Assembly (NCBI GenBank): GCA_900545865.1
Contig: URAN01000019.1
Span: forward strand, 1-46,821
Origin: an uncultured Eubacteriales bacterium
GTDB lineage: Bacteria > Bacillota > Clostridia > Monoglobales > Monoglobaceae
Direction: 5' to 3'
Length of the DNA: 46,821 nt
Under the pieces are notes generated by a model. That model did no database searches. It was not told the origin of the DNA and saw nothing but the letters and a program-made list of their open reading frames with translations. The translations under genes and the position numbers were made by a program. Below are positions 1 to 46,821 of the stretch, piece after piece (the stretch's first letter is position 1; each line of letters begins with the position of its first letter).

Positions 1-118
1 AATTTTTTGAAAAAATTTTCAAAAAACTCTTGACTTTTAATAGTTAGTCACCTCCTTCCTCTGTGTGATTTAAAGTAAATATATATACAAGTCGCCTTAC
101 CGGCTCGTATATCAAGTA

Positions 119-1204
119 TCAATGTCCTCTGATAAGAGCAGCCAACAATTTTAAAAACTCCCCGTCAGATTCAGCTATGATTCCTCTATCCTTTGGAATC
201 TGCTCCTTTGCCGCCGCATAGTTTGTTGTCAGTACCGGCGTTTTCAGTATCAGTGCCTCACCGATTACAAGAGGATAACCCTCATACGCCGAGAAAAGCG
301 CAAACAAATCAGAATTATATATATAAGGGTATGGATTTGTTTTCTCGCCCTCAAAAATGACAATGTCCTCCACACCCATTTTTTTTGCAAGTCCAATATT
401 TCTTTTCATATCGGGGCCGTCCCCGACAATTCTCCATTTAAAGTTTGTAAGCCCTAAACGTTTAACCTGATAACAGATATTTATAATTCCGTCAATTCTT
501 TTTGATGCGTCGTCTATTCTTGCAACGGTAACAATATCAAATTTTGATTTTTCAAACGGCTCATATGCTTGTGCAAGCTCTTTAATTTCTTTTTCGTCAA
601 ACACATTATGCTGCGTTTTCGTCTTATCGGCATATTCCGGAAGAAATGCATTGAATTTTTCCCGCACTGCGTCCGACACGCATATAATTTTATCAAACGG
701 CTCATAGATTCTTCTGCAGTATTCTTTGTCAAAACCGCCGAAGACAGGGTCTGTATGGATAAAAGCATACTTTTCGCCGGCATTTACGAAATCGGATATG
801 TATAAATTCGTTCCCTTATTAAATACGCCTGCCGGTATGTCTGTAAAATAAGAAACGGCAATGTCATATTTTTTATTTCTCTTTTTAAAGCACAGCCGGT
901 AAAACCGCTTTGTTCCGATAGCTTTCGCAAATACGGTTATCAACATTCTAAGAAATATATCAAACACATTGCCGTTTTTTCTTATATCGCCAAAGGACTG
1001 TGCCGACAGCCCTAAAAGCCTTCCGCCATATTCTGTTTTGATATTCTTCGGCAGTTTTTCCGAAAGCATACCGCCGGTGAAAGCAAAGACGCTTATTTCG
1101 TATTCACCGCTTTCGGAAAGCTTTTTTAAATAGTTTACAAAAGCTTTCTGCACACCGCCGATATTCAGATTCTGTGCTGCAAATAAAATTTCTTTTTTAC
1201 TCAT
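119..1204 (-). CDS. Glycosyltransferase family 1 (GT4-like); last gene of the polysaccharide operon
   Basis: C-terminal EGYPLVIGEALILKTPVLTT motif typical of GT1. Start chosen at MSKKEIL (M29 of the track ORF) because GGAGAG sits 9 nt upstream and its ATG overlaps the upstream TAA as ATGAGTAA. The track ORF 119..1288 has an extra N-terminal extension. Confidence 0.75.
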   Translation of the reverse strand: MSKKEILFAAQNLNIGGVQKAFVNYLKKLSESGEYEISVFAFTGGMLSEKLPKNIKTEYGGRLLGLSAQSFGDIRKNGNVFDIFLRMLITVFAKAIGTKRFYRLCFKKRNKKYDIAVSYFTDIPAGVFNKGTNLYISDFVNAGEKYAFIHTDPVFGGFDKEYCRRIYEPFDKIICVSDAVREKFNAFLPEYADKTKTQHNVFDEKEIKELAQAYEPFEKSKFDIVTVARIDDASKRIDGIINICYQVKRLGLTNFKWRIVGDGPDMKRNIGLAKKMGVEDIVIFEGEKTNPYPYIYNSDLFALFSAYEGYPLVIGEALILKTPVLTTNYAAAKEQIPKDRGIIAESDGEFLKLLAALIRGH

Positions 1205-2192
1205 CCGTTCCATCTCTCCGTATAACATATTTATATAACAGGCGCGAAGTATTGTCGGGACCGAGCAAACATACCGCCGTACGGACAAGCCGTATTTTGT
1301 TTGTTTTGCTTTCTTTGAGAAGAAATCGCAGCGCCTTTATTCTGTCCTTATAATTTTTTCTCGTTTCAGACGGCAGGGCTCCGTAAAACGGAAGAACGAT
1401 TGCATACTGAAACGCAAGGAACGCTAAGATGTGTTTTTTACTTTCACTATGCATTGATTTGTTCAGCCACTTCTCTATAATTTTCAGCTGATCATCAAGA
1501 CTTTTTTCGTTGCCGTAGGAACGTCTTGTGTTTTCGGATATTCGGTAGTAATAAATTCCGTCCTCATAAACGTCTGCCGATTTCATGACGGATACAAGCT
1601 GCAGAGTCCAGTCTATATCCTCGCCGATAAGCCCCTCTCTAAATCGGATATTGTTTGATCTTAAAAACTCTGTTTGTATGATTTTTCCGCCCGAACTTGC
1701 CGGGAATTTTGAACACTCTGATATTGCCTTTAATACCTCATTCGCCGGTTTCCCATGAATTTTTTCACGTTTGAGCCCCTCCGCCATGGGTCTTTTTGTT
1801 CCATCCGGAAGAATTTTTATTATCGTATAAAAAATGATGTCTGCACTGTGGTCAGCCGCTCCTTCGTCAAGCTGTTTGATAAAATTTTCGCTTATATAAT
1901 CATCTGCATCCACAAATATACAGTATCTTCCTCTTGCTCTCCCACAGCCGAAGTTTCTTGCTGCGGCAGGGCCGGCGTTTTCTTTGTGATACACATGAAC
2001 GCACTTATATTCTTTTGCATATTTATCACAGATTTCTCCCGATGAATCGGTTGAGCCGTCGTCTATCAAAATCAGTTCGCATTGCTCGCCCTGCTGCACG
2101 ATACTTTTTATGCACTCTCCTATATATTTTTCCTTGTTGTATACCGGAACAATAAAGCTATATTCATACTCACAGTGCGGCACTCTTTTCAC
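1197..2192 (-). CDS. Glycosyltransferase family 2
   Basis: N-terminal FSFIVPVYNKEKYIGECIKSIVQQ...LILIDDGSTDSS, a classic GT2 (DxD-type) signature. Overlaps neighbouring genes (coupled). Confidence 0.85.
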   Translation of the reverse strand: MKRVPHCEYEYSFIVPVYNKEKYIGECIKSIVQQGEQCELILIDDGSTDSSGEICDKYAKEYKCVHVYHKENAGPAAARNFGCGRARGRYCIFVDADDYISENFIKQLDEGAADHSADIIFYTIIKILPDGTKRPMAEGLKREKIHGKPANEVLKAISECSKFPASSGGKIIQTEFLRSNNIRFREGLIGEDIDWTLQLVSVMKSADVYEDGIYYYRISENTRRSYGNEKSLDDQLKIIEKWLNKSMHSESKKHILAFLAFQYAIVLPFYGALPSETRKNYKDRIKALRFLLKESKTNKIRLVRTAVCLLGPDNTSRLLYKYVIRRDGTDE

Positions 2193-3330
2193 CTCGTCTT
2201 GAACTGTCCTTTTCGTCCGGAAAATATATCCGGAACAATTTCTCTTTTATAATTTTTATGTCATATTTTTTAATTTGCTCTTTATTGTAGTTTCCCATTT
2301 TTCGGCGCAGAGACGGATCATCTATAAGCTTTTTGATCCCCTCGGCAAAGCCATCGGAATCATTTGACGAATATAAAAATCCACCTTTATCCGGTGCAAT
2401 CAGATCCCTGTTTCCGCGCACATTTGACACCACAGCCGGAAGTCCCGCTGCCATTGCTTCCATAAGAGCAAGCGGCATACCCTCGCGCGTTGACGGAAAA
2501 CAGAATATATCGCTTGATTTTAAAAGGTCAAACACATCATTACGAAAACCGGGCAAATGAACCCTGTCTTTTATGCCATGTCTTTCGGCAAGCTCCGACA
2601 GCTCACTGCCAAAAGTTCCGCAGCCTGCGATAATATAATGCAGGTTTTTGTTTTCGATTTTTGCCATTGCCTCAATAATTGTTCGATGATTTTTCAGTTT
2701 GCGAAGCTCTCCGACCGATATAAGAACCGTGTCGCTTTCCTTTATACAAAATTCACGGCGCACTTTGCTTTTGTCGGGGCGGCTGTTTTCGATCCTTTCC
2801 AAATCCACACCGATTCCGTCTATGTGAACGATTTGTTTTGCTTTGAAATTTTTTGACGCCCTTTCATAGTCCTCACGATTAATCGTAACCAAAACATCGG
2901 TAATATGCGCCAGCAATCTTTCAACAGGGTAAAACATAAGCCAAGCCAATTTTGAACTGCCTCTAAAAAAGTGAAATCCGTGCGCAATGTAAACTACTTT
3001 GGTTCCCTTTTTCCTTGCGCCTCTTGCGGCAAGTCTGCCGATAACGCTGCCGACAGGGGTATTGCACTCTATAATATCAAAATTTCCGTTGTCAATTACC
3101 GATTTCAGCATTTTGTATGCTTTAATGTTACTCGCCGAAAACGGATTCCTTGCAAAAGGAATGTCTATATATAAATCACAGTCCGGAATATTCACCTTGC
3201 TGTCCTCATAATCGTTTTTTGCGGCAACAACCGTTTTGTAACCGCATTCTTTAAACATTTTTATGTACGGCAAATGAAAAGTGTTTATATGCGTTTTTAC
3301 CACCGTAGCTATGAATAGTATTTTCTTCAT
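2170..3330 (-). CDS. Glycosyltransferase family 1 (GT4)
   Basis: EGMPLALMEAMAAGLPAVVSNVRGNRDLI motif (GT1 E-x7-E region). 4-bp ATGA overlap with the upstream gene. Confidence 0.85.
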   Translation of the reverse strand: MKKILFIATVVKTHINTFHLPYIKMFKECGYKTVVAAKNDYEDSKVNIPDCDLYIDIPFARNPFSASNIKAYKMLKSVIDNGNFDIIECNTPVGSVIGRLAARGARKKGTKVVYIAHGFHFFRGSSKLAWLMFYPVERLLAHITDVLVTINREDYERASKNFKAKQIVHIDGIGVDLERIENSRPDKSKVRREFCIKESDTVLISVGELRKLKNHRTIIEAMAKIENKNLHYIIAGCGTFGSELSELAERHGIKDRVHLPGFRNDVFDLLKSSDIFCFPSTREGMPLALMEAMAAGLPAVVSNVRGNRDLIAPDKGGFLYSSNDSDGFAEGIKKLIDDPSLRRKMGNYNKEQIKKYDIKIIKEKLFRIYFPDEKDSSRRGEKSAAL

Positions 3331-4040
3331 TTGCCTCTGCCTCGCTTTGATTTATTTTGCCCGTCGCCCCTCATTACAACAGCAGCTGTTGCCAGCAATA
3401 TTTTTGCATCCAGTAAAAGTGAACGCTTTTTTATATACTCTATATCATACTTGATTTTCTCCTCCGGCCTTAAAAACAGCCCCGTTATCTGCGCAAGACC
3501 CGTAATACCCGGCTTTACCATAATTCTTTGCGAAAAACCGGGAATATAGGTTTCAAAGCATTTATAGAAAACCTCTCTTTCGGGGCGCGGTCCCACAAGT
3601 GACAAATCACCCGTAAGGCAGTTAAATAGCTGCGGTATTTCATCAAACTTTATTCTTCTTAAAACCCTGCCGACCGCTGTCAGTCTCTCATCATCTTCGC
3701 CGAGCGACCAACGGATTCCGTCCTCCTCGGCGTTTTCATACATTGTTCTGAATTTGTATATGTAAAACCTCTTGCCGCCGAGTCCGAGCCGTTCCTGCCT
3801 ATATATCGGTTTTCCTTTTGAAGTCACCGCCACGCATATGTAGGCAATTAGCATAGGAATCAGAAGAATAATAATGCCGACAAAAGATGCGATAATATCA
3901 ACTGTTCGCTTTATAAAACCGTATACCGGCTTTGGCGGCAAGTATGTTATTTTTTCAACCTCATATATTTCATCCGTTCTCTCGAACGGCAATATAACCT
4001 TTTCTGCGCCGCTTTCCGTTACGGTTTCCATCGTAATCAT
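3327..4040 (-). CDS. Undecaprenyl-phosphate sugar-1-phosphate transferase (bacterial sugar transferase, WbaP/PglC-like small form); priming enzyme
   Basis: N-terminal TM helix followed by KFRTM...DEIPQLFNCLTGDLSLVGPRPE, the conserved bacterial sugar transferase C-terminal domain. Confidence 0.85.
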   Translation of the reverse strand: MITMETVTESGAEKVILPFERTDEIYEVEKITYLPPKPVYGFIKRTVDIIASFVGIIILLIPMLIAYICVAVTSKGKPIYRQERLGLGGKRFYIYKFRTMYENAEEDGIRWSLGEDDERLTAVGRVLRRIKFDEIPQLFNCLTGDLSLVGPRPEREVFYKCFETYIPGFSQRIMVKPGITGLAQITGLFLRPEEKIKYDIEYIKKRSLLLDAKILLATAAVVMRGDGQNKSKRGRGK

Positions 4041-5050
4041 CTCTTTTCCTTTTCGATTTGTTTTTTTAATACTTCAAAGCCTTTTACAACATCCTTGTAA
4101 TAACTCTTGTCAATCATAAAATTAAGCGGCTCAGATATCAGAAAATTCTGAATTGCTCTTATATCGACAGAACGAATATCGCACCCGGCTATGGGATAAG
4201 ATACGTCAGATAACAAATTTCTCATTTTTTGCCTGTATATAATCGGGTAAAAATCTATGTTCATTTTCAGGCTTAGCACAGCCGAGTGAAATCTTGCACC
4301 GATTATCTTACGGCACACAGAATATGACCTTTGTATTTCTCCGCCGGCGCTGTGGCTCACGATTTCCGCCATATTCTTATGCTTCATAAGCGACTTTACC
4401 TTTTTGCACAGAGAAGTATCGTCCTCTGTGCCTGTATCAAACGCAAGAAGTATCACGCCCTTTCCTGTCGTTTCAATCCAATAATCGGCGATCTGTGCCA
4501 TTTTTAAATAGTAACTGCCGTTATTGCCGTCATAACGAATAAGCGATATACCGAGTTTATCGCCGTTCGATTTTTTTGGGAGCCAACCCTTTGGCATTCC
4601 GAACAGAATATCCGGCATATAGGAAATCATCGTATTCGGACACCTTTTTTGAAGCCATAAAAAGCTATTCTTGTCGCGGCATACAATATACTTGAATTTT
4701 TTCAGCTTATGTATGACAAGCCGTTCGGCAAGCCTGCTTTTAATCGGCTCGATATTGCATCCGATACAGTAATCGGCAATATGCTTTCGTCTTAAAAACC
4801 AGATAAGTTCGCATTTCAGCGCCGCACGGCTGTTTACCATAAATCCGGAACCAATTACCAAAAGCTTCGGGAGTTTTTTCTTCTGCCCGCTATTTTTTAA
4901 ACTGACATTTTTTTCGTCAAGCAGCAAAGTCGAAGGAGAATTGCGCGCGTCTACGTAAAAATTATATTCCGGCATATAATGCGCTGTTATTTTCTGCATA
5001 TAATCGTCGCCGAAATTTTGATCAAAATATCCGCACAATTCCAATTCCAT
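4037..5050 (-). CDS. Polysaccharide pyruvyl transferase family protein (CsaB/WcaK-like)
   Basis: N-terminal CGYFDQNFGDD motif and a later ARFHSAVLSLKMNI motif resemble PS_pyruv_trans. Assignment is by motif memory only. Confidence 0.5.
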   Translation of the reverse strand: MELELCGYFDQNFGDDYMQKITAHYMPEYNFYVDARNSPSTLLLDEKNVSLKNSGQKKKLPKLLVIGSGFMVNSRAALKCELIWFLRRKHIADYCIGCNIEPIKSRLAERLVIHKLKKFKYIVCRDKNSFLWLQKRCPNTMISYMPDILFGMPKGWLPKKSNGDKLGISLIRYDGNNGSYYLKMAQIADYWIETTGKGVILLAFDTGTEDDTSLCKKVKSLMKHKNMAEIVSHSAGGEIQRSYSVCRKIIGARFHSAVLSLKMNIDFYPIIYRQKMRNLLSDVSYPIAGCDIRSVDIRAIQNFLISEPLNFMIDKSYYKDVVKGFEVLKKQIEKEKR

Positions 5051-5051
5051 A

Positions 5052-6425
5052 TTATTCTCCCGCCGTTTCCGTTTCGTTTTTCTTAATATAAACCAACACT
5101 CCGCATATCAGAAAGCCGAACATTAAGGCGAGCGCAAGACCCACTGCATAGTAAAATACCGTACTTGCGGTTTTATGCGCCACAACTCCCGAAATGCAGG
5201 CTATGCTCTGTGCGGATTTGTATGAATTATAATCGTCTATTGTATCTTTCGTAAGCGAATAGAGTTCGTTAAACTTTTCGCATGTGTTTTCAAGACTCGT
5301 TTCAAGTGCATTTTGAATTTCCTTATTTGAAAATCCGTCCGGGAAGCTGTTCGCATCACTCTCATAGCGTTGTCTGTCAATCTCCGTATTCAAAGCGGAC
5401 GTGCGATATTTGACATAGTCTAACACAAGCTGATCATATACTGACTTGTTCTGAACGTAGTTTTCATCACGCTCGGTGTTTTCTCGTACCTGCGAGCTTT
5501 CGCTGTCGTCATCGTCCTTGTTCCGACCGTCTCTGTCCCAAAGATACTGCTTGTTCTTGTCGGAATAAATCGTCATAAGTCCTTTTTGCGTTTCCGCTTT
5601 CTTATTGTTAAGGTCAATATCATATACTGCATCCGTTATTTTATTATGAAGTGCATTTCTCAGATACCAAGCGTTTTTTGTAATACCGCTCTCAATAACC
5701 ATACGTTCCGCAACTGACAAATCCCGTTCGGCAAGCGATTTATACTCCGCTATCAAGTCCAAAAGCGAATAGCCTGTCTGCGGCGAACGATAATTCTTTT
5801 CCGCCTCGTAAACTCTCGCCAAATACTCAATATTAGAGTTTATTTTCTTTCGCAGAATATCCACCGTATCATAGTAATCATGCTGCATTGCCACATCTCC
5901 CGACAGGTTTGTTATATCATAGCTGTAAGTATATCTTTCAACATAATACAGTCGGTACTGACTGAAAACAGCGCTGAGCATACGTTTGGCATAGTCATTG
6001 CCCTTTGATGTAGTATATTTTACCGAGTAGTACACCGTATTCTTCTTTTCATCCTCATTTTTTTCGTAGTCGGAAAACTTGTCGATCCACGATGCATATT
6101 TTTCCTGCTCGGCTGTGGGGATAATGGGAGTCACGGTGATATTGCGGCTGATTTCATCAATATTCATCGTCTTAAGCCCAAGCTCTGTTAATGCGTTTTT
6201 AATCACAATTGAGCTTTTGATTTCATAAGGATTTATTTTTTCGCCGTTTTCGGCAAGTCCGTCCTCAGCCTTTGCACCGATATATTTTATCAATATCTCC
6301 GATGTATAGCTTTCGTCAAGCTTCAGCTTAATGGAGCAAAGAACAACGCTTACGGCAAGCAGTATCACAAATACTTTTTTATGCTCATACAGTCCGTTTA
6401 AGAAATCACGCAGCAGCATTATCAC
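5052..6425 (-). CDS. Bitopic membrane protein, polysaccharide co-polymerase (Wzz/chain-length determinant)-like
   Basis: TM helix at both the N and C terminus, with a large hydrophilic coiled-coil-rich central domain. Sits within a polysaccharide locus. Confidence 0.45.
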   Translation of the reverse strand: MIMLLRDFLNGLYEHKKVFVILLAVSVVLCSIKLKLDESYTSEILIKYIGAKAEDGLAENGEKINPYEIKSSIVIKNALTELGLKTMNIDEISRNITVTPIIPTAEQEKYASWIDKFSDYEKNEDEKKNTVYYSVKYTTSKGNDYAKRMLSAVFSQYRLYYVERYTYSYDITNLSGDVAMQHDYYDTVDILRKKINSNIEYLARVYEAEKNYRSPQTGYSLLDLIAEYKSLAERDLSVAERMVIESGITKNAWYLRNALHNKITDAVYDIDLNNKKAETQKGLMTIYSDKNKQYLWDRDGRNKDDDDSESSQVRENTERDENYVQNKSVYDQLVLDYVKYRTSALNTEIDRQRYESDANSFPDGFSNKEIQNALETSLENTCEKFNELYSLTKDTIDDYNSYKSAQSIACISGVVAHKTASTVFYYAVGLALALMFGFLICGVLVYIKKNETETAGE

Positions 6426-7860
6426 TTTCCTCCTTCATGATCTTTTTTCTTTTCAATACGGAATATATAAGCCGCCATAAATAAAGCACAGCAGCCCATA
6501 TAACCGTTATTTTGGCAATCGTCACAACAGAGGAAACAACTCCCTGTCCGTGACCTATGCCGCTTATATACAATGTTTCATAAGATACGGTATTTATGTA
6601 CTCATCGTTTACGGCAGCGGCTCTTTTTAAGAATTCATCTATTTTCACCGTAATATCGTCGCATTGCTTATCAGCAGCCTTTTTAACCCAATCCGCACTT
6701 TCTTCAAATGCGGAAAATTGCTTTATCAGATAGTCGTAATAATGTGCCTCGTTTTCCGACTCGTCCCCGGCAAGGTTCGCCTTACTTGCGTTTTCCGTCA
6801 GATAGTCTATTCCGATTTTTGTTCTGTTCATATAAAATATATTTTCCGAGTCCAGCGCCGGGATAAATACAACCTTTGTAACAAGCGGATCATACACCGA
6901 TATGCCGTCCAGCATAATGTTATATTCACCTCGGTTTCTCTGCGTCTGCTCGTAATTTTCTTTCGATACATAACTGAACTGCTTTAAAAGCTTGTCTTTG
7001 TCGTTGGTAATACCGTTTTGGATAACAAATGCCTTGTATGTTTCGACATCGTTGTCAGCTATTCCCGTCAGTTCGGTACTCAGGTCACCAAAACTCACGC
7101 CATCCTTTGAAACAAACTTAACGTCCTCATCGTAACGGATTGACAAATACCTGTTTATGCGATTTATAATGTTTTTCAGCTCGCTTGCGCGGTTGAAATA
7201 ATCAAGCAATTTTATTTTTGCCAGATCTGCCTCAAACACAGAACTCGTGAAAACATATTTGCTCTCATAATACTCCTTATAGCTGTCAGCAACAGCGGTT
7301 AGTATTTTTGCTTTTGACGGCAATACAAACTGTTTCAAAACCGCTCTGACAGACGCAGGTATGCCGTTCGCCTTAATCGAATCCGAGATAACCGAATACG
7401 AGATCGTGTATTTTGACGGAAAGTATGAATATGTGTCATTTCCATCGAGAACATTCTGCCTTATTGCGTTAAAGCTGCCGTCCGTGGTGATACCGGTAAC
7501 GGAAATATGCTCCTTCAGCGTTTCGGGGTTTAACTTGTTATTCAGCTTATCACAGGCGCTTGTTAAGACCTCATCGCTTAACACCTCATAAATATCAAAC
7601 GGTGATCCGTCCGGGTTACAGCCCTTTGTTATTTCCGAAAACGAAATTGAAACAGTTGTGTATGCCGTATTCAGATTTCCGGCAATAACGCAGATTGCCG
7701 CAAGTGCCGCAATTATGATTACGCATATCAGCGAATAGCCGAACTTCGCTTTCGGTATTTTCACTTTATCGTTCTCCTCGAACAATATATCCGCAGAAAT
7801 TTCCGTTTCATCGTTTGATGTTTTTGGCTCCGGATAAAGTGTTTTATTGCTGAATATCAT
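6406..7860 (-). CDS. Bitopic membrane protein (second PCP-like or locus-specific envelope protein)
   Basis: N-terminal TM (YSLICVIIIAALAAICVIAG) and C-terminal TM. Start moved to MIFSNKT because AAAGGAGG sits 7 nt upstream. The track ORF extends to 7908. Confidence 0.45.
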   Translation of the reverse strand: MIFSNKTLYPEPKTSNDETEISADILFEENDKVKIPKAKFGYSLICVIIIAALAAICVIAGNLNTAYTTVSISFSEITKGCNPDGSPFDIYEVLSDEVLTSACDKLNNKLNPETLKEHISVTGITTDGSFNAIRQNVLDGNDTYSYFPSKYTISYSVISDSIKANGIPASVRAVLKQFVLPSKAKILTAVADSYKEYYESKYVFTSSVFEADLAKIKLLDYFNRASELKNIINRINRYLSIRYDEDVKFVSKDGVSFGDLSTELTGIADNDVETYKAFVIQNGITNDKDKLLKQFSYVSKENYEQTQRNRGEYNIMLDGISVYDPLVTKVVFIPALDSENIFYMNRTKIGIDYLTENASKANLAGDESENEAHYYDYLIKQFSAFEESADWVKKAADKQCDDITVKIDEFLKRAAAVNDEYINTVSYETLYISGIGHGQGVVSSVVTIAKITVIWAAVLYLWRLIYSVLKRKKIMKEESDNAAA

Positions 7861-9037
7861 ATGAAACCTCCTTTTGTTTTTCGGGTTTATCAAAGGAAAG
7901 CGCCGCATATATCAGCAAATTCCAGAAAGCCTTAATACTCGGATTTATTGTGAGCGTCATAGAAAGCGCCAATATGCCGAGCATCGCCGCCGAGATATAT
8001 CCCCGTTTTTTTATGTTTCTCAATACAGCCGCAGAGGACATCAGAATAAACATTACAAATCCCGGTATGCCTTGGTTATAGAGCGACTGTATAAATTGGT
8101 TGTGTGCCACCACGTGCATCAGTTTTCCGTCTATCATCATTTCGTGATAGGCAAATATTCCTCTGCCGTACATCAGTTCCCACGACGAGTGTTTTATCGT
8201 ATTGAGCATTGAAAGCCATATATCCCCTCGTCCGGTTCCGTGGGATTCGATAATCTTTTGTATACTGAAACGCGATGAAACATCTTCGGGCAGAATCGGA
8301 ATAACAACCGTCCACAGAATAACCGCCATGCCGATTGCCGTGCAAATTCCGATAATGCGCTGTTTTGTCCCCTTTGCGTTTATGAACACATACGACATTA
8401 TCATAACCGCAAGCCCAAGCAACCCGCCGCGCGAACCGGAGGTGAAAACCATATATGCTCCGAGAGCAAGTAAAACCGCACATATAATAGTATAGATTTT
8501 GTTGTCTCTCAGCTTTTTTAAAGCGACTGCCATAGGCAAAAGAAAAAATCCGGCAAAGTAGTTCGGATCGCTTGTGGTTCCGAATATTATCATCGTGTTT
8601 CTGTCACCGTACCAATCCGCACCGATAAATCCGAGCGTAATCAGTACACCGAGCAGTGTAAGCTGTGTAATCTCAAACGCTTTAATTTCATTTTCAGTAT
8701 ATTTGCGCATGGTTATAAGAAACATCAGACCTATCGTTTCAAAATATCCGCGCACATATTGCAGCGCCACCGGGCTTCTGTCCGCAAACAACGTCATAAC
8801 AACCGTTATCAGATACGCAAACGACAACAAATGAACGATGTTCAGCTCAAGTTTTTCACGATAGAAAAACCAGCTTACCGCAAAATATCCGGCAATAGGT
8901 ATAGTCAGCAGTTTCAAAAAGGAATTTCCCGCAGCGTTAATTGTAATGGTAAGCGGCAATGCAAGAAAATACGCACAAACAAGAATGCATGAAAGCCCGA
9001 TATCCGCTTTTTTCAGACTGTTTATCAATCTCCTCAC
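7844..9037 (-). CDS. O-antigen polymerase/ligase family membrane protein (Wzy-like)
   Basis: About 10 predicted TM segments and a GSRGGLLGL motif typical of Wzy_C. Probable GTG start preceded by GAAGGAAA. Confidence 0.65.
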   Translation of the reverse strand: MRRLINSLKKADIGLSCILVCAYFLALPLTITINAAGNSFLKLLTIPIAGYFAVSWFFYREKLELNIVHLLSFAYLITVVMTLFADRSPVALQYVRGYFETIGLMFLITMRKYTENEIKAFEITQLTLLGVLITLGFIGADWYGDRNTMIIFGTTSDPNYFAGFFLLPMAVALKKLRDNKIYTIICAVLLALGAYMVFTSGSRGGLLGLAVMIMSYVFINAKGTKQRIIGICTAIGMAVILWTVVIPILPEDVSSRFSIQKIIESHGTGRGDIWLSMLNTIKHSSWELMYGRGIFAYHEMMIDGKLMHVVAHNQFIQSLYNQGIPGFVMFILMSSAAVLRNIKKRGYISAAMLGILALSMTLTINPSIKAFWNLLIYAALSFDKPEKQKEVSYDIQQ

Positions 9038-9082
9038 AGCTCCGTTTCCTTCTGAATTTTATATCATACGTAAAAAGCGCCG

Positions 9083-9316
9083 CTACATCTGCCTTTTTTG
9101 CAGCAAAAAAGCAATAGCTTCGTCTTTTGACGTAAGCAACGGCTTTTCTCCGTGGAAGTATTCTATTGCATCCAAAAGAACGGAAAGAGAATATTCTTCA
9201 AGCCTTATGAAGGTCAAGGCGTGCATGGCCCTGTCTCTGTCTCTGCCGAAACGCAAATCGGAAATATTCATACAACCGACCCTGTCTTTTAATATCTCAA
9301 ATAAATCTTTTTCCAT
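9083..9316 (-). CDS. Small hypothetical protein (77 aa); first gene downstream of the invertible switch
   Basis: ORF with AAGGA 9 nt upstream of its ATG. Lies 45 bp upstream of the wzy-like gene. No recognisable domain. Confidence 0.4.
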   Translation of the reverse strand: MEKDLFEILKDRVGCMNISDLRFGRDRDRAMHALTFIRLEEYSLSVLLDAIEYFHGEKPLLTSKDEAIAFLLQKRQM

Positions 9317-9375
9317 AGTCAGCCATCCTTGATTACAAAGTATTACTCTGCCGATAACTTATTTTCAGTGTGTTT

Positions 9376-9399
9376 ACAACATAATTGCGATTATGTTGT
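9376..9399. repeat. Left inverted recombination site of invertible segment: ACAACATAA-TTGCGA-TTATGTTGT
   Basis: 9-bp perfect inverted arms around a 6-bp asymmetric core. The exact reverse complement occurs at 9649..9672. Confidence 0.8.
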
Positions 9400-9585
9400 A
9401 AATGGGTATTTGCCTTATGCAAACCATTGAAAAACATAAAGTTTTCTTGAATGTTTTTTGCATAAAAGCGCTTGTTAAACAGACCAATGATATTGCAAAT
9501 ATAACATTGGTCTGATTTTCCGTATTCTTTTTTTATTGCATAGTGATGAAATTTTGAAGATAAACAGAAAAGAAATCGCAAACTA

Positions 9586-9614
9586 TTGACAAATTCGACT
9601 TTTTCTGATAAAAT
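9586..9614 (+). promoter_or_regulatory. Sigma-70-like promoter inside the invertible segment (TTGACA-17-TAAAAT with extended -10 TGA)
   Basis: TTGACA at 9586-9591, a 17-nt spacer, then TGATAAAAT. Currently points at the + strand, away from the polysaccharide operon. Confidence 0.55.
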
Positions 9615-9648
9615 ATATGTAGATAAGTATATCTTTTTTTCAACAGGC

Positions 9649-9672
9649 ACAACATAATCGCAATTATGTTGT
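9649..9672. repeat. Right inverted recombination site: ACAACATAA-TCGCAA-TTATGTTGT
   Basis: Exact reverse complement of 9376..9399 including the asymmetric core, so the two cores are in inverted orientation. Confidence 0.8.
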
Positions 9673-9676
9673 GTTT

Positions 9677-10594
9677 TTAACATCGCAAAAGACCAAGCTT
9701 TTGCAACTGTTTCATATGCTCTGTTCCGCTTTCTGCAGTGTAAATTCTTGTAGTGTTAATATTGGAATGTCCGAGTATATCAGCGAGTCTTACAATATCT
9801 TTTTGCAGGGAATAATAAGTTCTTGCAAAAAGGTGACGAAAGTTATGCGGAAACACTTTTTCTTTTGACACTCCCGCACTCTCACACAGCTCCTTTAACA
9901 TTCTCCATATATTCGATCTGTCAAGAGGCGTACCTGTTCTCGTAACAAATATGCTGCCGCTTTTGATACCCTGTTTCGACGCATACTTTTGCAGGATAAT
10001 ACACAGCTTTTTGGGCAGAAAAACCTGCCTTATTTTTCCCTTGCAGTTTATTATTGCCTGTCTGCGTTTTATGGCCTCAAATGTTATAAATTTAATTTCC
10101 GATACCCGAAGTCCTGTGCTTGCAATCGTCTGTATCAGATAATACAGCTTTTTGTTTTTCCTGTTCTTTGCCGCCGTCAGCAGTCTTTCATACTCTGTTT
10201 TTGTCAGTTCCTTTGACTTGTCTGCAAAAATCTTGCGCTGTGTTTTCAATGTTTTTACCTTCATTTTGTGCCAATCGGCATATTCAAAGAACATATTGAG
10301 CGAGGACAGTATCGAATTAACACTTGCGGTTTTATATTGCGCAATCAGGCGTTCTTTATATTGAATGACCCTTTCCTTGCGTGGAATTTCTCCGCCGAGC
10401 CATTTGACAAACGCCGTAACGTCACGAATATATTTCTCGATGGTAGCGTCCGATTTTTCTTCGTTTGCAAGATATTTTCTGAATTTTTGAATTTGTTTTT
10501 CGGTTATACTCTGTAATTTCATATTGACCGCTTCCTTTCTTTTCACCATATATATTGTACCACTCAGGCAAAATTTATAAATTGAAGCTGTCAA
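9677..10594 (-). CDS. Tyrosine site-specific recombinase, XerC/XerD-like (candidate invertase for the adjacent switch)
   Basis: C-terminal HNFRHLFARTYY...LGHSNINTTRIYT carries the R-H-R-Y catalytic tetrad context. Its 3' end lies 5 bp from the right inverted repeat. Confidence 0.85.
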   Translation of the reverse strand: MTASIYKFCLSGTIYMVKRKEAVNMKLQSITEKQIQKFRKYLANEEKSDATIEKYIRDVTAFVKWLGGEIPRKERVIQYKERLIAQYKTASVNSILSSLNMFFEYADWHKMKVKTLKTQRKIFADKSKELTKTEYERLLTAAKNRKNKKLYYLIQTIASTGLRVSEIKFITFEAIKRRQAIINCKGKIRQVFLPKKLCIILQKYASKQGIKSGSIFVTRTGTPLDRSNIWRMLKELCESAGVSKEKVFPHNFRHLFARTYYSLQKDIVRLADILGHSNINTTRIYTAESGTEHMKQLQKLGLLRC

Positions 10595-10664
10595 CAGTTT
10601 GCTCCTTTATCTCCGATTTCGTTAAACTTGCCGTAAAACGAGTCTTACTATTGCCGAATTATAT

Positions 10665-10716
10665 AAAAGCCGCCCGACAATAAAGGCATGTTGCCTCTAT
10701 GCCGGGCGGCTTTTTC
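10665..10716 (-). terminator. Rho-independent terminator downstream of the tlpA-like gene
   Basis: GCCGCCCG...CGGGCGGC stem followed by a T-run on both strands. Confidence 0.6.
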
Positions 10717-10827
10717 TGCCGTCTGAAACCCTCGTTTTAAAAAGGCTTATTTTAATTTTTTATTTAGGCATAAACCGACGCAGGATTTTTACGGTATATT
10801 TGTACGAGCATTATTTTAATATTATTC

Positions 10828-11745
10828 TCATTTCATATCGGCGGCAATACATTGGTCGATTAATGATTTCAGCTTCTCCATTTGTGATTTGCCGGTAACA
10901 CCGCCGACAATCGGTTCTCCAACGATGCTGCCGCTGCGGTCAACCACATATGTTGTGGGATAGGCGTATACATTTTCGACAAACTTTCCTGCCTCGCTGT
11001 CAGAATCAAAGTATACATTCCGATAGGAAACGCCTTTCTTTTTCAAAACTGCCTTTGCTTCGGATATTGCCGCCTCATCTCCGTCCAGCGTGAAAGAATT
11101 TATTCCGATGAGAGAACCTCCTTTCCCGGAAAGCTCTTTATTCAGCGCATCAAGTTCGGAAAGCTCACCCACGCAGGGAGAACAGGTAGTGAACCAAAAG
11201 TTTACCACCGTGACAGCATTGCTTGAAAACAGCTCATCACTCTTTATTTCGTTCCCGTCCAGATCCTTTCCTTCAAAGGACGGAAAATTCCCCGTACTGC
11301 CGTTATCGGATGGCATACTCATATCATTATCCGACGATTTTTGCGCTGCATCCGGATATTTTTTTTCAATCATAGTCAGCTTATTTTCAATATCCCGGAT
11401 TTTCTCTGCTTCACCCTTAAGCAATTTAAGCTCGTCCTCCGTAAACCGTTCCTTGATGGTGTCAATGGTTTTGAGAAGAAAATCACCGTAGTTTTTACCG
11501 TCCTCCTGCAGAGTCATACCTTTGTCCGCCGCCGCAAAAACCTGTTCCCAAAGCTTTGTATTCTCCGCCAGAATCGCATTTTCACGTGCCATCAGTTCTT
11601 TATGCATTGCTACCGCTTCTTCGGCATTTTTCGGTTCATTTTCCATACCGTTCAATTTGTTATTATCCGTCGTTGTGCAGGCTGCCGTAACCAACACCAC
11701 CAGCGCAAGCGTCAGCGCCGCTGTTAGAAGTTTTTTTATACTCAT
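10828..11745 (-). CDS. TlpA/ResA-like thiol-disulfide oxidoreductase lipoprotein (thioredoxin fold, CSPC active site)
   Basis: Lipobox LVVLVTAAC and WFTTCSPCVGE (CxxC) in a thioredoxin-like domain. Coiled-coil linker between the two. Confidence 0.75.
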   Translation of the reverse strand: MSIKKLLTAALTLALVVLVTAACTTTDNNKLNGMENEPKNAEEAVAMHKELMARENAILAENTKLWEQVFAAADKGMTLQEDGKNYGDFLLKTIDTIKERFTEDELKLLKGEAEKIRDIENKLTMIEKKYPDAAQKSSDNDMSMPSDNGSTGNFPSFEGKDLDGNEIKSDELFSSNAVTVVNFWFTTCSPCVGELSELDALNKELSGKGGSLIGINSFTLDGDEAAISEAKAVLKKKGVSYRNVYFDSDSEAGKFVENVYAYPTTYVVDRSGSIVGEPIVGGVTGKSQMEKLKSLIDQCIAADMK

Positions 11746-11765
11746 GTTTATTCCTCCTGATTTTT

Positions 11766-12680
11766 TTATTTATTACCTGCGGCGTTTTCGCCGCTTTTAT
11801 CTTTACCTTTTCCAAAGCCGTACCGAAAACGAACGGCGTTTGTCGGACATGCCCGGACGCACATACCGCAGCGAATACATTCGGTGTGATTCGGCGTTTT
11901 TGTCACGTCCACAGCCATTTTGCAAGCTTTTGCGCATTTTCCGCAGGTTACGCATTTGCCGGTATCCACTTTCATTTGAAACAGCGAAACCTTGTTCAGC
12001 AGGGCATAGAACGCACCAAGCGGACACAGCCATTTGCAGAATGGTCTGTAAAACAGCACGCTTACCGCAATTACTGCAATCAAAATACTGAATTTCCAAG
12101 CAAACAATGCTCCGAGTGCAGAACGAATACCGGAATTGACAATGGATAGGGGAATTGCCCCCTCTAACACACCCTGCGGACAAATATACTTGCAGAAAAA
12201 GGGGTCGCCCATTCCGACATCGTCTACCGCCAACGCCGGCAACAGAAACACCGTTACCAAGAGAACTGCGTATTTAATCCAAGTCAAACATTTCAGCTTT
12301 TTGGTTGAAAATTTTTTTGTCGGGATTTTATGTAGCAGCTCCTGAAACCAGCCGAACGGACACAAAAAACCGCAGATAAAGCGCCCCAGCAATACTCCGA
12401 GCAATATGAGGATTCCTGTAATATAATATGAGAAACCATATTTTGCAGACCCCGCCACCGTTTGAAGCGCACCGATAGGGCAAGCTCCGGATGCCGCAGG
12501 ACAGGAGTAGCAGTTAAGCCCCGGCACACATACTTTTTTTCCGGCTCCCCGATAAATTTCGCCCTTCAGAAAATTTGGCAGATGCAGGTTGCTCAACAGA
12601 GCCGCCGCTGCCTGAATGTACCCGCGGAAGCGAGTCAATTTTTGTGATATACCTGAAAATTTCTTACCCAATTCCCACAC
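11766..12680 (-). CDS. Membrane 4Fe-4S ferredoxin-type protein (NapH/MauN-like polyferredoxin)
   Basis: Several TM helices plus CVTCGKCAKAC and CIRCGMCVRACP 4Fe-4S cluster motifs. Confidence 0.65.
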   Translation of the reverse strand: MWELGKKFSGISQKLTRFRGYIQAAAALLSNLHLPNFLKGEIYRGAGKKVCVPGLNCYSCPAASGACPIGALQTVAGSAKYGFSYYITGILILLGVLLGRFICGFLCPFGWFQELLHKIPTKKFSTKKLKCLTWIKYAVLLVTVFLLPALAVDDVGMGDPFFCKYICPQGVLEGAIPLSIVNSGIRSALGALFAWKFSILIAVIAVSVLFYRPFCKWLCPLGAFYALLNKVSLFQMKVDTGKCVTCGKCAKACKMAVDVTKTPNHTECIRCGMCVRACPTNAVRFRYGFGKGKDKSGENAAGNK

Positions 12681-12841
12681 ACTCCAGACATAATCTGATT
12701 GCCTTGCTCAGCACGGTCGCCGCCTCACCCCGCAAAGCTCCGGCGCACAGCATTACTGTTCCGACAGCCAAAAGCAAAGCCTGCGCCGCCACCTTTTTCC
12801 AACGCATATATTGCCACATCCTCTCTACATCCGTTTTCGGA

Positions 12842-13234
12842 TTATATATTGTTTTCCGTTTTACATTCCGGGCAGATTCCCTCGAACACGGCTCTGTGAC
12901 GGAATACCGTGTAACCGGTCGCATTTGCAACCTTTTCATCCGGATCGGAAAGATAATTAAACGGAATATCAATTACCTTTCCGCACTTAAGACAGATAAT
13001 ATGATAGTGAAGGTCAGTTCTCAAATCATATCTGTCTGCACCCGGCACCTTGATATGAAGTATTTCTCCGTCCTCTGACAGACAGCTTAAATTGCGGTAT
13101 ACGGTACCCTGACTGATTTTTCCGTCAATTGCATGAACCTCCTCGTATATCGTGTTGGCGGTCGGATGATCCGTGTGACATCTGACCGTTTCCAAAACGA
13201 TTCTGCGCTGTTTTGTTTCCCTGTGTTTCAGCAT
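12842..13234 (-). CDS. Fur family transcriptional regulator (Fur/PerR/Zur)
   Basis: HTH region followed by HYHIICLKCGKV and CPECK metal-site motifs. RBS GGGGAG sits 8 nt upstream. Confidence 0.85.
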   Translation of the reverse strand: MLKHRETKQRRIVLETVRCHTDHPTANTIYEEVHAIDGKISQGTVYRNLSCLSEDGEILHIKVPGADRYDLRTDLHYHIICLKCGKVIDIPFNYLSDPDEKVANATGYTVFRHRAVFEGICPECKTENNI

Positions 13235-13604
13235 TTTTTATGCACTCCCCTAAGTTTTGTCATATTTCAAATTTGTTATTCCGCGTCCGTCAAGCGGAAC
13301 ATATCCCCTGCATGGAGCAACAACAGTATATGCCGGGAAATGCCTTCATTAAATTTTTATCGGTTCTTGTTCTCGCATATTTATTGTTTTTCATAATCAC
13401 TTCATACTTTTCATTTTATTTTTATATGTTATTAGGAATTATTCTTAATAATAATTATACCGTAATCTATTCTTCTTGTCAAGACAAACGGCGGAAATCT
13501 TTACTGATCTCTGCTTTTTCGGCATTTTGCACTATGAAAATTTTTATGATTTTTTTGCTTTTCTTAAAAACGCAAAAGCTATTTTTCTTTCAAAACTACA
13601 AAAA

Positions 13605-13815
13605 TCATCACGGTTTTTGAATGAGTTAATTTTTTGTGAATTTCGACATAAACCCGTAGGGGCGCCCCCGTGTGGGCGCCCGAGCATACGAGCAAATGTC
13701 ATAAATTTATATGGATACTCATATATTTCGATGAACATATTACGGGCGGCCACACGGGGCCGCCCCTACAAATATATGTTTTGTTCATAATTTGTTCACT
13801 CATTCAAAAACCGTG
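13605..13815. repeat. ~210-bp nested palindromic element with GC-rich hairpin modules in an AT-rich intergenic region
   Basis: Outer 16-bp inverted repeats CGGTTTTTGAATGAGT / ACTCATTCAAAAACCG. Inner 27-bp GC-rich inverted repeats GTAGGGGCGCCCCCGTGTGGGCGCCCG / CGGGCGGCCACACGGGGCCGCCCCTAC, each containing self-palindromes GGGGCGCCCC and GGGCGCCC. Confidence 0.7.
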
Positions 13816-13897
13816 CAAAAATCATCAGTATGTATTGCCAAAAAAGAAATTTTGTGATAGAATACAAAATAACCGTATACGACGAGGAGGTGTGACG

Positions 13898-14170
13898 ATG
13901 AACAAATCAGAGTTGGTTGCGATAATGGCTGAAAAAGCGAGCCTTTCAAAAAAGGACGCCGAGGGCGCATTAAACGCATTTGTTGACGCTGTAAAGGATG
14001 CCGTAAAGAAGAACGACAAGGTTCAGCTTGTCGGCTTCGGAACTTTTGAATCTCGCAAAAGAGAAGCAAGAGAAGGCAAAAACCCGCAGACGGGCGAAAA
14101 AATCAAAATCGCCGCGTGCAACTCGCCGGCTTTCAAGCCCGGCAAAGGCTTCAAGGATTACATAAACTAA
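13898..14170 (+). CDS. hup: DNA-binding protein HU (histone-like)
   Basis: MNKSELVAIMAEKASLSKKDAEGALNAFVDAV...GFGTFESRKREAREGKNPQTGEKIKI is the canonical HU/IHF fold sequence. RBS GAGGAGG 7 nt upstream. The track ORF 13670..14170 is an N-terminally over-extended version. Confidence 0.9.
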   Translation: MNKSELVAIMAEKASLSKKDAEGALNAFVDAVKDAVKKNDKVQLVGFGTFESRKREAREGKNPQTGEKIKIAACNSPAFKPGKGFKDYIN

Positions 14171-14179
14171 GAACAAGAG

Positions 14180-14222
14180 AAAACCGCCAATATGATTAAA
14201 ATCATTGTCAGCGGTTTTTCTA
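14180..14222 (+). terminator. Putative rho-independent terminator after hup
   Basis: AAACCGC...GCGGTTTTT stem-loop with a T-run. Confidence 0.45.
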
Positions 14223-14377
14223 TGTGAATTTATTACTGCATATTTATATTTATTCCAATATTCCAAATTGTTATACGATTTATGTCTTATTATCTATATC
14301 ATTAATCGGGTGAAAACCCTGTATTTATCAGCATTTTTCAAAGAATTTGTTTTTTGCTTCTCCCCCAAATATACCGT

Positions 14378-14399
14378 TTGACCACAATTTTGACCACAA
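14378..14399. repeat. attL-like direct repeat
   Basis: 22-bp perfect match to 20246..20267. Internally a tandem of TGACCACAA. Confidence 0.8.
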
Positions 14400-14447
14400 C
14401 TGACCCCCAAAACTCAAAATACCGCCCTGTTCGGAGCGGCATTTTAT

Positions 14448-14744
14448 TTATATTAACTTGATAAGCTGTAGTAATTTGATACAGTCCTTAAAGCCTTGAA
14501 GATACAAAAAATCTTTTTCTTTATCGGTTATTTGATATATGATATTTTTCCATTCGTCTATGGCTTTAATTTCCGTATCATCTAATTTTGAATATAATTC
14601 TTTAAGTATAATACTTACTTTTTTATTTTCCTCACATAGGCTTTTATACTCGCTGTCATATGCTCTATACTCTTTAAGTACAGACTGCTCATTGTCGGCA
14701 AAAAAATTTAAAACGGCTTTATCAAAATCATTCATTTGTAACAC
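14448..14744 (-). CDS. Hypothetical protein (98 aa) within the integrative element
   Basis: ORF followed by a hairpin and T-run at 14422-14445. No recognisable domain. Confidence 0.4.
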   Translation of the reverse strand: MLQMNDFDKAVLNFFADNEQSVLKEYRAYDSEYKSLCEENKKVSIILKELYSKLDDTEIKAIDEWKNIIYQITDKEKDFLYLQGFKDCIKLLQLIKLI

Positions 14745-14754
14745 CCCTTATTTT

Positions 14755-15963
14755 TTAGATATATAGACTGCTTAATTTTTCCATAGATTGTTTTTTGTGG
14801 TCTGGCAATGCGTGAGCATATTTATTTAAGGTTGTACTTGCATTAGCGTGTCCCAGAACAGAAGCCAATACTTTAACATCAAAACCGAATTCTAATGCTC
14901 TTGTCGCAAAAGTATGCCTTAAAGTATGAAAATGTGTTGTTTCTATCTTTGCTTTTTCCAGCATATTTTTGAAAAAAACTTGATAAGTCCGAGGTTCTAT
15001 ACATTTCCCATATTCATTACAAATTACAAAGTCATTATCATTGTATAGCTGACATACACGTTTTTTCTCAACAGCAAGCATTTGTTTGTGTTCCTTTAAT
15101 AATGGTATTAAAAACTTTTGAAGCGGAATAACTCTGTTAGAATTGCTTGTTTTAGGCTCACTTATTACAATATCCGTTTTCTTTTCCGAATTATCATATA
15201 GTGTCAGCCTGTTCAGAGAACGTCTTACTGTTACGGTGCGTTCCTTAAAATCAATATCACTGAATTTAAGCCCTAAAATTTCACCTATACGCATACCTGT
15301 GTAAAGCGATAACAATACTCCAATACCAAGCCTTTCGCCTTCTAATGCGTCTTGTAATGCCTGTTGTTCCTCTAATGTAAATACACGCATTTCACGTTGT
15401 TGTTCTTTCGGAAGTGTAACCAAGTCGCAAATATTTCTTTTAACATAGTTATTTCTATAAGCTTCTTTGTATGCGCAGGATATGACTTTAAAAACACCTC
15501 TTACAGAGCTTGCGGAAAGCCCCTCATTTCTTTTCTTATTGAGGAGCTTTTGCAGAGTATTTGCGGTTAGGTCTTTTAATTTTATTCGTCCGATTTCGGG
15601 CTTGATATGTAATCTTATCTGACGTTCATAACTGCCGTATGTAGATAGTTTTACATTCGGCTTTACATAAACGTCTAACCATTCATCAAGCCACGCACCG
15701 AAAGAAATATTAGGATTGGCAATATAACTGTGATTGTCAATGTCATTTAATATTTTATTTAACTTTTTTCTTACCTCGTCTTGTGTTTTGCCATATACGC
15801 TTTTACGTTTGTAATTTAAGCTGTAAAGACCCTCCCAGCGACCGTCTTTTCTCTGCCGTATAGTTCCCTCTCCGTTAGCTCTTTTCTTTGCCACGATACA
15901 CACTTCCTTAAATACAACAATACTTTCTGCAATGATTTTTATACAGTGTTGTTTGCAAGCCAA
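14755..15963 (-). CDS. int: Phage-type tyrosine integrase
   Basis: N-terminal arm-binding-type KRANGEGTIRQRKDGRWEG. C-terminal HTLRHTFATRALE...LGHANASTTLNKYAH catalytic domain. Confidence 0.9.
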   Translation of the reverse strand: MACKQHCIKIIAESIVVFKEVCIVAKKRANGEGTIRQRKDGRWEGLYSLNYKRKSVYGKTQDEVRKKLNKILNDIDNHSYIANPNISFGAWLDEWLDVYVKPNVKLSTYGSYERQIRLHIKPEIGRIKLKDLTANTLQKLLNKKRNEGLSASSVRGVFKVISCAYKEAYRNNYVKRNICDLVTLPKEQQREMRVFTLEEQQALQDALEGERLGIGVLLSLYTGMRIGEILGLKFSDIDFKERTVTVRRSLNRLTLYDNSEKKTDIVISEPKTSNSNRVIPLQKFLIPLLKEHKQMLAVEKKRVCQLYNDNDFVICNEYGKCIEPRTYQVFFKNMLEKAKIETTHFHTLRHTFATRALEFGFDVKVLASVLGHANASTTLNKYAHALPDHKKQSMEKLSSLYI

Positions 15964-16148
15964 TTTTTAAATGCTTCTTTTTCAACTAACACACGTTTTC
16001 CGATTTTCATTTTCGGAAATGCGTCTAATGCCATTATTCTGTATGCGTTCGGCTTTGACACACGCAAAACCTCTTGAACATCTTTAACCGTCATAACAAG
16101 CGGTAAAGCTTCAAAAGATGTAACCTTTTTTACCAGTCGCCTTTTCAT
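15939..16148 (-). CDS. xis: Excisionase / HTH DNA-binding protein (Xis-like)
   Basis: 69-aa protein immediately upstream of int, overlapping it. LVMTVKDVQEVLRVSKPNAYRIM is an HTH_17/excisionase-like helix. Confidence 0.65.
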   Translation of the reverse strand: MKRRLVKKVTSFEALPLVMTVKDVQEVLRVSKPNAYRIMALDAFPKMKIGKRVLVEKEAFKNWLANNTV

Positions 16149-16204
16149 ATACTCACCCCTTTCTATATAGGTAATATATATTTAATATTATATATTGTAT
16201 ATTT

Positions 16205-16247
16205 ATTATAACACCACTTGACATATTTGTCAAGTATAATATATAAT
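16205..16247. promoter_or_regulatory. Face-to-face divergent consensus promoters sharing a palindromic -35 (TTGACAtattTGTCAA)
   Basis: Minus strand: TTGACA (RC of 16228-16233), 17-nt spacer, TATAAT (RC of 16205-16210), pointing toward xis-int. Plus strand: TTGACA 16218-16223, 18-nt spacer, TATAAT 16242-16247, pointing toward the 310-aa gene. Confidence 0.55.
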
Positions 16248-16289
16248 ATAATTATATGATTAGGTATTTGATAAAAGGAGCTGTATAGA

Positions 16290-17222
16290 ATGAATGTAAG
16301 CAAATACATTACAATAGATAAAAAACATATGTATTTACCTATAACAAACGAGGAATTTGAAATAGGCACTCTCTTGCTTGATTTTTTGGAATTAGATTTA
16401 AGCACATACCAAAAAGAAGTAGAAATAATTAAACAGCTTAAAGCTGAAAATATCAGAAAATGCCGACCGACAGGCAGAGGGTATAAAGGTTACAAAGGTA
16501 TTATTCTTCAAATTGATAACAATATGTCAGATGAGGAAAAGTATGTCCGAATGGCTTTATATGACGCTTTAAAAGCTACCGAACACCCATACGCATATGA
16601 GGTTGAATATTCCGCACTTCACGATATAGACTATATGAAATTGTTTGATATATTTGACCTTGTAAAGCTTCAAAAAGAATATAGGGCGGCGGTTAATGCC
16701 TGTTTGTTAAAGCAGAACGAAAATGAGAAGTTTAACCCATTGGAAAGGTATCTTAATTATTCCCACGAATTAAACGGCAAGGCAGAAATTGTATATACGG
16801 TATCTAAAGATTTAACGCTGTGTGAGGAATATATTGCTTCTGATATATCATCGTTATTGTACCTTGAATTTATGAAAATGTTGCAATACAATATATTTGT
16901 GAGGAAATGTGAAAACTGCGGTAGGCTGTTTGCGGTAAAGGGAAATTACAATAAAAAATACTGTGACCGTAAAATTTCGGGTACGTCTAAAACCTGTCAA
17001 GAAGTCGGAGCGGTAAACAGCTTTAAAAACAAAACTTTGAAAGACCCGATTATAGGCGAATACCAAAGGGCATATAAACGTCTTTACGCACGGAAAAGGA
17101 CAGGGAAAATTACAAAAGAGGAATTGGATATACAATTAAAAAAGGCTACCGCATTACGTGATGAAGCCGTAAAGGGCAGTCTTTCAAAAGATGAATATTT
17201 AGAACAAATCATTAAAATTTAA
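16290..17222 (+). CDS. Hypothetical protein with C-terminal C4 zinc-finger (CENCGRLF...CDRK...CQE)
   Basis: 310-aa ORF with a good AAAGGAG RBS. Function unknown; likely an element regulatory or replication-related protein. Confidence 0.5.
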   Translation: MNVSKYITIDKKHMYLPITNEEFEIGTLLLDFLELDLSTYQKEVEIIKQLKAENIRKCRPTGRGYKGYKGIILQIDNNMSDEEKYVRMALYDALKATEHPYAYEVEYSALHDIDYMKLFDIFDLVKLQKEYRAAVNACLLKQNENEKFNPLERYLNYSHELNGKAEIVYTVSKDLTLCEEYIASDISSLLYLEFMKMLQYNIFVRKCENCGRLFAVKGNYNKKYCDRKISGTSKTCQEVGAVNSFKNKTLKDPIIGEYQRAYKRLYARKRTGKITKEELDIQLKKATALRDEAVKGSLSKDEYLEQIIKI

Positions 17223-17629
17223 AGATATTTTAACGCTGTACGTACTATGTCTAAAACCGCTTCTTGTGTCTGGAGCGGTTTTCCTTTTATAAGCTGTTTA
17301 AAGTCTATAATAATCTGCTCTTCACTTGTGGGAACACTTTCGGAAAACAGGTAGTTCATATCTATGTCAAGCTCTGTAACAAGCTTTACAAGCGTTTGCA
17401 GGGAAAAACTCCGCTGATTGCGTTCTATATGCCCGATATAGGCAGGTGTAACGTCCACAAGCTCCGCTAATTCTTCTTGTGTCAAGCCTTGATTTAGGCG
17501 TGCTTCTCTGATTATATTTCCTATGCGGTCAAGCTTTAAATCAATTTCTTTTGTATGTGGTTTACGTTCTGTGATATGTGTGCGGTTTCTGCTGTCAATC
17601 TGTCCGCTTTTATGTTTTTTAATCTTCAT
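17219..17629 (-). CDS. XRE-family HTH transcriptional regulator
   Basis: IREARLNQGLTQEELAELVDVTPAYIGHIERNQRSFSLQTLVKLVTEL is a Cro/C1-type HTH. Confidence 0.75.
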   Translation of the reverse strand: MKIKKHKSGQIDSRNRTHITERKPHTKEIDLKLDRIGNIIREARLNQGLTQEELAELVDVTPAYIGHIERNQRSFSLQTLVKLVTELDIDMNYLFSESVPTSEEQIIIDFKQLIKGKPLQTQEAVLDIVRTALKYL

Positions 17630-18353
17630 AATAAATACAACTCCTTGTACATATAGTTTATACTAAAAGAATTGTTTTATGAAGATATTACAAGTACAGA
17701 CCACTTTGTTTATCAGTACAGTTTATAAAGCAGATTTATATATTATACATTGTGAGAATGATATTATATACCGCTCTCACAAGTGGTCAAAAGAAGTATA
17801 ACAGCTTTTGCGGTTTTGTTTTATGGTATTTGTATTTTATGCTATATATGATATTACAAAAAGTATATATACTGTAATGTAGTCATTGGTTAGTGTATGC
17901 TGATTTAATTATACACGTGTGACAACCCACCTTTAAACGTGTATTAACAAGCGAAAACTTCCACGCTGACCGCTTACGTCTGAGGATAAAATTTCAAACA
18001 GGAGGTTATAAACTTTTATAAGGTAAATGTGTGCTATCTTAATTTTCCGCTCCGTAAATCAAAAACTTTTACCGTGTATTTTTATATTATTCTCTTTTAC
18101 AAGTCAAATTAAGGGCGGCAGAGAATATATATCTTTAACTATATAAGTGTCATAATACAAGTGAAAAAAAATTAACAAAAGGACGGTAAAATAAAAATGT
18201 CTTTAAGTAGTTACAGAAGCCATATTACCAATAGACTAATATACAAATTAAACTTATATACAATATATCTTACTTATGCCCTTTAACGGTCTGATACCTT
18301 TTATATTAAAATTTTATTTTTCGGAAAACAAGGACAGGGGTTAGGTATAGAAA

Positions 18354-18390
18354 AAGCATACCGAGGCGTTTAACCTTTGGTATGCTCTAA
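18354..18390 (-). terminator. Rho-independent terminator downstream of the 172-aa membrane protein gene
   Basis: AGCATACC...GGTATGCT 8-bp stem followed on the minus strand by TTTTCT. Confidence 0.45.
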
Positions 18391-18405
18391 CCATATGTAT
18401 TTATT

Positions 18406-18924
18406 TTAGTATTCTATACTTTTTTTCTTATCTTTAATTTTGTTAATCAACAGCCAAACCGCACCTATAAATATAACCATTACGGCTATATAAAACAAAT
18501 AGTATGAAATTGAAAAATTATATTTATTCGTAAAAATTCCACGGTCTTGAAAATCCCAGTTAAGCAATGCAAAAGTTCCTACTGTCAATACATCAAACAC
18601 TATAACCGCTATCGGCTTTTTTAAGACCGAAAAAAGTATATTTAGCAATGAGAATATTCCTATCGTTACCATAGCTATAGGAACAAAATATTTATAAAAT
18701 ATATTTGCTCCGTGGTAATAAATGTTTGCCATATCAAAAAGAGAAAGGTTCATTGCTTCCCTGTTAGTCATATTGATTTTTTCATAAAAAGGCGTGTTGG
18801 GAGAAATGTTTAGAATTTTTGCATATTCTTCCGTTGCACTCACATAAGGTATGAACAACGATATTATAATTGTCGCTATGCCGACAAGCAGTATTAACAT
18901 TGGGATATTTAATTTTTTATTCAT
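18406..18924 (-). CDS. Integral membrane protein (4 TM), hypothetical
   Basis: Hydrophobic helices (LILLVGIATIIISLFIPYV, VTIGIFSLLNILFSVL, YLFYIAVMVIFIGAVWLLI). Confidence 0.5.
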   Translation of the reverse strand: MNKKLNIPMLILLVGIATIIISLFIPYVSATEEYAKILNISPNTPFYEKINMTNREAMNLSLFDMANIYYHGANIFYKYFVPIAMVTIGIFSLLNILFSVLKKPIAVIVFDVLTVGTFALLNWDFQDRGIFTNKYNFSISYYLFYIAVMVIFIGAVWLLINKIKDKKKSIEY

Positions 18925-18938
18925 TGTGTTTCCTCCGC

Positions 18939-20123
18939 TTACTCTGCAACCTCTGCAATTTTTTGTGTAATTCTTGCAAGGGTATTTATGTATTCTGTTA
19001 ATACTTCCGATGAAACATTATCATTTTTTAACTCGTCCTCGTATTCCTGTGCTTTGTTTGCCCATTCTGCGGTTTCTGACATGATTTTTGCATAGTCCGA
19101 TATTAAGCTTAAATCATCGGGGTTTTCCTTGCATTTTTTAGCAAGTTCTATATAACTGTTAGTCCAATTTTCATAATCTTTAAGAAATTGTCTCCACGCT
19201 TCCGTGTTAGCGGAAGAAGTTTGTGTTGCAGTTGTTTCTGTCGGCTGTGGTGTTTCCTTTTTATCGGGTGCATAAAGATTGCCGTCAAGTCTTTCATCGT
19301 CCGCATAATAATGTATAGACAGCTTATATCCCTCTGAATTTTTAGCATTATAATATGTTTCGCCATTTGACGGGTCAGAGGTAAAACCTTTCTCTTTGCA
19401 AGCTTGTACATATTCTTTAAATTGTTCTTTAGAAGCTCCGTATGATGTAAAGCCTAAGCTTGTACTGCTTTCCGAACAAGATACAGAGGGAACATTAGGT
19501 TGTGGTATGATAGTTGATAACTCACCCTCTGCCCATTTATATATTTCAATACCGTTTTCATCACCCCAACTATATTTTTGAGATTTAAAATCATAGTATA
19601 TATTGTATGCCTTATCATTATCAACATATACTATAGTTGCCATATCGGGTTGCATTACTTCGTATTGAGCCATACTTTCAACATTGATATATCCGTTTAT
19701 TTCACACGGTGACCCACCTACCGTTTCTTTTGGCTCTGCAAATTTGTGAGAATAACCAGAAATATATATATCTTTAATTTTGTCATCAGCTATGTTATGT
19801 TCTTCTTTGCAGGTGTCAAAAACTTTAAGTTCCTCATCGGTTATTCCGTCTTTTAAGGTAAACTTTATTTCCATATCACCAATAGTGTATTTTGTGTTAT
19901 TTGTGTAACTAAAAACAACTTCTCGTTCACCCTCGACAATTTCTTCTTCTACAGACCAGGCTATATCCTCAATCTTAATCGGTATTTTCTTTGATTTTGT
20001 GCCGTCAGATGAGTTATTGCCATTATTACACCCTGTCAACATTGCCATTGAAATAAGTGCTGTTATCCCTATGCTAAGTACCTTGTGCCATTTCTTTAAG
20101 TTTAGTTTGTTTTTCATATCCAA
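18939..20123 (-). CDS. Lipoprotein, hypothetical (signal peptide + lipobox LTGC)
   Basis: MLTGCNNGNNSSDG lipobox. C-terminal acidic/coiled region. Cargo gene of the integrative element. Confidence 0.55.
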   Translation of the reverse strand: MDMKNKLNLKKWHKVLSIGITALISMAMLTGCNNGNNSSDGTKSKKIPIKIEDIAWSVEEEIVEGEREVVFSYTNNTKYTIGDMEIKFTLKDGITDEELKVFDTCKEEHNIADDKIKDIYISGYSHKFAEPKETVGGSPCEINGYINVESMAQYEVMQPDMATIVYVDNDKAYNIYYDFKSQKYSWGDENGIEIYKWAEGELSTIIPQPNVPSVSCSESSTSLGFTSYGASKEQFKEYVQACKEKGFTSDPSNGETYYNAKNSEGYKLSIHYYADDERLDGNLYAPDKKETPQPTETTATQTSSANTEAWRQFLKDYENWTNSYIELAKKCKENPDDLSLISDYAKIMSETAEWANKAQEYEDELKNDNVSSEVLTEYINTLARITQKIAEVAE

Positions 20124-20245
20124 ACCCTCCGTATATTTAATATATACATACAGTATATATTAAATCAGTCTAAATGTCAAGTAAAACTATACTTTCGGTA
20201 TAGTTTCCGCTATGAAATACGTTGCAAAACAGGGAATATTTTATC

Positions 20246-20267
20246 TTGACCACAATTTTGACCACAA
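20246..20267. repeat. attR-like direct repeat
   Basis: 22-bp perfect match to 14378..14399. Confidence 0.8.
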
Positions 20268-20725
20268 TAGATTTAAAAATTATATTTAGAAAATATTGAT
20301 TGTTATTTACAATACGACTACGAAAACACAAGTATTTATGCCATATTTACGATACAAAATTTTTGATGATAAATTAGGTCTTATAACAAATCGGAATAAG
20401 GTTACTATTAACTGCTGTTAAGCTCTGTATAATTTTCTTTTTCAGCCTTATTTAAACTCTCAGTATCATTATTATCAGTATCGTTATATTCAGGTTTATT
20501 ATCAGTCTTATTTGGTTTTAATTTTGAAATATCCTGACATTTATTTTTTAAATCTCCCGACCTTTCAGCCGTAAAAGTCCTGTCCTTTAAATTTTCAATG
20601 TCCGAAGATAAAATTTACCGGAATATGCCGGATTAAATAACAGCATAATCCGAACTTTAGATTTCTTTTTCTGCGTTAATATCTTTCGATATAACTTTAC
20701 ATCTCCTTTCTTTTGGGTTTTACAT

Positions 20726-21307
20726 TTATTCGGTATTGCGACTTGAGATTGCATTTCCGCAATACTCGCATTTGCCTGAGCTTCCGGCGCGGATCCTTGT
20801 TGTTCCGTTGCATTTTTCGCATACAACGTTGACAAAGCTTGTTTTGCTGTTTGCTCTGCCCGAGAGAAGCACGCATGGCAATCCCTGCTTTTGCAGTGTA
20901 CAATCTCGAAAGACGCCCTTTCCGAAAAGCCATTCAAGCTCGGAAAGCGCCTTATAGGACGGTTTTCCCATCTGCTTTGAAATCTCCTCAATCGTAACGG
21001 TGCCGTCTTGGTCGCACATAAATATTGAATCGTAACGGCGTGCAAGATTCGCTCTTATTCCGTTTTTTATGCCGTTTAACAAAAGGAGTGCGGACGGAAC
21101 AAGCATGACTATATTGGTAATCAGGTTATCACGAAGTTTTTCGTTATACCCCGTAACCCCCGAAATAATTCCGAACAGAAAAACCGCTGTGAAGAATCCG
21201 CCTATAATCATTTGTATGTGCTTCTTTAATGTAAGTCTTGCGATTGCCGCCGCTGAAATATACGTTCCGCCGCCGGAGAATAATTTTGTATTCGTCTTCA
21301 TTTTCAC
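20726..21307 (-). CDS. Membrane protein with C-terminal zinc ribbon (hypothetical)
   Basis: Two or three TM helices, then CEKCNGTTRIRAGSSGKCEYCGN. ATGA-coupled to the upstream gene. Preferred over the overlapping out-of-frame ORF 20587..21045. Confidence 0.5.
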   Translation of the reverse strand: MKMKTNTKLFSGGGTYISAAAIARLTLKKHIQMIIGGFFTAVFLFGIISGVTGYNEKLRDNLITNIVMLVPSALLLLNGIKNGIRANLARRYDSIFMCDQDGTVTIEEISKQMGKPSYKALSELEWLFGKGVFRDCTLQKQGLPCVLLSGRANSKTSFVNVVCEKCNGTTRIRAGSSGKCEYCGNAISSRNTE

Positions 21308-22152
21308 TGCCTCCGAAATATCATCATTCCCGCACCGATTACCGCAAGCAGTATACCGGCTATTATGCCGAAAATCGAGCCTCCGCGCACGCCTTTTTTG
21401 TTCTCCTCAGCAAATTCTTCCGCCGTCATAATTCCCTTAACGGTTGTAACCGCATCAATGTCATCGGCTTCTACCAGGTTACCCTCCTTTTGTACGCCGA
21501 CAATCGTATATTCGAGCGGATCGTCGGATGAAACGATACCGTAGGATACTTTTTGAGATCCGTCTCCCGTCGACGAGTACGTACCTGTTGATTTTTTCGG
21601 CAGCCAATTTTCTTTTGAAACGCAGTAGCTGCTTTCTCTTCCGCCCGAAAGCACCTTCCAGCCCGCATTGAGGCTCTTCTCGTCATATTGCTTAAATTCC
21701 GTGTTTCTTATAAGAGGATTGAGCAGTTTGCTCTCCACCTTAAACTCACCGAGCAGGGTAGGAGCGGCGAGCATGGTTGTTGTAAGTATTTCGGCATTTA
21801 TTCCGAAATTTGCCTTTTCACTGTAGTCGGTATTCTCCGGATGCCAATCCCACACTTTTTCATCACCGCTGCCGGTATCCTGTTTATAAGTCCAAACAGT
21901 TCTTTTCGCCGTTACTCCGGGAAGCTTAACACCCGTTATGGGATCCTGAAGCTGTTCTGCCGGTTTAAGAGTTCCTGAGACAACCACAAGTTTCCCTTCG
22001 TTTTCGGGGGTAAGCTTGCCGTCCTTAATCGTTGCCGCAGCTCTGATTTTCTCGTAACTCTGCGGTGCTGACACAAGAGCTTTTACAGCAAGCGAAGCAA
22101 AGAATATGCCTCCTATAATCAGTATAACGCCGATTATTTTTTTCATAGTCAT
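21304..22152 (-). CDS. Bitopic membrane protein (N- and C-terminal TM), hypothetical
   Basis: N-terminal TM IIGVILIIGGIFFASLAV and C-terminal TM IFGIIAGILLAVIGAGMMIF. Confidence 0.5.
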   Translation of the reverse strand: MTMKKIIGVILIIGGIFFASLAVKALVSAPQSYEKIRAAATIKDGKLTPENEGKLVVVSGTLKPAEQLQDPITGVKLPGVTAKRTVWTYKQDTGSGDEKVWDWHPENTDYSEKANFGINAEILTTTMLAAPTLLGEFKVESKLLNPLIRNTEFKQYDEKSLNAGWKVLSGGRESSYCVSKENWLPKKSTGTYSSTGDGSQKVSYGIVSSDDPLEYTIVGVQKEGNLVEADDIDAVTTVKGIMTAEEFAEENKKGVRGGSIFGIIAGILLAVIGAGMMIFRRQ

Positions 22153-22167
22153 TCCTCCATTCTGTGG

Positions 22168-23340
22168 CTATTCAAGCTTTTTTGCCTGATTTTGATACTC
22201 GTCCTGTATAAATTTTGAATTCTTATCGGTAAGAGCATTTACAACCTCGCCAAACGCCTCAAACTGCTCTTTTGTGCAATGCACCGCAACGGGTTTGCAG
22301 GCATATCCACGCGTCATACGTCCTAAATTTTCGTTTTTTACAAGTCCGAGCATGACTTCATAAAGCTCATCTGTATTGAAATAGGTTGCTTTTTCCTTCC
22401 ATGCGGCATAGTTCTTCTCGGATTTGTTTGTAAAGCTTGTCACAGCTGCCCATGCGGGAACTTTGTCACTGCCCGGTGTGGTTTTAAAGTAGTCTATCGT
22501 AGCCCTGTATGCCGCTTCGCTTGTATTTTCGTGCGACGGATAATCGTACCACAGCCAAACAAGTCCTCTTACGCCGCTTGAATGAAGGTCTGCGTCAGCC
22601 TCGTTTTTCAGCATTTCAGAGATAGGCGCAACCACTCTGTCATCACCGAGGAGACCGGCATACTCATACGCTGCTTTCCGAACATCGTTATCCGAATCCT
22701 TCATCAGCTTGATTTCCGCATCAACCGCACCATCAAGAGTTTTGTTCCATGTACTTCCGAGAGCAACCGCCGCCTGCCTTCTTACAACTGCGTTTTCATT
22801 CTTTGCCGCATCAAGCAGAAATTTGCCGATTTCTGCATCCTTGCCGCCTTCATTGCCAAGAGCTTTTACCGCACATTTAATAACATAAGGCTCTTTTTCG
22901 GTTTTCAGAATCTCCTTTGCCGCCGCTTTATGCGAATCACTTGCCCCGAAAAATGTGGCAATGTTTGAAAAAGCATAGCCTCTTACCTGCGGCGAATCGC
23001 TTTTCAGAAGCGGCTCAACAAATTCCTTTGCCCCGGGGAGTGTTGCCTTGTTGTCCTTAAGCTTTTTGATTGCTTTATCTGTTATATTTTCATCAAGCTC
23101 AAGCTTATCGTTGATTGTTGTATATGAATATGTGGAAGCAAGATTTACAAATTCGTCCAAGGTTATATTCTTTTCATCTTTGATAAACTCTTTTATCAGA
23201 TCGTCCTCTGTCATATTTGCGTAGTCAATCTTTTTAGCTCCCCCGGCTTGTTGTCCGCCGTTCCCGGTCTTGTCTCCTCCGCACGATGCAAGTGTGAATA
23301 TCATTCCGATTGTCAAAATCATTGCTAATAACTTTTTCAT
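22168..23340 (-). CDS. HEAT-repeat lipoprotein
   Basis: Lipobox LASCGG. Repeated VRxxAxxALG motifs (VRGYAFSNIA, VIKCAVKALG, VVRRQAAVALG, DVRKAAYEYAGLLG) typical of HEAT/PBS repeats. Confidence 0.55.
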   Translation of the reverse strand: MKKLLAMILTIGMIFTLASCGGDKTGNGGQQAGGAKKIDYANMTEDDLIKEFIKDEKNITLDEFVNLASTYSYTTINDKLELDENITDKAIKKLKDNKATLPGAKEFVEPLLKSDSPQVRGYAFSNIATFFGASDSHKAAAKEILKTEKEPYVIKCAVKALGNEGGKDAEIGKFLLDAAKNENAVVRRQAAVALGSTWNKTLDGAVDAEIKLMKDSDNDVRKAAYEYAGLLGDDRVVAPISEMLKNEADADLHSSGVRGLVWLWYDYPSHENTSEAAYRATIDYFKTTPGSDKVPAWAAVTSFTNKSEKNYAAWKEKATYFNTDELYEVMLGLVKNENLGRMTRGYACKPVAVHCTKEQFEAFGEVVNALTDKNSKFIQDEYQNQAKKLE

Positions 23341-23361
23341 AATATTGAATTCCTCCGTTTT

Positions 23362-24666
23362 TTATTGTTTATCATTATCATCAAATATGTCACCGCATTC
23401 AGGGCAGAATTTCGGCGGATTTTTAGGATCTTCCGGTTCCCAGCCGCACTTATCACATTTATAAAGCGGTGCGCCCGCAGGTTTCGGATTCCCGCAGTTT
23501 TGGCAGAATTTGCCCTTGTTTACCGTGCCACACGAACACGTCCAGCCGTCGGGCGATGCCTGCGGCTTTCCGCAATTCATGCAAAATTTGCCCGAATTTC
23601 CGGTCTGACCGCATTCACAGCTCCAGCCTGCCGTTTGAGGCTGCTGTTGCTGCTGACCCATCGCAAAAAGATTGCCTGCATTCATGCCGCCTGCGCTCTG
23701 CGCCATACTCATCCCGAAAAATCCGCCCATTGCACCCATTCCGCCTTCGTTTGCCGCAGCTGTTCTCATAGCGTCTGTCTGTCCGCCGACAATGCGCGCC
23801 GCCGCAATATTCGGGTTGGTTGTCATAATGTTTTCCTCCCACTCGGTAATTTTCTTTCTCTGATCCTCGGGGATAGATACACCGTTAATGCTTACGGTGA
23901 AAAGCTCGATTCCGCGCTTTTCCTTCCACTCGGCTTTAAGCTCCTCGGAAAGAGCCTTTGTAACCTCTTTTGTATGCGCCGGTATTTCGTAATACATTAT
24001 TTTCATTGCCGAAATCTGCGCAAATGCCGGCCTGAGAGCATCCAGAAGCTCACTCTTTAACATTTCGTCGATTTCCGAGCGGCTGTATACATATTCGACA
24101 TTACCGCTTACGTTCGTATAAAACATAACGGGATCGGCTATTTTATAGGAATACACGCCGTTACACCTTAAATCCACCGACAGCTTATAGTTCATAGACT
24201 CATCTATCGTTACCCTAAAAGGTACAGGTGAAGAAGTTCCGAATTTATTTCCGGTTATTTCCTTTGTGTTAAAATAATAAACCCTCTGATCCTTACCGGG
24301 TTCGCCGCCGAAAGTAAAACGCTTGCCTACCTGCGCAAAGCTTTGCTTAATGCTTTCGCCTAAGCTTCCACAGAAAATACTCGGTTCGGTGGAATTATCG
24401 TAGACAAATTCTCCTGCCTCGGCGCAAAATTCAACAATTTTGCCCGATTCCACGATAATCATGCTCTGCCCCTCATTTATTGAAATGATTGAACCGTTTG
24501 AAATAATGTTGTCGTCTCCCTTTTTGTTGGAGCTTCTTTTTCCCGCTCGTTTTTCGCCTTTTGCCACAAGTGTGTCGGCGTCCAAGCTTTCGCAGTAAAA
24601 AAATTCTCTCCACTGATCAGCTAAAACGCCGCCGAGCGCACCTGCCCCTGCTTTTAAAAGTCCCAT
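23362..24666 (-). CDS. SPFH/Band-7-like protein (YdjI-like) with triple C-terminal zinc-ribbon repeats
   Basis: N-terminal MGLLKAGAGALGGVLADQWREFFYC resembles the YdjI/SPFH family. The C-terminus has three tandem W/Y-x-C-x-CG...KFC-x-x-CG units. SPFH assignment is from motif memory. Confidence 0.55.
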   Translation of the reverse strand: MGLLKAGAGALGGVLADQWREFFYCESLDADTLVAKGEKRAGKRSSNKKGDDNIISNGSIISINEGQSMIIVESGKIVEFCAEAGEFVYDNSTEPSIFCGSLGESIKQSFAQVGKRFTFGGEPGKDQRVYYFNTKEITGNKFGTSSPVPFRVTIDESMNYKLSVDLRCNGVYSYKIADPVMFYTNVSGNVEYVYSRSEIDEMLKSELLDALRPAFAQISAMKIMYYEIPAHTKEVTKALSEELKAEWKEKRGIELFTVSINGVSIPEDQRKKITEWEENIMTTNPNIAAARIVGGQTDAMRTAAANEGGMGAMGGFFGMSMAQSAGGMNAGNLFAMGQQQQQPQTAGWSCECGQTGNSGKFCMNCGKPQASPDGWTCSCGTVNKGKFCQNCGNPKPAGAPLYKCDKCGWEPEDPKNPPKFCPECGDIFDDNDKQ

Positions 24667-24749
24667 AGTTCTGTTCTCCTCTCAATTATTTTATTTTTTA
24701 TACTCTGTTATATCCCATATATCGGGTGTACATATCAGCCTCACCTTAA

Positions 24750-25934
24750 TTACCCTTTCGGCAATTCTATCCTCATATCATGGCAGAGTATTCTGGAAAC
24801 AAGCGCTGCCGCTTCACTCCTCTTTACCTGCGAATCGGGATAATATGTCATATGCTCATCGCTGCCCACGGCAATCCCCTTATTGTAAAGGTCTAAAATT
24901 TCATAAGCGTGCGGCGTTGTATCGTAAACATCCGGAATGTCAGTAAGCGGAACATCGTTTATAAAACACCGTTCCATATCGCACCGTGAAAACAGATATG
25001 CCATCTGCGCACGAGTTGCGTTTGCGTTCCAGTCGAAAACAATGTAATCTTCAATGATTGCGTTGGCGTAGCAGTAGTCCACATAAACGTCATACCAGTT
25101 TTCGCCCAGCATCTGAAATTCCGATTTCTCGCCGTCATAACGCTTTTGATTATGAATAACCGCCGCAATCTTTGCCGCCTCGGCGCAGGTAAGACCTGCG
25201 TTCGGGTCAAATATCGTTTCGCTTTTGCCGTTTATTATACCGAAATTATATGCCGTTTGAACGTAAGCGTAATACCATGCGTCCTGTGATACATCGGAGA
25301 ACGGAAGAGGGTTTTCGTCAAGATATTTGCTTCCCTTAAAGCCGCAGTCCTCGCAGTATATCATGTTTTCACCGAAAATATCCTTTTCCGTCATACTCTC
25401 AACAACCGAAGTGTGCATAACTGAAAAACTAAAGTTCCCGTCACCCTTTGCATCGGATATTTTTTTGTGCATCGCATACTCATCTGCCGTGCACGGGATA
25501 TAAAACTGTATAAATCCGGTTCCGATAAACACATCAAAATCAAACGTTATTTCCTCTGAATTCAATGTAACCTCATTAAGATTTGCGCAGTTGGCAAAAG
25601 CGCGCTCACCGATATTTTTCACACTTGACGGAATATATGCGCTTTTGGCATTGCAGCCTTCAAATGCATTTGTGTTTATCAATTCAATTCCTTCGGCAAG
25701 GGATATGTATTCAATTCCTAAGTCAAAACAAGCCATAACGCCGATTTCATTGATTTTTGTTCCGTCTATTTCTGCCGGGAAAAAGGCAAATTCATCACCG
25801 TAATAAGCTGTAATTACTCCATCCTTTGTATATTCATACATACCGTCTGCTGATTTGAATGTTTCCCATTCCGCACAGACAACAGTGCTGCTTAAAATCA
25901 GCAGTGCTGCAAGCAATAATGATAGTTTTTTCAT
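24750..25934 (-). CDS. Cell-surface protein with BspA-type leucine-rich repeats and C-terminal SLH-like repeats
   Basis: Signal peptide. LRR_5-like repeats such as INTNAFEGCNAKSAYIPSSVKNIGERAFANC. C-terminal FSDVSQDAWYYAYV...GIINGKSETIFDPNAGLTCAEAA is an SLH pattern. Confidence 0.6.
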   Translation of the reverse strand: MKKLSLLLAALLILSSTVVCAEWETFKSADGMYEYTKDGVITAYYGDEFAFFPAEIDGTKINEIGVMACFDLGIEYISLAEGIELINTNAFEGCNAKSAYIPSSVKNIGERAFANCANLNEVTLNSEEITFDFDVFIGTGFIQFYIPCTADEYAMHKKISDAKGDGNFSFSVMHTSVVESMTEKDIFGENMIYCEDCGFKGSKYLDENPLPFSDVSQDAWYYAYVQTAYNFGIINGKSETIFDPNAGLTCAEAAKIAAVIHNQKRYDGEKSEFQMLGENWYDVYVDYCYANAIIEDYIVFDWNANATRAQMAYLFSRCDMERCFINDVPLTDIPDVYDTTPHAYEILDLYNKGIAVGSDEHMTYYPDSQVKRSEAAALVSRILCHDMRIELPKG

Positions 25935-25949
25935 GTTTTTCGCCTCCCA

Positions 25950-26828
25950 TTACTTTATTTTGGCTTCCGCATCGTCCGCACGTCTTGTGTAAACCGCCAT
26001 GCCGCCGGTCGCTGCATCATTCATAGCATTTATGCCTTCCTTCAGTTTTTCTTTGTCCGTCTCCGTTATAGCTTCCTCACCTTTTGTTGCAGCCTTAAAA
26101 GCCGTTCCGAATGCCGCCGCCATTCCAATCGCTGCCGCATCCTCTCTTTTTTCCGCCTTACTTCTGCCAAAGCCGAACAAACCTCTTTCATCATCGTGAA
26201 CGCCGAAAATATAATCAAACTTGCATTTTGCATTATGTGCATACTGCACGTCCGAACGATTGTTTTTGCTGAAACAGATTTTAAGTTCTTGCTTGATATA
26301 CGGATGAGGACGAAGACCTTTTTTGTTGTCTGTATTCACCTTGCTCATATTTCCGCCCAAAAGCTTGATTTTTAATCCGCATTCCTTAAATTCAGGATTT
26401 TTTCCCGGCTCGCTTGCCGGCGTTTCATCTATGTATTCCTCATAGCTTGCCACCTGATCGTAGCGGAAAAGCTCGTTCATCTTTCCTCTGCCCGTGTTGC
26501 TTCTGTGTTTAATCCGAAACATTCCCAAGTCATCGCAAAACTCAATGCCCATTTCCTTGAGCGACGAAGGGTATGTGTCTTTCTTTCCTTCTTTGGAATA
26601 GACCTCCTCAAAAAGTCTGTTCTGCCTTTTCATATATTCTATATGTCCCTTGATTTCATCCAATGTCAGCTCGCTCAGCCTAATGTACTTTGAACATAGA
26701 TTCCCGCAATCGTCACATAAAAATTCCTTGTTCTTTATTTTTGTGCGGTGCATCATGCCGCATTCCTTGCCGCATAACGCACAATTTTTTTTGCCGAAAA
26801 TGTTCTTGAAAAAATCACCGAGTCCCAT
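25950..26828 (-). CDS. Zinc-ribbon domain protein, hypothetical
   Basis: N-terminal CALCGKECG...CDDCGN zinc ribbon. C-terminal Ala/Gly-rich amphipathic tail. Confidence 0.5.
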   Translation of the reverse strand: MGLGDFFKNIFGKKNCALCGKECGMMHRTKIKNKEFLCDDCGNLCSKYIRLSELTLDEIKGHIEYMKRQNRLFEEVYSKEGKKDTYPSSLKEMGIEFCDDLGMFRIKHRSNTGRGKMNELFRYDQVASYEEYIDETPASEPGKNPEFKECGLKIKLLGGNMSKVNTDNKKGLRPHPYIKQELKICFSKNNRSDVQYAHNAKCKFDYIFGVHDDERGLFGFGRSKAEKREDAAAIGMAAAFGTAFKAATKGEEAITETDKEKLKEGINAMNDAATGGMAVYTRRADDAEAKIK

Positions 26829-26991
26829 AATTTTTTCCGGTATAATGTAATTGACTCATCTAACGGTCATTCGCATTATACCATTCTCCTTTCTATCAAC
26901 CTTTTATTCCGCGGTTGATTACGGTTTGGTTTATTGGTATTACATAAATAAGTAATGTGGATTTGTATATTTTTCTTCCTTAAAATTTTTA

Positions 26992-27768
26992 TTAAAAACT
27001 TCCGCCTCGTCCGCCGTGACTTCTGCCGGAAGACGATGTATGGCTGCCGGAATCCGATTTCGGTTTTTCCGTTTTTGTCACTGTACTGTAAAGGAATATA
27101 TCCCTTGAAAAATCAAGATTCATACTGTTCGGCTTCATATAATTTGCGGCATTGTCCTCTTTGACCGCCGTTTTCATTGCGCAGAGCTTTTTGTACATCA
27201 TAAAATACGCAAGAATAAGGGGAAGAAGAAGTGCCCCGGCAACCACACACAGGATATACTTCATGCTGTGCTGAGTTTTGTTGAACGGCTTACCCTCTGC
27301 TGCCATCTTCAAAAGTTCTTCCGTATGTTCGGCGTATGATTTGACCGCAGCATAATAGTTGTCTTTCTTCAAATACGGAACAATCTTTTTTTCCAAATAG
27401 GCAAGACCGTTTTCATTAAATATCGTTTCACCGCTGCCGCAGACTGAAAAATGATATTTTCTTTCATAGTCCGCTATGTAAAAAAGAATGCCGTCGCAGT
27501 TTTCACCGTAACCGTAGTCATTATAATCGTAAATGTCGTCTGCCGACGCTTGTGCGTCATAGGCAGATAATCTATCCTCTGAAACAAATACGATGTCAAA
27601 ATTATATTGTTCACGAATTTTATCAAGCCTTGCCGACAGCTCTTTATTTTGTTCCTCTGTCAGGTATCCGACCGAATCCGTAATCGTTGGATTGATAAAA
27701 TCCGCATATACGGTAATTGTCGATACAAAGCAGAGAAGGACAATCATGATTGTAACAAATCTTTTCAT
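26992..27768 (-). CDS. TPM-domain protein (YdjH/YgcG-like) with C-terminal TM and Gly-rich tail
   Basis: Signal peptide/TM, TPM-like core (LTEEQNKELSARLDKIREQYNFDIVFV), TM helix and SSGRSHGGRGGSF tail. Start at MKRF with a GGAGGAGG RBS. The track ORF extends to 27855. Confidence 0.65.
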   Translation of the reverse strand: MKRFVTIMIVLLCFVSTITVYADFINPTITDSVGYLTEEQNKELSARLDKIREQYNFDIVFVSEDRLSAYDAQASADDIYDYNDYGYGENCDGILFYIADYERKYHFSVCGSGETIFNENGLAYLEKKIVPYLKKDNYYAAVKSYAEHTEELLKMAAEGKPFNKTQHSMKYILCVVAGALLLPLILAYFMMYKKLCAMKTAVKEDNAANYMKPNSMNLDFSRDIFLYSTVTKTEKPKSDSGSHTSSSGRSHGGRGGSF

Positions 27769-27779
27769 TTGGCCTCCTC

Positions 27780-28859
27780 CTAATGCAGCAAGAAATATGC
27801 TATAACTGCAGATGCTATATAAGCAAAGCCGGCAATTTTCGCAAAGTATCTCCATTTTTTCCTTTTGTCAATCGGATATTCACCGACAACTTTGCCCGTC
27901 TGTCCGTTGACAGCAAACTTATATGTATTGTTCATATATTTAATATTGAGCATCCAAACCGGGAGAAGGGAATACCTTATTTTACCGCCTGAAAAGCTGA
28001 TTTTTGTACTTTCGGGAATCACCGCAGCGTAACCGCTCGTTGTCTCCTTAAATACCGAAACCGTTGAATTTTTTACACGTTCGTTCGCTCGCTCTATGCT
28101 TTCCTCTGCCGAAACATCATATTTATCCGCCATATACCCCGAAAGATATGCACCGTTAAACTCCACTGCATCATCATAACAAAAAGGTTCTACCGCCTCC
28201 ATATATGCGTCATCCGCTTTTTTTGAGCCGTCAACAGGAATGTTGGCAAAACCCACACTGCCGCTTCTGAAAAGTCTGTAATAATCTGTTTTGGTATAAT
28301 GATAATTGGAATCACTCCAACTTGTAACCCTTTGTGCACCGTAAGTTATTGCAGCACTACAGTCGCAGTCAAACATCCAAAAAGGCACATAAACGCCTGT
28401 CATTTCTTCTATCTTCTTTCTGACTTTAAACGTATCCGGCAGAAACGGTGCATTTTTGAAATCTGCCTCAAATACCTCCATTGCCGCTTTTTTATCTATC
28501 TTAAACGGAATAATATAGTCAGGCCGAAGGGTACCCTCAAACTGTCCCTTGATCACCGCTGCATCGCCACAGTATGGACAAACGGTTGACCCCATTGTAT
28601 CGTCACCGGTTATTTCCGCACCGCAGGAGGGGCAGGTATAGCTTGCGAGTTCAATCTCTCCGTCTGTTTCATAACTTCTCGGTTCGTAATGCTCCCAGTC
28701 ATATTTTGACTCTCCATGCATTTGAGATCCGACATCCTCGATTTGCCGCACAGCGTCAAGCTCAAAATCATTTCCACAGGAATCGCAGTGCAGCGACTCA
28801 TTCCGAAAAATCAGCGAATCACCGCAGCAAGGACACTTATAGCTTTGTACTGTTTCCAT
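27780..28859 (-). CDS. Membrane-anchored double zinc-ribbon protein (YdjG-like)
   Basis: YKCPCCGDS...CDSCGN and YTCPSCGAE...CPYCGD ribbons. C-terminal TM FAYIASAVIAYFLL. Start at METVQSY with an AGGAGAG RBS. 11-bp gap to the TPM gene. Confidence 0.55.
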   Translation of the reverse strand: METVQSYKCPCCGDSLIFRNESLHCDSCGNDFELDAVRQIEDVGSQMHGESKYDWEHYEPRSYETDGEIELASYTCPSCGAEITGDDTMGSTVCPYCGDAAVIKGQFEGTLRPDYIIPFKIDKKAAMEVFEADFKNAPFLPDTFKVRKKIEEMTGVYVPFWMFDCDCSAAITYGAQRVTSWSDSNYHYTKTDYYRLFRSGSVGFANIPVDGSKKADDAYMEAVEPFCYDDAVEFNGAYLSGYMADKYDVSAEESIERANERVKNSTVSVFKETTSGYAAVIPESTKISFSGGKIRYSLLPVWMLNIKYMNNTYKFAVNGQTGKVVGEYPIDKRKKWRYFAKIAGFAYIASAVIAYFLLH

Positions 28860-28930
28860 CGTTTCTCTCCTTTTTACCCGGCTGTTCCCGCCGCTCAAAA
28901 ACGAGCGGCGGGAACATTTGGACGTTTTAC

Positions 28931-29326
28931 TTATGCTGTCTCTTTATTCTTGGCCGCACCAATTATGTACAGAACCGGAATAACCAAGCCGGTAGCGTAG
29001 TTAAAGGCATTGAAATCGCTGCCAAGTACGTTTGAGATAACGTTTCCGGCTACGCTTAAGATTGCCACAATGATACCCATAACCAGGCAGGTTTGTGCCT
29101 TTTCGGGTTTATCGCAGTTTTTCACGCCCATAATTCCGGCAATCAGCTGAAACACTGCACTTGCCAGAACCAGCACGCTCGCAAGCATAAGACCAACGGC
29201 GCTTGTTTCAAGAACCGCTGCCAAAGCTCCCACTCCGATCATTGCAATAATTCCTCCGATAATACCGAACGCTGCGCCGATAATCATCAGAATCCCCGTG
29301 ACCTTCAAAAACTTTCTTCCTTTCAT
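28931..29326 (-). CDS. Small integral membrane protein (3-4 TM), hypothetical
   Basis: Gly/Ala/Ile-rich helices. Confidence 0.5.
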   Translation of the reverse strand: MKGRKFLKVTGILMIIGAAFGIIGGIIAMIGVGALAAVLETSAVGLMLASVLVLASAVFQLIAGIMGVKNCDKPEKAQTCLVMGIIVAILSVAGNVISNVLGSDFNAFNYATGLVIPVLYIIGAAKNKETA

Positions 29327-29388
29327 AATGAACCTCCTTAAAAAATTTTTTATTTATATCCACATTTTAAAAATGGATATTACAAGTG

Positions 29389-32300
29389 TTATTTTTCTAC
29401 CGTCACAACCTCACACATCGGCTGCATACTGCCGTTTTCGCAGTTCCAGAGCATTAGCTTGTATATGTATCCGTCACCGGAGGTTCCATATAAATAGTAA
29501 TCCTCCCGGTTAACATATTTTACCCGATAATCGACTAAAATTCCGTTTGCGTCATACTTCGCACTGTAAACCCTCGCACTGCTGCTCGGCGCAAAGCCGA
29601 TTACGGTATTAAGGTCTTTGTTGCAGCTGATAAATGCTGCATCCTTCGGCGCAATCAGCGCATACCACGCGTCCGTTGCATCGGCGTCGGACATGATAGT
29701 CGACAAGTCGGTGCTGTTTTTTGCTCCTACGACTTTCATGGGAGAATACTCGCTTTGCGTAAATGCCTGTGTAAATGCCTTAAAGCTTGTGCCGCTGTAA
29801 TTTCCCCAATAGATTTCCGTTATGCCGTAGGCAAGCATCGTTTTACCGTCAAACGCAGTTTTGCAGTCTCTTACGCTCAGCTTTTCGGCAAGGTTTTCAA
29901 TTTTCGCCGCTTTTATGCCCTTGTCGTACGTTATCTTGCCCGCGCCCTTGATTGTAAGTGTTCCGCTGCCGTAAAAAGAAACCTTGCCTCCGCACAGAAT
30001 ACCCACGGCATCTATAGTGTCCGCTTCTATTATACTGTCGCCTATAAGCTCTATATCAAGGTCGCCGTTTGCATAAATTCCGACAGATTCCGCCGTGGCG
30101 TAAATCGGATGCGTATCAATATGCGCATTGTTCAGCGTCAGCTTTGCGGGAGACATTGATGTTTCCGGAGTAAAGCTTACCGTACCGCCGAACAGTGTCT
30201 CGGCATCACCCTGTGTGACGTCTTTGCCCTCCACCGTTATTATAGGTTCGGCAAATACCGCATAAAGCGAAAGCCCCATAGGTACGAAAACCTTATCTCC
30301 CGGCAAATAATCCACCGTTTTGCCGCCTTTTTCAACCGTCCATCCCAAAAAGCTGTATCCGCTTTTTATCGGACGAACTTTTGGCAGAACTGCTTGATTG
30401 TACTTTTTCATCCGTATGGATTTATACGGCTGGCTGTCGACTTCCGCTTTATCAAACAGGAAAAGAACCGTGGTTTCCTGCATATCGCTTTTTGTAAACG
30501 AATTGACAGCAGACGGCTGATATCCACACTTGGCGCAGGTTTTGCGATACAGCCCGTCTACGGTGTCGGTTGCTTCTCTTAAAAGCTCATATTTGTAGAT
30601 GTGTTCTTCGTCCTTCTTGTACGTCACGGTATTTCCGTCCGCATCCTCGTAGCTGCAGCGGCTGCATATAAGGCTGTGGTTTGTACCGTCCTTTTGGGCA
30701 CACGAATCAAATTTATGTATTACAGAGTGGCTGACAAGGTTACCGTTTATCCCTTTGTTTACTTCTGTACCGTTTACCTTGACAACGCATCTGTATTTTT
30801 CGCTTCCGGGCGTCCTGTTTGTTACGATAAATGACGGCGTGTCGTAGCCGGCAAACATGCCGACGCCTACCCCATAATCAACAAGCTGTTTTATGCTGAC
30901 ATAATCCGAATCCTGTTTAAGCTGCCAGTCATATGTAACCGTTGCCCCCTCCGGCGCGCATACCTTAATGTAAAATGCTGTGCTTTCATTGCACTCCGTA
31001 ACAACCTTGTCTGTAAGGCTTTCGATAAAGGGCGCTTTTTCCGTTCGCCCGATATGCACGGGCAAAGCTTTACTTCCGCCGTCAGATGTCACCGTCAGCG
31101 TAAAGCTTTTTTCCTCCGTTTCCGTGGACGGGTAAGCGCCGATGATATAACGATTGTCTATGATTGAAAGCCCGTAAGCTGCAAATTCCGCATCGCCCGT
31201 CACCGTAAAGCTGTCGGCACAGCTTATATAATTTCTCAAATCAACATCGATGGAAGATCCCGAAACACCTGCCGGAATTTCGACAGGCTTTTTGTTATAT
31301 ACTTTAAACTCCGAAGCCTCCGCACAAAAATATTCGCGGCTCACGTATATGTCCTTGGAGGGCTTGGAAAGATGATTCTCCGCAGGGACATCGTTTATAT
31401 ACAACTTTGTTTCCCCCGTAAACCATGCATCACCCGTGGCTTTTGCATAGGCACCGTATTCGTATACGGTATTCTCGGTATATTCCTTCAATAAGTTGTA
31501 TTCGCCTTCTTCCGCAATCAGCGCATTTTGTGCCTCAACATCCGAAATCATAAACCCGTCTTCATTTTCATAAAGCTGCACTGCGGTATATTCCGATGTT
31601 CCGAGAGAATAAAAAACGGGTTTTCTGCCCGGCATCGGTTCAATATTGTAAAGTCGCAGCTCTTTTATTATCGGCTTCCAGTGTGCGTAGATTGTGGTAT
31701 TTTTGTTGTATACCCTGCCGCTGTCAACCTGCTCGCCGCCTTCGGACTCGGTATACCAGCCCTCGATATAAAACCCTTCTCTGTTGATAACGGTATGATC
31801 ATAAAACAAACTCATAATCGTTCCGTCAATCTGCGTCTTCATATCAAGTGTCGCGGCGCCGGAGGCTCCGACAAAGCTGCCGCCGTTTGCATCAAGCGTC
31901 ACCGTGTATGGATTCGGGCTTTTGATTGTGTATTCCAGCGTAACCTTCGGCCAATTCACGCCTACGGTGTTTTTTGTTATCTTACCCGGCGGCGCTCCGT
32001 CCGACAGCAGTATCTGCGTATTCCGACTCATGCCGAAGCCTTCCTCAAAATCAAACAAAATCGTCAGCGCACACCTGGTTGTGTTTTTGAAATTCTTTGC
32101 ATCCACATAGATTTTTTTAACGGGGTCATATACCATCCACTTAAGCTGCAATATGCTGTAGTTCACGCCGTCAGGCACCTTTATCGCCTGCGTCAGCTCC
32201 TCGACCGAACTGTTTGGTCCGGGCTGCTGCACCCCCATAAGCTCAAGCGAATCCAAATAATTCTTCTTTACTCCTTCGGAACACAGATTTTTTGTTTTTA

Positions 32301-32718
32301 TATACACATAACCGGCATAATAGTTTATGTTTTCATAGGGTAAAAGCTCATCGTCAATATAAAATTTGGTTTCACTGCTTGCAACATAATTTCCGTCCTT
32401 GATCGTCACTTTAAAATAGTAATAATACTCGGTGCCGCTGTCAAACGGGTCTATGTTTGAGCTCAGCTTTGCGCCGTCGCACGCCCTGTACCAGTTACCA
32501 TTGTCAATTTTTAATATCTCATCGGAACCGGGACAGGTTAATTTAACAGACTTTGCCATGACACCTTTCTTAATGCTTATTTCGCTCATTCCAACAAGTC
32601 TCACTTCCGGTATAACAGTCTGCGCCGCAAACGTTGTCTGCGGCAAAACACCCAAAAGCACCGCCATGTAAAGAAAAGCTGAAAACAGCCTGCTCCTTTT
32701 TCTTTTCATGTAATTCAT
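29389..32718 (-). CDS. Large secreted cell-surface protein (1109 aa) with Listeria-Bacteroides repeat (Flg_new) domains
   Basis: Signal peptide AVLLGVLPQTTFA. Repeats TVTLDANGGSF...EGFYIEGWYTESEGGEQVDSGRVYNKNTTIYAHW and VLPKVRPIKSGYSFLGWTVEKGGKTVDYLPGDKVFVP. Confidence 0.7.
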   Translation of the reverse strand: MNYMKRKRSRLFSAFLYMAVLLGVLPQTTFAAQTVIPEVRLVGMSEISIKKGVMAKSVKLTCPGSDEILKIDNGNWYRACDGAKLSSNIDPFDSGTEYYYYFKVTIKDGNYVASSETKFYIDDELLPYENINYYAGYVYIKTKNLCSEGVKKNYLDSLELMGVQQPGPNSSVEELTQAIKVPDGVNYSILQLKWMVYDPVKKIYVDAKNFKNTTRCALTILFDFEEGFGMSRNTQILLSDGAPPGKITKNTVGVNWPKVTLEYTIKSPNPYTVTLDANGGSFVGASGAATLDMKTQIDGTIMSLFYDHTVINREGFYIEGWYTESEGGEQVDSGRVYNKNTTIYAHWKPIIKELRLYNIEPMPGRKPVFYSLGTSEYTAVQLYENEDGFMISDVEAQNALIAEEGEYNLLKEYTENTVYEYGAYAKATGDAWFTGETKLYINDVPAENHLSKPSKDIYVSREYFCAEASEFKVYNKKPVEIPAGVSGSSIDVDLRNYISCADSFTVTGDAEFAAYGLSIIDNRYIIGAYPSTETEEKSFTLTVTSDGGSKALPVHIGRTEKAPFIESLTDKVVTECNESTAFYIKVCAPEGATVTYDWQLKQDSDYVSIKQLVDYGVGVGMFAGYDTPSFIVTNRTPGSEKYRCVVKVNGTEVNKGINGNLVSHSVIHKFDSCAQKDGTNHSLICSRCSYEDADGNTVTYKKDEEHIYKYELLREATDTVDGLYRKTCAKCGYQPSAVNSFTKSDMQETTVLFLFDKAEVDSQPYKSIRMKKYNQAVLPKVRPIKSGYSFLGWTVEKGGKTVDYLPGDKVFVPMGLSLYAVFAEPIITVEGKDVTQGDAETLFGGTVSFTPETSMSPAKLTLNNAHIDTHPIYATAESVGIYANGDLDIELIGDSIIEADTIDAVGILCGGKVSFYGSGTLTIKGAGKITYDKGIKAAKIENLAEKLSVRDCKTAFDGKTMLAYGITEIYWGNYSGTSFKAFTQAFTQSEYSPMKVVGAKNSTDLSTIMSDADATDAWYALIAPKDAAFISCNKDLNTVIGFAPSSSARVYSAKYDANGILVDYRVKYVNREDYYLYGTSGDGYIYKLMLWNCENGSMQPMCEVVTVEK

Positions 32719-32813
32719 CTCCTTTTTCTTTCAATGTGTGGCAATCGCCGTAAGCGGCAAAAGCGTCATCAACATAATAAATACCATACACAGCGACAAA
32801 ACTTTCTTCATAA

Positions 32814-33101
32814 TTAAATCGCCTCTCTTTCATTATTTTGTTTCGCTCCGCACATGGGGCAATACTCCGCATCATCAGGGAGAACATTTTCGCATTTGGT
32901 ACAACGACGATGCTTTACTTTGTAAATATCAAAAACTGTTTCCTCCGGCAATTTTGTCTGACAAACTTTGCAAAACTTGTTCTTTGCAGCCTGTACATTC
33001 CCGCAGCACCGGCATATTTTACAGCTTTTCATTTTTTTCGTGCCGAAGCCGAAATGCGCCAAAATATCTTTTCTTGACGGTCTATATCTTGTCATTTCCA
33101 T
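32814..33101 (-). CDS. Small double zinc-ribbon protein (95 aa)
   Basis: CKICRCCGN...CKVCQ and CTKCEN...CPMCG ribbons. Start at MEMTRYR overlaps the upstream TGA as TGATG. Confidence 0.5.
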   Translation of the reverse strand: MEMTRYRPSRKDILAHFGFGTKKMKSCKICRCCGNVQAAKNKFCKVCQTKLPEETVFDIYKVKHRRCTKCENVLPDDAEYCPMCGAKQNNEREAI

Positions 33102-33466
33102 CAGCTCCCCCCATATAATACTTTTTTGCCGCATACAGAGCAGATTATATCGCCGTTAATTACTTTTGCTCCGCAGTGCTTGCAGTACCTTGCTTCTTCT
33201 TCGAGCGGAGCACAGTTTACACACATAAGCATATCCGGATTATATACAATCGAATCGACCCATCTGCCGCACAAGTGGCATAAATTAAAATTTTTCTTGC
33301 CCTCCGCTTCCCATGCCGCCGAAAGCTCTGCCTCGAAATCGTCTGCATAATACGTTCCTGTGGTACAGACAAGCATTCCCGACAATTCGCAGAAAAAACT
33401 GTAACGGTTTCCGCCCTGTGACGGAATAATTTTGTATGCAGCCGTTTTATGCTTCTCATTTATCAT
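33101..33466 (-). CDS. Small double zinc-ribbon protein (121 aa); first gene of the cluster
   Basis: CHLCGRW...CVNCAP and CKHCGAK...CSVCGKK ribbons. Confidence 0.5.
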   Translation of the reverse strand: MINEKHKTAAYKIIPSQGGNRYSFFCELSGMLVCTTGTYYADDFEAELSAAWEAEGKKNFNLCHLCGRWVDSIVYNPDMLMCVNCAPLEEEARYCKHCGAKVINGDIICSVCGKKVLYGGS

Positions 33467-33615
33467 ACGCCTCTCCTCCTCTATGAAAAACTTATAAACC
33501 CGTTTATTTCACAAACCTATGCAAATCATCCTTGTTTTCTGATATATGTTTTCTTATGTTTTCTGCTGAAAACAATGGGGAAATTCAAAAACCGCGGAAA
33601 ATCTGCAACAAGCCT

Positions 33616-33644
33616 TTGACAAAATGTCAAAAGTGTGATATACT
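33616..33644 (+). promoter_or_regulatory. Strong sigma-70-like promoter TTGACA-17-TGaTATACT, with the -35 inside the palindrome TTGACAaaaTGTCAA
   Basis: Read directly from the sequence. Points toward the SBP gene about 350 nt downstream. Confidence 0.5.
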
Positions 33645-33829
33645 TAGATAGAGTATGTCTGCTAAAAAAAGAATGCGTCTTTTTATTTGAGAAACTGCGA
33701 TTACTTTATAATATGAAACACATACGTAAAAGGACATCCCTTTATCTTTGTTTTTTGCAGACAATTCTTTCCGGTACTGCAAATTGTTGTTTTCACATAT
33801 TTACATTATACATAAAAATATCTTTTTGT

Positions 33830-33912
33830 CCCCATACTTTTTGCCAAAAGTATAGGATGAATTTCAAAAAAATTTAAGTTTTTTCGAAAAAGTAGGGGAA
33901 AAAGTATAGGAT
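33830..33912. promoter_or_regulatory. Array of four AAAAGTA(K)(R)GGA motif copies in the leader of the SBP/LuxR operon (one inverted, three direct)
   Basis: Inverted copy 33830-33841 forms the palindrome ATACTTTTtgccAAAAGTAT with the direct copy at 33846-33857. Further copies at 33888-33899 (AAAAGTAGGGGA) and 33899-33910 (AAAAGTATAGGA). Confidence 0.5.
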
Positions 33913-33995
33913 TGATTGCATTTGTTGGCAACTTACCGGCATAAAACAGGAGAAACGGAAAAAATCATCAAATCATATCACGGAGGAATCTAAGT

Positions 33996-35318
33996 ATGAA
34001 ATCAGCAAGAAAATTATTTTTGCTTTTACTCATTTTCAGCATATCAATATGCTGCCTTTCCGGCTGCAAAAAATCGGAACTTGATAAAAACAAACCCGTT
34101 ACGCTTACAATGTGGCACGTTTACGGAGAACAAGCGGATTCGCCGATGAATCGGCTTATTGACGAATTTAACGAGACAGTTGGCGTGGAAAAAGGCATTA
34201 TTATCAATGTCACGGCAATGTCCAACGCCTCCAAAATAGGCGAAAAACTGCTTGACGCACATAATAAGATTCCCGGTTCCGCCGAAATGCCCGACCTTTT
34301 CTTTGCACACAAAAGCAATGTGCTGGAGCTTGGAGCGGATTGTTTACTTGACTGGAACGAATATTTTTCCGAAAAAGAGCTTTCGGCATACATTCCGGAA
34401 TTTTTGGAGGACGGCACGGCAGCCGGAAAGCTGTCCGTGTTCCCGGTGTCTAAATCCACGCATCTTTTATTCATTGCCGGAGGTCAGTTTGAACGCTTTT
34501 CAGCCGATACGGGCGTAACATATGAAGCGCTGTCCACCTGGGACGGGTTTTTCGATGCTGCCGCGAAATATTATGACTGGTCGGGCGGAAAACCGTTCTG
34601 CGCTCTTGATTATCCGCTGCGAGCCATTGAGCTTGCGGCTACGGAAAGCGGCGCAGGAAATATTTTTGCCGACAACGGATTCTATGACCCGTCAAACGTG
34701 ATTTTTAAGCAAACCTTCATTAAATTTGCGGATTCGCTTGCAAAAGGGCATATTATGCTTTCAAATCTCTATTCAAACACACAGGTGATGACAGGCGAGG
34801 TCGTAGCCGGCATAGGCTCGTCCGCCGCAATTCTTTACTATAATGATACCGTGACATATGAGGACGGAACGAGTGAGCCGATGGATCCGGAGATACTGCC
34901 TCTGCCCGCAGAAAACGGAAAAAAGCCGTATATCACGCAAGCCGGAGTCGGTCTTTGCGCATATAAAACAACAAGTCAAAAAGCAGAAGCGTCAGCAATT
35001 TTTGCCAAATGGCTTACCGAGCCGGAGAGAAATCTTGAGTTCGTATGCCAAACAGGTTATATGCCGGTTACAAACGGTGCGTTTGAAAAAATAGACGACT
35101 GCCGTTTCAAGACAGCCGATTATGAAAAACTCTATGCAGCACTAAAAAAAGTTAAGGAAAGCTCGGAGGTTTTGTCAGAACAGCAAAGTCCCGAATATTA
35201 CAGTAAAGTTTACGCATTTTACGATTATTTAAGAAACGAACAGAAACAATTTATACTAAGCAACACGCCGCCCGAAGCACTTGCCGAGGGACTTTGGCAA
35301 AAGCTCTGCGAAAAATAG
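33996..35318 (+). CDS. Extracellular solute-binding lipoprotein (ABC-type family-1-like SBP), orphan of permease genes
   Basis: Lipobox CLSGC and PVTLTMWHVYGEQ, a typical SBP_bac_1 N-terminus. No adjacent permease or ATPase genes. Confidence 0.75.
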   Translation: MKSARKLFLLLLIFSISICCLSGCKKSELDKNKPVTLTMWHVYGEQADSPMNRLIDEFNETVGVEKGIIINVTAMSNASKIGEKLLDAHNKIPGSAEMPDLFFAHKSNVLELGADCLLDWNEYFSEKELSAYIPEFLEDGTAAGKLSVFPVSKSTHLLFIAGGQFERFSADTGVTYEALSTWDGFFDAAAKYYDWSGGKPFCALDYPLRAIELAATESGAGNIFADNGFYDPSNVIFKQTFIKFADSLAKGHIMLSNLYSNTQVMTGEVVAGIGSSAAILYYNDTVTYEDGTSEPMDPEILPLPAENGKKPYITQAGVGLCAYKTTSQKAEASAIFAKWLTEPERNLEFVCQTGYMPVTNGAFEKIDDCRFKTADYEKLYAALKKVKESSEVLSEQQSPEYYSKVYAFYDYLRNEQKQFILSNTPPEALAEGLWQKLCEK

Positions 35319-35331
35319 ACGGGGGATTGTT

Positions 35332-36933
35332 ATGCAAATATCGGTAAGAAACAAAAAACAATCTATGCAAAAAAAGCTGTTTGGATATATGTTTATCCTG
35401 GCTATCGTTTTATTGCTTATATTTGTGGCTTTTCTTTTCCTGTTCGGACGTTTTTCGACAACCGAGGATAAAATATCGGATATATTAAGCCTTCAGATTG
35501 AGTTTTTCGACCGTGAGATGACGTCTTACTACAATGATATTACCTTGCGCGGCGCACAGCTTTCCGAAAAAGCCACGCAGCTTACCGAGCAATATCTTAA
35601 TTCGGAAAATACAGATTTTGGCGACGTTCAAAACTCTTCTTTGCATATCAACGCTCTTGAGGAACGCTATATTGATTTATTGAAGAACGAGCTTTTAAAG
35701 GCAAGCTGTTCCGGCGCTTTTATCCTGATTAATGCATCTCAAACCGGCGCAAGCGGTTCAAAATCAGGCGTGTATCTTAATCAGGATCTGTTCGGAACAA
35801 CGGACAAGGAAACAATGCTTCTTTACAGGGGAAATGTGAAGGCTGCGATAAACAAAGGCATTATGCCTCACCGTAAATGGCATTTGGAATTTGACACCGA
35901 GGTATTCCCGAATTTTGAAGAAGTTTTTTCGGATACCTCTGAGCCGATTGAAAAAACCGCTCATATCTGTAATATTATAACGCTCCCCGGGACATCGGAG
36001 CGCGTTATGCTTATTGCTCTTCCTATCAGAGGCAACGGCGGCCGTGTTTACGGCATCTGCGGCTTTGAAGTGAACGAAAGCGTTTTTAAGTCCGCACACG
36101 CACAGCCGTCCACACTTCCGCACATAACCTGTATATTCTCCCGCTCGGACGATAAAGAAATCAATATAAAAGAGGGATTAAGCTGCGGAGCAAAAAACGG
36201 ATATTTTCTTGAACCTAAGGAATCCTTCAAAATCAAGCCGCTGAAAAAGGGTCTTGTCGCTTTAAAAAATGAATACGGCGCATATATCGGCATGACGAGA
36301 AGCACAACTCTTTATTCCGAAAACACGCCTTATTCGATCACGGTTATGATGCCGTATGCGGATTATTCCGGGCTGGAAACGAAAAACACCGTGCAGCTTA
36401 TACTCATAATTCTGATTTTGGGGTTTGCTGTTTTAAGCCTTAGCCTGTATTTTTCAAAACGATTTATCCTTCCGATAAAAAAATCGCTTGACAAAATAAA
36501 ACAATCCGAAAAGACATATTCCGACGAAAGTCAAAGCGGTATTATGGAAATTGACGACCTTTTTGCATTTCTTGCCGGAAAGGATAACGAATATCAAAAA
36601 ATCTTCGACGAACATTCCGAAAAAACCGAAAGTCTGCAAAGCGAAATTGAACGTATCAGAACCGAAAACAAGCGTCTGATGAAAGAGCATAAAAACATCA
36701 TTGCACAGGATGATTATGATCATTTCTGCTCGGGTATACGCAGCCTTACTCCCAAGGAGAGAACAATATTTGACCTCTATCTGGAGGGAAAAACCGTTCC
36801 TGAAATTTTACAGATTGCAGAAGTTAAAGAGAGTACGCTTAAATACCATAACGGCAATATTTACAGCAAGCTCGGAGTTTCCTCAAAAAAGCAGCTTCTT
36901 AATTTTGCGGCACTGTATGCACGGGAAAAGTAA
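35332..36933 (+). CDS. Two-pass transmembrane LuxR/GerE-family one-component regulator with ~300-aa extracytoplasmic sensor domain
   Basis: TM1 LFGYMFILAIVLLLIFVAFLFLFG and TM2 VQLILIILILGFAVLSLSLYF. Cytoplasmic coiled-coil, then LTPKERTIFDLYLEGKTVPEILQIAEVKESTLKYHNGNIYSKLGVSSKKQLL (LuxR HTH). Start at MQISV with a GGGGGA RBS. The track ORF begins at 35281. Confidence 0.7.
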   Translation: MQISVRNKKQSMQKKLFGYMFILAIVLLLIFVAFLFLFGRFSTTEDKISDILSLQIEFFDREMTSYYNDITLRGAQLSEKATQLTEQYLNSENTDFGDVQNSSLHINALEERYIDLLKNELLKASCSGAFILINASQTGASGSKSGVYLNQDLFGTTDKETMLLYRGNVKAAINKGIMPHRKWHLEFDTEVFPNFEEVFSDTSEPIEKTAHICNIITLPGTSERVMLIALPIRGNGGRVYGICGFEVNESVFKSAHAQPSTLPHITCIFSRSDDKEINIKEGLSCGAKNGYFLEPKESFKIKPLKKGLVALKNEYGAYIGMTRSTTLYSENTPYSITVMMPYADYSGLETKNTVQLILIILILGFAVLSLSLYFSKRFILPIKKSLDKIKQSEKTYSDESQSGIMEIDDLFAFLAGKDNEYQKIFDEHSEKTESLQSEIERIRTENKRLMKEHKNIIAQDDYDHFCSGIRSLTPKERTIFDLYLEGKTVPEILQIAEVKESTLKYHNGNIYSKLGVSSKKQLLNFAALYAREK

Positions 36934-36957
36934 CAGCAGAGCCACACAACAGAGAAT

Positions 36958-37161
36958 AGTTCTCGGTTGTGTGGTCTCGGCATCAGCATACTGCCCAAAT
37001 TAATTTTAAAAAGAATACTGTACAAAATTATCACAAAAGAGCTTGATATTCCTGCATACAGAAATATCGGACTTGCCGTGCGCAATAAAAAATCTTTCAT
37101 TGGCGGCAAAAAAATTTATCGGATTCTTGCAATACAGATAACGAATATATTGAGATTTTAA
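36958..37161 (+). pseudogene. Remnant resembling the C-terminus of a LysR-type regulator (about 65 codons, no proper start)
   Basis: Translation ...CGLGISILPKLILKRIL...LDIPAYRNIGLAVRNKKSF... resembles the LysR substrate-binding-domain C-terminus. Preceded by a 9-bp-stem hairpin CCACACAAC...GTTGTGTGG at 36941-36975. Confidence 0.3.
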
Positions 37162-37267
37162 AGTATCGGAACAAATACCAAGCTGCATTGCAAGAAAAAT
37201 TCGGCGGGGCAAGACAACTTTAAAATTGTCTTGCCCTTGCCAATTTTGTTATATATTTATGTCGGGT

Positions 37268-38113
37268 TTATACTCCGCTGTATGCCGAAAATCCGCCGTC
37301 AATGGGTACAACAATTCCATCAACGAATGTCGCGCCCTCGGACAAAAGCCACATCAAAACGCCCGATAACTCCTCTGTTTCGCCAAAGCGTCCCATCGGT
37401 GTGTTATTGATTATTTTTTGCGAACGCTCGGTATAATTTCCGTTTTCGTCAATTAACAGACCTCTGTTCTGGTCGGTTAAAAAGAATCCCGGTGCGATTG
37501 CATTCACGCGGATTCCGACCTTTGCGAAATGAACCGCAAGCCATTGAGTAAAGTTTGAAACCGCCGCCTTTGCGCCGCTGTACGCCGGTATTCTCGTCAA
37601 AGGCGCAAAAGCGTTCATTGACGAAATGTTAATTATACTCCCCTTCGTTTTGATAAGGTCGGGCGCAAAAACCTGGGTCGGAAGCAGCGTTCCCAAAAAG
37701 TTAAGGTTAAACACAAACTCTATGCCGCTCGGGTCAAGGTCAAAAAATGACTTTATATCCTCTTTGTCCTCGTCGCCTATCTCATAGTAATCCTTTGAGG
37801 TAGTACCTTTGGGGTTGTTTCCGCCCGCGCCGTTGATAAGAATATCAACTTTGCCAAATTTTTCATTTACTTCCGCTTTCGCACTCATAAGGCTGTCTTT
37901 TCCAAGCACGTTTGCCGATATTCCCATCGCTGTGCCGCCGTTTTTGTTTATCTCATCCGCAACGGCGCTTGCATTCTCTCCCCTAAGGTCAAGAACGGCA
38001 ACTTTTGCGCCGCATTGAGCCAGAACCTTTGAAAATCCCGAACACAATATTCCGCCGCCACCCGTTACAACCGCTGTTTTATTACTTAAATCAATTTCAA
38101 ATGGTAATTTCAT
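37268..38113 (-). CDS. uxuB: SDR-family oxidoreductase, probable D-mannonate oxidoreductase (UxuB-type)
   Basis: TGGGGILCSGF Rossmann motif and the SDR catalytic region. Directly downstream of uxuA. Confidence 0.65.
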   Translation of the reverse strand: MKLPFEIDLSNKTAVVTGGGGILCSGFSKVLAQCGAKVAVLDLRGENASAVADEINKNGGTAMGISANVLGKDSLMSAKAEVNEKFGKVDILINGAGGNNPKGTTSKDYYEIGDEDKEDIKSFFDLDPSGIEFVFNLNFLGTLLPTQVFAPDLIKTKGSIINISSMNAFAPLTRIPAYSGAKAAVSNFTQWLAVHFAKVGIRVNAIAPGFFLTDQNRGLLIDENGNYTERSQKIINNTPMGRFGETEELSGVLMWLLSEGATFVDGIVVPIDGGFSAYSGV

Positions 38114-38119
38114 TATGTC

Positions 38120-39166
38120 CTATTCTCCTCTCTCGGCTCTGTCCAAAGCCTCCCAAATTCCGTTAATGTATACTGCACCGAGGGCGCGGTCATACAGGCC
38201 GTATCCCGGCCGTCCGCTCTCGCCCCATATCATTCGTCCGTGGTCGGGACGGATATATCCGTCAAAGCCGCTTTCGTGATACGCCTTGATTATTCCGTAT
38301 ATATCAAGCGAACCGCACTCTGTTTTGTGACCTGCCTCTTCGAAACAATGTTCGCCCGTAATCTTTACGTTTCTGATATGCGCAAAGTGTATTCTGTCGG
38401 CGAACGTGCGTACCATATCTATGATGTCGTTGTTCGGGTCAACGCCGAGCGAACCGCTGCAAAGCGTAAGTCCGTTGTACGGGCTGTCATACAGCTTTAA
38501 AAATCGCTCTAAGTTTTGTTTGTTCGTAATAATTCTCGGCAATCCGAAAATTCCCCAGGGCGGGTCATCGGGATGAATCGCCATTTTAACCTTTACCTCT
38601 TCGGCGGTTTTTATAACCCTGTTGAGAAAGTACTTAAGATTATCCCATAAATCCTCTTCGCTGACATTCTTGTATTGTTCAAGCAGAGCTTTCATCTCAT
38701 CTTTTGAATAACTCTCATCCCAGCCGGGCAAGGATAATTCGCCCGACAGGGGGTTCATTGCACGAACCGCGTCATTATCATAGGCGAGGGCGTGCGAACC
38801 ATCGGGTAACTCATAATTTAAGTCTGAACGCGTCCAGTCAAAGACGGGCATAAAGTTATAACAAACACAGTCTATGCCGACTTTTGCAAGATTTCTGAGA
38901 GTTTGGCAATAATTTTCAATATATAAATCGCGTTTGCCGCCGCCGAGCTTTATATCCTCGTGTACGGGCACGCTCTCTATAACCGAAAGTTCAAGCCCTG
39001 ATTTTTCGACCGTATCTTTGAGTTTTTGTATTCTCTCAACGGGCCAGACCTCTCCGACGGGAATATCATATACCGCCGAAACAATTCCTTTCATACCCGT
39101 AATCTGACGAATTTTTTCAAGTGTTACGGGGTCGTCTTCGCCGTACCATCTGAAAGTCATTTTCAT
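38120..39166 (-). CDS. uxuA: Mannonate dehydratase
   Basis: N-terminal [29 protein letters not shown] is the conserved UxuA start. Length 348 aa. Confidence 0.85.
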
Positions 39167-39179
39167 TTAAGTTTCCTCC

Positions 39180-40181
39180 TTATTTACGCACAAACGTTTT
39201 TACATCGGTCGGAACAGCCCCGTTCGCCGCACTGTTATAGATTGCAAACATAGTGTACATCGTGTTTTGTATATCAATCGGACGCAATCCGGTATTGTGA
39301 CAATAATAGTCCGAAATTACCTTTTCGTGACCGTTGCCCCAATATTTTTTTCCGACAAAACTATCGCTGTTTTTGCATATGAGCTTGTCATCCCGATAAA
39401 GCGCATTTTTATAGTACGAAAGCACAGCGTTTTCGAACTTTAGTTCCATTTGAAACGGCGAATCCTCGCAATACGCATTTGTCGCATAAAAGATTCCGTC
39501 TGCGCCGTTTTTGAACTTTAACCGCGCGTCAATCGTATCTTCGGTTTCTATTATTCCGCGCAGGGAATTATTCGCCGCCTCGGCTGAAACAGCCGCAACC
39601 TCGCCGCCCGTATAAATCATCAAATCAAGCAGGTGTACCGCCTGGTTTATCAAAACGCCGCCGCCCTCATATGCAACCGTTCCGCGCCACGCGGCGGAGT
39701 TATAATAATCCGCCGTTCTGTGCCACGTTAAAATTCCTTTTGCTCCGATAAGCTTTCCGATGCTTGCATCAGTGTCTATTATCTTCTTCATCTCGCAAAT
39801 GCTCCGATTGGTACGATTCTGAAGGACAGGCAAAATATCCGCGTCCGCATACTCCGAAAGCAATGCGTCAAACTCGCCTTGCTTCATAACAAGCGGCTTT
39901 TCGCAAACAATTTTTTTACCTGCGTCCGCCGCAGCCTTTATCATTTCATAATGCAGATAATGCGGCGTACATATATGTATGCCGTCAATATTCTTATCGG
40001 CAACAACATCGGCATAATCATAATATGCCGATGTCCCGTATTCCGCCGCGCCGCTGTCGGCACGGCTTTTGTCAACATCACAAATGCCACAGATATTTAC
40101 GCCTTCCGTTTTAATAACGGCTTGGGCATGAACCTTGGCAATCGCACCGTTTCCCACAATACAAATATTCATATTATTCAA
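39180..40181 (-). CDS. Gfo/Idh/MocA-family NAD(P)-dependent oxidoreductase
   Basis: MNICIVGNGAIAKVHAQA Rossmann N-terminus. EKP motif (CEKPLVM). Confidence 0.8.
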   Translation of the reverse strand: MNNMNICIVGNGAIAKVHAQAVIKTEGVNICGICDVDKSRADSGAAEYGTSAYYDYADVVADKNIDGIHICTPHYLHYEMIKAAADAGKKIVCEKPLVMKQGEFDALLSEYADADILPVLQNRTNRSICEMKKIIDTDASIGKLIGAKGILTWHRTADYYNSAAWRGTVAYEGGGVLINQAVHLLDLMIYTGGEVAAVSAEAANNSLRGIIETEDTIDARLKFKNGADGIFYATNAYCEDSPFQMELKFENAVLSYYKNALYRDDKLICKNSDSFVGKKYWGNGHEKVISDYYCHNTGLRPIDIQNTMYTMFAIYNSAANGAVPTDVKTFVRK

Positions 40182-40935
40182 ACCCCTTTTGGCTTAAAAA
40201 TTTATAGCTCCTCTCAAGACAAACAAAGGGATCATCGTCACAAACATCCTGTTCAACAAGGGCATATTTTGCCTCAGAATCATCACACGCCGCGATAATT
40301 TCATCCCAGTCAAGATTGCCGTATCCTATCTCGGCAAATTTTTGTTTGTGCCAGTCAATTTTTAAATCTTTAAAATGTATGCACGCAAGTCTGTCGCCGT
40401 AAGCTCTTATGAATTTGGCAGGGTTGATTCCGGCATACGCAAGCCAATAAACATCGAGAATCAGCTTTAAGTTATCCGATTTAAAGCCGCCGAGCATCAT
40501 ATCCATAATGAATCTGCCGTCCTCTTTCATAAACTCCCAGCAGTGGTTGTGATACGCAAAGGTCAACCCCTCAGCGCCGAGACGTTCGGCAACGGGCGAA
40601 AATTCCTCGATAAATCTTTTTACGCTGCCGCTTGTCGCTTCGCCGTAAGGCATTGCGCCCAGCCCTGCAACGTCACAACCGATGATTTTATGAAATTCAA
40701 TCTCTTTTTCGATATTGTTTAAATAGTTATCCGCGGGACGGTGAGTGCAAACGGCTTTCAGATTATTTTTGTCAAGAATCGCCTTTATGTCATTCGGGTC
40801 AAAATCACCGATAGCCGAAAGCTGAACCGTTTTATATCCTATCTTTGATACCTTTTCACATGACTTTTCAAAATCATCAAGAGTCTGACAAAAGTCACGA
40901 ATTGTATAATATTGTGCTCCTATTCTTTTATCCAT
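40174..40935 (-). CDS. Sugar phosphate isomerase/epimerase (xylose-isomerase-like TIM barrel)
   Basis: AP_endonuc_2-type TIM barrel features. Confidence 0.7.
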   Translation of the reverse strand: MDKRIGAQYYTIRDFCQTLDDFEKSCEKVSKIGYKTVQLSAIGDFDPNDIKAILDKNNLKAVCTHRPADNYLNNIEKEIEFHKIIGCDVAGLGAMPYGEATSGSVKRFIEEFSPVAERLGAEGLTFAYHNHCWEFMKEDGRFIMDMMLGGFKSDNLKLILDVYWLAYAGINPAKFIRAYGDRLACIHFKDLKIDWHKQKFAEIGYGNLDWDEIIAACDDSEAKYALVEQDVCDDDPFVCLERSYKFLSQKGFE

Positions 40936-40949
40936 ACTTTTTCACCTCA

Positions 40950-42122
40950 TTAATATGTTCCGATTGTGTCACCCGTTTTTTGAACCACGTTTGACTTATC
41001 AACCTTTGAGTTTTTAATCTTTTCTTGTAATATCCGATAAAAATCATCGTGAGGAAAGTTTTTAACGTCAACAGTCGAATTTGTCCATGCCGAATAATGA
41101 ATTGAGTTTGAAACGGTAAGCCCGTTTACGCCCTCAACGCCCGGCGCGAGCAGGGGTGTTCCTTTTATGAGCGCCGATGCAACATTCTTTAATATTCCGA
41201 CGTGCTGTTCGCCTGTTCCGTTTGTCGGAATCTCACAGTTCCAAACATCGGGCGATCCGAAAACGCCCTTAAAGTTCTTGTTAAACTCACGCTCGGAAAC
41301 CTCATTGCGGTTAAATGTCATCTTTCCGTTTTCAACCACGATACGACCCATATCGCACGCTATTTCAAGGCGGTTTGTTCCGGGCGCTTCGCCCGTTGAG
41401 GTTATATATGTACCCGTTGTGCCGTTGTCATATTCAAAATATGCGGTAACATCGTCCTCAACCTCTATATCATAATACTTGCCGAATGAAACAAAAGATT
41501 TGATTCTGTCGGGCATACCGAACATCCATTGCCAAAGGTCAAGCTGATGCGGATTTTGGTTTATAAGCGCGCCGCCGCCCTCTGTTTTCCATGTTGAGCG
41601 CCAAGCACAGCTGTCATGATATGCCTGAGGTCTGTACCAATCGGTGATAATCCACGAAATACGCTTGATATGTCCGAGTTCGCCGTTTTTAACCATCTTG
41701 CGGATTTTTTGATACATCGGGTTTGTGCGCTGGTTATACATAATACCGAAAAGCTTTCCCGATTTTTCCGCCGCTGCGTTCATCTCGAGAACCTGTTTGG
41801 TATAAACGCCCGCAGGTTTTTCGGTTATAACGTTCAAGCCGTATTCAAACGCCTTTTCGGCAAGACCGGGGTGGTCATAGTGCGGTACGGCAATGATTAC
41901 CAAATCACAAAGGCCGCTCTTGTACAAATCCTCGGCATTGTCAAACACGGGAACATCGGGGTGCTTTTCTTTTGCCGCCTCTATTCTTGCCGGTGCAATA
42001 TCGCATATGGCGGTAAGCTCCATTTTGGGAACTTTGCCCGATGCAACATTGCCGCAATGCGCTGTTCCCATATTACCGAATCCGATAACGCCAAGTCTTA
42101 CTTTTTTCAATTTTTCACTCAT
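40950..42122 (-). CDS. Gfo/Idh/MocA-family oxidoreductase
   Basis: VRLGVIGFGNMGTAH Rossmann N-terminus. EKP motif (TEKPAGV). Confidence 0.8.
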   Translation of the reverse strand: MSEKLKKVRLGVIGFGNMGTAHCGNVASGKVPKMELTAICDIAPARIEAAKEKHPDVPVFDNAEDLYKSGLCDLVIIAVPHYDHPGLAEKAFEYGLNVITEKPAGVYTKQVLEMNAAAEKSGKLFGIMYNQRTNPMYQKIRKMVKNGELGHIKRISWIITDWYRPQAYHDSCAWRSTWKTEGGGALINQNPHQLDLWQWMFGMPDRIKSFVSFGKYYDIEVEDDVTAYFEYDNGTTGTYITSTGEAPGTNRLEIACDMGRIVVENGKMTFNRNEVSEREFNKNFKGVFGSPDVWNCEIPTNGTGEQHVGILKNVASALIKGTPLLAPGVEGVNGLTVSNSIHYSAWTNSTVDVKNFPHDDFYRILQEKIKNSKVDKSNVVQKTGDTIGTY

Positions 42123-42126
42123 AATC

Positions 42127-42987
42127 CTAAATCCTCTCCAAAATATTTTTTAAACTCTGATATGCCAATTCGAACTTTCCGACATCCGACTTTTCAAGAC
42201 CTTTCATCATATCTCCGTTTTCCAGATTCGAAAGACCCTCAAATTCGCCGAGGTGCGGCTCTAAGCTCAAAAATCCGTGATAATCGTCAGCCTTTAAATC
42301 CTTTAAGATGCACTCTATTTTGCCTATACCGAAACCTGCCGGGACAACGTGCCCGTCCTCTTTTGCGTCTTTTATGTGCATATATTCGATATAGGGCTTC
42401 ATCTCGTTAAAACCGTCGGGATATACCGCCTGTCCGCACTGAATAAAGTTCGCCGGGTCAAACACCGCGCGCAAATTATTTGAATTTACCGTCTTTAATA
42501 TGTCGGCACATCTCGGCGCAATATCGCCGTAAATTCCCTTTTCGTTTTCATGCAGCAACACAACATCCTCTTTTTCGGCAAGCCTTGTCATTTCGGTCAT
42601 ACGGCGCATAACCTCATCGCGGAATTCCGCGGCATCCTTGTCTTTCGGGATATAAAAGCTGAATACACGAATGTATTTCGTTCCCAAAATTTTAGCCGTT
42701 GAAATAATCCTCTTTAAAATCTCTAAATGTTCGTCAAAGTCATCGTCTATACCGATTTTTCCTATAGGCGAGCCTATCGATGATACTTTTATGCCGAATT
42801 TATCCATTTTTGCTTTGAGCTGTTGTGCTTCGTTCTCATTTAGATTTGCAATGTTTTTTCCGTCAATGTTCCGCGGTTCAAAATAAGATATTCCGAGACG
42901 ATTCAGATTTTCAAACTGAATGTCGGTTGACGCGTCAATTTCGTCCGAAAACCCCGATATTACAAAATTTTCGTTCATACCAATCAC
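42127..42987 (-). CDS. Sugar phosphate isomerase/epimerase (TIM barrel)
   Basis: Xylose-isomerase-like TIM barrel signature (HENEKGIYGD, SLEPHLGEF). Confidence 0.7.
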   Translation of the reverse strand: MIGMNENFVISGFSDEIDASTDIQFENLNRLGISYFEPRNIDGKNIANLNENEAQQLKAKMDKFGIKVSSIGSPIGKIGIDDDFDEHLEILKRIISTAKILGTKYIRVFSFYIPKDKDAAEFRDEVMRRMTEMTRLAEKEDVVLLHENEKGIYGDIAPRCADILKTVNSNNLRAVFDPANFIQCGQAVYPDGFNEMKPYIEYMHIKDAKEDGHVVPAGFGIGKIECILKDLKADDYHGFLSLEPHLGEFEGLSNLENGDMMKGLEKSDVGKFELAYQSLKNILERI

Positions 42988-43114
42988 CGTTTCCTCTCTG
43001 ATTGTAAAATTTCCTGCCCACGCAGTCTTATGCTTTAATTATAACACCTATTTACGGATTTACATTCAAAATATTGCTCTAAACATTGCAAATATTGACT
43101 TTTTTATTCGAATT

Positions 43115-43157
43115 CAAAAAAACAAGAGGTCTGCCGCAAGGCAAACCTCTTGTTTTT
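43115..43157 (-). terminator. Bidirectional rho-independent terminator
   Basis: ACAAGAGGT...ACCTCTTGT 9-bp stem flanked by A-run and T-run. Downstream of the 736-aa gene. Confidence 0.65.
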
Positions 43158-43182
43158 AAGTTATTATTTGAGTTCGGGAATC

Positions 43183-45393
43183 TTATCCCACTATCTCATC
43201 AGGGTCATCATATGCGGTTCTTGCGGGAATGACCCAAATCATCTGAGTACTCTCGTCCCACTCAACGCGGCAATCCAATGCGTCTGTTATATCGCGAAGC
43301 TTAAAATAATTATTTCCTTCTATATTATAACAGGTCGCCTTAATCGGTACGCCGTCAAGCGTTAAAAATGCCGATGATGAAAACGCCGTTCTTTCCGTGC
43401 CGTCGCCCGGTGTCAATTCGCCGCCGACCGATGTGTAATCATAAAAGCTCAGCATATCGATTGAATTTGTTGCTTCGTCATACTTAATGTCAAAGGTTTT
43501 TATTGTTCCGTCAAGGATTTTTGCAATGTCTCTGAGCTTAAAGTAGTTATTGTCATCGATATTATATGCAACGGTGTTGTATTTGAGACCATCCAAACAA
43601 ACTGTCTGAGTTTTTGCAACAGAGTTTTTGCTGAATCCGTTTCCGGGATAATAGGTAAACGTATCATGCTGATCATCCTCGTGAACCAGATAGCGAATCT
43701 CTCCGTCATAGAAAATAGTATAGATTTTTCCTGTTATAATCCATGGTTCTATATCAGATGGGTCTATCCCGGGAATATCCCTCATATCCGCATCACGGTC
43801 AAACGAAAATTCCTCGATACCGTATACATTTACCCATTCTCTGTCGTGTATTTTATTTATGTCACCGTTGTTTGAACTAATCCACTCACTGTACTCTGAC
43901 ATCTTATCCATATCAACGTTGATATATCCGTAACGATATTCTTTCAGCTTTGCAAGGCCCTCGGCAGAATAAGTCAGTGCACCCCATTCGCCCCAAGGCG
44001 TATCTACCGACAGAACGCCGATAGGTGTGCCGAGTGCCGCGGTATCCTCTGCGGACAGGGTTTTGGTTAATTCATCGAGATTGCTTGTCGGAATGTAACA
44101 TTCCTTTGAGTTGAACCAGATTTTTGAATTCGTTCCGTCATAGTCCAACTCGATAACATCGATTGCTGCGCCTTTTTTTACCGCCCCAACAACCGAAGAA
44201 CCGTCGGAAATATCACAGTCAGCTGCCGCTATTGCTTTATATCGGGTTGTCGGTTTTTTAGTATTTGCAAGCTGTGCGTTCACATACTTTGATTCAACAT
44301 AATAAAGACCTTTTTTATAATAAATCTTATAATGACCGTTCTGCGGCGTTGCGTCAACTATTTGAACGGACTGATTGATTTTAATAACGCCCGATTTTAC
44401 ATAATCCGTATCATCAGGGGTGGTCTTAACCATCAAAAGACCGGTTGCCCTGCCTACCGCCTCGATTTTCGGAGGTTCCGATACCTGATTGTTAATATCT
44501 AAAATATAACAATTTTTTCTCGGCAGGAAATATACTCCCGGTTTCCAGCTTGTGAAAGCAGTACCGTCTTTTTCGCCGCACTGTCTGATTGTACCGCGCG
44601 ATTCGTCAACGCCGCCCTCGCTCCATACGGCAACCCAATCCTCGTTATACGCGACAACTTCAAACTCACTCGTTGTTGTAACATAAAACGCCGTGTTTGC
44701 GTTTGATTGTGTTTTTGTTTTTTCGGCAAACGGAGGGTCATACCCTATCGCCTTAAGCTCATCAAGTCTCTGTGCGTGATAGTTAATCGGCGGATTACCG
44801 GGATAGAACGAAGCTTTTACCGAACCGATTTTTCCTTCATCACCTATGTGTACAACAGCCATACCCACAAGCGGCAATGATGCCGGGCGGTCGTGTCTTA
44901 CCCATTCCGTCGGTACCTTGGCATAAAAATTCCTTTCTTTACCCTCGGTTGTCTTACTTCCGCCGTAGATATAATCGGAAAGAAATGTCATCTCTATTGC
45001 GTGCTGATACTTGTCGGGGTCCGAAGTCTCCCATTGTTTGTTCAGCTCTTTTTCGGCCGTTGCGGCGGATTTAAGTATCGGTGTTGTTTCCCGAGCCGTT
45101 GTATAAGCAAGGACATACCCAACCGTGCCGTCGGAAAGCTGAATTTTATGAAATTTTCTGTTGTCCTCTCCAACCACATAAGCCTCCAGAACCGTCACCC
45201 TTGCCCCTTTGTTGACCTCACCTATGCCACCCGAATAAGTGGGGTTTTGGGTAACCAGTACAGTGCCGCCGTATGTAACATATGCGGTATCGCCGTCCTT
45301 TATCTCGGCCGCAAAAACCGAAAGGCTTCCGAATGTCGTCATAAGCATAATTGCGCATAAAATTGCACAAATTATTCTGTTCTTCATCATCAT
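43183..45393 (-). CDS. Secreted cell-wall-associated protein with N-terminal SH3b-like domain and two C-terminal copper-amine-oxidase-N-terminal-like (stalk) domains
   Basis: Signal peptide. C-terminal YNIDDNNYFKLRDIAKILDG and YNIEGNNYFKLRDITDALD repeats. Confidence 0.6.
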   Translation of the reverse strand: MMMKNRIICAILCAIMLMTTFGSLSVFAAEIKDGDTAYVTYGGTVLVTQNPTYSGGIGEVNKGARVTVLEAYVVGEDNRKFHKIQLSDGTVGYVLAYTTARETTPILKSAATAEKELNKQWETSDPDKYQHAIEMTFLSDYIYGGSKTTEGKERNFYAKVPTEWVRHDRPASLPLVGMAVVHIGDEGKIGSVKASFYPGNPPINYHAQRLDELKAIGYDPPFAEKTKTQSNANTAFYVTTTSEFEVVAYNEDWVAVWSEGGVDESRGTIRQCGEKDGTAFTSWKPGVYFLPRKNCYILDINNQVSEPPKIEAVGRATGLLMVKTTPDDTDYVKSGVIKINQSVQIVDATPQNGHYKIYYKKGLYYVESKYVNAQLANTKKPTTRYKAIAAADCDISDGSSVVGAVKKGAAIDVIELDYDGTNSKIWFNSKECYIPTSNLDELTKTLSAEDTAALGTPIGVLSVDTPWGEWGALTYSAEGLAKLKEYRYGYINVDMDKMSEYSEWISSNNGDINKIHDREWVNVYGIEEFSFDRDADMRDIPGIDPSDIEPWIITGKIYTIFYDGEIRYLVHEDDQHDTFTYYPGNGFSKNSVAKTQTVCLDGLKYNTVAYNIDDNNYFKLRDIAKILDGTIKTFDIKYDEATNSIDMLSFYDYTSVGGELTPGDGTERTAFSSSAFLTLDGVPIKATCYNIEGNNYFKLRDITDALDCRVEWDESTQMIWVIPARTAYDDPDEIVG

Positions 45394-45492
45394 AAACTCC
45401 TTTTGCTGTAATTTTATATTTTATTTTATAATTATTTATGTTACAATTCAACCCCGTATGTCATAACTTGCAAAAAAACGTCATAACTTGCA

Positions 45493-46764
45493 TCAATTTT
45501 TGAGTGTGGCAAAGACATTGAACACGCCGCCGGTATCATCAATTTTTAAAAAACCGCCGTTTAATTTCAATATTGCGTTTGCACTCTTTATTCCAAAACC
45601 GCTGCCCGTCGGCTTGGTTGTCACATATTCGCCGTCGGAATCCTTTTTTATCTCGCCGTCAAAATCGTTTTTTATATTAAGCGAAAGTTGTTTGTTAAGG
45701 GGTTTTATCGTTACGCTTATATACGATTTTGCGGCATCGAGACTGTTTTCGATAAAGTTCGAAAGCATCACGCAAAACTCCGTTTCGTCACACGCAAGAT
45801 TTTGGGGCATTTGAATTTGAGCTGAAAATTCTATGCCCGAACGTTTTGCCTTTAAAAAATATTCGCTCAGAACCGCATTAACAATCGTATTTGAACAAAA
45901 TCCGAGTTCAGTGTTTTTTTGAATATAGTCAAGTTCTTTTTTAATCAAAGCCTTTGCTTTGTCAACGCTTCCGATTTCGAGATAATTAAGCAATATATCC
46001 GCACGGTGTCTTGCGTCATGACGGAATATCCTTTCCGTCTCGGCTTTTTGGCAATAAAATTCATACTGTTTTTTCTGAAGGGCGACTTGTTCTTTCATAC
46101 TTTGCGCAAGATTCTGTTTCTCCATTGATTCGCTTACCGTTTTAAAGGTATAGAACATAAGAATGTACACCAAAAGCATAAGAATATGCACCACAAGCAA
46201 TATGGGATAGTTTCTTGTATAACCGTAAAAATCTTTGAAATAAAGATTTATAATATAAATCAGCAAGGTAAAAAACATCGGTATAAATGAAAAGATCCAC
46301 CAATTTACATCCAATTTATCCATAATTCGGCGATGCATTTTCTTTAAAAACCTGTTGTATATCACAAAATACCCCAAGAACATCGCAAGCCGTAAAAATG
46401 TCAGCATAATTTCGTTTTTGAATGTATAATCATCTATAAACGCCGAAAAATTCGAAATGATTCCATACACGTTTATCCAAAGCCAAAAGTTGAATACCGT
46501 CTGTGAAATTTTGTCGTTTGTAATAAGCAGAATCAACAGAAAATACGGCAGACCGATTGTGAACAAAATCGCCATACGCAGCGTCTCCGATCCCCAACGC
46601 ACGGCGATATACGAATTTATTATAAGACACAGCGCGGTTACCGCGGCAAAGTATACGTATGCGCGTTTTGTCGGTACGCGATAGTTCATCATTGAATATC
46701 CGTCAAGAGTACATACAAAAAGAATGGCGAACAGAGAAAAAACACCGGTAAAAGAATTCATCAC
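45493..46764 (-). CDS. AgrC/VirS-like GHKL sensor histidine kinase (HPK10 family), 6-7 TM
   Basis: Polytopic N-terminus. H-box HDARHRADILLNY. C-terminal GSGFGIKSANAILKLNGGF HATPase motif. Confidence 0.7.
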   Translation of the reverse strand: MMNSFTGVFSLFAILFVCTLDGYSMMNYRVPTKRAYVYFAAVTALCLIINSYIAVRWGSETLRMAILFTIGLPYFLLILLITNDKISQTVFNFWLWINVYGIISNFSAFIDDYTFKNEIMLTFLRLAMFLGYFVIYNRFLKKMHRRIMDKLDVNWWIFSFIPMFFTLLIYIINLYFKDFYGYTRNYPILLVVHILMLLVYILMFYTFKTVSESMEKQNLAQSMKEQVALQKKQYEFYCQKAETERIFRHDARHRADILLNYLEIGSVDKAKALIKKELDYIQKNTELGFCSNTIVNAVLSEYFLKAKRSGIEFSAQIQMPQNLACDETEFCVMLSNFIENSLDAAKSYISVTIKPLNKQLSLNIKNDFDGEIKKDSDGEYVTTKPTGSGFGIKSANAILKLNGGFLKIDDTGGVFNVFATLKN

Positions 46765-46821
46765 CGCACGTATAATAAAAATCAGTCAGAAAGGGGCTGA
46801 TTTTTATTATTTCTCCCTTCT

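Follow-up and report, generated by a model that had tools for sequence, protein, structure and literature searches.

The DNA analysed here, referred to as the window throughout, is a stretch of 46,821 nt from an uncultured Eubacteriales bacterium. The locus of interest consists of a tyrosine recombinase gene, a short non-coding cassette enclosed by two inverted 24-bp sites, and, on the far side of the cassette, a small open reading frame (ORF) followed by a polysaccharide operon (Table 1). A preliminary description of the locus had proposed that the cassette is a promoter switch, inverted by site-specific recombination between the two sites. The proposal was examined using the window itself, public contigs from the same species group, and more distant relatives of the recombinase.

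Table 1. Features of the switch locus, with positions counted from the first nucleotide of the window
Feature	Position	Strand	Description
Wzy-dependent exopolysaccharide (EPS) or capsule operon, cargo of the switch	119..9037	-	Assigned from gene content
First gene downstream of the switch, 77-aa ORF	9083..9316	-	Good ribosome-binding site AAGGATGG; 59-nt leader
Operon-proximal site	9376..9399		ACAACATAAT-TGCG-ATTATGTTGT
Invertible cassette, 249 bp, non-coding	9400..9648		Promoter toward recombinase gene in the window (OFF for the operon)
Stable hairpin upstream of promoter	9480..9514		T-rich tract 9515-9536 next on + strand
Predicted sigma-70-type promoter	9586..9614	+	TTGACA 9586-9591, 17-nt spacer, extended -10 TGaTAAAAT 9606-9614
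Recombinase-proximal site	9649..9672		ACAACATAAT-CGCA-ATTATGTTGT on + strand; centre TGCG in the recombinase's reading direction
Tyrosine recombinase, 281 aa, presumed invertase of the adjacent switch	9677..10522	-	ATG start
Promoter-like site upstream of recombinase gene	10554..10581	-	TTTATA-16-TACAAT with TG, 9/12 matches, weak consensus

Analysis with a repeat finder returned the two sites as an inverted repeat with 24-nt arms, 100% complementary and 249 nt apart, as expected from the earlier claim that they are exact reverse complements. Allowing up to 3 mismatches, the window contains no further match to the 24-mer, and 100 dinucleotide-preserving shuffles gave 0 matches. The operon-proximal site sits inside a longer 13-4-13 palindrome (9373-9402), and the recombinase-proximal site is conserved across ~70 related contigs. 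Comparison across a family of 55 homologous loci resolved each site into 10-bp arms, ACAACATAAT and ATTATGTTGT, around an asymmetric 4-bp centre, TGCG or CGCA. The layout of a tyrosine-recombinase crossover site was thus upheld, with the division into 9 + 6 + 9 bp given previously revised to 10 + 4 + 10 bp. Because each site is nearly palindromic, the two are also 92% identical when read as direct repeats, the difference being confined to the centre (TGCG vs CGCA). Both neighbouring genes lie close to the sites: the ATG of the 77-aa ORF (9316) is 59 nt away from the left site, and the recombinase stop codon is 4 nt away from the right site, distances previously given as 60 and 5 bp.

A consensus scan placed a single strong promoter match in the region 8900-11000, and this match lies within the cassette. 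It agrees with the consensus at 11/12 hexamer positions and carries TG at 9606-9607 ahead of TAAAAT at 9609-9614, in keeping with the near-consensus element TTGACA-17-TGaTAAAAT reported there. The predicted promoter ends 34 nt ahead of the site through which transcription would leave the cassette, and both hexamers are invariant or almost so among strains. The element reads on the + strand, and the scan found no other good promoter toward the EPS operon in the window orientation. This agrees with the description of the present arrangement as OFF, with the promoter facing away from the operon. The cassette interior carries 1-nt and 17-nt indels among strains, which indicates that it encodes no protein. 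The hairpin upstream of the promoter had a predicted free energy of -15.5 kcal/mol on the + strand and -17.6 kcal/mol on the - strand (z-scores -2.5 and -3.2). It may, tentatively, act as a transcription insulator or terminator; the scan tool did not call it. A role as a directional intrinsic terminator was considered and set aside as weakly backed, since T-runs followed the hairpin more often on the promoter strand by 30 vs 23 of 51 family loci (p = 0.04).

The gene beside the right site had been described as a recombinase gene, and this held. Its product matches Pfam Phage_integrase (2.8e-28) and carries a SAM-like N-terminal domain (Phage_int_SAM_1); gene callers use an alternative TTG start at 10594, giving a protein of 305 aa. 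The best solved relative is the XerA-like structure 4a8e, with which the RVSE, HxxRH and GHS...Y motifs could be aligned. The catalytic set R139, K163, H226, R229, H252 and Y261 is conserved in both this alignment and the family alignment. NCBIfam scores were 126 bits for XerD (cut-off 329.6), 110 for XerC (cut-off 335) and 139 for XerA (cut-off 220); by these scores the protein is Xer-like, but not a Xer equivalog. FimB/FimE-type models scored 39.8 bits (NF007370, cut-off 221) and 37.2 bits (NF007371, cut-off 222). Judged from these data, the switch is built to work like fimS, with a recombinase from outside the FimB/FimE family. The recombinase is intact, with its catalytic motifs, and its linkage to the switch is tight across the whole family. 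With 4 nt between its stop codon and the site, the recombinase transcript must enter the cassette.

On the other side of the switch, the product of the 77-aa ORF had no match in Pfam or NCBIfam, and its homologues (23 clusters) are restricted to the species group of the window. A NusG/LoaP-like first gene, by analogy with Bacteroides UpxY, was rejected, given this lack of any family match and the TetR-type identity of the ~185-aa first genes that are common among the relatives. The ORF is followed, in order, by genes for a Wzy_C protein (7844-9037), two unassigned proteins of membrane size (500 and 457 aa), and a pyruvyl transferase. The operon also encodes a Bac_transf priming transferase and then glycosyltransferases of types GT1, GT2 and GT1. 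The genes are tightly packed or overlapping, and the operon may extend past the window edge. The presence of Wzy_C and the glycosyltransferases on the - strand bears out the EPS operon described to the left of the switch. An Rfam search of the whole window identified no RNA family, indicating that the leader contains no riboswitch.

If the cassette is invertible, both orientations should occur between unchanged flanks. Contigs were collected from independent gut metagenome assemblies by searching for proteins identical to the 77-aa product, to one of its variants, or to the 305-aa recombinase. A scan for the 24-nt site on its own in metagenome contigs added further loci, retrieving one that is inverted (L038) and one with a deletion (L039). 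Orientation was called by aligning the cassette interior both ways relative to the flanks. An exact 36-nt pattern for the ON junction matched no metagenome contig, a false negative that traces to two SNPs among strains. Among ~70 public contigs of the species group, both orientations were present and the flanks were collinear. In lineages with the TGCG centre, 59 loci were OFF, as in the window, three were ON (L044, L132 and L038), and one was without the cassette (L039). Both flanks were covered in 54 of the 59 OFF loci; a few of these loci are one contig present in two collections (e.g. L008/L015 and L002/L034).

The complete inverted case is L044, a 264-kb contig from a Hadza metagenome-assembled genome (MAG; CAKSTL010000001.1). 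Its flanks are collinear with the window, the centres of both sites are unchanged (the operon-proximal site keeping the same position as well), and the 249-bp interior is reverse-complemented, so that the promoter, here TTGACA-17-TGaTAGATT, faces the 77-aa ORF. Its recombinase is intact and 98% identical to that of the window. In L132, from a separate sample, the ON junction was seen on the operon side, and in L038, a partial locus, on the recombinase side. The sister lineage L143-L147, whose small protein is 79% identical, was ON in 5/5 contigs, with the pair-matched centre AACA/TGTT. The order in L143 is recombinase, site, hairpin and T-run, TTGACA-17-TGATAAAAT, site, leader, ATG. Locus L048, with a recombinase 86% identical, was also ON and carries the centre AGCG/CGCT. 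The inverted state predicted for the locus therefore exists, with flanks and sites unchanged.

Contig ends gave an indirect hint of mixed orientation. Three Logan contigs (L139-L141, up to 14 kb) start with CCATTT, the site, and A; a fourth (L142) starts with T and the site. The Logan assembly was presumably built at k = 31. At this k, CCCATTT plus the site occurs both in the operon-side junction of the OFF state and in the recombinase-side junction of the ON state read as its reverse complement, and the following k-mer is the first to separate the two. The closest SNP among strains lies 9 nt from the site and would put the break 2 nt further in, and no repeated 30-mer that could otherwise cause it touches 9340-9700 in the window. 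The contigs L139-L141 thus end at the exact separating base, which is what co-existing orientations would produce. This suggests that orientation was mixed within these samples.

The contigs of the species group also bear on whether the switch is still active. The locus could be a frozen relic, an ancestral inverton that no longer switches, in which case the orientation differences between contigs would be old fixed polymorphisms and the operon would be permanently off or driven by some other signal. The ratio of 59 OFF to 3 ON loci in the TGCG lineages is in line with this, though a strong OFF bias is normal in known switches such as cwpV. The flanking DNA of the complete ON contig, L044, is ~3.5% diverged from that of the OFF strains, so its inversion need not be recent. 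A far closer pair, and one that speaks against a relic, is L038 and the window-like L029, which are 99.8% identical over 1,151 nt and opposite in orientation. This pair belongs to a sub-lineage with a decayed recombinase (L029, L031, L035, L036, L038, L039 and L041), a feature in keeping with a relic: L038 and L029 share three nonsense codons in the recombinase gene, one site is mutated in L035, and the switch occurs in window-like, inverted and deleted states. Such a mixture is expected if the enzyme maintains the sites and the states freeze when it is lost. L038 is weaker evidence on account of the shared nonsense codons and of its upstream 3.8 kb (DUF1846, DUF1275, ToxN), which matches no other locus; it could be a chimeric assembly, or its inversion could have been catalysed in trans. 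Against a relic, the recombinase ORF is intact in the window and in most other contigs, both sites are still perfect, and the promoter hexamers are invariant across strains. Together with contig breaks at the position predicted for mixed orientation, this makes a frozen relic improbable, and an active promoter switch the better account.

To place the locus in a wider context, relatives of the recombinase, which number in the thousands, were surveyed. A scan of one genome per species gave at least 587 recombinase loci, all in MAGs of gut Clostridia (human and ruminant), and the best 80 were kept; these come from different species and encode recombinases 63-99% identical. Among these best 80, an unbiased exact-repeat search found an inverted-repeat pair just past the recombinase stop codon in ~62 of the 67 informative loci. 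The pairs mostly start 5-30 bp after the stop codon and enclose 150-296 bp. Most of the 80 relatives share one order: recombinase stop, site, ~240 bp with a near-consensus promoter, site.

The pattern CATAAT-N4-ATTATG fits 55 of the family pairs, and across these 55 loci the 10-bp arms are conserved as AC[AC]ACATAAT / ATTATGT[GT]GT. The 4-bp centre varies between loci (TGCG, CGAA, TCAC, CTGT and others). Within each of the 55 pairs, however, the centres are reverse complements of each other, with one mismatch in L045; none were direct and none palindromic. Conserved arms, a free centre, and matching between partners point to protein-binding arms around a strand-exchange spacer, and hardly to an operator or a transposon end. 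The earlier prediction that inverted cores would lead to inversion and not excision was therefore consistent with all 55 homologous switches.

The layout of the cassette is conserved in the same way. The promoter points toward the cargo in 21 of the 55 loci and toward the recombinase in 30; its direction is ambiguous in the other 4. The distance from the -10 element to the exit site has a median of 35 nt and is mostly 24-46 nt (51 family members). Upstream of the promoters lie ~170 nt with a stable hairpin (median -15.3 kcal/mol). TetR-type regulators, common genes of ~185 aa, are the first cargo genes in 19 of 44 loci; the remaining cargo includes SLH, dockerin, fn3 and SPFH/zinc-ribbon proteins, Wzy, and others. 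The cargo genes lie on the strand that a flipped promoter would serve. On this comparison, the window copy is an EPS-linked instance of a general module.

The survey also weighs against two readings in which the repeats are not inversion sites. In the first, the cassette is a MITE-like unit bounded by terminal inverted repeats of 24 bp, or a segment excised by the recombinase, the repeats being its ends. Locus L039 could be taken this way, as the recombinase flank is joined to the operon flank through a single retained site and the cassette is precisely gone, and so could the module of L038 with its different upstream context. A single deletion in ~70 contigs is, however, also what a mis-aligned synapse of nearly palindromic sites would give, or slippage between copies that are 92% identical as direct repeats. 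There is one copy per locus, with no other copy of site or motif dispersed in the 46.8-kb window, and the flanks of the switch there show no clear target-site duplication. The unit always directly follows the recombinase gene, at a fixed distance from the stop codon, in species whose recombinases are 63-99% identical. The in situ inversion in L044, between unchanged flanks, and the inverted centres of 55/55 pairs, which disfavour excision, run counter to it too. A MITE or IS-derived element was rejected on these grounds, and we regard a mobile or excisable element as very unlikely. Less likely still, and close to negligible, is that the sites are static operators or dif-like Xer sites, and that the promoter, without any rearrangement of the DNA, drives an RNA antisense to the recombinase gene: the near-palindromic sites, the Xer-like recombinase, and the promoter facing its gene in the window would suit this, but both orientations are observed (L044, L132, L143-L147), the scores for XerC, XerD and XerA lie far below the equivalog cut-offs, the pair-matched and otherwise free centres carry the signature of a crossover spacer and not of an operator, and dif is a single site, whereas here, as in ~62 relatives, an inverted pair encloses a promoter immediately behind the gene.

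The sites, the promoter consensus, the catalytic motifs, both orientations, the precise deletion, and a family architecture with covarying centres can all be read directly from the DNA. Taken together, they make it very probable that the locus is a promoter inverton of the tyrosine-recombinase type and that it controls the EPS operon. In the proposed mechanism, the recombinase encoded at 9677-10522, presumably the catalyst, would bind the four arms of the two sites and synapse the sites with their centres paired. Strand exchange, which is likely to occur across the 4-bp centre, would then flip the 249-bp cassette. The cassette would be inverted rather than excised because the centres are mutually inverted. 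In the window orientation the promoter would fire antisense into the 3' end of the recombinase gene, and the EPS operon would be unserved (OFF). Inversion would bring the promoter to ~9434-9462 on the - strand. In this ON state, transcription would cross the left site, run along a ~110-nt leader, and reach the 77-aa ORF and then the EPS genes, a layout as in L044 and L143. Since just two of the four centre bases differ between TGCG and CGCA, a mis-aligned synapse would at times delete the cassette, which fits L039.

Several parts of this scheme are predictions from sequence. Switching would be reversible within a clone. The OFF state would be transcriptionally silent, with the hairpin insulating the cassette from recombinase read-through; alternatively, transcripts that start at the recombinase promoter and read through could leave the operon expressed to some degree in the OFF state. 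The promoter may be strong. With 59 OFF loci and 3 ON, switching may happen seldom, be strongly biased, or have disappeared from some strains. The recombinase transcript, in entering the cassette, would leave room for orientation-dependent control of the recombinase, as in the fimE/fimS arrangement. A more speculative idea, which we hold to be doubtful, is that antisense transcription in the OFF state lowers recombinase expression; this would bias the population to OFF and would fit the 59:3 excess.

A broader model can be put forward only tentatively, and we think it more likely to fail than to hold in full. In this model, a portable module has reached hundreds of species of gut Clostridia, the 4-bp centre serves as an address, and antisense feedback from the OFF promoter sets the OFF bias. 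The module would comprise a dedicated recombinase, a 10-4-10 site pair, and a hairpin-plus-promoter cassette, set before varied cargo such as TetR regulators, S-layer and dockerin proteins, SPFH proteins, and EPS loci. As an address, the centre would prevent recombination between paralogous switches of one genome.

Phase-variable surface glycans play a central part in the evasion of phages and host immunity by gut bacteria, and mechanistic knowledge of such switches comes nearly all from Bacteroides, E. coli and C. difficile. An EPS-linked promoter inverton is, as such, unsurprising to specialists in gut-bacterial phase variation; the finding is sound and useful. It places a self-contained switch at a Wzy-type operon in an uncultured, widespread lineage of gut Clostridia (human samples, including Hadza and Nepali, and ruminants). 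The site grammar, the covariation of centres, the fixed cassette layout and the cargo spectrum appear not to have been described before, and the centre address and antisense feedback may, if true, be new for the family. The grammar is searchable across several hundred species, as CATAAT-N4-ATTATG pairs that directly follow the gene for a Xer-like recombinase and have an extended -10 promoter ~35 nt from one site. It gives annotators a rule for calling such invertons without read data, and the defined junction sequences are now usable by metagenomic phase-variation tools. A system of one recombinase and one site pair is compact for experiments, and its centre could be reprogrammed. Variants with a deletion or a pseudogene illustrate how a switch decays into locked states.

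In its arrangement the locus resembles fimS of E. coli, where likewise a recombinase gene lies immediately upstream of an invertible promoter cassette of ~300 bp, in the same direction, followed by the operon for a surface structure. In the orientational control of fimE, the recombinase transcript runs into the invertible element, allowing orientation-dependent control of the recombinase. The differences lie in the components. The fimS switch has 9-bp repeats and needs IHF and Lrp, whereas the window has perfect 24-bp sites. It uses two recombinases, FimB and FimE, of ~200 aa and without a SAM-like N-terminal domain; the window has a single recombinase with such a domain, and a polysaccharide cargo.

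The promoters of the Bacteroides polysaccharides PSA-PSH share with the window a promoter flip between inverted repeats, ON/OFF control of capsule or EPS operons, and a gut commensal host. They belong to another phylum, have other repeat motifs, and follow the sigma-AB consensus, in contrast to the sigma-70 extended -10 promoter seen here. Mpi, on which these promoters depend, is a serine recombinase that acts globally, unlike the local tyrosine recombinase of the window. The Bacteroides operons begin with upxY/upxZ, whereas the first gene here is the unrelated 77-aa ORF. Closer in this respect are Tsr-type tyrosine recombinases of Bacteroides which, according to references in PMC11602134, adjoin local invertons, including one at a large-capsule EPS locus; these cases have a dedicated adjacent tyrosine recombinase, as in the window.

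The RecV switches of C. difficile (cwpV, flgB, cmrRST and pdcB) are also from the class Clostridia, employ a tyrosine recombinase, and, as here, comprise short invertible segments before surface or signalling genes, with a strong orientation bias (PMC5903667, PMC2784873). RecV, however, is one distant master recombinase that acts in trans on several imperfect repeats, whereas each member of the window family has its own adjacent recombinase and perfect repeats. Some RecV switches act after initiation through a terminator or riboswitch context, the promoter being unmoved; in the window a canonical promoter would itself move. Earlier surveys had pointed to many unexplored inversion sites in Clostridia (PMC5903667).

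The closest counterpart is 'inverton group 139', with its 'invertase group 35', reported from the hCom2 community (Microbiome 2025, PMC11892184) as 33 invertons in 17 strains of cultured gut Clostridia. They lie between genes and have repeats of 13-25 nt around interiors of ~206-228 bp, and almost all have an adjacent tyrosine-type recombinase beyond the promoter's control (PMC11892184). Reads from Clostridium sp. D5 and Intestinimonas butyriciproducens included both orientations, with shifts over passages (PMC11892184). The report is a catalogue, without the 10-4-10 site grammar, the covariation of centres, the cassette layout, or the cargo spectrum (PMC11892184), and its strains are cultured, whereas the window organism is uncultured. 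A literature search with the arm sequences returned solely unrelated primer matches. Compared by description, the window and its family share with group 139 the Clostridia host, the adjacent recombinase beyond the promoter's control, and similar dimensions of repeats and interiors. The window switch probably belongs to the 'inverton group 139' family.

In one sub-lineage, three in-frame stop codons are shared by the recombinase genes of L029, a contig with the window-like (OFF) arrangement, and L038, which carries the inverted (ON) arrangement at one junction. One of these changes converts W to stop and two convert Q to stop, all being G:C to A:T, and numerous further transitions are present in both genes. 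In a third contig, L035, the recombinase contains two stops and the proximal site, on the recombinase side, is mutated. Judged from these sequences, the switch is decaying in the L029, L038 and L035 strains.

In L039, a single metagenome contig, the switch is collapsed to one 24-bp site with the centre TGCG. As the recombinase and EPS flanks meet through this single site, the 249-bp cassette has been precisely deleted. The recombinase of L039 also contains a frameshift. On its sequence, the contig looks like a permanently locked state without a promoter.

Upstream of the TTG start of its recombinase gene, L038 resembles all other loci for only about 46 nt; beyond that point it has genes for DUF1846, DUF1275 and a type III toxin (ToxN), where AhpC and ferredoxin genes would otherwise lie. 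L038 could be an assembly chimera, the locus may have been rearranged, or the recombinase-plus-switch module could be mobile.

Coordinates of features in the window and in compared loci (L numbers)
Feature	Locus	Position	Window equivalent	Strand
Recombinase gene with three stops	L029	1756-2676	9677-10594	
Recombinase gene with three stops	L038	3827-4747	9677-10594	
End of L038 similarity	L038		~10640	
DUF1846, DUF1275 and ToxN region	L038	1-3780		
Collapsed switch	L039	3380-3500	9376-9672	
Region of truncated first gene and Transposase_mut insertion	L022	2780-3670		
(AGAGAC)n repeat	Window	9231-9248		-
Low-GC island	Window	14000-20200		
Phage-type integrase, 402 aa	Window	14755-15963		-
Envelope/surface-type gene series	Window	21300-32720		-

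The EPS operon is headed by an ORF of 77 aa, whose product belongs to no known family and was found in this species group only. An in-frame (AGAGAC)n repeat within it encodes RDRDR; its copy number varies between strains, giving products of 75, 77 and 79 aa (GRDRAM, GRDRDRAM and GRDRDRDRAM). In one lineage (L022-L027), the gene is cut to 42 aa by an IS256-like Transposase_mut insertion, beyond which lie an HTH gene and then a reverse-transcriptase gene. These loci keep the recombinase and an intact switch, so their EPS cargo is disrupted or replaced.

Elsewhere in the window, a low-GC island (33-35%, vs ~42% elsewhere) encodes the integrase together with an HTH_3 regulator and proteins of the DUF6076 and DUF6591 types. 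A mobile element has probably integrated here. The window as a whole yielded no tRNA gene. The envelope/surface-type series comprises TMEM43-like, HEAT-repeat, SPFH/Band_7, LRR_5 plus SLH, DUF4428 zinc-ribbon and TPM-domain genes, and one whose 1109-aa product contains a Listeria-Bacteroides repeat. Two family switches at other loci also have SPFH plus zinc-ribbon genes as cargo; no switch motif adjoins those in the window.

Paralogous recombinase-plus-switch modules occur two or three to a genome in several cases: L045, L094 and L120 (one MAG, CAKSSN01; centres TGCG, CAGC and CAGT), L050/L066, L053/L060, L078/L082 and L091/L092. Switch centres were unlike each other in five of the six multi-module genomes, a sample too small for judging centres as insulation between switches; L091 and L092 share CGAA.

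The commonest cargo was a TetR-type regulator of ~185 aa, the first gene past the distal site in 19 of 44 cases (loci L049-L121). At these loci the centre is often CGAA, and genes for large proteins come next. This suggests that, besides surface genes switched directly, the family has phase-variable regulons under its control.

Follow-up and report, generated by a model that had tools for sequence, protein, structure and literature searches.

The 46.8-kb window considered here (46,821 nt, the whole stretch of DNA analysed, from an uncultured Eubacteriales bacterium) contains a minus-strand gene cluster which raises the question of whether relatives of the B. subtilis proteins YdjG, YdjH and YdjI form a membrane system without a PspA partner, and which of the surrounding genes belong to it. 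The first-pass annotation had described thirteen co-oriented genes with minimal gaps between positions 20726 and 33466, and the open reading frames are indeed present on the minus strand as located there. While the co-orientation and the short gaps stood, the count did not, since gene prediction on six conspecific metagenome contigs gave 12 genes (g01 to g12; Table 1). An open reading frame at 32570–32887 was the likely thirteenth gene and was discarded; it overlaps both neighbours, has no Pfam match and was called on one of the six contigs. No gap exceeds 163 nt; from g01 to g12, the junctions measure 5, 95, 62, 71, 11, 163, 15, 83, 21 and 15 nt and end with a 4-nt overlap. Terminator-like sites were not found in the minus-strand intergenic gaps of the cluster, and g09 follows, likewise on the minus strand, 2.3 kb beyond the closely spaced g05–g06 pair. 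Sub-operons are possible, because g06 and g09 are two genes apart and an extended −10-like sequence, TGGTATAAT, is present in the 163-nt gap before g07. About 41 of the 45 window genes are on the minus strand and the GC skew is negative over the whole window; because of this strong strand bias, co-orientation is weak evidence of linkage, and the real evidence consists of short gaps and conserved synteny rather than the shared strand. Searching the whole window against Rfam yielded no RNA family, hence no riboswitch or leader, a tRNA scan found none, and an NCBIfam search returned nothing informative. A mobile element lies immediately beside the cluster.

Table 1. Genes of the cluster and adjacent divergent features (window coordinates).
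Feature	Position	Strand	Description
g12	20726..21307	-	2-TM protein with cytoplasmic C-terminal zinc ribbon; coupled to g11
g11	21304..22152	-	TMEM43-family: TM, ectodomain, TM; TMEM43 21.7 bits (cut-off 23.3)
g10	22168..23340	-	HEAT-repeat lipoprotein; HEAT_2 62.8 bits; lipobox LASC
g09	23362..24666	-	YdjI-like soluble SPFH protein, low-complexity linker, three C-terminal zinc ribbons
g08	24750..25934	-	Secreted, BspA-type LRR and SLH (cell-wall-binding); LRR_5 52.3, SLH 47.9 bits
g07	25950..26828	-	Cytoplasmic; DUF4428 zinc ribbon, PH-like beta domain, C-terminal helical bundle
g06	26992..27768	-	YdjH-like: signal/TM, outside TPM domain, TM, Gly-rich cytoplasmic tail
g05	27780..28859	-	YdjG-like: two N-terminal zinc ribbons, conserved alpha/beta domain, C-terminal TM anchor
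g04	28931..29326	-	131-aa multi-TM protein (hydrophobic segments); no Pfam match
g03	29389..32718	-	1109-aa secreted protein, Listeria-Bacteroides repeats; Flg_new 58.3 bits; variable slot
g02	32814..33095	-	93-aa double zinc ribbon (106 aa from start 33134); DZR 35.6, Zn_Ribbon_1 27.5 bits
g01	33101..33466	-	First gene of the cluster; 121 aa, cytoplasmic, two zinc ribbons (4 CxxC); DZR 28.3 bits; no TM
Candidate operator	33831..33910	.	Palindrome CCCATACTTTT-TGCC-AAAAGTATAGG (33831–33856) and half-sites (33888–33910)
F12	33996..35318	+	Solute-binding protein (SBP), divergent, beyond the cluster as first annotated; SBP_bac_8 63.2 bits
F11	35332..36933	+	GerE/LuxR-type regulator, divergent, membrane-anchored; GerE 42.4 bits

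The domain assignments proposed for the three core proteins held up in profile searches and sequence inspection. The 359-aa product of g05 contains four CxxC pairs indicating two zinc ribbons, followed by a TM segment at residues 340–358; its Pfam zinc-ribbon matches are all under the cut-off, and the cysteines are invariant among homologues. The TPM domain of g06 was recognised with 82.5 bits (TPM_phosphatase, cut-off 22.1), and the protein starts with a signal peptide or TM segment and carries a second TM segment at residues 172–190 before its Gly-rich tail. For g09, the Band_7_1 profile scored 63.8 bits (cut-off 24) and the classical Band_7 profile 28.3 bits; the protein has no TM segment, and its CxxC pairs are located at residues 362–424. 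The central domain of the YdjG-like family, for which 6876 homologues and 6375 clusters at 50% identity were counted, has no Pfam model, and an NTF2-like (YpeB-related) middle domain has been assigned to YdjG (PMC11237479). Modelling g05 with AF2 from an alignment of 13 sequences gave a mixed alpha/beta structure with a mean pLDDT of 53.2, too poor for a fold search, and sequence searches of the PDB with g05, g06, g07 and g09 retrieved generic zinc-ribbon matches or none.

These architectures agree with the published descriptions of YdjG (two zinc ribbons, an alpha/beta domain and a TM segment), YdjH (TPM domain, TM segment and low-complexity tail) and YdjI (a TM-less band-7 protein with a C-terminal zinc ribbon; PMC11237479, PMC8581546), as the first-pass annotation had recognised. 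The order is also shared, with the G-type gene before the H-type gene and the I-type gene downstream, as are two terminal peptides: the N-terminus of g05, METVQSYKCPCC, has SYKCPxC in common with MIISYKCPNC of B. subtilis YdjG (primer table, PMC8581546), and the tail of g06 ends in GGRGGSF and that of YdjH in SRGSF (PMC8581546), with GSF in common. The case for homology to YdjG, YdjH and YdjI is thus built on shared architecture and synteny, on Pfam families and on the two short peptides at the termini. In contrast to the B. subtilis pspA-ydjGHI operon, there is no pspA in the operon or window, g06 and g09 are separated by two genes, and g09 carries three zinc ribbons where YdjI has one. Moreover, the cluster contains additional genes for a DUF4428-PH protein, two small zinc-ribbon proteins, a TMEM43-like pair and exported SLH, lipoprotein and HEAT proteins. 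Whereas the B. subtilis operon belongs to the sigma-W regulon (Scholz et al. 2021, PMC8581546; Ravi et al. 2024, PMC11237479), the neighbouring regulator here is a membrane-bound GerE/LuxR-type protein with an SBP rather than a known sigma-W promoter.

Checking the synteny in related genomes showed that the arrangement is conserved. The TPM gene directly follows the YdjG-like gene in 66 of 76 related Clostridia loci, and the SPFH gene lies downstream of the g05–g06 homologues in 29 of the 76, including 13 in which it comes straight after the TPM gene in strict G-H-I order; because the loci are phylogenetically related, these counts exceed the number of independent events. Judged by gene order, linkage of the trio as a module has been conserved in 80 or more species of Clostridia. 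Outside this group, a Band_7_1-type SPFH gene adjoins a gene for a full-length YdjG-like protein (23–27% identity, with 90% or more of the query aligned) in Enterococcus gallinarum (PML87_RS12925–12935), Vibrio coralliilyticus (G3U99_RS25850/25845), Paracoccus, Comamonas and Tsukamurella. The Enterococcus SPFH protein shares 35.6% identity with g09 over the full length (E 1e-73), and the YdjG-like protein beside it is similar to g05 over the full length (E 5e-46); as Enterococcus belongs to the Bacilli, these similarities speak indirectly for homology to the B. subtilis proteins. The Enterococcus operon also includes the TPM gene, unlike the proteobacterial and actinobacterial pairs, which have no TPM partner; all of these operons differ from the present cluster in that the SPFH gene comes first and DUF4428, small zinc-ribbon and exported additions are missing. 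The Vibrio pair adjoins genes for TIR-domain and TRAFs-binding-domain proteins. In classical SPFH/NfeD pairs (stomatin, flotillin and YqiK with NfeD; HflK/C), an SPFH scaffold is likewise encoded alongside a dedicated membrane partner. However, g09 belongs to the Band_7_1 subtype, has no anchor of its own and would rely on zinc-ribbon and TPM partners, and a Pfam search found no NfeD domain among the 12 cluster proteins.

The accessory genes differ in their distribution. In about 14 other species, a g01–g02 pair (45–56% identity) immediately precedes the YdjG-like gene, and g02 was called in its 93-aa form on five contigs. The F14 proteins of other loci were rejected as g01 homologues, given an identity of 23% and an E value of 0.003 from a very small database, and are treated as weak analogues. 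Directly upstream of g05, g04 is present in near relatives and also in Ructibacterium (69% identity), whereas g03 is confined to the closest relatives and its slot is occupied elsewhere by other large surface proteins (F24, F31). The predicted model of g07 is confident, with a PH-like core, and the gene accompanies the TPM and SPFH genes even where the gene order is rearranged. The g11–g12 pair recurs at 80–87% identity in Ructibacterium and an Acetivibrio species and is present in L080 too; g11 orthologues from five species reach 23.6–30.5 bits with the TMEM43 profile, above the cut-off of 23.3. The HEAT-repeat gene g10 also occurs in L026, L080 and L089. Between the TPM and SPFH genes, 44 of 65 inserted genes carry a signal peptide or lipobox, versus 15 of 181 flanking genes, and cytoplasmic zinc-ribbon proteins account for 14 of the 65 versus 8 of the 181. 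SLH proteins (g08, F7) are recurrent at this site, and across the cluster as a whole the inserted genes vary by lineage, with g08 alternating with F7, g03 with F24 and F31, and with F13, F15, F17 and F5 as further variants (F5 and F21 are absent here). There is no insert at all in 13 species, and in one locus, L087, the trio is a stand-alone three-gene operon flanked by opposite-strand genes, which identifies the surface proteins as optional, lineage-variable additions. The earlier suggestion that the trio is attached to a cell-surface apparatus is therefore upheld as far as recurring exported inserts are concerned, but not in the sense of an obligatory apparatus. The DUF4428 protein, g01/g02 and the divergent GerE/SBP pair, all overlooked in the first-pass annotation, show higher conservation as partners than the LRR/SLH, Flg_new or HEAT proteins.

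The divergent genes next to g01 are also recurrent. F12 family members adjoin the module at 13 loci, and a GerE-type regulator (F11, F38 or F4, which combines HisKA_7TM and GerE) is encoded at 25 of the 47 loci whose sequence reaches 4 kb or more upstream. From its conserved position, F11, which has two hydrophobic segments by sequence inspection, is likely to be the regulator of the cluster. The candidate operator is situated just upstream of a promoter-like GGGACA-16-TATAAT sequence on the minus strand; three of the five matches to its motif in the window fall inside 80 bp, with about 1.1 expected per whole window. An alignment of upstream regions shows repeated CCYATACYTTT boxes ahead of the module in L008, L020, L025 and L033, and the box motif was observed in five species only. 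Since a k-mer enrichment analysis of the upstream regions of 64 loci retrieved A/T-rich words only and not the box, the CCYATACTTTT box is lineage-restricted rather than family-wide.

Taken together, we consider it fairly probable that the cluster is built around a YdjG/YdjH/YdjI-type scaffold module, which has been elaborated in Clostridia with adaptors, exported proteins and GerE control. We assign the core to this module because its domains and topology match, and because of the synteny at 76 loci and the pairs in five other genera; g07 is counted as a partner because it co-occurs despite shuffling and has a confident PH-like model, and in another protein family DUF4428 and PH domains replace TM anchors. 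The enrichment of exported proteins inside the module, the GerE-type regulators and repeated boxes conserved beside it, and the short, terminator-free gaps also favour this reading. As predicted from the sequences, g05 would be tail-anchored with its zinc ribbons on the cytoplasmic side, and g06 would cross the membrane, placing the TPM domain on the outside and the Gly-rich tail inside. In B. subtilis, the membrane localisation of YdjI needs YdjG and YdjH, and loss of YdjG and YdjH leads to disturbed cell shape and a delocalised peptidoglycan-synthesis machinery (PMC8581546). By analogy, g05 and g06 would recruit g09 to the inner membrane face, where it may oligomerise into a scaffold organising or stabilising the membrane and nearby envelope processes. 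The proteins g07, g01 and g02 may serve as cytoplasmic adaptors, with the g11–g12 pair and the presumably co-transcribed exported g03, g08 and g10 as putative further additions, and the divergent regulator and SBP probably control the cluster via the CCYATACTTTT boxes, as their conserved position suggests. The previously proposed membrane-integrity or remodelling role, like every functional step above, is drawn by analogy from a single organism, B. subtilis, and is not a result.

An alternative would be that the system depends on a PspA/IM30 protein whose gene lies at a distance, the trio acting as its membrane receptor. This is how the proteins behave in B. subtilis, where recruitment of PspA to the membrane needs YdjI, YdjG and YdjH (PMC8581546). 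However, PspA_IM30 (PF04012) matched no open reading frame of the 46.8-kb window, in agreement with the first annotation of the cluster, and jackhmmer searches with PspA, Vipp1 and LiaH probes found nothing in six-frame open reading frames of the window and of 86 related loci (within about 10 kb); the E. coli PspA probe had been validated against PF04012 with 166.5 bits. The SPFH/YdjG-like pairs of the five other genera, from three phyla, have no annotated pspA within 5–6 kb either. Being "PspA-less" is therefore the usual state and not the distinctive feature it was taken for. As far as these neighbourhoods indicate, a linked pspA gene is not needed by the module, and their recurrence here and in other phyla points to a function of the trio itself. 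We regard a dependence on a distant pspA as rather unlikely, if still worth considering.

It is somewhat less likely again that the cluster is a mosaic, in which only g05 and g06, with or without g09, form a functional unit and the other genes are unrelated insertions at a permissive site, linked in appearance by sharing the leading strand. Such a mosaic would fit the lineage-dependent inserts, the 13 insert-free species, the window-wide strand bias and the mobile element next to the cluster. It is opposed by the non-random nature of the inserts, with their excess of exported and zinc-ribbon proteins over the flanks, by the retention of g07 with the TPM and SPFH genes after rearrangement, by the recurrence of g01/g02 and the GerE regulators, and by the short gaps without terminators. 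That an SPFH scaffold here underlies anti-phage defence or abortive infection seems very improbable. The TIR-domain and TRAFs-binding-domain genes beside the Vibrio pair and the N-terminal DUF4428 of some SNIPE defence nucleases would suit this idea; yet nuclease, NTPase and toxin domains are absent from the cluster, and the module is stably kept across many species rather than patchily, with housekeeping functions in its other contexts. Scanning ten of the 12 proteins (all except g03 and g08) against PADLOC-DB 2.0 gave generic HEAT matches for g10 and two chance-level matches (E ~0.008), and the defence reading was rejected for lack of a PADLOC defence match.

The cluster itself is genuine, though fairly ordinary, and represents a new context for a known module and not a new mechanism. 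Less ordinary, as far as gene content tells, is its recurring and hitherto undescribed elaboration in a clade of Clostridia by the DUF4428-PH protein, g01/g02, exported inserts and the GerE/SBP pair with its boxes; the literature on DUF4428, or on SPFH with TPM domain and zinc ribbon, yielded no account of the extended cluster. To our knowledge, YdjGHI has been studied in B. subtilis alone, and solely as an accessory to PspA. The very large size of the YdjG-like family, its central domain without a Pfam model, its nearly constant pairing with an SPFH gene and the lack of pspA at all loci examined suggest an overlooked PspA-independent role. More speculatively, and with considerable doubt, the YdjG-like/SPFH pair (with TPM in Firmicutes) might be an ancient autonomous scaffold with PspA as one lineage-specific client. 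In gut Clostridia, the SPFH platform and its zinc-ribbon/PH adaptors might then be physically coupled, via the TPM, TMEM43-like and TM-zinc-ribbon proteins, to exported SLH, lipoprotein and TMEM43-like parts, under a ligand-sensing SBP and a membrane-bound LuxR-type switch. The Clostridia version offers leads on the targets and control of the scaffold in the form of partner genes, a candidate regulator and a candidate operator, and Ructibacterium gallinarum (DSM 107454), a cultured relative and carrier, is usable for experiments.

The products of g05, g06 and g09 (cluster genes are numbered g01 to g12 in transcription order) match, in architecture, what PMC11237479 and PMC8581546 describe for B. 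subtilis YdjG, YdjH and YdjI, as the first-pass annotation had proposed. Its TPM and SPFH assignments likewise held in profile searches, with the scores listed in the table. Because the zinc ribbons and middle region of g05 are followed by a transmembrane (TM) segment, the protein is predicted to be tail-anchored and cytoplasmic; no Pfam family was found for its middle domain. According to peptides deduced from primers in PMC8581546, YdjG begins with MIISYKCPNC and YdjH ends in SRGSF, in agreement with the g05 N-terminus (METVQSYKCPCC) and the g06 C-terminus (GGRGGSF). We regard the YdjGHI assignment of the trio as well supported. The N-terminus of g07 is MGLGDFFKNIFGKK, with a helix predicted at residues 3-11 in its AF2 model, and that of g09 is MGLLKAGAG...; MGL plus a short amphipathic stretch is common to both. 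PspA and Vipp1 carry a membrane-binding N-terminal helix (MGIFSRF / MGLFDRL), which the starts of g07 and g09 presumably recall.

Genes of the cluster and features of its upstream region (TM, transmembrane segment; SBP, solute-binding protein)
Feature	Coordinates	Strand	Description
g01, g02		-	small double zinc-ribbon proteins, cytoplasmic
g03		-	Flg_new surface protein
g04		-	small multi-TM protein
g05	27780-28859	-	YdjG-like; four CxxC pairs (two zinc ribbons), conserved ~230-aa middle region, TM 340-358
g06	26992-27768	-	YdjH-like; N-terminal signal/TM, TPM_phosphatase (82.5 bits), second TM, Gly-rich tail
g07	25950-26828	-	DUF4428 zinc-ribbon protein
g08		-	LRR_5 + SLH
g09	23362-24666	-	YdjI-like SPFH; Band_7_1 (63.8 bits), no TM, low-complexity linker, three C-terminal zinc ribbons
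g10		-	HEAT lipoprotein
g11		-	TMEM43-family protein (Pfam cut-off passed by orthologues)
g12		-	two TMs + cytoplasmic zinc ribbon
SBP_bac_8 protein and membrane GerE/LuxR regulator	33996-36933	+	divergent from cluster; first regulator type
CCYATACYTTT boxes	33831-33910		divergent promoter region between cluster and SBP/GerE genes; one pair forms a palindrome
CCYATACYTTT boxes, other species	L008 3230-3310; L020 1042-1121; L025 9637-9707; L033 412-497		upstream of module

The cluster comprises 12 minus-strand genes (window 20726-33466). Thirteen co-oriented genes had been annotated; the single strand stands, whereas the number is corrected by gene calls on six same-species metagenome contigs, which agree on 12. 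For the supposed thirteenth gene, an ORF at 32570-32887 that runs into the genes on either side, there was no Pfam match. Spacing ranges from a 4-nt overlap to 163 nt, in keeping with the minimal gaps described earlier, and no terminator-like hairpins were found in the minus-strand intergenic gaps of the cluster. Co-orientation is weak evidence of linkage because about 41 of the 45 window genes lie on the minus strand and the GC skew is negative across the whole window. The largest gap, before g07, contains an extended -10-like sequence (TGGTATAAT, 26877-26885, minus strand), so that an internal promoter driving g07-g12 is possible.

Homologues of g05 numbered 6876 in a 90%-identity collection and formed 6375 clusters at 50% identity. 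A scan of GTDB species genomes yielded 80 loci from Clostridia in which identity to g05 is 65-96%; these were analysed by tblastn and by clustering their ORFs into families. A g05 ORF is contained in 76 loci. Synteny of the trio was recovered in these relatives: g06 immediately follows g05 in 66 of the 76 loci, g09 lies downstream in 29, and the strict order g05-g06-g09 occurs in 13, counts that are not independent, the trio loci being mutually related. In locus L087, the trio forms a stand-alone operon bordered by unrelated genes on the opposite strand. The trio is a conserved module. The more distant locus L096 (10890-13143) has a different order, Band_7_1 - DUF4428 - 363 aa - 363 aa - TPM, in which the assignment as YdjG-like was confirmed for just the second of the tandem 363-aa genes, at 43% identity to g05.

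The absence of pspA from the cluster was borne out, as no window ORF matched PF04012. Jackhmmer was run with probes for PspA, Vipp1 and LiaH on ORFs from all six frames of the window and of 86 loci, with no match; of the probes, E. coli PspA was afterwards validated against PF04012, scoring 166.5 bits. Outside the Clostridia, tblastn against plasmids and chromids retrieved full-length g05 relatives. An SPFH gene adjoins the g05 relative in all five of the non-Clostridia records inspected, and none has an annotated pspA within 5-6 kb; Enterococcus gallinarum shows the order SPFH - YdjG-like - TPM, while Vibrio, Comamonas, Paracoccus and Tsukamurella contain the SPFH/YdjG-like pair only. Because the 86 loci and these five records all lack a linked pspA, its absence is common for the module, and being "PspA-less", previously taken as distinguishing, is ordinary. 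The coupling to pspA in B. subtilis looks like a special case. These searches covered the module and its surroundings, and that PspA is supplied from another place in the genome strikes us as conceivable, if rather doubtful.

The novelty of the cluster lies instead in its conserved extra partners and its regulator. With 526 homologues, g07 accompanies the trio in 28 loci and stays with it in two loci that are more distant and have a shuffled gene order. In its confident AF2 model (pLDDT 84.8, pTM 0.80), a zinc ribbon and a long helix can be seen together with a beta domain and a helical bundle. Homologues of the SNIPE nuclease have DUF4428 and PH domains in place of TM anchors, and by analogy g07 may reside at the membrane periphery. 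Directly upstream of g05, g01/g02 are found in about 14 species, and a weak analogue (family F14) fills the same position in 13 further species. Between g06 and g09, 44 of 65 genes encode exported proteins (signal peptide or lipobox; flanks 15/181) and 14 of 65 cytoplasmic zinc-ribbon proteins (flanks 8/181), counts that are not independent, given the relatedness of the loci. The inserted families vary (SLH proteins, a DUF3298 lipoprotein, acidic lipoproteins, the HEAT lipoprotein and others); given the recurring partners and these counts, the cluster is unlikely to be a mosaic in which unrelated genes have been inserted about a small core. A defence system is far less probable still: PADLOC gave no meaningful match for the ten of 12 proteins scanned (g03 and g08 were left out), and the cluster holds no effector domain.

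Several further families occupy these positions in relatives, two of them (F5 and F21; L007-L023 and others) being present in near relatives and missing from the window species. In 22 loci the gene next upstream of SPFH encodes F5, a secreted protein of ~180 aa (cf. 24667-24749, upstream of g09 in the window). F21 (Cu_amine_oxidN1 + beta-helix, 392 aa) lies between g04 and g05 (cf. 28860-28930). The g03 slot is taken in some relatives by F31 (~1320 aa; L020 2065-6039, also L016 and L021), in which an N-terminal TM is accompanied by a region extremely rich in Cys, with dozens of CxxC motifs.

Upstream sequence reached at least 4 kb in 47 loci, and 25 of these have a GerE/LuxR-type regulator beside the module: a membrane protein of ~540 aa accompanied by an SBP_bac_8 protein, a HisKA_7TM-GerE fusion or a GerE response regulator. 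The 530-bp divergent region of the window contains the palindrome CCCATACTTTT-TGCC-AAAAGTATAGG and extra half-sites beside a promoter-like site near 33805. Four other species keep the boxes upstream of the module, one of them with the other regulator type, and of the 27 motif matches across 982 kb of locus sequence, 17 lie in module-upstream intergenic regions; in a k-mer test of wider scope, the motif did not prove common to the family as a whole. The boxes are a candidate LuxR-type operator. Small HTH proteins (F16, F18) often occur beside the SBP/GerE genes.

In the conserved module, whose topologies, domain families and linkage are read directly from the sequences, g05 and g06 would form a membrane receptor that recruits g09, the soluble SPFH protein; once at the membrane, g09 would oligomerise into a scaffold affecting membrane organisation and cell-wall synthesis, by extension from experiments in B. 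subtilis (PMC8581546). Going by gene context only, g07, g01 and g02 might be adaptors on the cytoplasmic side, a link to the outer face could be provided by g11/g12 together with the TPM ectodomain, the exported proteins would be clients or outer components, and the SBP/GerE pair may control transcription.

Elsewhere in the window, an integrated mobile element (14378-20267; GC ~33% vs. ~42% around it) is flanked by a perfect 22-bp direct repeat, TTGACCACAATTTTGACCACAA (14378-14399 and 20246-20267), and carries genes for a tyrosine integrase (14755-15963), a DUF6076 protein, an HTH_3 repressor-like protein and a DUF6591 protein. The same-species contigs L001 and L005 lack it, and the HU gene directly follows g12 there. 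A second tyrosine recombinase (9677-10594, minus strand; Phage_integrase, 98.3 bits) lies between AhpC/ferredoxin/Fur genes and a minus-strand polysaccharide biosynthesis cluster (119-9037), which encodes GT1, GT2 and GT4 glycosyltransferases, an initiating sugar transferase, a Wzy-like polymerase and a polysaccharide pyruvyl transferase (4037-5050, minus strand). Pyruvylated cell-wall polymers are anchors for SLH proteins, and the pyruvyl transferase is compatible with such anchoring.

Follow-up and report, generated by a model that had tools for sequence, protein, structure and literature searches.

The window, a 46.8-kb stretch of DNA (46,821 nucleotides), carries on its plus strand a gene for a solute-binding protein (SBP; 33996–35318), followed by a gene for a membrane-bound regulator (35332–36933). 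The SBP gene is preceded by a GGAGG ribosome-binding site (33982–33986) and encodes a 440-residue lipoprotein with a MalE/UgpB-like fold. Its signal peptide contains the lipobox L-S-G-C, with Cys24 invariant among the homologues aligned (sequences obtained by profile search), and the protein matches Pfam SBP_bac_8 at 63 bits (cut-off 27; E 4.5e-17). When the AlphaFold2 model (pLDDT 90.5) was submitted to Foldseek, matches with E 2e-20 and TM-scores of 0.71–0.79 were returned, headed by a UgpB-like dinucleotide SBP (7c0k) and oligosaccharide SBPs; the ligands of these fold neighbours are dinucleotides, oligosaccharides and glycerophosphodiesters. A sequence search of the PDB gave weak sugar or UgpB matches. 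Together, the two-lobe fold, the lipoprotein signal and the Pfam match are those of an ABC-importer SBP. In line with the preliminary description, which gave the SBP gene no permease or ATPase partners, a scan of window ORFs detected neither an ABC permease nor an ATPase domain, and nine annotated contexts (L081–L084 and L085–L089) contained no permease or ATPase gene. A transporter of the ABC type that uses this SBP could be encoded outside the window. An SBP gene that adjoins a sensor gene, with no permease or ATPase genes of its own nearby, is the arrangement seen in SBP-dependent sensors, and the SBP is proposed here to be an extracellular co-sensor.

The start of the regulator gene was placed at ATG 35332, and not at TTG 35281 of the mechanically called ORF, because homologue alignments place it there. 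Since the TAG stop codon of the SBP gene lies at 35316–35318, the two genes are separated by a gap of 13 nt; the overlapping stop claimed earlier is thus lost, while the good ribosome-binding site that went with it is present (GGGGG, 35321–35325). In all other respects both ORFs are as first described, the second encoding a 533-residue protein with two transmembrane helices (TM1 and TM2) bracketing an outside domain of about 314 residues, a long cytoplasmic helix and a GerE/LuxR-type helix–turn–helix (HTH) domain. The hydrophobic segments span residues ∼ 17–39 and 354–376. The N-terminus contains five Lys/Arg and no Asp/Glu residues, the 20 residues past TM1 contain five Asp/Glu and one Lys/Arg, and the 20 residues past TM2 contain seven Lys/Arg. 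According to the positive-inside rule, this distribution places the N-terminus inside, the 314-residue loop outside and the C-terminus inside. The charge rule and the AlphaFold model therefore agree with the two-pass topology proposed at the outset, with the HTH domain on the cytoplasmic side. As predicted, the regulator would combine transmembrane segments and a cytoplasmic DNA-binding domain on one polypeptide, which is the hallmark of a transmembrane transcription regulator (TTR).

The outside domain (residues 40–353; 35449–36390, plus strand) has a double-Cache (dCache) fold, in which a long N-terminal helix is followed by two PAS-like α/β modules, the whole lying between the two TM helices. 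Its invariant motifs include PHRKW (179–183), TSE (221–223) and YGxCGxE (240–246). Pfam dCache_1 did not match the window regulator at E ≤ 1 and matched one distant homologue faintly (E 0.005; 16.8 bits, with a cut-off of 45). In a census of domains this family would therefore appear as ‘GerE’ only. A PDB sequence search with the regulator matched the HTH domain alone and returned nothing for the outside domain.

In the regulator model TM2 continues as one unbroken helix into the cytoplasm, where a low-confidence linker (residues 393–404) separates it from a long helix (residues 405–453; 36544–36690, plus strand). This helix, a single AlphaFold helix that had earlier been described as a coiled coil, opens with the conserved sequence EIDDLFAFLA, and E406, I407, D409, L410, F411, F413 and L414 are near-invariant in the homologue alignment. 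It is proposed to be a dimerisation and signal-transmission element. The C-terminal HTH domain (residues 471–525; 36742–36906, plus strand) scores 42.4 bits with Pfam PF00196 (gathering score 23.5), displays the four-helix HTH fold and carries STLKYHNGNIYSKLG in its recognition helix; profile matches in the PDB were to chains of GerE, RhlR, NarL and VraR. In keeping with the one-component system first suggested, no HisKA/HATPase_c kinase core and no receiver domain were detected in the regulator (Pfam, E ≤ 1), and both were likewise absent from ten distant homologues (Pfam). Scans of the gene pair and the divergent cluster described below with NCBIfam and PADLOC matched neither a curated family nor a defence system.

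The family has at least 584 relatives in a one-genome-per-species collection, mostly in Oscillospiraceae and other gut Clostridia, and the outside-domain family comprises 456 representative clusters. The best 150 of these 456 representatives are proteins of ∼ 500–600 residues, or shorter fragments, with the outside domain at the same position, and GerE was carried by all ten distant family members checked with Pfam. As judged from these sequences, the architecture of the window regulator is the sole form in which the outside domain occurs among the best 150 of 456 representatives and the ten proteins checked with Pfam. The pairing with an SBP is similarly conserved. Of the 77 loci in the one-genome-per-species collection with room for one, 74 have an SBP homologue directly upstream and in the same orientation, and it is retained in two relatives in which the outside domain is only 23–27% identical. 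A pairing conserved in no other genome, named at the outset as a refuting result, was thus not what the comparison showed. The spacing between the two genes is ∼ 2–40 nt, usually 10–15, in loci with both starts called. Family members at L018, L025 and P0349 have no SBP, and L020 has an SBP fragment only.

Across 66 loci the divergence of the SBP correlated with that of the outside domain (r = 0.90) and with that of the cytoplasmic part (r = 0.73), and the partial correlations were 0.76 and −0.09 respectively, a signal that could stem in part from the cytoplasmic part being shorter, of low complexity and aligned with more noise. On these alignments, then, the divergence of the SBP follows that of the outside domain and not that of the cytoplasmic part, which is indirect evidence for a putative contact between SBP and outside domain.

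The conservation data bear on a different reading of the pair, in which the dCache domain senses its ligand alone, the SBP serves an ABC importer encoded elsewhere, and the adjacency of the genes reflects control or co-expression only. Ligand binding is usually a property of the dCache domain itself, and an SBP is absent from some family members, so the outside domain may indeed sense alone. Against this, no permease or ATPase gene adjoins the pair in the annotated contexts or turned up among the window ORFs scanned, adjacency is kept family-wide down to 23% identity, and it is specifically the outside domain that the SBP follows in its divergence. A purely transport-related SBP is for these reasons considered unlikely.

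Upstream of the SBP gene, and on the opposite strand, lies a divergent operon. Its first gene, zr121 (33101–33466, minus strand), encodes a 121-residue cytoplasmic double-zinc-ribbon protein (Pfam DZR), and its second, zr106 (32814–33134, minus strand), a 106-residue protein of the same kind (Pfam DZR). These two are the commonest divergent neighbours of the pair: in 37 of the 61 loci with room for it, a divergently oriented zr121 homologue directly precedes the SBP gene, and zr106 homologues occur at 38 related loci. They are followed by a gene for a secreted 1109-residue surface protein with a Listeria–Bacteroides repeat (Pfam Flg_new; 29389–32718, minus strand), which is a variable cargo of the cluster. 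Flg_new_2 proteins occupy this position in L082, L083 and L062, and in L082 and L083 the region homologous to zr106 sits inside a 1391-residue DZR and Flg_new_2 protein. The remainder of the minus-strand cluster (21304–28898), as assigned with Pfam, encodes a YdjG-like ZnR protein (27780–28898), a YdjH-like TPM protein (26992–27855), a DUF4428 protein (25950–26828), an LRR_5 and SLH protein (24750–25934), a YdjI-like Band_7_1/SPFH protein (23362–24666), a HEAT protein (22168–23340) and a TMEM43-like protein (21304–22152). Families of this cluster recur upstream of the pair, on the opposite strand, in 34 of 45 loci; in the other 11 the upstream genes are unrelated, and the divergent operon thus does not adjoin every pair. 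By this comparison of gene neighbourhoods, the conserved partner of the pair is the divergent zinc-ribbon/surface-protein/SPFH cluster. The window ORFs that were scanned did not include one for PspA.

The intergenic region between the two operons contains a motif array, placed at 33830–33912 in the preliminary description, that proved to be real. The sequence AAAAGTAKRGG occurs four times in the window, where 0.09 copies are expected, and all four lie inside 33831–33910. Two form an inverted repeat, CCCATACTTTT-N4-AAAAGTATAGG (33831–33856), and two are direct tandem half-sites, AAAAGTAGGGG and AAAAGTATAGG, spaced 12 bp apart on the plus strand and proximal to the SBP gene (33888–33910). All four sites are retained in relatives with a 67–68% identical regulator, and a 12-bp tandem pair of clade-specific sequence is also present in L035, L063, L074 and L078. 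In about 30 of 40 loci the position of the palindrome is conserved and its half-site is clade-specific; the register ATTATA-N15–17-TTTGTCCCC-palindrome is fixed in 30 of 40 intergenic regions. Moreover, the half-site covaries with the recognition helix, HNGN going with ...TAC/GTA... and HNRN with ...TCAA/TTGA.... The residue concerned is G508 in the window regulator, and an Arg in its place would be expected to go with a TTGATAGG-type site. Judged by its exact statistics, fixed register and covariation, the array behaves like an operator.

The palindrome overlaps the −35 element of a predicted regulated promoter for the divergent operon (33805–33832, minus strand; GGGACA-N16-TATAAT; 10/12 in the promoter scan), in which the −35 sequence GGGACA is a weak match to the consensus and the −10 sequence TATAAT a perfect one. 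The centre of the palindrome falls at about −45 relative to this promoter. Facing it is a predicted strong, sigma-70-like promoter with an extended −10 element (33616–33644, plus strand; TTGACA-N17-TGaTATACT; 11/12 with TG), an equivalent of which (TGnTATAAT) is present in most related loci. This promoter probably drives the SBP–regulator operon via a leader of ∼ 350 nt. Transcription is predicted to begin near 33651 on the plus strand and near 33798 on the minus strand. For the window no RNA element is claimed in this leader, because an RNA model built from related loci had no match there and positions 33650–33800 folded no better than shuffled sequences (z 0.1 and −0.4); when the intergenic region of the window, six related loci and L056 were scanned with Rfam, no family was returned either. 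A small ORF behind the Shine–Dalgarno-like sequence AAGGAGGG was considered in related loci (minus strand) and rejected, because no consistent start codon follows.

Taken as a whole, the locus probably encodes an SBP-coupled, one-component transmembrane transcription regulator that acts from the membrane on the divergent operon. The lipoprotein SBP would bind a small ligand outside the cell and dock onto the dCache domain of the regulator. The signal would then descend via TM2 and the long helix that follows, and reposition the paired HTH domains so that they bind the palindrome. Binding over the weak −35 element would most likely activate the divergent operon, which encodes the two small zinc-ribbon proteins and the large surface protein, and its effect would probably extend to the YdjGHI-like ZnR/TPM/SPFH module of the envelope. 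The SBP–regulator operon itself is apparently transcribed from the promoter at 33616–33644, and as this transcript has to run through the operator as well as both tandem sites, the regulator may, on binding there, also feed back on its own synthesis.

A broader reading, which is less likely than not, would extend this to a large kinase-free family of ‘SBP to dCache to LuxR’ switches in gut Clostridia. Its intergenic module would comprise an operator, face-to-face promoters, an autoregulatory passage of the sensor mRNA over the operator and, in many members, a structured leader RNA of ∼ 135 nt not described before (a riboswitch or attenuator candidate; in L056, for example, at 6399–6531), and would control a conserved zinc-ribbon/SPFH/TPM envelope module together with variable surface proteins.

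Action from the membrane can be set against a scheme in which the regulator is first made in an inactive, membrane-tethered form and signal-triggered proteolysis frees its coiled-coil–HTH part to work in solution like other LuxR-type factors. Membrane-tethered regulators are known to be activated by regulated proteolysis, and the low-confidence linker between TM2 and the cytoplasmic helix would suit it. This is nevertheless thought very improbable: there is no conserved protease gene beside the pair and no cleavage-site mark in the regulator sequence, and both ChiS and TfoS bind DNA without release from the membrane (PMC11856585). The original suggestion that the target of the pair is the neighbouring downstream cluster for uronate/hexuronate catabolism (37268–42987, minus strand; UxuA, SDR, GFO/IDH/MocA oxidoreductases and sugar-isomerase-like TIM barrels), with a uronate or hexose as the SBP ligand, draws on proximity in this window and is contradicted by the comparative genomics, which leaves it next to no probability: UxuA lies beside the pair in none and SDR in one of 84 related loci, the downstream neighbours vary by locus (ribosomal proteins, tRNA methyltransferase and others), and no copy of the operator motif lies near the cluster.

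The proposed coupling of an SBP to a membrane-bound regulator has precedents. Known recipients of SBP input include chemoreceptors, kinases, cyclic-di-GMP enzymes and Ser/Thr kinases (PMC8050422), and in a Clostridium the SBP CuaD binds the kinase CuaS (PMC10384115). In LuxP–LuxQ, HptA–HptS, TorT–TorS, XylFII–LytS and the CuaD–CuaS–CuaR system of Ruminiclostridium the signal passes by phosphorylation relay to a separate response regulator, whereas the window sensor itself bears the DNA-binding domain. The closest likeness is to Vibrio cholerae, where CBP activates the membrane-bound DNA-binding protein ChiS (PMC11856585). In both systems an extracytoplasmic SBP is thought to act directly on the outside domain of a two-pass protein, and ChiS binds promoter DNA while still resident in the membrane, as is predicted for the window regulator (PMC11856585, PMC8050422). 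In contrast to ChiS, however, the window regulator has no HisKA, HATPase or receiver domain, its DNA-binding domain is of the GerE/LuxR type and its outside domain is a dCache domain; its SBP is a lipoprotein of Gram-positive Clostridia, and no sequence relationship was detected.

As a single polypeptide with transmembrane segments and a cytoplasmic DNA-binding domain, the regulator resembles the TTRs catalogued by Demey et al. (2023), which include ToxR, CadC, TfoS and bulk classes such as dCache_1 with HTH_18 (PMC10269533). In that catalogue GerE ranks third among DNA-binding domains, with 4943 proteins, and 936 TTRs contain dCache_1; the dCache examples in the supplement are of the AraC type (HTH_18), whereas the window regulator carries GerE, and neither the catalogue nor its supplements mention any involvement of a partner SBP (PMC10269533). 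The claim of an unusually short signalling route is tempered by the CBP–ChiS precedent and by the transmembrane GerE regulators already catalogued in bulk (PMC10269533). No description of this family was found in the literature searched, which lay largely outside subscription journals. At the promoter, NarL/FixJ/LuxR-type activators, which bind inverted repeats near −42, likewise combine a GerE HTH domain with a palindrome over a poor −35 and a good −10 element. These activators are soluble and are controlled via phosphorylation or acyl-homoserine lactone, whereas the window regulator is membrane-bound. Class II activation at the lux box offers a comparison for a palindrome over −35.

The divergent cluster resembles the envelope-stress operon pspA-ydjGHI (samGHI) of Bacillus subtilis in that zinc-ribbon, TPM membrane and Band_7_1/SPFH proteins are encoded together (PMC11237479). 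It differs in adding DUF4428, LRR/SLH, HEAT and Flg_new proteins. The ydjGHI genes have reportedly been placed in a study of the sigma-W regulon. We infer that the window regulator controls its YdjGHI-like cluster, and if so the family would provide a first way into the regulation of zinc-ribbon/TPM/SPFH (YdjGHI-like) envelope modules, which are poorly understood, and into that of surface-protein expression in abundant gut commensals.

The SBP-coupled regulator family is uncharacterised and widespread, with CBP–ChiS and the SBP-plus-kinase systems as its precedents. The kinase-derived ChiS is the only DNA-binding recipient of an SBP signal that we found described; if the proposed mechanism holds, passage from SBP and dCache domain straight to a LuxR-type HTH would be the shortest SBP signalling route, and could provide a compact, portable sensor for synthetic biology in anaerobes. 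The family offers a concrete operator–promoter pair for testing, and an SBP–regulator system is present in a cultured host, Butyricicoccus pullicaecorum DSM 23266 (L031).

Both open reading frames of the gene pair are borne out as the preliminary description gave them. The solute-binding protein (SBP) gene (33996-35318, plus strand) encodes 440 aa matching Pfam SBP_bac_8 (63 bits against a cut-off of 27). A lipoprotein signal is seen in the hydrophobic N-terminus, which ends in L-S-G-C, and GGAGG stands 9 nt ahead of the ATG. The regulator ORF as listed begins at TTG 35281; alignment of 34 homologues places the start at ATG 35332, which gives 533 aa and a ribosome-binding site, GGGGG, at 35321-35325. 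Since 13 nt thus separate the SBP stop codon from the regulator start, the 'overlapping stop' reported for the pair is wrong, although the coupling of the two genes is still tight.

The only Pfam domain in the regulator is a GerE/LuxR HTH at the C-terminus (aa 471-525; 42 bits against 23.5), and the Pfam scan found no kinase or receiver domain. Hydropathy indicates two TM segments, at residues ~17-39 and 354-376. The N-terminal 17 residues contain five K/R and no acidic residue, the 20 residues past TM1 one K/R and five D/E, and the 20 residues past TM2 seven K/R. By the positive-inside rule this charge distribution predicts that the 314-aa loop is outside and the HTH inside, so that the opposite topology, named beforehand as counting against a signalling role, is not the one predicted. 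In an AlphaFold model based on 109 family members the mean pLDDT is 82, rising to about 85-95 across most of the outside domain (aa 40-353, a double-Cache fold). In the model TM1 is followed by a 48-residue helix and two α/β modules; an unbroken helix, 342-394, then runs through TM2 to a low-confidence linker, beyond which come a single long helix (405-453) and the helical HTH domain. The outside domain escapes the Pfam dCache_1 sequence model, so domain censuses would enter such proteins as 'GerE' only. A near-invariant cytoplasmic motif, EIDDLFAFLAEKD (36547-36585, aa 406-418), opens the long helix directly past the linker and could be a contact site for a partner, for example the zinc-ribbon proteins described below or RNA polymerase.

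A word-indexed search returned more than 537 full-length regulator homologues of 36-95% identity, all about 530-590 aa, unnamed and annotated solely with GerE, and a scan of a one-genome-per-species collection returned at least 584 relatives. These are mostly from Oscillospiraceae, or from Clostridia or Eubacteriales MAGs, of human and animal guts, and include the cultured Butyricicoccus pullicaecorum DSM 23266. When the outside domain alone was searched against 1.84 billion cluster representatives with HMMER, 456 matches were obtained at E <= 0.001. The best 150 of these go down to 23% identity, and all measure about 500-600 aa or are shorter fragments, the domain keeping its position throughout; GerE is at the C-terminus in all 10 of the most distant matches checked. 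This uniformity argues that, among the best 150 of 456, the sensor domain is restricted to a TM-outside domain-TM-GerE architecture, and no kinase or chemoreceptor version was found there. Regulator-related extra ORFs adjoin the regulator in two related loci, L020 (4781-5905, plus strand) and L025 (6155-7132, plus strand; 325 aa with a hydrophobic, membrane-like N-terminus), and a 608-aa GerE gene lies near it in L087 (1-1667, plus strand).

The pairing recurs well beyond the window. Eighty related loci were retrieved, and in 74 of the 77 with room upstream of the regulator an SBP homologue lies directly upstream on the same strand; of the other three, L018 and L025 lack an SBP and L020 has an SBP fragment. 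Intact upstream homologues match the window SBP at E-values of 1e-140 to 1e-296, those cut by a contig end or frameshifted more weakly, and the spacing, where both starts are called, is about 2-40 nt, mostly 10-15. Among very distant members, an SBP_bac_8 gene stands directly upstream in P0376 (outside-domain identity 23%) and P0334 (27%); the gene at that position in P0352 is uncharacterised and encodes 452 aa, and P0349 has no SBP there. As first described, no ABC permease or ATPase genes stand beside the pair, either in the annotated contexts or among the window ORFs scanned. The SBP family comprises at least 1893 clusters, and in the same loci the SBP is conserved at 49-65% identity against 36-53% for the regulator. 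Across pairwise comparisons of 66 loci, SBP divergence correlates with that of the outside domain at r = 0.90 (partial r = 0.76 with the cytoplasmic part controlled for) and with that of the cytoplasmic part at r = 0.73 (partial r = -0.09 with the outside domain controlled for), which is indirect evidence consistent with co-evolution of SBP and sensor domain and could be inflated by greater alignment noise in the short cytoplasmic part. L022 (4378-5784), L031 (B. pullicaecorum; 4262-5665) and L049 (138-1283) each carry, on the divergent side upstream of the pair, a minus-strand gene for a second, paralogous SBP that matches the window SBP at E 1e-58 to 1e-84.

The AlphaFold model of the SBP is confident (pLDDT 90.5), and Foldseek groups it with MalE/UgpB-like SBPs. 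The best match is 7c0k, a Thermus UgpB-like dinucleotide binder (20% identity, E 2e-20), followed by maltose, cellobiose, sophoro-oligosaccharide and chitin-oligosaccharide binders and mycobacterial UgpB; sequence searches find such binders weakly. These modelled fold neighbours do not suffice to name the ligand and lend no particular support to uronates.

The motif array reported upstream of the pair is real: AAAAGTAKRGG occurs exactly four times in the window, against 0.09 expected, and all four copies are within 33831-33910. Two form a palindrome (33831-41 and 33846-56) and two are in tandem, 12 bp apart (33888-98 and 33900-10); all four are retained in L013 and L015, where the regulators are 67-68% identical. 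Across widely differing clades, 30 of 40 intergenic regions share a register of ATTATA, 15-17 nt, TTTGTCCCC and the palindrome, whose inner half-site depends on the clade. Read on the minus strand the register is GGGACA-N16-TATAAT, scored by the promoter scan at 10/12 (33832-33805), with the palindrome centred at about -45. LuxR-type class II activator sites are expected to be centred at about -45, and the palindrome would thus be placed as such a site. The recognition helix KYHNGNIY pairs with the half-site CCCC(A/G)TAC/GTA(T/C)AGG, and RFHNRNIY with CCCC(C/G)TCAA/TTGATAGG; this co-variation ties the predicted operator to the pair's regulator. An A-tract/T-tract spacer, GAATTTCAAAAAAATTTAAGTTTTTTCG (33857-33887), lies between the palindrome and the tandem sites, with comparable tracts past the palindrome in many clades, and may be a UP-element-like or bent-DNA segment serving the minus-strand promoter.

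A predicted plus-strand promoter, near-consensus and with an extended -10 (33616-33644; 11/12 in the promoter scan), faces the minus-strand promoter (33805-33832) from ~190 bp to its left. Most related loci have TGnTATAAT equivalents and the face-to-face layout is retained, with a predicted antisense overlap of ~150 nt between the transcripts. In several loci (L056, L063) there is no space for a further promoter between operator and SBP start, which suggests that the SBP-regulator mRNA probably starts at the plus-strand promoter and would read through the operator and tandem sites. Binding of the regulator could in that case have two effects, activation of the divergent operon and dampening of the SBP-regulator operon.

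In related loci a conserved structured RNA candidate of ~135 nt lies immediately 3' of the strong plus-strand promoter and 5' of the operator (plus strand; L056 6399-6531, L082 8364-8508, L031 6383-6530). Its features are a hairpin whose loop, yyCGUUGGCGCG, is conserved, another hairpin that varies, GGGUACCCC and UAUACCCUCCUU. Its covariance model matches 24 of 67 sources at constant place and orientation, with no further match in 891 kb. Compensatory changes occur at 12 of 18 pairs, equalled by none of 500 shuffles, and an excess of G-U (41) over A-C (11) favours the plus strand. The candidate has no Rfam family and was not found in the window, where structure in 33650-33800 is not significant. 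Its possible roles are those of a riboswitch or attenuator within the leader of the SBP-regulator mRNA, or of an RNA antisense to the divergent-operon 5' UTR.

The preliminary description had proposed the neighbouring uronate cluster as the target, and this is wrong. The hexuronate-type cluster (37268-42987, minus strand: SDR, UxuA mannonate dehydratase, two GFO/IDH/MocA oxidoreductases and two xylose-isomerase-like TIM barrels) adjoins the pair solely in the lineage of the window genome; UxuA homologues are present in none, and SDR in one, of 84 related loci, and the window scan found no motif copy near the cluster. The genes downstream of the pair vary by locus, from uronate catabolism in the window to ribosomal proteins (L081) or a tRNA methyltransferase and RecR (L084). 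Judged by gene order, the recurring neighbour is the divergently transcribed set, all on the minus strand. In the window it begins with two small cytoplasmic double-zinc-ribbon proteins, zr121 (33101-33466) and zr106 (32814-33134), and a 1109-aa Flg_new surface protein (29389-32718), beyond which 21304-29325 encodes ZnR, TPM, DUF4428, LRR_5+SLH, Band_7_1/SPFH, HEAT and TMEM43-like proteins and a small membrane-protein ORF (~28930-29325). The gene next to the pair on the divergent side is a zr121 homologue in 37 of the 61 loci with room, and 34 of the 45 loci with at least 3 kb of upstream sequence carry one or more families of the set there on the opposite strand. The remaining 11 have unrelated upstream neighbours; in L028 and L087 the cluster is instead a few kb off. 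The ZnR/TPM/Band-7 trio has the same composition as B. subtilis ydjGHI as described (PMC11237479). Among the ORFs scanned in 21304-29325 no PspA was seen, and PADLOC returned no defence-system match for this set. In L082/L083 (3712-7908, minus strand) the zr106 homologue sits inside a large surface-protein ORF (annotated in L083 as 1391 aa, DZR + Flg_new_2), and in the window the two are separate neighbouring genes, which suggests that they act jointly.

Stimulation by SBPs is known for chemoreceptors, kinases, c-di-GMP enzymes and Ser/Thr kinases (PMC8050422), with CuaD-CuaS-CuaR as a clostridial case (PMC10384115). [quoted passage not shown] The present family resembles a merger of these two groups. 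CBP-ChiS is the one described system in which an SBP has a membrane-bound DNA-binding protein as its target, and ChiS is a hybrid-kinase derivative (PMC11856585); unlike ChiS, the regulator has no phosphorelay parts, and it shares no detectable ancestry with it. No published description of the family was found in a literature of which coverage was partial. Overall, the SBP-coupled one-component reading stands, shorn of its uronate target, as the best and a reasonably probable explanation of the whole chain, with greater confidence attaching to the regulator architecture and the operator. The gut-associated family, large and unnamed, offers a clean testable operator and a cultured host.

Elsewhere in the window, 14000-20000 is of low GC (0.33-0.35, against about 0.42 elsewhere), encodes a tyrosine recombinase (14755-15963) and DUF6076 and DUF6591 proteins, and is probably an integrated mobile element; a second tyrosine-recombinase gene (9677-10594) lies outside it. 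A surface-polysaccharide biosynthesis cluster (119-9037, minus strand) encodes a GT4 glycosyltransferase, a polysaccharide pyruvyl transferase and a Wzy_C polymerase/ligase. Unrelated to the pair, the 423-aa product of 45493-46764 (minus strand) has a HATPase_c_5-type GHKL ATPase domain and is possibly a sensor kinase.
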